Source: Macrostomum lignano
Lineage: Eukaryota
Direction: 5' to 3'
Length of the DNA: 64,000 bases
Assembly (NCBI GenBank): GCA_002269645.1
Contig: NIVC01000942.1
Coordinates: 124,001 to 188,000, forward strand
Shown here: one piece after another, positions 1 to 64,000 of the stretch
How the letters are laid out: each line of letters begins with the position of its first letter
Numbering within the stretch: position 1 is the stretch's first letter
Position numbers and translations under genes: made by a program
The notes under the pieces: generated by a model
Seen by the model: the letters and a program-made list of their open reading frames with translations, nothing else
The model's database searches: none
Told to the model about the DNA's origin: nothing

Positions 1-199
1 ATAATGCAAAAACAAATTTAACAAAAATACCATTGGCATTGGTCTAAGTTTTATATCAAAGTGCATTTTGCATTTTTATATAAATTGATAGATTAATAAA
101 ACATTTTATTAATTTTGTCTTTTTTTAGAATATAGTTGTGTATATGTGTTTATAAGCTATGATTGCTATGATTCTTTTTTCTTAGAATATAGTAATACA

Positions 200-1017
200 C
201 GAGGGGCGTCCATAAAGTAGTGTTACTATTACTCGGTGTGGACATATGGAAAGTTGCACTTGCATGAGTTTGGTGTCATTTGAAAGTGGCAAGTCTCTTC
301 TTTAAAATGACACCAATTGCAAGAGATTTGAATATGTGCTTCAAGAGATATGGACGATTAAGTAGAGAAAGGTCGGTCATAAACTTACTCAAGCTGTGTC
401 TGCAGAAAACTTTTATTAATCACTTCAAGAAAATCCAAACAACACAACAAAAGTACAGTAAAAAAAACAGGTGATAACAAGCAAAATTGTTATACAAGCG
501 AACAATGTTAAAATAACTCATTGGTTGGCAGAGTTGTCTTCTCAACGTAGTCACCACCAGACATGATGCACTTCTCCCATCGGTCTCGCATCTTGTCGAT
601 GGCATCTGCATACAGAGTTCTCGGAATCTGGTGCAGCAGGACCTTCCTAACCTTGCTCTCCAATTGATCGCGACTGTTATGGACTCAGCACAGCAACTGC
701 AGTCTTAGTTTTCTGAGGCAGCCCCTCTCATTTGCTGCATCGAATTTGGCCATAGACAGTTTATGCATGCAAGAAAAATCGATAAAATTTCAAGCTGAAT
801 GCTATTTTTAGCTTAAATTTTAGCTTGTGTAAGTTTATGACCGACCTATCTCTACTTAATTATCCATATCTCTTGAAGCACATATTCAAATCTCTTGCAA
901 TTGGTGTCATTTTAAAGAAGAGACTTGCCACTTTCAAATGACACCAAACTCATACAAGTGCAACTTTCCATATGTCCACACCGAGTAATAGTAACACTAC
1001 TTTCCGGACGCCCCTTG
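200..1017 (-). mobile_element. Non-autonomous, internally deleted mariner (Tc1/mariner) element
   Basis: About 195-bp terminal inverted repeats (200-395 vs 822-1017) starting CGAGGGGCGTCC / CAAGGGGCGTCC, with TA at 1018-1019. The minus strand 684-508 translates to HNSRDQLESKVRKVLLHQIPRTLYADAIDKMRDRWEKCIMSGGDYVEK, which resembles a mariner transposase C-terminus. No DDD catalytic core is left. Confidence 0.85.
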
Positions 1018-1353
1018 TATTTGTTTACAAGTTATAATCAGACATGCTATTTAATCTTATTAACTACTTGGCTTGATGTGACTACTTGACTATCAAGTAT
1101 TTGTAGCATTGTAGGCACTATTACTAATGCATAGAGCCCTATTAAACTAAATTAATTTGTTCATTTGTTTCATATATTTAGAATTTAAAATGGAAAGGAA
1201 GTAAATTAGAGTAGAAAAATATTTTAAAGAATGATTCTATAGGTTAACCATTTAGGCTCTAAAACAAAAATCATATAATATCATAAAAAACTTTGCGAAA
1301 ATTTCAATATTAAATATCAATTAGCCACTGTGAAACTCTCCAGAGCCAGCCAG

Positions 1354-12197
<10,844 letters not shown>

Positions 12198-13399
12198 TGA
12201 GTTGTCGGGCTGCAATTGTCGCTCCTGATTCTGTTTCTCTGTCTGACTGGCTTTCCCGTTCTCTTCTGTCTGTGCGATTTTTAACTTTCCTTTTGTCTGC
12301 CCAGCTCTTTAGTCTAGCTGGACATGTTCACCAGTTGCTTGTCTGGGGGGCTCATTTTTAACTGACTAAATTTATTCCATTTTGTAAGAAGCGATGAGTC
12401 AGACTGATTTCTTAGAAATCTGAGCTTCCTCTTCTAAATCAAGCTGTAACTAATAAATCCATATGGTTTCTAGGAAATCAATTGATTCTAGAAATTGCGC
12501 TGAGTCTGTTTAAGAACAAACTGGGAAACCCTTTATAGGAAATGCTATTAATTCCTAGAAAAGCCTGTTTAATTTCTAAGAAATCCTATTGATTTCTGGG
12601 AAAATCCGATTAAATTATAACAAAAATCAGCATTTCTAAGAAACACAATTCTAGCTATATGTTTCTTTTCCGTCTGGTTATTTCTTTTTGTCCTGTTGCT
12701 TTTCTATGAAATCATTTGCATTCCCGGGAAACTGACCGATTTTTAGACAAAGTCGAGATGAGATTACTTTATTAAAATAATATTGATTTCTAGGAAATCA
12801 TTTCAGCTTGTCAAGAGTGTGTTGTGTTGTGTGCCATTATACTCGTATTTTAATTGTAGCGCAATTTAAGCTTTTAATTGTGCTCTTTGTCTTAATTCTG
12901 TAACGATGCTTTCATCTATAGTATTATTTCATGTTACTAGTATTCAATTAGTAAGTAATATATGCGTATATCCCGCCATTTTAATCAGCTACTTATATAA
13001 GTAGTAACAGTTACCCAATTTAATCAGGTGGCGAGTCAGTGATAGTTGAGTTATTTTACCTCCGTGTTTTTGTTTGCGTAATATTTTTGTTCTTATCCTA
13101 CCCTGGCACAGGTGTCTGTCTGTACATAGCCAGGTCTCGAGCTGTCCGATTCCCTGCTGAAATGTACTTTTAGCCTTTATTTCGGGTCACAGAGATCGCT
13201 GGCGGTCTGGAATTATTTTGTTTTGTTTTGATGAACTCTTCCGTTGTTTTTTATTGCGCCGGTTTCACGAACAGATTGCTGAAAAATTCAACCGTGGAGC
13301 CTTGCGTCTCCTGTCTGCTCAATGCCATTTCTGACCCGGCGCACCTGTCCCTGACCAGGTGCGAGTTGACCCACTGACGTGTTGATCTAGAATCGATTT

Positions 13400-13850
13400 G
13401 ACCCTGAGACCCGCTGACCCAGACTAGCCTTGATCCCTTGACCCAGAAGAGCCTTGACCCCTTGAACCGCTGACTCAGAATAGCCTTGACCCTCTGACCC
13501 AGAATAGCCTTGACCCTCTGACCCAGACTAGCCTTGAGCCCTTGACCCGCTGACCCAGAATAGCCTTGACCCCTTGACCCGCTGACCCAGAATAGCCTTG
13601 ACCCCTTGACCCGCTGACCCAGAATAGCCTTGACCCCTTGACCCGCTGACCCAGAATAGCCTTGACCCCTTGACCCGCTGACCCAGAATAGCCTTGACCC
13701 TCTGACCCAGAATAGCCTTGAGTCCTTGACCCAGACCAGCCTTGACCCGCTGACCCAGAATAGCCTTGGCCCCTTGACCCAGACTAGCCTTGACCCTCTG
13801 ACCCAGAAAAGCCTTGGCCCCTTGACCCGCCGACCAAAAATCGATTTGAC
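13400..13850. repeat. Intergenic 24-32-bp minisatellite
   Basis: Unit TTGACCCGCTGACCCAGAATAGCC(TTGACCCC). Confidence 0.9.
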
Positions 13851-14379
13851 TCCCCAATCCGTTGATCCAGAAGAAGAAATTTCAAATTTCTCATCTGGCG
13901 TTCTTTTTTTAGTTGGAATATTTCGTAGTATTTTGTGCACTTTTATTGTTTGCTTATTAAATTCAAAAGCTAAGAAAAAGCAACAGGAATTTACCGAAGA
14001 ACCAAATGCAATTGCTTCAATGCAAATCTAGGCTATTCGAAAAGTTTTTACACAGAATTTTTCTCTGCCACTCTCCGCTCTGCCCTCTTCGTTATCTTCT
14101 ACTGCCACCCGTCGCTTTACTGTTTTGCTTTTTTGTCTCCCGCTAACAATTATTAATAAATTAAAGTAACACTACTGGTATGGTTAGTGCAATTACGGGT
14201 AGATTATTGTTCATTTGCAGTCCGTGCAAATTACTCAAATTATTGCTGCATAACCTCGGAGCGGCGAGTTCATATACTTTAAATACAATTGCTTTGTACG
14301 GTTGCTTTTGTACTGTAGCCACTTGGAGCTGAGAACAGTTTGCAACTCTTGTGTGATTCTAATGCCCTGCTTTCTTTGC

Positions 14380-14905
14380 CTGCCTCCCAGATCCTCAGTT
14401 TCTGGGCCAGCCTCCCAGATCCCCACTTTCTGGGCCACCTCCTAGATCCTCAGTTGCTGGGCCAGCCTCCCAGATCCTCAGTTGCTAAGCAAGCCTCCCA
14501 GATCCCCAGTTGCTGGGCCAGCCTCTCAGATCCCCAGTTGCTGGGCCAACCTCCCAGATCCTCAGTTGCTGGGCCAGCCTCCCAGATCCCCAGTTGCTGG
14601 ACCAGCCTCCCAGATCCTCAGTTGCTGGGCCAGCCTGCCTCCCAGATCCTCAGTTGCTGGGCCAGCCTCCCGGATCCCCAGTTGCTGGGCCAGCCTCTCA
14701 GATCCTCAGTTGCTGGGCCAGCCTCCCAGATCCTCAGTTGCTGGGCCAGCCTCCCGGATCCCCAGTTGCTGGGCCAGCCTCCCAGATGCTCAGTTGCTGG
14801 GCCAGCCTCCCAGATCCTCAGTTGCTGGGCCAGCCTCCCAGATCCTCAGTCGCTGGGCCAGCCTCCCAGATCCTCAGTTGCTGGGTCGGCCTCCCAGATC
14901 CCAGC
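14380..14905 (+). repeat. 28-bp minisatellite of a dispersed family (copy 2), upstream of NPF
   Basis: Unit CTCCCAGATCCTCAGTTGCTGGGCCAGC. Confidence 0.92.
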
Positions 14906-15159
14906 AGCACACGTGCATCATTTATAGAGACAATTGTATGTAGATTTCCCAGCTTTTTGCATTAACGACCAGGCTGTTTTGTCCTAAAACAGAATTAGAT
15001 ACATTAAGGGTACACGTGACATTACTTGGGAAACTGGGGCTCTTCATCGGGACTAAGCCGAGACGTGCCAGGCCTACAAATGATGAAAGTCTAACAAAAG
15101 GAACTGCATGCAGAGTGAATCTAACTTGTTGCTCAGCTCAAAGCTCACTCTGCCCAATT

Positions 15160-15222
15160 CTGATTGGGAGATCCCCTGATTGGGAGGTCACGTGACGGGT
15201 GAGCGCCCGAGTTTTATATTTA
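15160..15222 (+). promoter_or_regulatory. Candidate NPF proximal promoter
   Basis: Two GATTGGGA (inverted CCAAT-like) boxes, a palindromic E-box GTCACGTGAC at 15187-15196, and a TATA-like TTTTATATTT at about 15211, 120-180 bp before the ATG. Confidence 0.4.
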
Positions 15223-15338
15223 ACGCAACGGGTTGGGAACTGCGCGATGCTTTGCGTACAAATCCGGGCTTCAGGCGCAGCTGTTTACCAGCTCAGGTTG
15301 TAAACTCCACCGGTCTCGGCGCTGTACATTAGCCAGTC

Positions 15339-17556
15339 ATGAGACCGCTGCTGCTGCTGCTGCTGCTGTCGGGTGTCGCTCTGGCAGCAGCGATGCCCGC
15401 GGCGGACTACGGCGGAGTGCCGCCCAAGCTGCTGGAGGCGCTGAGCGCTGCCAGTCAGCTGGGAGGCGGCGGCGAAGTCGCGGATTTTGGCGTCCCACCG
15501 CCGCCGGATCCGAGCCACTTCCGGACGCCGGAGGATCTGAAGAACTACCTGGACAAGCTGCGGCTGTACTATGCGCTGGTCAGCCTGCCCAGGTGAGCAG
15601 CTGTGCAGCTTGTGTCAGTAGCTTGTGTCAGCAGCTTGTGTCAGTAGCTTGTGTCAGCAGCTTGTGTCAGCAGCTTTTGTCAGTAGCTTGTGTCAGCAGC
15701 TTGTGTCAGCAGCTTTTGTCAGTAGCTTGTGTCATTGTTTAATTAATTTTGGCAGTACCTTGTGTCAGTATTAGTTAATTGTGTCAGCAGCTTGTGTCAT
15801 TATTTAGTTAATTGTGTCTGCAGCTTGTGTCATTATTTAGTTAATTGTGTCAGCAGCTTGTGTCATTATTAGTTACATGTAACTGTCAATAGCTCATGTC
15901 AGTAATTTAATACGGGGCATTAGTCCAGTTAGACACTAGTTAGTCTTTAGTGTCAGAAAGTTGTGTCAGTGGGTTGTCTCAGTAATTTAATTTGTGTCAG
16001 TAAGCTGCCTCATTTAGTTACCCTTCGCCCTCAACGCTGGCATACTAAGTAATCCGCGCGCTCTGCACGAAGTTGGGGAATATCATTATCAGCAAATTAA
16101 CCCGCTATTTATAGACCGGCTTCCAGCCAAGAAGCGGCACCAGACTAACGGAGCGCTGGAGCGTGTCCGGCAAGTGATGGCTATAGAAGGAATCCCCTTC
16201 CCAATGACTTTGCGTTTTTGTGACCCAGCAGGCACTGCAAATTACCTTTTTATCAACCAATAAGTGCATCGCCTAGTTATGCGAGCATGAGCTCACAGGT
16301 GCTTCCCCGATCGCCAACTGTTTGCTCGGAACGCCAAATTTACGTATTTTATTCTTGCTGAATGCAATATCAACTCGATTTTCGGGTCGCATCCGGGATG
16401 CCACGCCATTGGCATATTCCTTGGAGCCTCACCCCGAGCCTTCAGCCGGCAATCTGTCACTCTTCCCCCAACCCAGTCTGACTCAACCTTGACTTGGTTT
16501 TAGGATAAGAATATTTGTGCAGAGAGGATGAGATTTGGGGAAACCGCAGTTCAGGGGATTCGGGATATGAGAGATCTACCTTGCTGGACAGGTACAAATA
16601 AATCGAGCTCAGTGCTCACAGGATCCACTTGACTGGGAGGAAATGATCTGGAACAACAGATAGCTTCATCTTCTGCTGGGAAAATCTGGCGAGAATCCCA
16701 GTTCCCAGCCAAAATATCGATTTTTTGACAGCCTAAAAGCTTGGCGACACAATCTACTGACACAAGCTACTGACACAATCTACTGACACAATCTACTGAC
16801 ACAATCACTGACACAATCACTGACACAATCACTTACTCAATCTACTGACACAATCTACTGACACAATCTACTGGCACAATCTACTGACACAATCTACTGA
16901 CACAACCTACTGACACAATCTACTGACACAATTTACTGACACAATCACTGACACAATCTACTGACACAATCTACTGACACAATCTACTGACACAATCTAC
17001 TGACACAATCTACTAGCACAATCACTGACACAATCTACTGACACAATCTACTGACACAATCTACTGACACAATCTACTGACACAATCTACTGACACAATC
17101 TACTGGCACAATCTACTGACACAATCTACTGACACAATCTACTGACACAATCTACTGACACAATCACTGACACAATCTACTGACACAATCTACTGACACA
17201 ATCACTGACACAATCTACTGACACAATCACTGACACAATCACTGACACAACCTACTGACACAATCACTGACACAATCTACTGACACAATCTACTGGCACA
17301 ATCTACTGACACAATCTACTGACACAACCTACTGACACAATCTACTGGCACAATCTACTGACACAATCTACTGACACAATCACTGACACAATCTACTGAC
17401 ACAACCTACTGACACAATCTACTGACACAATCGCTATTACCTGTGTCGCCCTCGCACTCACTCAGATTCGGCAAGCGAGCCTCTCGCCGGTCGCTACCGA
17501 AGACTCGACTGCCACCATCCGGGATGAAAGACCGCATTGAAGGCTGGTGTCAGTGA
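15339..17556 (+). CDS. npf: Neuropeptide F (NPY family) precursor, 2 exons
   Basis: Exon 15339-15592 encodes a Leu-rich signal peptide plus PPPPDPSHFRTPEDLKNYLDKLRLYYALVSLP(R). Exon 17466-17556 encodes (R)FGKR...stop. The phase-2 intron splits the penultimate Arg codon, the conserved NPY/NPF intron position. There is a G-K-R amidation/cleavage site, Tyr at -10 and -17 from the C-terminus, and AATAAA at 17723. Confidence 0.93.
15605..15905 (+). repeat. 13-bp satellite, 5' arm in the NPF intron
   Basis: (GCTTGTGTCAGYA)n starting about 12 nt after the donor. Confidence 0.9.
16750..17432 (-). repeat. 13-bp satellite, 3' arm in the NPF intron, inverted relative to the 5' arm
   Basis: (AATCTACTGACAC)n ending about 33 nt before the acceptor; it is the reverse complement of the 5'-arm unit. 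Confidence 0.95.
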
Positions 17557-17939
17557 TCATCTGATCCCGTCAACTTCTGCCATAAAAAAACTGTCGGTGT
17601 CAGACTGCCACAAAATTTCCAGTGCCCCAAGTCGGCTGTCTGGTTAGCTCGTATTTTGCTTTTTTCTGTTTCATCTGGAGCTCTGATTTGGAGGATTCAC
17701 TCAAAATATGAACTTAATCTGGAATAAAAAAATTAAAGTCATTATACCAATTCTGCCACCTTGTGACAATGATAAAAACTGGACTGCCATTGGATTCACT
17801 CCCATTGGCTTGAGCAGAAACCGGCTGCTCCTATTTCAAGTACTTTCTTTGACTGCTGTTTCATTTGTCATGTTTTTGCATTAAAATATTACCTTTTTGC
17901 TCCATTGAGCCTTTTTCCCGCTGTCATGTTCCTGGTATA

Positions 17940-18330
17940 CTATCCCTGCTCTCTCCTGTCCTTGGTGGGCTGTCCTTGCTCTCTCCTGTCCTTGGTGGGC
18001 TGTCCCTGCTCTCTCCTGTCCTTGGTGGGCTGTCCCTGCTCTCTCCTGTCCTTGGTAGGCTGTCCCTGCTCTCTCCTGTCCTTGGTAGGCTGTCCCTGCT
18101 CTCTCCTGTCCTTGGTGGGCTATCCTTGCTCCCTCCTGTCCTTGGTGGGCTGTCCTTGCTCTCTCCTGTCCTTGGTGGGCTGTCCCTGCTCTCTCCTGTC
18201 CTTGGTGGGCTGTCCCTGCTCTCTCCTGTCTTTGGTAGGTTGTCCCTATACTCTCCTGTCCTTGATGGGTTGTCCCTGCTCTCTCCTGTCCTTGATGGGC
18301 TGTCTCTACCCTCTCCTGTCCTTTAGTCCT
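17940..18330. repeat. 30-bp minisatellite
   Basis: Unit TGTCCCTGCTCTCTCCTGTCCTTGGTGGGC. Confidence 0.95.
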
Positions 18331-20066
18331 CTGATCTCGCTCTCCTGTCTCATTCCACAGCTGTTAATTGTTACAAATGCTTTAGTCGCAAGTTCTATGC
18401 AAAATTCACGGGTGCGGGAAGTGATGCTCAGCAGCTTATAATCGCACAGTCTGAGTCTAGAATTCTAGATCGAATTTCAACGCATTGTGTAGGGCCGCTA
18501 AATTGCTTGCTTCTAAACAAATTAGAGGCCTTTGCATTTGCAGAGAGCCTTGTGGTCTGCTCGCGACGCGCAGAAGCCTAAATTTCTAGCTTCTTCTAGA
18601 CAGAGTTGTCAATTAGTCGATCGCTTCTTGACTCGAGTGGACATTCACATTCTCTTCATTCATCGCCTTCCAAACAGTTATAAGCATGCACACTTTCACA
18701 ACTGTGTTCCTTCCAATTATCTGAGTGAAATGAAATCAAAGGCGACCAGAGGATGCATGGATGTGTTGCTTAAAATAGAATAGCATGTAAATTGGCTAAA
18801 AGCACCGAATGAAAATTTAATGTTTTCTAAGCCGAAACGTTTTCCCTTCTGGATTTCTGGTATATGTACTGACATGAGCGATTGCGAAAGTGCAACATAA
18901 AGAATGAGGTCCCGTTTCGATATAGAATGCGTAAATCGGAAATTAAACAATTTCCGTAGGAATGGTTTTTCAATACATGATGCTGCCGTGCAGATACATG
19001 GACTAATCATAAAAAACCTTAATATACAGCCTTTATGCACCGTAGGCTAATAAAACTACATTTTTCTCTGCTACATGTATTTTGCTTCCTGTATATTCAA
19101 TATTTATAACAGCTTTAGACATGAAAAGAATTAAAAAACATGCTCTTTAATATCAAAACTAGAGTTTTAGTTTGCCAGTCAAGTTTAATGGTTAAATTAG
19201 ATGTTAACATTTGTTAGAGCTTAATCATACATGAACTTTTTAATTGTGTTCTACGATACCAAACCTTCTACGTTCATTTAAAAAATGTTTTTCAGGTATT
19301 TCAAACAGCAGTACCGAAATATTATTTCGTTGTAAAATATCTAGATAGCATTTATAAAAATTACTTCTTCCTTATGCTTTTACTGATTAGTTACTTGACC
19401 TTCAATACGTTAAATAGTCGATAATATGTTAGCACGACACTCAAGTAATAAATCCGCAAAAATACGTTATCAAAGAATTGTCACATTACTTTATAATTAG
19501 TAACTCTGTCTAATAGCTAACTTTTCTTTTTTCTTTTTATTGAGATTTTTAAGTAAGAGAAAAATAGCCATTTTAGTATATTGCTACTTGCTAAACCCTG
19601 TCACTTTGGGTTTTATGGGCAATAATATTTTTCTATGTTTCATGATGCTCTGGTTGCTTGTTACTGAAATTTTGTTCATAATGAAAACATAGAAAACTCT
19701 CACCATTGAGTTGAGTGCATCTAATTGTTAAATTATAATGTAAAAAAACAGTTACAGCTCCTATGTCCTTCAATTTTTCAAAGAAAAGCTATAAAAAGTT
19801 ATATTAAAAACAATACATTATACAAAAGCTGTTAGTTTTAAGTATATATCAATAATAAACCATTTATTTGTACCAAGGCACAATTGATCCTAACAAATTA
19901 ATTCGTGTAGAGAAAACGAAAAACGTTGTTTTAATTGTAGCTTTATATTTAATTTTAATCTTTAAAAGTAAATTTAAAGTCTCATTTCTGTTAATATACC
20001 ATATCACTCGTATGTATCTATTTCTGAAAACTCAAAAAACTATACTGTTTCATGCGAAAGCATTAA

Positions 20067-20714
20067 ATGGCAGCCAGAAACTGCTACAGCAAGTACAGCA
20101 CCGACCCAGCCTTCACCGGGCCCAAGATTGTCACTCCGCCCAACAACTACCTGTCTGGCAATGGCAAGTCCGAGGTGTACCAGGGCGCCGGTTGGTACGT
20201 GCCCTCCGAGAGGCGCTGGCAGCGCTACCACGAGTACACGGCGCTGCCGAGCTCCTCCCGTCGCGACGCCATCGACTTTCAGAGCGAAGACGATTTTGTT
20301 CAGTTCCGCCAGGCCCGCGACAGGCCGAGAGGTACATGCGTCTGCACTACTTGCGATTGAGTAGCGTGCAAGAAACTTTTGGTATTTTTTTCGCGAATTT
20401 TAGATCTAGCCTTCTCTAAATTACCAGAATGTATTGACAACACAGCCGTCCCCGCCCCGCCCGCAGCCCCCATGCTGACCTCCTATATTCCTGGAGAGAA
20501 GCCGGCCGACCTCAAGCTCACTGGCTACCGTCGCGAGGACTCCGTGGTGCCCGAGCACAGCCAGTTCTCCACTTACGAGCGATTTCCCCGCTGGCAAGGC
20601 TCCGGTTACTATGGTTACTATCACGAGGCGCTGGACCTGCACGACGGCGGCCGCATGAAGACGCTGCCGCGGTACCCCGGCTACCCGCTGGTGAGCAGCG
20701 TCACCGGTATCTGA
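20067..20714 (+). CDS. Hypothetical protein, 2 exons, 183 aa, Tyr/Pro/Gly-rich
   Basis: Exons 20067-20331 and 20428-20714, joined by a 96-nt GT-AG phase-1 intron. The GC-rich codon usage in an AT-rich background matches the other genes here. No family recognised. Confidence 0.8.
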
Positions 20715-21174
20715 GCTCGGCAAGGACTGCTTTACAGCTGATGGGGAGAACTTGAACAGCTCATTTTCCTCTATTTTATCTGCCTGCCATTCTGCACCTT
20801 TTTTTCATTTCTCTTTCTTTACTTTTTCATCTGCAGATTTTTTTAAAACAATTTTTCTCCTAATATAAAATCAAGATTCTTTCAGTTAAATTTTAAATCT
20901 ACGGTATTTTGCTAAAAATACTACTGAATAGCAACCAGTGTATTGGGTATGAGTTTTGGCTGAGACTTCGATCTGAAATATTGATGTTTTTGTTATTTTT
21001 TGTGTTTTTCACCTGCTGTTTGAACTGTATTTCACTGCACCTGAGACTTAATAGAGTTGCTCTATGCTACCATAAAATATTTTTCTGTTTTCTTGCAAAA
21101 TTTGCGACAAATTGTGTTCATTTTCATATTTTTGCGTGCGCTATTCCTCTTTAGAAATTCGGAATTTCAAAATG

Positions 21175-21570
21175 GCCGTATAGACTGTAGATTTGGAGTG
21201 ACAGATTCTCTATTGACTGTAAGTTTGGAGCGACAGGCTGTATAGACTTCAGATTTGGAGTGACAGAGTCTGTATAGACTTCAGATTTGGAGTGACAGAG
21301 TCTGTATAGACTGCAGATTTGGAGTGACAGAGTCTGTATAGACTGCAGACTTGGAGTAACAGAGTCTGTGTAGATTGCAGATTTCGAGTGACGAGTCTGT
21401 ATAGACTGAAAATTTGGAGTGACAGAGTCTGTATAGACTGCAGATTTGGAGTGACAGAGTCTGTATAGACTGCAGACTTGGAGTAACAGAGTCTGTGTAG
21501 ATTGCAGATTTCGAGTGACGAGTCTGTATAGACTGCAAATTTGGAGTGACAGAGTCTGTATAGACTTCGA
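21175..21570. repeat. 32-bp minisatellite
   Basis: Unit CTGTATAGACTGCAGATTTGGAGTGACAGAGT. Confidence 0.92.
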
Positions 21571-22465
21571 TCTGAAAGTCTATGTGTATAGACTCTGTAG
21601 ACTAATATAACTTTAAAAGTCACCAAATTTGTTGCATAGCGAAGAAAGCCATTTGTTTTTGCGAAGACAGAACTCGCAAAACAGTTAATTAACAAACCGA
21701 AATTTACCAATTTTATTTTCATGCTGTGTGTATACAACAGTGGGGGGTTCGCTACAGAGAATGAATGGCGAATTCAAAAAGGAATACATTAATTAATAAA
21801 ACAAAAGCAACAAATTTTAAATGTCATAAAGGGTGAATCAAAAGCTGTAGTACGTGTTATAAATATCTTGCTATTAACATATAATTTCATTATTAAAGTG
21901 CATCGAATCTCGATTGGCAAAGATAAGCAACTAAATTATTTTATTAACAACATGCATTTTTCCTTATCGAAACAGAAAATAACAATATTTAACCATTGCA
22001 ATTTCTTATCTCACACATAGATTCAAAACTTTGGAACTGATTATCAATTTAGTATTACTAAATATTGGAACCAGCAATTGCATGTGTATTTTTAATTCAA
22101 GCAATTAAGTAATAAACTTGTGCCGAATTCAGATGTATAATTTAAGATAAAGATAGCTTAGAGCAAGTTTAGTTCATATGCATCATCATTAATTACTTGT
22201 ATAGTAAACAGTTTGGACAACAAAACATAACTAGCAAACAATAACTCTAGGCGTCGGATCACGTGACTCAATATTCTGCCATTATCAGTCACGTGACTTA
22301 ATAACTCTCTAACCCACGGCATGCAGTCACGTGACTCAATATTCTGCCACTATCAGTCACGTGACTTAATAACCCTCTAACCCCGCGGCATACAGTCACG
22401 TGACTAAATAACCCGCGACTGCTAGTCACGTGATTAAGAATTGACTATCAATAAATCGTGCGGCC

Positions 22466-30829
<8,364 letters not shown>

Positions 30830-30859
30830 CGATTGCTCAGTATGACTCTACGGAGTTGG

Positions 30860-31650
30860 ATGGGTCAGGAAGGCTGGAGCATCGGTGGGTCAGGAAGGCT
30901 GGAGCATCGGTGGGTCAGGAAGATTGGAGCATCGGTGGGTCAGAAAGACTGGAGCATCGGTGGGTCAGAAAGACTGGAGCATCGGTGGGTCAGAAAGACT
31001 GGAGCATCGGTGGGTCAGGAAGACTGGAGCATCGGTGGGTCAGGAAGATTGGAGCATCGGTGGGTCAGAAAGACTGGAGCATCGGTGGGTCAGAAAGACT
31101 GGAGCATCGGTGGGTCAGGAAGACTGGAGCATCGGTGGGTCAGGAAGGCTGGAGCATCGGTGGGTCAGGAAGATTGGAGCATCGGTGGGTCAGGAAGACT
31201 GGAGCATCGGTGGGTCAGGAAGGCTGGAGCATCGGTGGGTCAGAAAGACTGGAGCATCGGTGGGTCAGGAAGACTGGAGCATCGGTGAGTCAGAAAGACT
31301 GGAGCATCGGTGGGTCAGGAAAGAGCATCGGTGGGTCAGGAGGGAGCATCGGTGGGTCAGGAGGGAGCATCAGTGAGTCAGGAGGGAGCATCGGTGGGTC
31401 ATGAAGGAGCATTTGTGGGTCAGGAGGGAGCATCGGTGGGTCCGGAGGGAGCATCGGTGGGTCCGGAGGGAGCATCGGTGGGTCAGGGGGGAGCATCGGT
31501 GGGTCAGAAGGGAGCATCGGTGGGTCCGGAGGGAGCATCGGTGGGTCAGGGGGGAGCATCGGTGGGTCAGGAGGGAGCATCGGTGGGTCAGGAGGGAGCA
31601 TCGGTGGGTCAGAAGGGAGCATCGGTGGGTCAGGAAGGAGCATCGGTGGG
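30860..31650. repeat. 25-bp minisatellite grading into a 21-bp one
   Basis: GGAGCATCGGTGGGTCAGAAAGACT, then GGAGCATCGGTGGGTCAGGAG. Confidence 0.95.
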
Positions 31651-33131
31651 TCACGAGTTTTGCTTCGAGTACTAGTACCTCTGATAAGTTAGTTAGTAAT
31701 TGGAAAAACAGCAACAAGGCCTACTTAATTGAATTTGGGAGAAATTTCCCCGCAGGATAAGAAGTTCTCTCCCCTTTCACTAGCCGGGCCAAAGTGCCCC
31801 AGTGCCCCAGCTGATAAAGGCATCAAGATCTTACCTGCGGCAGAGGTGGTTACAGGTGATAAGCACGCGTTGCCTTTCTTAGAAACTGGAGCTTAAGGTA
31901 GGAATGGATTAGCAGGAAGGCAACAGTCGATAGATCCTGTGAGCGATTTGCTTCACGCGGATTAGCAGCTGGCGGCAGATGCCCTTCAGTCTGTCCGTCT
32001 GCAAATTTTGATAAGCCGGGCAGTGCTTGTTAGAGAAAGCGATAATTCAGCCGGGTCTCCGCTATCTCTCTCTCTCTCTCTCCCCCCGGGCTCCGCCAGA
32101 TCATCGCTTGATAAATCTTGACGGCCGAAGCGAAAAACCTTGTGGGGTGGCGGGCGGCGGTCGGTCGGGTCGGGAGCCTGGGTGATGGGGCGGAGAGGCT
32201 GAGGGGGGACACTCGGGAGGGGGCAGAGGGAGAGTGCGGCTTGCGGCTCGAGAGGCCGGCTGCGATTGGCTCCGCTCCCAGTTAATGATGAGGCGCCCGG
32301 AATCTGGGTGATCTGTGAATTGTTTGACCGAATGAGGCACTCAATATGAAATTGAAATTCAAGTAAAATGAGCGTCTGCTCACTGATCGCTGCTCCATTT
32401 CTGCTGAGCAACTTTCACGAGTTCAAATTTTTGAAGAAGCAAGCAGTTTTTATAGTTTAATTAATGATTAATCCTGCGGTAGTTTGAAGAACCAACAACC
32501 CCCCCCCGGTAAAACAATGCACCGAGTCTGCCACCAAGACACAACCAGCCCACGCAGTCCTCTGCACAGCGGGCAGTCAGATGATGCTGCTACTGATGAT
32601 GATGAATGCAGCCTCCCCGAGCAGGTTGCCACGGGAACCCAACCGGCCAGCCCGTTGAATTTCGGGATCCTAAATAAGCCCTGAAATCCGGTGTGGTTGT
32701 TAACCCCCCCCCCTCAGCAGCCCAGACAGCACGGAAGAAGAAGGGGTGCCACGCTGGAGAGGCCGCAATTGCAAGGTGCAAAAGCAAAGATTATTCTTTT
32801 GCCTCTTGTCTTTCTTTCTTCGTTATTTCTTTCTTTCCTTCTCTCCCCTGCGCTTGTGTTCAGCCCGACCTGTTTTGGAAGCCCCCGTAGCGCCTCCCTC
32901 CCGCTTCCCACTGAACCCCCGCCACTTTCGACAAGTTTTTGTTGCAGACTCTCCTGACTGCTTGTGCTGGCCGCTTCTGGTGCTGCTAAAGGTCTGGGAG
33001 GGTGCGAGCCTGCCTTGGCCTCGGCCTCCAGCCCCAGACTAATTAGCCAGTATGAAGCTGGGGTGGCAACACCATGAAACTGTACTGAACCCCCTGCGGA
33101 CTGCCTGCCTATCAAAGTCAATATTGTAGGC

Positions 33132-34142
<1,011 letters not shown>

Positions 34143-34707
34143 CTTGATAGATAGCTTGATAGCACAGATCGGAATCGCAGCCGCCACCGCAGTTAGCAGG
34201 CAGCCGCGGGCGGCTCTGCATGGCTGGCCGCGCATTCGTTAGTGTTTATGGCGCACAGCAATTGCATTTATTTTACTATACACGCGCCGCATTGTCTGGC
34301 GGGCAGCGGTGCCACACAGCAGGAACCCCAAGCCGCAGCCGTGATCCCACATTGACCATATTTCACCATCGCGCAGACCCACCCGCCCCCCGTGTTCGCC
34401 AGCTCAGATTCATCCGTCAGCGATAGAGAAGGGCTTGGCGGCAGCAACAGATCGCTTATCTCCTGCACTGCCTGGCATGGTCAGCGCAAACTGCCCGGTG
34501 CATTAAACCAGTTTACGGCTGTTTGGTAAAGTCGATTGCAGGTACTTGCTAACAGCTTGACACCTCTGTTCCCACCGCACTTCAGCTCTTGGTCTGATGT
34601 AATGAGTGGCAATATAGTCTGAGGGAAAGTTGCTATTTGCAAACTTTATTGATCGTTATTATAACTTTTTAAATGATTACTTTTTTACATTCCATCTTGA
34701 GATCTAT

Positions 34708-35077
<370 letters not shown>

Positions 35078-36169
35078 CAGGACCACAACAAAATCTTGCT
35101 AAATTTGACTCTAAATCTTCAAAAAATCATTCAAGCGCTGTGTGTCGTGTTTTCGTTCTCTATTGAAAAAATCTCCAGAATCCAAGCCAGCCCCTCATCA
35201 AGTCCCAAGACGCCATCCAGCCGGTGAAATGGCTGGCGGTAGCGCAGCTGCGCCTTCATCTGCTGGTACCTTGGCCTCAACAATAGCTCCATTTCACTAG
35301 CAGATAAATGTCAGCAATCCATGGCTAATCCAATGGAGCAACAGAGCTTTTGTTGGTTGTTTTTTTTACAATTTTATTTGGCCTTTTCAACCAGCCAGTC
35401 TCCACTACTCGGTTCACCCGGGTGGCTCCAACCAGGTCTTATACTGCCCGCATCGGCTCAGCCAAGGAGGTCTCGAGCTAAGGATCTGGATGAGCGATTT
35501 CACCCGAGAATTCCCCATTGTTTTCTGACCGAATGCAGCTGATGCGATGCGGCCGACTCTTGCAGACTCTCTAAATAAGCCTTCTTCTCTAGGAAAGATT
35601 TGCCAATCCAGATGTTTACTCAGCAATAATCTCCCCGGGCTAATCTCCCAATACGATGTGGGAATAATAACAATGCGCACTGCCTTCCCTCTCTCCCTCA
35701 GCCTGATGAAGAGCGGAGATCAGCTGCTCAGATCAGAAATCTCAGCGGTATTCTGAGCTCGAGTTCTCCGCGGCCGGGGGCTCCGCTGGCCCAAAGCTTG
35801 CAGGGATCCTGCAAGCATCCCCGATGCCAGCATCCCCACTCACCATCAAGATAAGGCCAGCCTGGCATTGCAAGGGGAAAATATCCCCCCCCCCCTCATT
35901 GCGATGCGCCACCCTGCAGAGGAGGCATCCGAGCCCGCTGCCTGCTCATGTCTGTCAAAAATATCCCCCAGCAGCAGCAGCAGCAGCAGCGGCAGTTTCC
36001 AAAAAATTCGCCTCTGCTACGACATTTATTTTTCTCCTTTTAAAAGCAGATTTCTCTCTTGGCCAGAAAGTTGATTGAAGCGCCAGATTAGCTGTGAAAG
36101 ACCCGAAGCTCTGGATTTTGGAATTTCTCTTAAAAAACTCCTTTATTGCCAATGCTGGGGCGATGCAAG

Positions 36170-36225
36170 TCTCGGGTCGCATGGTAGGGTTCAGGTGGAG
36201 GTCCCGGGTTCGATTCCGTGCGCTA
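36170..36225 (+). mobile_element. Possible tRNA-derived SINE head
   Basis: Pol III B-box GGTTCGATTCC at 36207-36217; the A-box is weak. Confidence 0.35.
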
Positions 36226-38065
36226 ATGAGCACCGACCCCCAAGACACAGAGAGTGTACATGCTTGACCATTAGACAGTCAAAGGGCCGCCGCTGTACAC
36301 CCTGCGTGAGCGTGTGCCCGGTGCTCGTATCGAGAGGCGGACTCGAACTCAAAAAGGTTGAGCCGTTCTTCGCGAAGCATCAAAAGATTTTGTCAAAGGA
36401 ATTCGCCAAAACTGCAAGCGCCGGACGACGAATAGCTTTTGTTTTGTTATAATCAGTGATTTAAGGGCTTTGGGGGCAGCGGACGAATTCAAAAGCAAAA
36501 AGAAGCTGCAGGCAAAGCATTCGGTTTGAAGGGCCCTGGCGAGACAGAGATTGCAATCTCACCTTTTTTTGCCGAAAGAAATGCGATCGGCCTTCGCCCC
36601 TGGCCCGCCGCCAGCCGCCAACAACAGAATTTTGAAAAAAATGAAGACGCAAAGAAGACAGGCGCCCAGAAGAAGAGGCAGCGGCCCCTTTGGCGTGCCA
36701 CCGAATGTCGATGCAAAATCTGATATTTGAAGATTCCCCCCCCCCGGTGTTCCCCGGGCGCGCGTGTCGGCGGGTGAATGATGGGGCGGTGAGATATTGT
36801 GTGGCGGTCCGCTGTTGCAGCCTCTGTGGACAATTTTTGCCGGTTTGTCTGCCTCCGGCGCAACTGAGATTTATGAGGCCGATGGCCAACTGCTCAGCTT
36901 GGGATTTTATTGGCCAGCAAAATGGGATCTGACGCAAGATTTTTGCAGAAGCGCAACAGACAGGAATATCTGTCCCGGGTTCGAGATTGCTTTTTGATTT
37001 CTGTTCGAATTCCTTCATTGGTTTTCTTTGTCCAGTTGCCACCGCCATGAAGATGGTTGCTTTTATCATGGACCCCTGACTTGACGGTATCAGGATTCAA
37101 GGACATTCAATAGACTGGTGAAATGGTGGACGCATTTCTTGGAAATGTTGCTGACACGTTTCTTGGAAATATTACAGGCACATTTCTCTAAATGGTACAG
37201 GCACATTTCTAGGAAATATTTGACACGTTTCTCAGAATAGTTTACAGGCACATTTCTTGGAAATGTCACAGGCGAATTTCTTAGAAATGATACAGGCACA
37301 TTTCTGCGACAGAACAGAACAGAACAGTTCTGTGACAGTTTGAAGACATTTGTGAAGATATCAAGAACACAATAGAATGGTGACATGGTGGACATATTTC
37401 TGGACAACTTCCAGGAAGCTTCTAAAAAGTGTCTTAAAAGTGGAAATTTCTTAGAACCGTCACAGAATTCTCAGAGAAATGCCAAGAAGTTGTTTAAAAA
37501 TGTTTCAGGCTTATTTCTAGGAAACGCCAAAGAAACGTTTCTTAGAAAAGTCTCATTATTTCGGACAAATCTTTTAAAAAATTTCTTGAATTTTTTGAAG
37601 AAAAAATAAATCGCTTGAAAGCCATTAAAAGGAAATAATAGCTTTCTGGCACTCATAAATTTACGCACTACAAAGAGAGGAAAGAAAGCGAGCTTCTTTA
37701 TATTATATTTGCTGTAATTCACAAAATTTAAGACAATTTTCTAACTGAAATCTTGTTATGAACAGAGCTCTCCGAGGTTCTGATTTTGGTAATTTTGAGT
37801 TATCAGCAGAGCTTAAAGAGAATAATCATATTGACAGGCCTTTTTAATCTAACTTAAATTCACACGACAGTGAAATAACTTTGCGTAGATCAATGAGTAG
37901 TATATTAGTGGCATTATTAACAAATAAGTTGAGTTCATTATCGACCAAAGCACTGATTTTGAAGCTTTTAAAATAAAGATACTCACTATTCACTATTTGG
38001 ACATTATAAAAAAATCTCGCCGACAAAGCATGTCTTCAGTCATCAGAGCAGAGAAAGGCCGTCCA

Positions 38066-44097
<6,032 letters not shown>

Positions 44098-45187
44098 CAG
44101 CAATCGAACAAGTCAGTCTGGAATCGCAATCAAGTTTCCGATTGATTAATCATGTTTAAATGCCAATTAGGTCAAGCATACGACTGGTAAAATAACAGCA
44201 CGAGCGTATGCACACTTGCTCTCGAGAATTTAATAAGCAGACTAACAGACAGGGTTAAAGTTCAGCCCCAGCTTCTGTTCAATTCTGGGGCCTTGACAGC
44301 TAAAATTAGGTCATGCAATCAGTTTATTAAAGATAGAAGAACTTTACACAAAATGCCATAAAATTTCTTTGTAATTTTTTTATAATCACAGGCTGATGCA
44401 CAGAAACATGAATTCCAGAAGACGACTTGGTCAAAAAGCATAATTATTCATGTTATCAAATTGTCTGTATAGAGCAACTAGCAACTAGATATTTAACTAG
44501 TTTTACTGACGTATTTTGCCCCTGTAGAATAGAAAGCCAACATTGCTTTGAGTGCAGATTGGTGATCTAGTGACATTTCATCACATTTTTTAAATTAAAG
44601 GGATTTTTCGAATTCTTAAGATTAAAATATTACTATTCGTAAATTACTTCACAGATGCAAGTGCAGCTTTACTGTCAAGCATTGTTTTGCTTTCTAAGGC
44701 GCTATCAGAACTAAAAAATCCTGATATATAAAGATGCATAAATAATTTTAAAAAGTATGACAGTGAATTTTCACAAAAAGGCTAGCCGCCTAACTCCTTA
44801 TAGACCTCGAAACCCGTGCTCCTCCAGGCCCTAACAAAATCTCTTGTTTTTGTCACAACGGCAATGTTTTTCTTTTTCAAGTTTCTTAATTGTAAGCTGT
44901 TGAAAATAATTCCTACATAACAGCAAAAAGTTAGAAGAGACGAGACGATCCTAGTGACCTAGTCATGTAAAATATTTTGGTAAAAAATATTCAAAAATAC
45001 GTGGAATCCATTATTCCATTGTTTTTATTGAAAAAAGCGAAACAACCGAAAACATAGACTACTTGGAGAAATTTTGCTTTAAGCGAACTAAATTTATCTC
45101 TTCTTAAAACTTATTATTTGAACGTTTTAAATGACTGCAAGCATAGGATTACCTTAGTACTTATCTTGAGCGAAGCAACTAATTTAC

Positions 45188-45225
<38 letters not shown>

Positions 45226-45519
45226 AGTTGGCTCAGGCAAGAAGCCTGTTTGGCCAATATATTTCTATGTATTTAAGATTGCTTCAGGAATAGGAGACAA
45301 TATTTTAGCACTAGTTATTTAATTATGATTAGTACGAGTTTTGCAAAATGGTATTTGAAAGAACGCGGAAAAGTTATTAACGATACTTGGACGACTAACG
45401 AAGCGAAAGAAAAAGCAAGGAGTTAAAAAAAGTATTGCAGTTAATAAAAGTAAAAACGAAAGAAAAATGAACAAAAACGAAGCAAAAATTTGAACTAATT
45501 CGAATATAGGGAGCGATGG

Positions 45520-45533
45520 ATTGCCATGGCAAA
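45520..45533. promoter_or_regulatory. Candidate RFX X-box in the divergent CFAP91/GTF2H5 promoter region
   Basis: ATTGCCATGGCAAA matches 12 of 14 positions of the palindromic GTTGCCATGGCAAC; CFAP91 is a ciliary gene. Confidence 0.4.
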
Positions 45534-45971
45534 TTACAAAACGCTAAATATTGAAAAGAAAACAATTTTAAAAAACATTTAAAATTAAATCTCTTTATCT
45601 TTTAAGATACAAATAGTTTTGTCAAGAATTACTGTAGCTGTTTTGTTTTTTCTAGCTATAAATTTTTAAATATGCGTCTTCGTCGAAAGTTATAAATATA
45701 GCTCTAAAAACCGTTCGTCGTTGGTCCAGTCGGTTGGAGGATTAGCTGCTTGAATAAAAATTAAGTAGCCTATTCATTATTAGTACTAGAATCAATGTGT
45801 TTATCGAAGTTGCAGTATTCAGGTATACAGTAAATATAATTAATAGTGTCGCTTTTATTTCCACCGAAAACAACTAATTCATAAAAGTATCAAAGTTTTT
45901 CCTGTAAATAATATTTTTTGCTTGACATTTGATTTTGTTCCCCTTTTATAAACAATATTATCAGCAAAATA

Positions 45972-48407
45972 ATGGTCAACTATGTTAAAGGAACTCTAGT
46001 AAAATGGTAAGCAAGATAGATTCCTGACAGTAAGCCAAATGTCAATAAATATCAATTAACAATGATTAAAAAATATGCTATTTATAAGCTGTAAATTTTA
46101 ATGTAAATTTGAGCTACACTGGAATGAATTGAGTCACATTATAATATATGGTATATAGTCTTATTAAAATATTGCAAATCTGAAAAAAATATAGTGCTAC
46201 TAGTTATTAGCATTAGTAACTTGAAAATATTATATTTACTAATTGGGAACTTTTTGGCTATCCTGCAGAATGGTTCATTATATTTACTGTACAAATATTT
46301 TTTTTAGCTATTGACATGAAACTTTCCAAAAATAAATATTTTCATTATGCCAACATTTTAGAAGTGTTTTGGCATTAAAATTCCATTTGTGGAGGGTTAC
46401 AATTTAACTTTTATTGTAATTTCTAGGTTTTTCCCAGTTTTTTTTCAAATTTCAACCACTATTATGCAATTTTGAATTTTGTGTGCTGATGTCACTGGCA
46501 AAAAATGTGTCTATGGCCAAAATTAGCTATAAACTCTAGGGATATTATTGAGATAGAAATATATATTGTATTTAATATTTTTATATAAAAATTACCATAG
46601 TTTTTTCCATTTAAAGCATGGAAAGGTATTCTAAGACAATCAAGTTGAAGCTATATCCTTATTTTGTTAATTCTATTTATTTAGCAATTTGTTGAAATGA
46701 TCAATCTTTTCTTGTTTATTGCTAATGCCTTTTATCCAAGTGACTAATAGCTAACCTAAATACCAAGTTGCGGATGGTATGCATATACGCCGGAACTTTT
46801 CTGGCATACAAAATGGCCACAATTGGTGTACACAACCCCTGGCAAACTTTGTTGGCATACACTATTGGCGTACACAAGTAACATAGCCACACATACTTTT
46901 TCGGCGTACAAATTTTGATGAATAAATTCATGCTATGCATGAAAATTGTAATGTAAATTACATTTTTATGTAAAGTAACAGATTCATATCATTATTGATA
47001 AAATTTTGCTTCTTTTGAAATTAACAATAAATAAAATTAGTGTGAATTTTTGCTAAGAGTATCAATTTTGCATCATATTTTTGTAGGTATAATTTAAGTT
47101 TGTTTAAATTTAAAATATTTATAATATTTTAAAAACACTTTTCATACAAAAGCCTTTCTTAGAAAACTCTAGTCATGAACACTGAAAACTGTATTACCTT
47201 TTTAGGAATTTTTGGCGTACATTTTAGTGCAACATTTTGTTTTTGGCATACATTGGTATACAAAGTCCTTGACACCTAAATTTGGTCTGGCATACACGGA
47301 TACATGATCCTCACACTGGCCTAAATATGTAAAAAATGAAAGTATCATTTTATATACATAATGATATACAAAAATAATACTATAAAAATGGTGAACAGAT
47401 AAATGTTTGCACTTTTTTATTATTTTTTATTCTACCATTTTTGTAGAAATGAGCTTCTTTAAAGGATCATAAAAATTGTATATGTATCAAGGTTCCTCAA
47501 CCAAAAAGTTACATATTGGAGACATCCAACTTTCTATTTGGATACTAATTTTGCTGCTCAGGTTTAGATTTAGCAAGTATATCTAATTATTGAAGAGTAT
47601 AAATAAAATTAAAGTTATGTTATTATATTGTATTAATTTTCTATATTTATATATAATAGTATTATAAATAAAAATGTTAATTATTGACCACATAGGTTAA
47701 AAAATGCAAAAATACAATAAAATGGCAACATTTCTACCCTTGAATTTACTTTGTTAAGTCTCTCTTACCCATATAAATCATCAACTATAGACTTCATATT
47801 TATAGAGTGCTCAAAAATAACAATTTATATAGAAGTCCTAAAGTTGCAAGAATCCAAATAATTATCTATTTTTTATACTTTATATGAAATATAAAATAAA
47901 ATAAAATATGGAAATTAAGTAAATGGCATTTAGCTTAGAAAAAACTAAGTGCACAAAATCAGAATGTCAGAAATAGCTTAAATACCATTGTTATAATACA
48001 AAAATCATAGCATGTTTTGTTGACTAAGATTAGGCCTGTCATTTAAGAACTTGTTTGTCCAATTGTTATTATATAATAAAATTATTGTCTTATAGATGAA
48101 AAAATTGATCCTAATTAGACAGTCAGTACTTTTTTAAATTTATGCTATGTAGCAAGTAAAAGTATGGTAATTTCCTATACCAAATTTGACCAGTCACTGT
48201 CAAATTTCTCACTGTTTTAGTGACCCAGCAATGAAGCAACTCCTGTTGCACTTGTCTGAGTCTCACGCGCTTGGCAAAGCCTTTGTTGTTGCCGACCTGG
48301 ATGAGGAGCACCTGTTTGTTGAGACGGCTATGGTTGATAAGATCAAAGAGAAGCTGGCGTCCGAGATGGACCGGATTTCTTACACTCCATCGAGTGTTTA
48401 TGAATGA
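45972..48407 (+). CDS. GTF2H5: TFIIH subunit 5 (TFB5/TTDA), 2 exons, 73 aa
   Basis: Exon 45972-46006 (MVNYVKGTLVK-C) and exon 48221-48407 (DPAMKQLLLHLSESHALGKAFVVADLDEEHLFV). The phase-2 intron falls in the Cys codon of the conserved CDPAMKQ motif. Confidence 0.93.
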
Positions 48408-48739
48408 ATGACTTTGTTATTGATGAAAAAACTGTTGTAAAGTGATTTCATTCTGTACTCATATTTGCTTCTAATGTTGCATTTGCATTTCGGTGTGTGT
48501 AAAAAATGATTTAGAGATCAAATAACCCTTTGCCATTGGACTCTGCTTATTTCTTATACACCTAGATATATGCCTAGAAAGAATAATAGCAGGGACAGAG
48601 GCGCCTAGTCTGTATAGGGGGCTCCGGACACACCTGATGCAGAGGCATTGCCACATGTTATGGCAGGAGAGGGAGGCTGAAAAGTTACACAAGTTTTAGC
48701 GCGAACAGCAACCCTTTTAGCTCTTGCTCTGGCCCTCTT

Positions 48740-49445
48740 TTTGACGCCCCTTGGCACTCATTTGAAACCCCTGGCATTCCGTTTTGGCGCCCCCATGGCA
48801 CTCATTTGAAACCCCTGGCATTCCGTTTTGGCGCCCCTTTGGCACTCATTTTGGCGCCCCCTTGGCACTCCGTTTTGGCGCCCCTTTGGCACTCATTTTG
48901 GCGCCCCCTTGGCACTCCGTTTTTGCGCCTCCTTGGAACTCATTTTGGCGCCCCATCGGCACTCATTTGGCGCCCCATCGGCACTCATTTTGGCGCCCCT
49001 TGGCACTCATTTTGGCGCCCCTTTGGCACTTATTTGGCGCCCTATCGGCACTCATTTGGCGCCCCATCGGCACTCATTTTGGCGCTCCCTTGGCACTCAT
49101 TTGGCGCCCTATCGGCACTCATTTGGCGCCCCTTGGCACTCATTTTGGCGCCCCCTTGGCACTCATTTGGCGCCCCATCGGCACTCATTTGGCGCCCCTT
49201 GGCACTCATTTGGCGCCCCCTTGGCACTCATTTGGCGCCCCCTTGGCACTCATTTGGCGCCCCTGGCACTCATTTGGCGCCCCTTTGGCACTCATTTGGC
49301 GCCCCTTGGCACTCATTTGGCGCCCCTTGGCACTCATTTGGCGCCCCTTTGGCACTCATTTGGCGCCCCCTTGGCACTCATTTGGCGCCCCTGGCACTCA
49401 TTTGGCGCCCCTTTGGCACTCATTTGGCGCCCCTTGGCCTTCTTG
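48740..49445. repeat. Minisatellite of about 21 bp between GTF2H5 and NTAN1
   Basis: Unit TTGGCACTCATTTGGCGCCCC. Confidence 0.95.
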
Positions 49446-49615
49446 GCGTCTCCGAGAGAAAGACGGTCAATTTTTTCTGTGTTACAATGCTTGATAAACT
49501 TCATAAACACGTGGCGCAAAAATGAAAAATAAAAATAGAATCCCAAATATTGCAATAACAGAATCCCTAATCTTTCAAAAACATCTTCAAAATCTTCAGC
49601 AGCAGCAGCAGCTAA

Positions 49616-51791
49616 ATGGTTGTCTACCTGGACTCGAACAGCCGTCCACTGTCCAGCACGGATCTGTCCAGTCCTAAGTCGGCCCTGTCCACCGTCCTGT
49701 CCTGTCCGGCGCTTGCCCAATCGGCGCTCCGCTTGGTGTCGACGCCGCCGATTCAGGCTGGGCCGGCCGGCCTGCTCTACCTGCACCAGCGCGAGTGCGC
49801 CTTCGTCCGCCGGACAGATCCGGCCGTCCAGCTGCTGGCCTCGGACGATGCCACCACCTGTCATTTGGTTGCCGTGCGAAATCCGGCCACGGGCGACACC
49901 CTGCTGTGCCACTTTGATGGCGCCGGCGCCAGCAGTCTTGTCTTCATTGTCGATGAGCGCTTCTGCGGCTCCGGCAGCAGCGGCTCGGTCGAACTGGACC
50001 TGCACCTGGTCGGCGGCTTCCCCGACTCCCGTGGCGAGTCCGCTTCGCTCACCCAAGAACTGCTGCAGGCTTTTCGTCGCTCCCGGCTTCGCTTCCGGTT
50101 GCGCACCGCCTGCTTGGCGCCGAGTAATGGCGCCAGGCGCGGCGCGGACAACCTCGTGTATCCGGTGATCACTGGGCTGGTGATGTCCGTTGCCGATGGC
50201 TCGCTGACGCCCGCCAAGGTGCCGCTGCCTGTCCGAGGGCCCTGGCAGGCGTTGCGCGGACTGCGGTTTCTGAGCCGCGAGGAAGTCGTGTTTGAGGTCT
50301 GTCGGCAGAGTGGAACTCTGGTTGGGGCTTGGCGTCGTCTGTTTGTTAGAGTTTGTCGTGAGAGCAGCTATTCTGAAATCCTTGAATAGTTGCTACTTGA
50401 ATGTGAGGATATCCATTTTCAGTTCGTTTAAAAAATCGTCTCAGAATTCCTCTGAAATTCACCTCGGAATTCTTCTGAAATTCACCTCGGAATTCTTCTG
50501 AAATTCACCTCGGAATTCTTCTGAAATTCACCTCGGAATTCTTCTGAAATTCACCTCGGAATTCTTCTGAAATTCACCTCGGAATTCTTCTGAAATTCAC
50601 CTCGGAATTCTTCTGAAATTCACCTCGGAATTCTTCTGAAATTCACCTCGGAATTCTTCTGAAATTCACCTCGGAATTCTTCTGAAATTCACCTCGGAAT
50701 TCTTCTGAAATTCACCTCGGAATTCTTTTGAAATTCACCTCGGAATTCTTCTGAAATTCGCCTCAGAATTCTTCTGAAATTCGCCTCGGAATTCTTCTGA
50801 AATTCGCCTCAGAATTCTTCTGAAATTCGCCTCAGAATTCTTCTGAAATTCGCCTCGGAATTCTTCTGAAATTCGCCTCAGAATTCTTCTGAAATTCACC
50901 TCGGGATTCTTCTGAAATTCGCCTCGGAATTCTTCTGAAATTCGCCTCAGAATTCATCTGAAATTCACCTCAGAATTCTTTAGAAATTCACCTCGAAATT
51001 CTTCTGAAATTCACCTCGGAATTCTTCTGAAATTCACCTCAGAATTCTTTAGAAATTCACCTCGGAATTCTTCTGAAATTCACCTCGGAATTCTTCTGAA
51101 ATTCACCTCGGAATTCTTCTGAAATTCGCCTCAATTCATCTGAGATTCGCCTCAGAATTCATCTGAGATTCGCCTCAGAATTCATCTGAAATTTGCCTCA
51201 GAATTCATCTGAGATTCGCCTCAGAATTCATCTGAGATTTGCCTCAGAATTCATCTGAGATTTGCCTCAGAATTCATCTGAAATTTGCCTCAGAATTCAT
51301 CTGAAATTTGCCTCAGAATTCATCTGAAATTTGCCTCAGAATTCATCTGAGATTTGCCTCAGAATTCATCTGAAATTTGCCTCAGAATTCATCTGAGATT
51401 CGCCTCAGAATTCATCTGAAATTCGCTTCTAACTTTTAACTGCCAGTGAATGTGCTGAGAAGCCCAATTGCTAACTTATTGCACAATGCCTCAGGTGTAC
51501 GATCCAGACAGTCACTGCCTGGTGCTGCGACCCTTTGACTACAGCGGCAGCCAGATATTCGACGCTTATGCGGACGCGCCTGATTCGGCCTTGGCTAAAT
51601 TGTCAACTTCGCCGCGTCAAGAGCCGCCACACTTTGTTGCCAACCTGCGCCAGGCGCTGCGATTCGGCCGAGCTAACAAGCGGCCGGCTCGGCAGGTGTT
51701 TCATCTGGGAGACATTGTTGAACGGCCGCTGCCTGGCGGCCTGTGGCAGCACGGAGCTGGGGCTGCGGAGTCCGACTTGAAGACTGCATGA
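49616..51791 (+). CDS. NTAN1: Protein N-terminal asparagine amidohydrolase, 2 exons, 325 aa
   Basis: Exons 49616-50296 and 51495-51791 (phase 0). Motifs: LLYLHQRE, ASDDATTCH, CHFDG, LHLVGGF, RGP, LSTSPRQEPPHFV. Confidence 0.93.
50445..51425. repeat. 23-bp minisatellite filling the NTAN1 intron
   Basis: Unit GAATTCTTCTGAAATTCACCTCG. Confidence 0.96.
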
Positions 51792-51809
51792 TCCAGGACT
51801 GCCGACCGT

Positions 51810-52870
51810 CTGTGCTGAGGGTCCTGAGGGGGAGTAGCGGCAGTGTGCTGAGGGTCCTGAGGGGAGGGGGGGGTAGCGGCAGTGTGCTGAGGGTCCTGAG
51901 GGGAGGGGGGGTAGCGGCAGTGTTCTGAGGTTCCTGAGGGGAGGGGGGTAGCGGCAGTGTGCTGAGGGTCCTGAGGGGGGGTAGCGGCAGTGTGCTGAGG
52001 GAGTAGCGGAAGTGTGCTGAGGGTCCTGAGGGGAGGGGGGGTAGCGGCAGTGTGCTGAGGGTCCTGATGGGGAGTAGCGACAGTGTGCTGAGGGTCCTGA
52101 GGGGGGGAGTAGCAGCTGTGTGCTGAGGGTCCTGATGGGGAGTAGCGGCAGTGTGCTGAGGGTCCTGAGGAGGGGTAGCGGCAGTTTGCCGAGGGTCCTG
52201 AGGAGGGGTAGCGGCAGTTTGCCGAGGGTCCTGAGGGTGAGTAGCGGCAGTGTGCTGAGGGTCCTGAGGAGGGGTAGCGGCAGTTTGCGGGTTGCCGAGG
52301 GTCCTGAGGAGGAGTAGCGGCAGTGTGCTGAGGGTCCTGAGGGTGAGTAGCGGCAGTTTGCCGAGGGTCCTGAGGAGGGGTAGCGGCAGTTTGCCGAGGG
52401 TCCTGAGGGTGAGTAGCGGCAGTGTGCTGAGGGTCCTGAGGAGGGGTAGCGGCAGTTTGCGGGTTGCCGAGGGTCCTGAGGAGGAGTAGCGGCAGTGTGC
52501 TGAGGGTCCTGAGGGTGAGTAGCGGCAGTGTGCTGAGGGTCCTGAGGAGGGAGTAGCGGCAGTGTGCTGAGGGTCCTTGGGGAGTAGCGGCAGTGTGCTG
52601 AGGGTCCTGAGGGGGTAGCGGCAGTGTGCTGAGGGTCCTGAGGGAGTAGCGGCAGTGTGCTGAGGGTCCTGAGGGAGTAGCGGCAGTGTGCTGAGGGTCC
52701 TGAGGGAGTAGCGGCAGTGTGCTGAGGAAGTAGCGGCAGTGTGCTGAGGGTCCTGAGGGAGTAGCGGCAGTGTGCTGAGGGTCCTGAGAGGGGGGTAGCG
52801 GCAGTGTGCTGAGGGTCCTGAGGGGGGAGTAGCGGCAGTGTGCTGAGGGTCCTGAGGGGGGAGCTGCAGT
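51810..52870. repeat. G-rich minisatellite of about 30 bp just after the NTAN1 stop
   Basis: Unit GAGTAGCGGCAGTGTGCTGAGGGTCCTGAGG. Confidence 0.95.
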
Positions 52871-53209
52871 GTGTTTTTATTTATACTATACAAGTAAATT
52901 TATTTATTTACTTTATATCTTGCTTCGCTAAGCTGATTACTCTTTGTAAGAACAACAGGCGACAATTTCGTTTGCGTTTTGCGCGTAATTTTAGCAGCTT
53001 GGGTGTTTTTGCTTAGCCTTGAAGAAGTTTGTTATTCCTGTAAGCGGCACTTCTACGGTATTGTCTTTCATTTTCAGTAATAATAGATTCTCTATATATT
53101 AATAAAACTTTTGATAAGTTACTTGATTTTGCATTTACTTTTTTTCTGTTTTGATTGTTGTCACACTTCGCATACACTCGATAGCTGACTTGTTCTTGTT
53201 ACCATTTAG

Positions 53210-53770
53210 TGATGCAGTCACACCCAGCCTCCAGAGATGCAGTCACACCTAGCCTCCAGAGATACAGTCAGACCCAGCCTCCAGTGATGCAGTCACCCCA
53301 GCCTCCAGAGATGCAGTCACACTCAGCCTCCAGTGATGCAGTCATCCCAGCCTCCAGAGATGCAGTCACACCCAGCCTCCAGAGATGCAGTCACACCTAG
53401 CCTCCAGAGATGCAGTCACCCCCAGCCTCCAGAGATGCAGTCACCCCCAGCCTCCAGAGATGCAGTCACCCCAGCCTCCAGAGATGCAGTCACCCCCAGC
53501 CTCCAGTGGTGCAGTCACCCCAGCCTCCAGAGATGCAGTCACACTCAGCCTCCAGTGATGCAGTCACCCCAGCCTCCAGAGATGCAGTCACATCTAGTCT
53601 CCAGTGATGCAGCCACCCCAGCCTCCAGTGATGCAGTCACCCCAGCCTCCAGTGATGCAGTCACCCCAGCCTCCAGTGATGCAGCCACCCCCAGCCTCCA
53701 GTGATGCAGTCACCCCCAGCCTCCAGTGATGCAGTCACCCCCAGCCTCCAGTGATGCAGTCACCCCAGCC
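53210..53770. repeat. 23-24-bp minisatellite just before the THOC7 ATG
   Basis: Unit CAGCCTCCAGWGATGCAGTCACC(C). Confidence 0.95.
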
Positions 53771-53784
53771 TGCAACGATGCACC

Positions 53785-55913
53785 ATGCCACTGCTGGCTG
53801 TCACAGAGGAAGAGGTGATCAAGCGCCGGCTATTGGTGGAAGGCGACTCCGGCCGCGAGGACAAGAAGCTGCAGTACGCTACGCGGCAGCTGGCAGCCTG
53901 GCTGGAGGCCGCCCCCGCCCCGGCCAAAGACGGCCAGACCCTGCAGCAGCTGCTGGTTCACGTGGCCCAACTGGAGGCTGCGATGGGCCGCGCAGCCAGA
54001 GCAGAGGAAGTGAACAGGACCGAGCAGCAGCACTATCGGGCTCTGGGCGACCAGGTTGCCGAGGAGATTCAGGCTGCGGAAGCACGGATTGTGCAGTTGC
54101 AGGTGAGCTTGGGTCTCGTCGGAGAGATCTTTATTCGTGTCTTTCCTTTATTTTTACCACTCTCGGAAGACTGCCCTTAAACACCCCCAGTTGACCCTGT
54201 CCTTAAACACCCTCAATAGACCCTGTCCTTAAACACCCTCAATAGACCCTGTCCTTAAACACCATCCACAGACCCTGTCCTTAAACACCATCCATAGACC
54301 CTGTCCTTAAACACCATCCATAGACCCTGTCCTTAAACACCATCCACAGACCCTGTCCTTAAGCACCATCCACAGACCCTGTCCTTAAACACCATCCACA
54401 GACCCTGTCCTTAAACACCATCCACAGACCCTGTCCTTAAACACCATCCATAGACCCTGTCCTTAAGCACCATCCATAGACCCTGTCCTTAAACACCATC
54501 CATAGACCCTGTCCTTAAACACCATCCATAGACCCTGTCCTTAAACACCATCCACAGACCCTGTCCTTAAACACCATCCATAGACCCTGTCTTTAAACAC
54601 CCTCAATAGACCCTGTCTTTAAACACCCTTAATAGACCCTGTCTTTAAACACCCTCAATAGACCCTGTCCTTAAACACCCTCAATAGACCCTGTCCTTAA
54701 ACACCATCCACAGACCCTGTCCTTAAACACCATCCACAGACCCTGTCCTTAAACACCATCCACAGACCCTGTCCTTAAACACCATCCACAGACCCTGTCC
54801 TTAAACACCATCCATAGACCCTGTCCTTAAACACCATCCATAGACCCTGTCCTTAAACACCATCCATAGACCCTGTCCTTAAACACCATCCACAGACCCT
54901 GTCCTTAAACACCATCCACAGACCCTGTCCTTACACACCATCCATAGACCCTGTCCTTAAACACCATCCATAGACCCTGTCCTTAAACACCATCCACAGA
55001 CCCTGTCCTTAAACACCATCCACAGACCCTGTCCTTAAACACCATCCACAGACCCTGTCCTTAAACACCATCCATAGACCCTGTCCTTAAACACCATCCA
55101 TAGACCCTGTCCTTAAACACCATCAATAGACCCTGTCCTTAAACACCATCCATAGACCCTGTCCTTAAACACCATCCATAGACCCTGTCCTTAAACACCA
55201 TCCATAGACCCTGTCCTTAAACACCATCCACAGACCCTGTCCTTAAACACCATCCACAGACCCTGTCCTTAAACACCATCCACAGACCCTGTCCTTAAAC
55301 ACCATCCACAGACCCTGTCCTTAAACACCATCCACAGACCCTGTCCTTAAACACCATCCATAGACCCTGTCCTTAAACACCATCCATAGACCCTGTCCTT
55401 AAACACCATCCATAGACCCTGTCCTCAATCTCACTGAGTAGTAATTAGCTGCCGAGGCTCCACACATTTGAATCTGTGAACAGCTACTCACGCCGTTTAC
55501 CTCGCACTAAAATTCTTAACTCTCAGTCGGAGCTCGAGACGGCCATGCAGTGCCGCCGCAACCGTCAGGAATACGACACCCAGGCCGGCGTGATTCTCGG
55601 CCACCCCGACCGCGCCTCAAGTGAAGCTCGCCTAGCCGAAATGGGCGCCAGACTAGCCAGTTTGCGCCAGACTGACCGGCGCCTCGGCGCCAGGCTGGAA
55701 GCGCGCCGGCGCCAGTGCCGCCTGTTGGCAGCTGCTCTGCGCGATTTCTCGTCAGCCGCCGCGTTTGAAGAAGACGAAGGCGGCGAATCCGGCGACGCGA
55801 CCGATTTGGAAGTCGAGCCGCCGGACGCGTCAGTCGAACCCGAGGAGGCTGCAGCGAATGATGAAGATAAAGATGTTGTAATGCTGAATAAGCCTTCGGC
55901 GTCTAGCAGCTAG
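53785..55913 (+). CDS. THOC7: THO complex subunit 7, 2 exons, 234 aa
   Basis: Exons 53785-54102 and 55527-55913 (phase 0). Motifs: AVTEEEVIKRRLLVEGD, RRNRQEYD, ILGHPDR, RLEARRRQ; AATAAA at 56105. Confidence 0.93.
54190..55425. repeat. 26-bp minisatellite filling the THOC7 intron
   Basis: Unit GACCCTGTCCTTAAACACCATCCAYA. Confidence 0.97.
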
Positions 55914-56564
55914 CTGTCTTTGGTTTTGAGGCAAACAGCGAAACTTGCAAGACTGAGAAATCATGTCCCTCTCAACTACTTACTTATCCTAGTAGTATAA
56001 ATGCCCATGTTTTCTCTTCTAACCACAATTATTATGACTTACTAGTTTAAACTAATTGCATTTTGGCGTGTTTCATTAACACGTGGCTTGTTATCAATGT
56101 TATCAATAAACATTTGAACAATAATAATATCCTGCTCTGTTGCCATCTTGAGGGTCTCTGTTTTGCTAATTTGCAATAGTTAAGTGTCATCATACATATA
56201 TGATTGTCCAGATGGGGACTCTGTAGCTCTGTAGCATCAGAGGAGACGGGAATTATTGATATTCATAAAGCTTTTTGTTTAGAAAATTAGGATTTTGTGT
56301 TAATTTTTTTATTCTATGTACTGTACAATTGCATATGTCTTGCCTAAAAACACCATTAAAATGGCACAGCTCAGCTCATCGGTTTTATGAATCTAGTTTT
56401 AAACGAAAAGCTTTTTTGAATATCAATAGAGCTATAAGAACGACACAACGTATTAAAATATGAGCATTGGGTCTGCCTCCTATCCAAAGCAATAACATTT
56501 TTTGTGCTGAAAATTTCCATCTCCGTAGTGTATTTTTCGGCGAAAACCAGCCTCAAACATTCCC

Positions 56565-57440
56565 TGTCCTTCTGCTTGAGTAGTCCTTGTTCAAAAGATT
56601 AAAATTAGGTCTTCCTTCTGCTTGAGTAGTCCTTGTTCAAAAGATTAACATTGGGTCTTCCTTCTGCTTGAGTAGTCCTTGATCAAAAGATTAACATTAA
56701 GTCTGCCTTCCTTCTTAGGTCTTCCTTCTGCTTGAGTAGTCCTTGGTCAAAAGATTAACATTAAGTCTGCCTTCCTTCTTAGGTCTTCCTTCTGCTTGAG
56801 TAGTCCTTGGTCAAAAGATTAACATTAAGTCTGCCTTCCTTCTTAGGTCTTCCTTCTGCTTGAGTAGTCCTTGGTCAAAAGATTAACATTAGGTCTTCCT
56901 TCTGCTTGAGTAGTCCTTGGTCAAAAGATTAACATTAGGTCTTCCTTCTGCTTGAGTAGTCCTTGATCAAAAGATTAACATTAGGTCTGCCTTCCTTCTG
57001 CTTGAGTAGTCCTTGGTCAAAAGATTAATATTGGGTCTTCCTTCTGCTTGAGTAGTCCTTGATCAAAAGATTAACATTGGGTCTTCCTTCTGCTTGAGTA
57101 GTCCTTGATCAAAAGATTAACATTGGGTCTTCCTTCTGCTTGAGTAGTCCTTGATCAAAAGATTAACATTAGGTCTTCCTTCTGCTTGAGTAGTCCTTGA
57201 TCGAAAGATTAACATCAGGTCTGCCTTCTTTCTTAGGTTTTCCTTCTGCTTGAGTAGTCCTTGATCGAAAGATTAACATCAGGTCTGCCTTCTTTCTTAG
57301 GTTTTCCTTCTGCTTGAGTAGTCCTTGATCGAAAGATTAACATTAGGTCTGCCTTCTGCTTGAGTAGTCCTTGGTCAAAAGATTAACATCAGGTCTGCCT
57401 TCCTTCTTAGGTCTTCCTTCTGCTTGAGTAGTCCTTGGTC
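56565..57440. repeat. Minisatellite of about 46 bp between THOC7 and ASK
   Basis: Unit TTCTGCTTGAGTAGTCCTTGATCAAAAGATTAACATTGGGTCTTCC. Confidence 0.95.
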
Positions 57441-57577
57441 CGCGTGCGTGCGGCCTGGCCTCGATTTACGTCAGCGCCGCCGCCCCCTTACAAAAAATTA
57501 TCCAGAAATGTCCCACTACTCTACTGCAAGTAGGCTAGAAACGATTTTGACAAGCTAAACTTATTGCAAAATTGCAG

Positions 57578-60500
57578 GCCGCAAGCTTGCACAGCCAGCA
57601 GGCTGCCTCGAGCGGTGGCGCTGCTGCAGCCGCCGCCTCAGCTGCCGGTTCAACATCTGGCGGCTGCGGCTCCGCGTCGCGACTCCGCGTTGTTTGTGTT
57701 GTCGACCAGACCGCGCCTCTGGGAACCGCCGCCCCGGCGTCGCCGTCATTGACGTCAACGGCTCCCCGTCAGAAGGCGTTCGCCGATGTTGAGCGAGCCT
57801 GCAAGCGGTGAGACAACTGAAAAAATTGTCTTGGACTATAGGCTTAGTGTGTGCGAGTCTTGACAGAGGAGGGCGAACTCTAGCCCACAAAGCCTCTCTG
57901 TCCGGCTCTCGGGTTCTTTGAAACTCCACAATAGCTACTCGGCCCGCTCAGGGTCTTTTCTCAGCTCTCCCCTCCTCTCCTCTCCTCTCCTCTCTTTCTC
58001 CTCTTTTCTCCTAGCATTTATCTCTCATCTATTCTCCATTCTCGCCTCTCCTCTCCTTTCTTTTTCATCTCTCTCCTCTATTTCTTCTCCCTTCCTCTCT
58101 AATCTGGCCCGCAGACGCGAGCTAAATTATTTATCTGCCTCTGAGGATAAAAAGTTCGCCTACCCCTGTGATCTAAAAGAATTCTTAGAGGTGTAAGGTT
58201 CATTTTGTTTAAACTTTTGATTCGACAGCTGCTGACAGCTAAATTCTGCAGTCATGGATAAAAAAGCACTGCTAAAATAAACGATGGAACCGCATAATTT
58301 AATAGTTCTATGCTTATTTTATGCTATACTTTGTCAATGGTAATAATTATCGCAGCCATTTCAATTAGAGCCTATTTTAATTTGCCCAGCTGGTCAAATT
58401 TCAAGCCAAATTTGTCGAATTGAAAGTTTTAAAATTTGAATTGTGCATTTTAAACTGTATAGAATAATATTTAGCACTAAGAAAGCATTTCTATTTATGA
58501 AATAAACAAGGCATAGACAATAATAGCTGGTGAAATCTGTTAAAAATGTAGCTCGATTTTTAATTCTGTAATAAAAGGCCTGTTTCGCTTTTAAAACGCT
58601 TTTTTGTCTGAAAATTGTTTGTAGCAAAAATAAAAACCTTAGCACCAATTTAGTGTCCTAGACAAGATTTTAGCACCAATTTAGTGTCCTAGACAAGAGT
58701 TTGGCACCAATTTAGTGTCCTAGACAAGAGTTTGGCACCAATTTAGTGTCCTAGACAAGAGTTTAGCACCAATTTAGTGTCCTAGACAAGAGTTTGGCTC
58801 CAATTAAGTGTCCTAGACAAGATTTTAGCACCAATTTAGTGTCCTAGACAAGAGTTTGGCACCAATTTAGTGTCCTAGACAAGAGTTTAGCTCCAATTTA
58901 GTGTCCTAGACAAGAGTTTAGCACCAATTTAGTGTCCTAGACAAGAGTTTAGCTCCAATTTAGTGTCCTAGACAAGAGTTTGGCACCAATTTAGTGTCCT
59001 AGACAAGAGTTTAGCACCAATTTAGTGTCCTAGACAAGAGTTTGGCACCAATTTAGTGTCCTAGACAAGAGTTTAGCACCAATTTAGTGTCCTAGACAAG
59101 AGTTTAGCACCAATTTAGTGTCCTAGACAAGAGTTTAGCTCCAATGTAGCATCCTAGAGGTATCCTACTTTAGAGTTTTGCGGCGCAAGCAGGCCTACTA
59201 ATGAATTCCCAGAAATTTCAACTTTTACTCCTACAAGATAAGGTTTCAGGCCAGCGCTTTGAGGTCTGATATTATAGTTAGTTAACATTTGGCTGCAATG
59301 AACTATAAATAAAAAAAAATACACTTTAAAGCCAAGGATTGCACTGGACTCATGACACTACTGTTGTACAGTCGTATTCAGTAGTCACAGCTGGTTTTAG
59401 TGTTCTAAATTATAGACATCTGTTGTTGTTTTTTTCAATCGCCATTTACGCATTGTTTTGTTTGTTTTCGCTTGTCCAACGCAAATTTGAGTCCTAATAT
59501 GAGTAAATGCTAGTTGAACAGCTGGGTTGTTTATCGTTGGTTTTGTCAGTACATGCCGATTACCTAATAATTGTCGTTTATTTAACTACGGCTTAGCAAA
59601 TTTGCTCAGTCCTAACATCCGATTGTACTAAGCGCAATCATATGGCTTATAGTTGTTACATTGCGCATCTAACCGTTGCACAGGAGCAAAATATATGCAA
59701 ATTATTAATCATAATCCGCTTTGTTTCCAGTGTTGGCTTAACCTGCATCAGCTTTGGCCACATCATCAACGATGTGGACACTGCAGCTGAGCTGTTCTAC
59801 AGTGCTCATGCCGTTATCGTCATGCTCACCGACTTGGTAATGCAGCTTAGGGATAGGCTTTGGTGTCTGCTGTGGTGTGCGACCCTGCGCTCATGGGAAC
59901 TTGGGAGCTTTGACCTTCATTTGTCCTTGCGGGACCTCTGCTAGCGTGTTAGTCTACATGTCGATGATGAGATTCTAATTGGGTCTAGATGATGAGATTC
60001 TAATTGGGTCTAGATCATGAGATTCTAATTGGGTCTAGATCATGAGATTCTAATTGGGTCTAGATGATGAGATTCTAATTGGGTCTAGATCATGAGATTC
60101 TAATTGGGTCTAGATGATGAGATTCTAATTGGGTCTAGATGATGAGATTCTTATTGGGTCTAGATGATGAGATTCTTATTGGGTCTAGATGATGATATTC
60201 TAATTGGGTCTAGATGATGATATTCTAATTGGGTCTAGATGATGAGATTCTAATTGGGTCTAGATGATGATACTCTAATTGGGTCTAGATGATGAGATTC
60301 TAATTGGGTCTAGATGATGAGATTCTAATTGGGTCTAGATGATGAGATTCTAATTGGGTCTAGATGATGAGATTCTAATTGGGTCTAGATGATGAGATTC
60401 TAATTGGGTCTAGATGATGAGATTCTAATTGGGTCTAGATGATGAGATTCTAATTGGGTCTAGATGATGATATTCTAATTGGGTCTAGATGATGAGATTC

Positions 60501-63500
60501 TAATTGGGTCTAGATGATGAGATTCTAATTGGGTCTAGATGATGAGATTCTAATTGGGTCTAGATGATGAGATTCTAATTGGGTCTAGATAATGAGCAAG
60601 GCTGATCGCACTGCTGCATGTCTTGAAGTCTAATACAAAATGTGTTTATTATTAAAGTTTCTTGTGAGAATAGAGGCTTATGTGTTTGTTTCCAGCTTTT
60701 TTGTTGTTTTAATTTTTTGTTGAAGGCGCAGCGCAAATGATAAATAGAATTTTTTGTTATTGCGTTTCAACCGTTATGGCCAGACGAGTACTTTTAGTTT
60801 TTTACGGGTTTGTGTAAAATAAATATTAAGTATTAGTCCAGTTAAAGTACTCGCTTGTCTCACACTAACTCTTCCAAGTCTTGGCAGTTTGTGTCAGTTT
60901 TATTCCTACTAATCTGGTTAGCTATTACTCGCTATGATCTGCGAGGGAGCTGGCGTTTTTGATAGCTTTTTGAAATCCTAACTCACTTCTAATCCACTCT
61001 AACCCACATCTAATAGTCCCTAATCCACTGCTAGAATGGTCCCTAATCCACTGCTAGAATAGTCCATAATCCACTGCAGAATCGTCCTTAATCCACCTCT
61101 AATAGTCCCTAATCCCCCTCTAATAGTCCCTAATCCACTGCTTGAATGGTCCCTAATCCACTGCTAAAATGGTCCCTAATCCACTGCTAGAATGGTCCCT
61201 AATCCACTGCTAGAATGGTCCCTAATCCACTGCTAGAATGGTCCCTAATCCACTGCTAGAATGGTCCCTAATCCACTGCTAGAATGGTCCCTAATCCACT
61301 GCTAGAATGGTCCCTAATCCACTGCTAGAATACGCTCGTAGTTACATATCTACACACATTAGAACAATATGAGGTGGTTAGTGCGGCTCTGGTGCCTGCA
61401 GTTATTTTATTTGTTTGTTGTGAATCAATGATTTTCTGTTTGGTGTTGTTAATCCCTCAGCAGCAGTTTTATGAGGCTGGTACAAGTGCTGTACTAGTGC
61501 AATCCTGGCGTCAGTAAATTATAAATATTAATTATGCAATCCATATTTTTGCACAGCTCTATTTATCAGAATTTCAATACGATATCGCTCAAAATTGACA
61601 CTTCATTAGCAGCCAAATTTTGCGGAAACTCGGAATCATAAAAAATTATTAATTGATATTTTATTTGCACGGCTAATTCCATTGGTATCTGTTGCTACTG
61701 ACTAGTTCTCAAGCTTGCAACTTGCTCTATGCCTTGGCTTTTACCAATTGCTACTTATCAGTAGTGAGGCCTAGATTATCTCTGCTAGCAATTTAATTGG
61801 AATTTTGATTTTTTATTTATTGCACTAAATTTGCTAACAACAATACAGGTTAGATGTTGAGCTGCATAAGGTCCAGTTCACCCACCTGGACTATGGCACC
61901 ACTACCGCTCTGCACGAGTTTTACAATTCAGAGGTGGCCATAACGGAAATGTCCACCAAGGTTTGTCTTACTGGCGACAGCTGTGAGCAGTCCGCGCGCT
62001 GCCCCCCCTTTTTTATCTGCTCTTGAGACAACCTGTGAACTGGTTCGTTCGTCTTTTGCTTTCTGGGCCAACTGGCGCACGCGGATGGCCCGTTGAAAAC
62101 GCTACCCGTGACAAGGATCGTTTTTAAAGAGTCATTGCAAACAACTCACTGGTGACTCAAGCGAGTTGTAGAACCGTTAAAAAAGTCAAACGAAAAAAAT
62201 CCTCCAAGAGTCGTTGTGTTGGCGCTTAACTTTCTACTAACTCAAGTAGACTATATAGAGTCGTGATAAATGTGAAATTGTACCGCGAAGTCTTGTCGTT
62301 TTTGAGTCGTCTAGAGTCTGGGGCGACGCAAGTGACTCTTGGGACGTTTCTTGGCCTTTGGTACCGTTTTCATCGGGCACAACAGGATAAGGTTGAGGCC
62401 TCGGCTTGCTGTCTCTATGCTTTGTGCTGTGTGTGTGGTGTGTGTTTTTTGTGTTGCGGAAGCAGCAGGGCCTGGAGATGAAGATGAACGAGAGGGATTG
62501 CCGCTATATAACAGCGAGTGTAGCGCCATGCAAATTCATGCAAATCTCAGACCGAGGACTTGCCTTACCAACCCCCACCCCATCGCCATCGCCATTCTCC
62601 ACTTCCTCCTTCGCTCCGTTCCTGAGCAATGCGAGGCTGTGTGTGCGCCTACCAGCCCAGATGATGAGGGGTTTGGCGTCTGACACTCTCAGTTGGCTTA
62701 GCAGCGATAATATAGACAGCGGGCCTATAGCGCATTCTTATCCCTGCCGAGTTATGGGAGTCTGGGCCGCATCGCCCGTCCTAATGGGCGAAATTGGCTG
62801 CATCGTTGCTTTTTCCCATTTCTCTCTCTCTCTTGCTTCCCCCTGTCCTGCTCAAAGCTCCCCCCCCCCAAGGCCAATATTAGTTTTAGTAAATATATGC
62901 TGTTACTTACACAGCCTGCCTACGAATACTTCTATTCAATGGCAACTATACACTGACAGTTCTGACTGATGCACTTGTCATTCGCTAATTTTTTTCATTC
63001 TAAATTATCTGATAATTTTTTTACTTTTAGAAGAAATCCGCTGCTTTTGTCCTGTTTTTCTTGTCATCTTTTTTTAGGCCTCAGTTAAACCTGTTGCTGC
63101 TTGAGCTGGCTTTATTTGTTTTTCCTGTTTAATTGTTCCTAATTTTTATCAACGCGTCCGCAGGTCCAGCAGTACTCAATCCTGTATCACCTGGGCGTTA
63201 GGGAGAGTCTGGGCATGCGGGACAACATTATTCTGGTGCACGACCTGAATAAGGATGAGACCGACTCGCTGCGGGTGAGTGCGGCTTTTGGCCTGAGGAT
63301 TTGGGAGGCTGGCCCAGCAACTGAGGATCTGGGAGGCTGGCCCAGCAACTGGGGATCTGGGAGGCTGGCCCAGCAACTGAGGATCTGGGAAGCTGGCCCA
63401 GCAACTGAGGATCTGGGAGGCTGGCCCAGAAACTGAGGATCTGGGAGACTGGCCCAGCAACTTAGGATCTGGGAGGCTGGCCCAGCAACTGAGGATCTGA

Positions 63501-64000
63501 GAGGCTGGCCCAGCAACTGAGGATCTGGGAGGCTGGCCCAGCAACTGAGGGTCTGGGAGGCTGGCCCAGCAACTGAGGGTCTGGGAGGCTGGCCCAGCAA
63601 CTGAGGGTCTGGGAGGCTGGCCCAGCAACTGAGGGTCTGGGAGGCTGGCCCAGCAACTGAGGGTCTGGGAGGCTGGCCCAGCAACTGAGGGTCTGTGAGC
63701 AGTCTTCTAAAAGCAGCAACCCAGCAGTCAGCCGCAGCCGCAGCCGCTGCCCCTACCCCGCAGAACTCGCTGTCCGCCTCCTACCGGCTGTTCCCCTACC
63801 TGGTGGACGACAGCACGGGCCGATGCGTGGTGCCCGACTCGGCCTGCCACAAGCTGCTGCTGACCAACTGCCACACCGGCCACGACCACGGCACAGACTC
63901 GCTGCTGCTCACCAAGCTCAAGCGAGCACTTCGGGAAGTTGAGTCCACCTCGAAGGCGCAGCTGAAGGAGAAATTTCTAGACGATCTTCAGAAGGCCCGA
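57578..64000 (+). CDS. MAP3K5: ASK1-family MAP kinase kinase kinase (MAP3K5/MAP3K15-like), 5' part; runs off the window
   Basis: Exons 57578-57807 (LRVVCVVD...QKAFADVERACK), alternative exon A 59731-59836 or B 61849-61960, 63164-63274 (ILYHLGVRESLGMRDNIIL) and 63764 to beyond 64000 (YRLFPY...KEKFLDDLQKAR). These are collinear with the ASK1 N-terminal thioredoxin-binding region as I recall it (FYHLGVRESFSMANNIIL; ESILNDIRKAR). The start codon is unresolved, and MAP3K5 vs MAP3K15 cannot be distinguished. Confidence 0.88.
58640..59145. repeat. 31-bp minisatellite, ASK intron
   Basis: Unit AGCACCAATTTAGTGTCCTAGACAAGAGTTT. Confidence 0.95.
59731..59836 (+). CDS. ASK alternative exon A (VGLTCISFGHIINDVDTAAELFYSAHAVIVMLTDL)
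   Basis: Acceptor CGCTTTGTTTCCAG, donor TTG|GTAATG, 106 nt, enters phase 2 and exits phase 0, no stop; aligns with exon B. Confidence 0.75.
59963..60595. repeat. 25-bp minisatellite between ASK exons A and B
   Basis: Unit GATGATGAGATTCTAATTGGGTCTA. Confidence 0.96.
61000..61332. repeat. 23-bp minisatellite between ASK exons A and B
   Basis: Unit CCCTAATCCACTGCTAGAATGGT. Confidence 0.93.
61849..61960 (+). CDS. ASK alternative exon B (LDVELHKVQFTHLDYGTTTALHEFYNSEVAITEMSTK)
   Basis: Branch-like GCTAAC, acceptor TACAG, donor AAG|GTTTGT, 112 nt, phase 2 to phase 0; close to ASK1 LHFGKLDFGETTVLDRFYNADIAVVEMS. Confidence 0.88.
63295..63695 (-). repeat. 28-bp minisatellite of a dispersed family (copy 3, inverted), ASK intron
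   Basis: Unit GCTGGCCCAGCAACTGAGGATCTGGGAG, the reverse complement of the arrays at 9825 and 14380. Confidence 0.93.

What the first reader, a model, noticed from the sequence alone, without database searches (positions are those of the whole stretch)
59731..61960. Homologous, frame-enforced mutually exclusive exons in the ASK1-family N-terminal regulatory domain
Seen: two exons about 2 kb apart (A 59731-59836, B 61849-61960). Each has a good acceptor and donor, each enters in phase 2 and exits in phase 0, and each is open. They align to each other: A VG--LTCISFGHIINDVDTAAELFYSAHAVIVMLTDL; B LDVELHKVQFTHLDYGTTTALHEFYNSEVAITEMSTK. Both match the single ASK1 segment VGATLETLHFGKLDFGETTVLDRFYNADIAVVEMSDA (from memory). 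The upstream exon ends in phase 2 and the downstream exon starts in phase 0, so including both or neither shifts the frame: exactly one must be used. B is the conserved version and A is strongly diverged yet intact. Established: this region lies in the thioredoxin-binding N-terminal domain that gates ASK1 activation. Inference: an exon-duplication switch making two ASK isoforms with different redox or partner regulation. I know of no such switch in ASK genes.
Basis: partly seen in the sequence, partly recalled or inferred. Interest (0 to 1): 0.88.

Follow-up and report, generated by a model that had tools for sequence, protein, structure and literature searches.

The report
Duplicated alternative exon in flatworm ASK kinase
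A stress-kinase (ASK) gene of the flatworm Macrostomum lignano carries two old, diverged copies of one 36-38-codon exon of its regulatory N-terminal domain, laid out so that a full-length protein needs exactly one of them. This is a credible but still transcript-unproven case of mutually exclusive splicing, a well-known kind of gene architecture.

Summary
The window is M. lignano contig NIVC01000942.1 and the gene is an ASK-family MAP3K. Exon A (59731-59836, 106 nt) and exon B (61849-61960, 112 nt) both have AG/GT borders, the same phase and open frames. Including both puts a stop at codon 4 of B; skipping both puts a stop in the next exon.

A is a real homologue of the ASK exon. It scores 13 bits against a profile of 50 other ASK proteins, which none of 20,000 shuffles reached; other intron ORFs score 1.5 bits or less. 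A has coding-type codon periodicity. It is intact in all three gene copies of the assembly, with one synonymous difference. Similarity between A and B is seen only in the protein, so the duplication is old.

A keeps 15 of 17 conserved hydrophobic positions. It replaces the conserved LDFGE loop and two near-invariant acidic residues.

Weak points:
- No transcript shows that A is used.
- Only isoform B is supported by the NCBI model of a sister copy.
- An old UniProt model joins A to a truncated B in frame, through a poor AAG acceptor.

No duplicate was found in the M. lignano ASK paralogue, a liver fluke or an ant. I judge this a probable lineage-specific mutually exclusive exon pair: a new member of a known kind, of moderate interest.

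The parts
57578..57807 (+). First coding exon (e1) of the ASK gene. It has no ATG and begins directly after a CAG acceptor. The start codon is probably supplied by the spliced leader. The exon ends with 2 nt of a codon.
   Evidence: The open frame back to the stop at 57550 has no Met. The M. lignano SL ends ...TTGCATG (PMC8629364), which is in frame with GCC at 57578. The NCBI CDS of sister copy L004 starts at the equivalent base, 13848.
59731..59836 (+). Exon A: the diverged copy of the 38-codon TBD/DRHyd exon. It is 106 nt, enters in phase 2 and exits in phase 0.
   Evidence: 13.2-13.7 bits, 0 of 20,000 shuffles; GC1/2/3 = 0.51/0.34/0.69 against 0.36 in the upstream intron flank; codon LLR +8.3 in frame, -15.5 and -19.4 out of frame; intact in 3 copies with 1 synonymous difference; pLDDT 89-95 when modelled as the sole exon.
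61849..61960 (+). Exon B: the canonical copy, 112 nt, same phases as A.
   Evidence: Pfam DRHyd-ASK 28.6-37.1 bits. Family HMM 51-54 bits. Same length and phases as the single exon of the M. lignano paralogue and of O. felineus. The L004 NCBI model carries an unmarked DRHyd-ASK hit.
61869..61870 (+). Internal AG inside exon B (cataAG|GTCCAG). It would give B' (61871-61960, 90 nt), which is in frame after exon A.
   Evidence: UniProt A0A1I8JIM8 (P0002) uses it. The frame was checked. It has A at -3 and a purine-rich upstream stretch, whereas all 6 mapped introns plus the gene's other acceptors have CAG.
63164..63274 (+). Exon e3 (VQQYSILYHLGVRES...), phase 0 to 0. It holds the Met at which the NCBI CDS of this copy starts.
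   Evidence: CDS start 19419 in L002 corresponds to window 63215.
63764..64000 (+). Exon e4, the end of the TBD and the start of MAP3K_TRAF_bd. It runs off the window.
59963..60596 (.). 25-nt minisatellite in the A-B intron. Similar arrays lie at 58639-59158, 61012-61331 and 63293-63699. These arrays make the intron lengths differ between gene copies.

Best explanation
An old tandem duplication of one exon of a Macrostomum lignano ASK-family MAP3K gene left two coding copies in series. That exon encodes strand-loop-helix-strand of the N-terminal thioredoxin-binding (DRHyd-like) domain, equivalent to human ASK1 residues about 122-159. The copies are spliced alternatively, one or the other.

Both exon lengths are 1 mod 3. 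Double inclusion therefore gives a stop in the 4th codon of B, and double skipping gives a stop in e3. Such mRNAs would be unproductive and probably degraded by NMD, which is an inference. Isoform B is the canonical ASK. Isoform A keeps the hydrophobic core of the fold but swaps the conserved L-D-[FY]-G-[ET] loop and two near-invariant acidic residues (human D150 and E155) for I-N-D-V, H and M. It would be an ASK with an altered N-terminal regulatory or ligand surface.

Shown: the anatomy, the homology, the coding signature, integrity in three gene copies, and use of full exon B in an annotated model. Inferred: that A is used, that use is mutually exclusive, that NMD acts, and any functional difference.
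For: - Identity of the locus: the window matches M. lignano NIVC01000942.1 with 0 mismatches over 8,474 nt. ASK identity comes from PDB 8qgy (E 5e-19) and Pfam.
- Frame arithmetic and stop positions were verified.
- Homology: A against the family HMM scores 13.2-13.7 bits, with 0 of 20,000 shuffles reaching it and other intron ORFs at 1.5 bits or less. A is collinear with B and with human ASK1 apart from a 2-codon deletion.
- Age: codon-position identity between A and B is 0.37/0.49/0.31, and blastn finds no similarity in the exons or their flanks. The duplication is old, yet the ORF, both splice sites and the residue pattern survive.
- Coding signature: GC1/2/3 is almost identical to that of B. 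The frame-specific codon LLR is +8.3, and only 0.7% of intron windows reach it.
- Conservation: A is intact in all three gene copies with one synonymous change, while B has 2 non-synonymous and 1 synonymous change.
- Residue pattern: A keeps 15 of 17 conserved hydrophobic columns but only 2 of 7 conserved polar, acidic or Gly columns.
- Structure: AlphaFold models exon A as strand-helix-strand with pLDDT 89-95 when it replaces B. The model matches ASK1 8qgy and then DNPH1.
- Splice signals: A (CTTTGTTTCCAG|, |GTAATG) looks at least as good as B (AACAATACAG|, |GTTTGT).
- A-skipping mRNA: the L004 NCBI model has an unmarked DRHyd-ASK hit. That hit needs full B joined to e1, so mRNAs that skip A exist.
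- Base rate: in Drosophila only 0.56% of non-mutually-exclusive exons share these features (PMC3228551).
Against: - No transcript, EST or junction evidence for exon A could be reached with the tools. The word-index protein searches found no protein with an A-e3 junction, but they also missed a known identical protein, so this is uninformative.
- The only public model that contains A joins it to B'.
- Constraint among the three copies has low power. One change was seen where 2.3-3.6 were expected from the flanking introns, which is not significant.
- A's codon-usage score is weaker than those of B and e3. A does not reach Pfam DRHyd-ASK even at E 10.
- No docking/selector-type complementarity was found.
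- The AlphaFold results are driven by the family alignment.
- No second species was available to test conservation.
Confidence: 0.58

Rival explanations
1. Exon A no longer contributes to protein. It is either a silent relic of the duplication or a 'poison' exon: when spliced in together with B it creates a stop at codon 4 of B and sends the mRNA to NMD, which would tune ASK levels rather than make a second isoform.
For: - A+B gives an immediate stop.
- Only isoform B is supported by an annotated model.
- A is far more diverged than B from every ASK: 13 against 51-54 bits and no Pfam hit.
- A has lost two near-invariant acidic residues and the LDFGE loop.
- Its codon score is the weakest of the exons.
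- The constraint test among copies is not significant.
Against: - A poison exon or relic needs no open frame, no retained hydrophobic pattern (15 of 17 columns) and no codon periodicity. With synonymous sites saturated, a neutral copy should have lost these.
- The only difference among the three copies is synonymous.
- The length stays 1 mod 3, as needed for productive substitution.
Confidence: 0.27
2. Both exons are constitutive. A is joined to a 5'-truncated B (B', acceptor at 61870), as in UniProt A0A1I8JIM8. The protein would then carry a tandem repeat of 36 + 30 residues in the domain.
For: The combination is in frame and exists as a public gene model from the older ML2 annotation.
Against: - The acceptor is cataAG with a purine-rich upstream stretch. 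All 6 mapped M. lignano acceptors, and those of e1, A, B, e3 and e4, are CAG.
- The same model also invents a frame-rescuing gap inside e4 (HGPMR replaces about 45 conserved-frame residues). This suggests a predictor artefact.
- The L004 NCBI model has a strong DRHyd-ASK hit and is 135 residues longer than the e3-Met model. The expected difference is 131 for e1+B and 159 for A+B'. A+B' gives only a weak 22-bit hit.
- The 7 codons upstream of B' align without gaps to the family and to the paralogue.
- In the AlphaFold model of A+B', exon A drops to pLDDT about 53 while B' takes the canonical place.
Confidence: 0.08
3. Exon A is a chance open reading frame with fortuitous splice-like borders and no relation to ASK.
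For: Similarity to B is low (10 of 36 identical). Unrestricted six-frame scans give unrelated 8-9-bit hits. Pfam does not detect A.
Against: - None of 20,000 shuffles reach A's profile score, and the next intron ORF scores 1.5 bits.
- The alignment is full length and collinear, on the right strand, in the right intron and in the right phase.
- The coding signature is frame-specific.
- A shares the GLTC start with the M. lignano paralogue exon.
Confidence: 0.03

Closest known systems
Mutually exclusive exon pairs that arise by tandem exon duplication, as catalogued by WebScipio/Kassiopeia (PMC3228551, PMC3923563) and for human genes (PMC5740500). From my own knowledge, examples in the same signalling pathway are JNK exons 6a/6b and p38-alpha/MAPK14.
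   Same: There are two adjacent internal exons of near-equal length (106 and 112 nt) with the same phase and canonical splice sites. They share detectable protein homology and encode the same structural element. Joint inclusion or joint skipping shifts the frame.
   Different: Mutual exclusivity is not shown by transcripts here. The copies are unusually diverged (about 28% identity). One copy has lost family-invariant residues. No RNA-structure, steric or U2/U12 mechanism is evident, so only frame and NMD would enforce exclusivity.
Human ASK1/MAP3K5 thioredoxin-binding domain (PDB 8qgy; PMC10972558)
   Same: Isoform B aligns over the whole TBD (E 5e-19). The exon corresponds to human residues about 122-159. 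That span includes 128-143, a segment protected from H/D exchange when TRX1 binds.
   Different: No alternative exon in this region turned up in the literature search. The flatworm gene is SL trans-spliced and has a second, diverged version of the segment.
Poison (NMD-triggering) cassette exons
   Same: Including A together with B introduces a premature stop.
   Different: Poison exons are not expected to keep an open frame, a homologous residue pattern or coding periodicity, and A does.

Membership tests
ASK (MAP3K5/6/15) kinase family | N-terminal TBD / DRHyd-ASK domain | tested here: met
   With exon B, Pfam PF20309 scores 35.7 bits (E 7.8e-9) and the sequence aligns to the ASK1 TBD in 8qgy. 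With exon A, PF20309 is not detected, but the model still matches 8qgy best.
ASK (MAP3K5/6/15) kinase family | MAP3K_TRAF_bd/TPR, ASK_PH and protein kinase domains downstream | tested here: met
   PF13281 scores 70 bits on the window fragment. The annotated products of the three copies carry TPR-S, ASK_PH, Pkinase and HisK-N-like.
Mutually exclusive exon cluster (WebScipio criteria, PMC3228551) | Neighbouring internal exons flanked by further exons | tested here: met
   e1 - A - B - e3 lie on one strand, with no other homologous copy in the introns.
Mutually exclusive exon cluster (WebScipio criteria, PMC3228551) | Similar length (within 20 aa), at least 15 aa, same reading frame, no in-frame stop, conserved splice sites | tested here: met
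   The exons encode 36 and 38 codons. Both enter in phase 2 and exit in phase 0, both have AG/GT borders and both are open.
Mutually exclusive exon cluster (WebScipio criteria, PMC3228551) | Sequence homology between the exons | tested here: met
   Pairwise score 36, shuffle p about 0.003. Against human ASK1, score 40, p about 0.0002. Family HMM 13 bits, with 0 of 20,000 shuffles reaching it.
Mutually exclusive exon cluster (WebScipio criteria, PMC3228551) | Exactly one exon of the cluster present in each mature transcript | not testable with these tools
   No RNA-seq or cDNA access. Indirect evidence only: the L004 model uses B without A, and one old model has A+B'.
Mutually exclusive exon cluster with RNA docking/selector pairing (Dscam-type) | Conserved complementary intronic elements linking a docking site to each variant exon | tested here: not met
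   Only three weak inverted pairs of 18-21 nt (76-83% complementary) were found. All lie inside the e1-A intron.

The most novel reading that the evidence does not exclude
Exon choice acts as a splice-level switch of ASK gating. Isoform A folds like the canonical TBD but lacks the LDFGE loop, which lies in the segment that TRX1 protects in human ASK1, and lacks the two conserved acidic residues of the DRHyd-like pocket. It would therefore be insensitive to thioredoxin, or to a still unknown small-molecule ligand. The flatworm would then have a constitutively primed or differently gated ASK in particular cells or stresses.
Probability: 0.15. Interest if true: 0.6.

Novelty: new member of a known kind. 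Interest (0 to 1): 0.42.

Why it matters
If exon A is used, this would be, as far as the literature search shows, the first ASK gene whose N-terminal regulatory domain is diversified by mutually exclusive splicing. It would also be a natural experiment. The swap keeps the fold's core and replaces exactly the conserved polar loop and the acidic residues whose role in ASK regulation is not settled (thioredoxin contact, or a nucleotide-like ligand as the DRHyd homology suggests). Comparing the two isoforms could show what those residues do.

There is also a practical point. All three kinds of public model for this gene mishandle the region: A is fused to a truncated B, the N-terminus is dropped, or only B is present. 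This is typical of how duplicated alternative exons are mis-annotated.

The reach is limited. The feature is lineage-specific, and the mechanism is textbook.

Tried and rejected
- Two word-index protein searches with isoform B and isoform A junction peptides found no transcript-derived protein. They even missed the identical UniProt entry, so they say nothing about expression.
- Exact-sequence look-ups of P0001, P0002 and P0090 found no contig.
- The Dicrocoelium and Sinanodonta ASK loci were too long to fetch.
- The constraint test among the three M. lignano copies had too little divergence (2-5%) and a mosaic pattern of identity, so it was not significant.
- A splice-site PWM could not be built, because only 6 introns were mapped exactly. 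I used only the -3 base and pyrimidine content.
- The inverted-repeat search for selector/docking pairing found nothing convincing.
- An 8-bit minus-strand hit in L003 (18471-18539) looked like an inverted partial copy of exon B. On reading the DNA it does not resemble exon B, and I took it as chance.
- A literature search for mutually exclusive exons in ASK1 or in M. lignano found nothing relevant.
Full report
**Origin and gene**

Window 55527-64000 is identical, with 0 mismatches in 8,474 nt, to Macrostomum lignano assembly Mlig_3_7 contig NIVC01000942.1 (locus L002). I reached that locus through the upstream neighbour THOC7.

The gene at the finding is an ASK-family MAP3K. The spliced N-terminus aligns to human ASK1 in PDB 8qgy (E 5.4e-19). 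It hits Pfam MAP3K_TRAF_bd and, with exon B, DRHyd-ASK. The annotated products of the three assembly copies add TPR-S, ASK_PH, kinase and HisK-N-like domains.

The first coding exon (57578-57807) has no ATG and starts right after a CAG acceptor. The M. lignano spliced leader ends in ...TTGCATG (PMC8629364), which would supply an in-frame start. The NCBI CDS of sister copy L004 begins at exactly the equivalent base.

**The observation**

Exon A is 106 nt and exon B is 112 nt, so both are 1 mod 3.

| Exon combination | Result |
|---|---|
| e1+A+e3 | open |
| e1+B+e3 | open |
| e1+A+B+e3 | stop at the fourth codon of B |
| e1+e3 (both skipped) | stop inside e3 |
| e1+A+B'+e3 | open (see qualification) |

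One qualification applies. An internal AG in B (cataAG|GTCCAG, 61869-61870) gives a 90-nt B' that is in frame after A. The frame therefore does not strictly enforce 'exactly one'.

**Is A homologous to the ASK exon?**

- Between e1 and e3 there are only 62 stop-free, phase-compatible AG..GT candidates. Apart from B and its sub-variants, A is the top scorer against both B and human ASK1.
- Pairwise local scores are 36 against B (shuffle p about 0.003) and 40 against human ASK1 (p about 0.0002).
- I collected 150 ASK relatives and aligned the exon-equivalent segment of 51 of them. I then built an HMM without the M. lignano sequences.
- A scores 13.2-13.7 bits and B scores 51-54 bits. None of 20,000 shuffles of A reaches A's score, and the best of 68 other intron ORF fragments on either strand scores 1.5 bits.
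- Caveat: in unrestricted six-frame scans of the window and five other loci, short unrelated matches reach 7-9 bits, while A gives 9-11 bits in that setting. Pfam's own DRHyd-ASK model does not report A even at E 10. The case for homology therefore rests on a full-length collinear match in the right intron, strand and phase.
- A also shares its opening 'GLTC' with the single corresponding exon of the second M. lignano ASK paralogue.

**Is A coding?**

- GC at codon positions 1/2/3 is 0.51/0.34/0.69 in A and 0.51/0.30/0.68 in B. The upstream intron flanks are at 0.34-0.36.
- I trained a codon-usage log-likelihood on 3.5 kb of M. lignano CDS against the gene's own introns. A scores +8.3 bits in frame, and -15.5 and -19.4 out of frame. 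Only 0.7% of intron windows reach +8.3. B scores 18.8 and e3 scores 31.9, so A is coding-like but the weakest exon.
- Nucleotide identity between A and B is 0.37/0.49/0.31 by codon position. blastn finds nothing in the exons or their flanks.
- The duplication is therefore old, with third positions near the identity expected by chance. A copy that had been neutral for that long should not still have an open frame, both splice sites, periodic composition and a recognisable residue pattern.

**Conservation**

The assembly holds three copies of the locus (L002 = window, L003, L004).

| Feature | Exon A | Exon B |
|---|---|---|
| Intact in all three copies | yes | yes |
| Synonymous differences | 1 (CAT/CAC) | 1 |
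| Non-synonymous differences | 0 | 2 (E>D, T>A) |

The flanking unique intron differs by 2-5%, in a mosaic pattern. That predicts only 2.3-3.6 changes in 106 nt, so the observed single change is not significant. No other Macrostomum genome could be reached.

The M. lignano paralogue (L001), Opisthorchis felineus (L006) and the ant Pseudomyrmex gracilis (L005) each have a single copy of the segment. The paralogue and O. felineus keep the same exon borders as exon B. In the ant the open fragment holding the segment begins 10 profile positions later. The duplication therefore looks specific to this gene or lineage.

**What differs between A and B**

Of 24 family columns conserved by residue class, 17 are hydrophobic and 7 are polar, acidic or Gly.

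- A keeps 15 of the 17 hydrophobic columns. B also keeps 15.
- A keeps only 2 of the 7 polar, acidic or Gly columns. B keeps 5.
- A's losses cluster in two places: the L-D-F-G-E loop, which becomes I-I-N-D-V, and two acidic residues that are 92% and 88% Asp in the family, which become H and M. In human numbering these are D150 and E155.

Human numbering here is mine, checked against the cysteines C225 and C250 named in PMC10972558. In human ASK1 residues 128-143 (ETLHFGKLDFGETTVL) are among the segments protected from H/D exchange when TRX1 binds (PMC10972558), and they lie inside the exon-equivalent.

AlphaFold2 with a 22-sequence family alignment gave these results:

- Isoform A: pLDDT 86 overall and 89-95 across exon A, which forms strand 46-51, helices 52-56 and 60-68, and strand 71-76.
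- That model's best PDB matches are ASK1 8qgy and then DNPH1, a DRHyd-fold enzyme.
- A+B' protein: B' takes the canonical place at pLDDT 89-94, and exon A falls to about 53.

These models lean on the alignment. They show compatibility, not proof.

**Evidence on usage**

This is the weak point. No transcript data were reachable.

- The NCBI model of L004 (1,457 aa) starts at e1 and carries an unmarked DRHyd-ASK hit (E at most 1e-5). Full B joined to e1 gives E 7.8e-9, A gives no hit, and A+B' gives only E 1.4e-4.
- The L004 model is 135 residues longer than the L003 model, which starts at the Met in e3. The expected difference is 131 for e1+B and 159 for A+B'. L004 therefore represents isoform B with A skipped.
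- The models of L002 and L003 start at the Met inside e3 and say nothing about the region.
- UniProt A0A1I8JIM8, from the older ML2 annotation, joins e1+A+B'+e3. That model also replaces about 45 residues of e4 with a frame-shifted 'HGPMR', so it looks like a frame-rescuing prediction.
- Its internal acceptor is AAG in a purine-rich context. The 6 introns I could map exactly, and the acceptors of e1, A, B, e3 and e4, are all CAG.
- A's own signals are, by eye, at least as strong as B's: a pyrimidine tract CTTTGTTTCCAG and donor GTAATG, against AACAATACAG and GTTTGT. It is therefore hard to see how the spliceosome would ignore A altogether.
- No intronic complementarity of the docking/selector type was found.

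**Verdict**

| Reading | Probability |
|---|---|
| Functional mutually exclusive exon pair from an old tandem exon duplication, with frame incompatibility (and presumably NMD) removing double-inclusion and double-skipping products | about 0.58 |
| A is now a relic or an NMD-triggering exon | about 0.27 |
| A+B' are both constitutive | about 0.08 |
| Chance ORF | about 0.03 |

Mutually exclusive exons born by exon duplication are common and well catalogued. In Drosophila, exons with these features are almost never anything else (0.56%, PMC3228551). The mechanism is therefore known.

What is new is the gene and the particular residues exchanged. I rate the finding a new member of a known kind, with moderate interest that would rise if isoform A proves to be expressed and differently regulated.

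Noticed in passing
window 57550-57580 (and L004 13848): The ASK coding region has no genomic start codon. e1 begins right after a CAG acceptor, and the ATG at the end of the M. lignano spliced leader would be in frame. The start codon therefore appears to be supplied by trans-splicing. THOC7 ends only 1.66 kb upstream on the same strand.
   Followed up: partly
window 1-64000, e.g. 4290-6016, 28729-30360, 54171-55425, 58639-59158, 59963-60596, 61012-61331, 63293-63699: Many introns and intergenic stretches, including each of the three introns e1-A, A-B and e3-e4, hold a long tandem array: 13-65-nt minisatellites plus 4- and 6-nt repeats. Array length differs between the three gene copies; the A-B intron is 2,012, 2,133 and 4,435 nt.
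   Followed up: partly
window 14378-14901 and 63293-63699: The 28-nt repeat unit of these two arrays is the same sequence in opposite orientation, 49 kb apart. This suggests a dispersed minisatellite family.
   Followed up: no
L002 19419 (= window 63215); L003 20148: The NCBI coding models of two of the three ASK copies, including the window's own, start at a Met inside e3. They therefore lack the whole TBD/DRHyd N-terminus. Only the L004 copy is annotated from e1.
   Followed up: partly
UniProt A0A1I8JIM8 (P0002), compared with window 59731-64000: This older gene model fuses exon A to a truncated exon B. It also replaces about 45 residues of e4 with a frame-shifted 'HGPMR'. This is an example of a duplicated alternative exon being forced into one reading frame by a gene predictor.
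   Followed up: yes
L002, L003 and L004 from e1 to e3 (window 57578-63274): Identity between the copies is mosaic. Intron blocks that are 100% identical (for example I1a, I2b and I2c between L002 and L003) sit next to blocks that are 2-9% diverged. This fits gene conversion between copies or partial assembly collapse in this hidden polyploid.
   Followed up: no
window 43797-55913: Upstream neighbours, taken from the annotation of the identical contig: CFAP91 (minus strand), Tfb5, an N-terminal asparagine amidohydrolase and THOC7. The order is conserved in all three copies (CFAP91 was not seen within the fetched stretch of L004).
   Followed up: no
P0027 (ENA metagenome contig, 83 aa): An ASK-like fragment from an unidentified eukaryote has 'FYTAHICIVDFS'. 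It shares the unusual His after FY[ST]A with exon A ('FYSAHAVIVMLT') but keeps the acidic residue.
   Followed up: no
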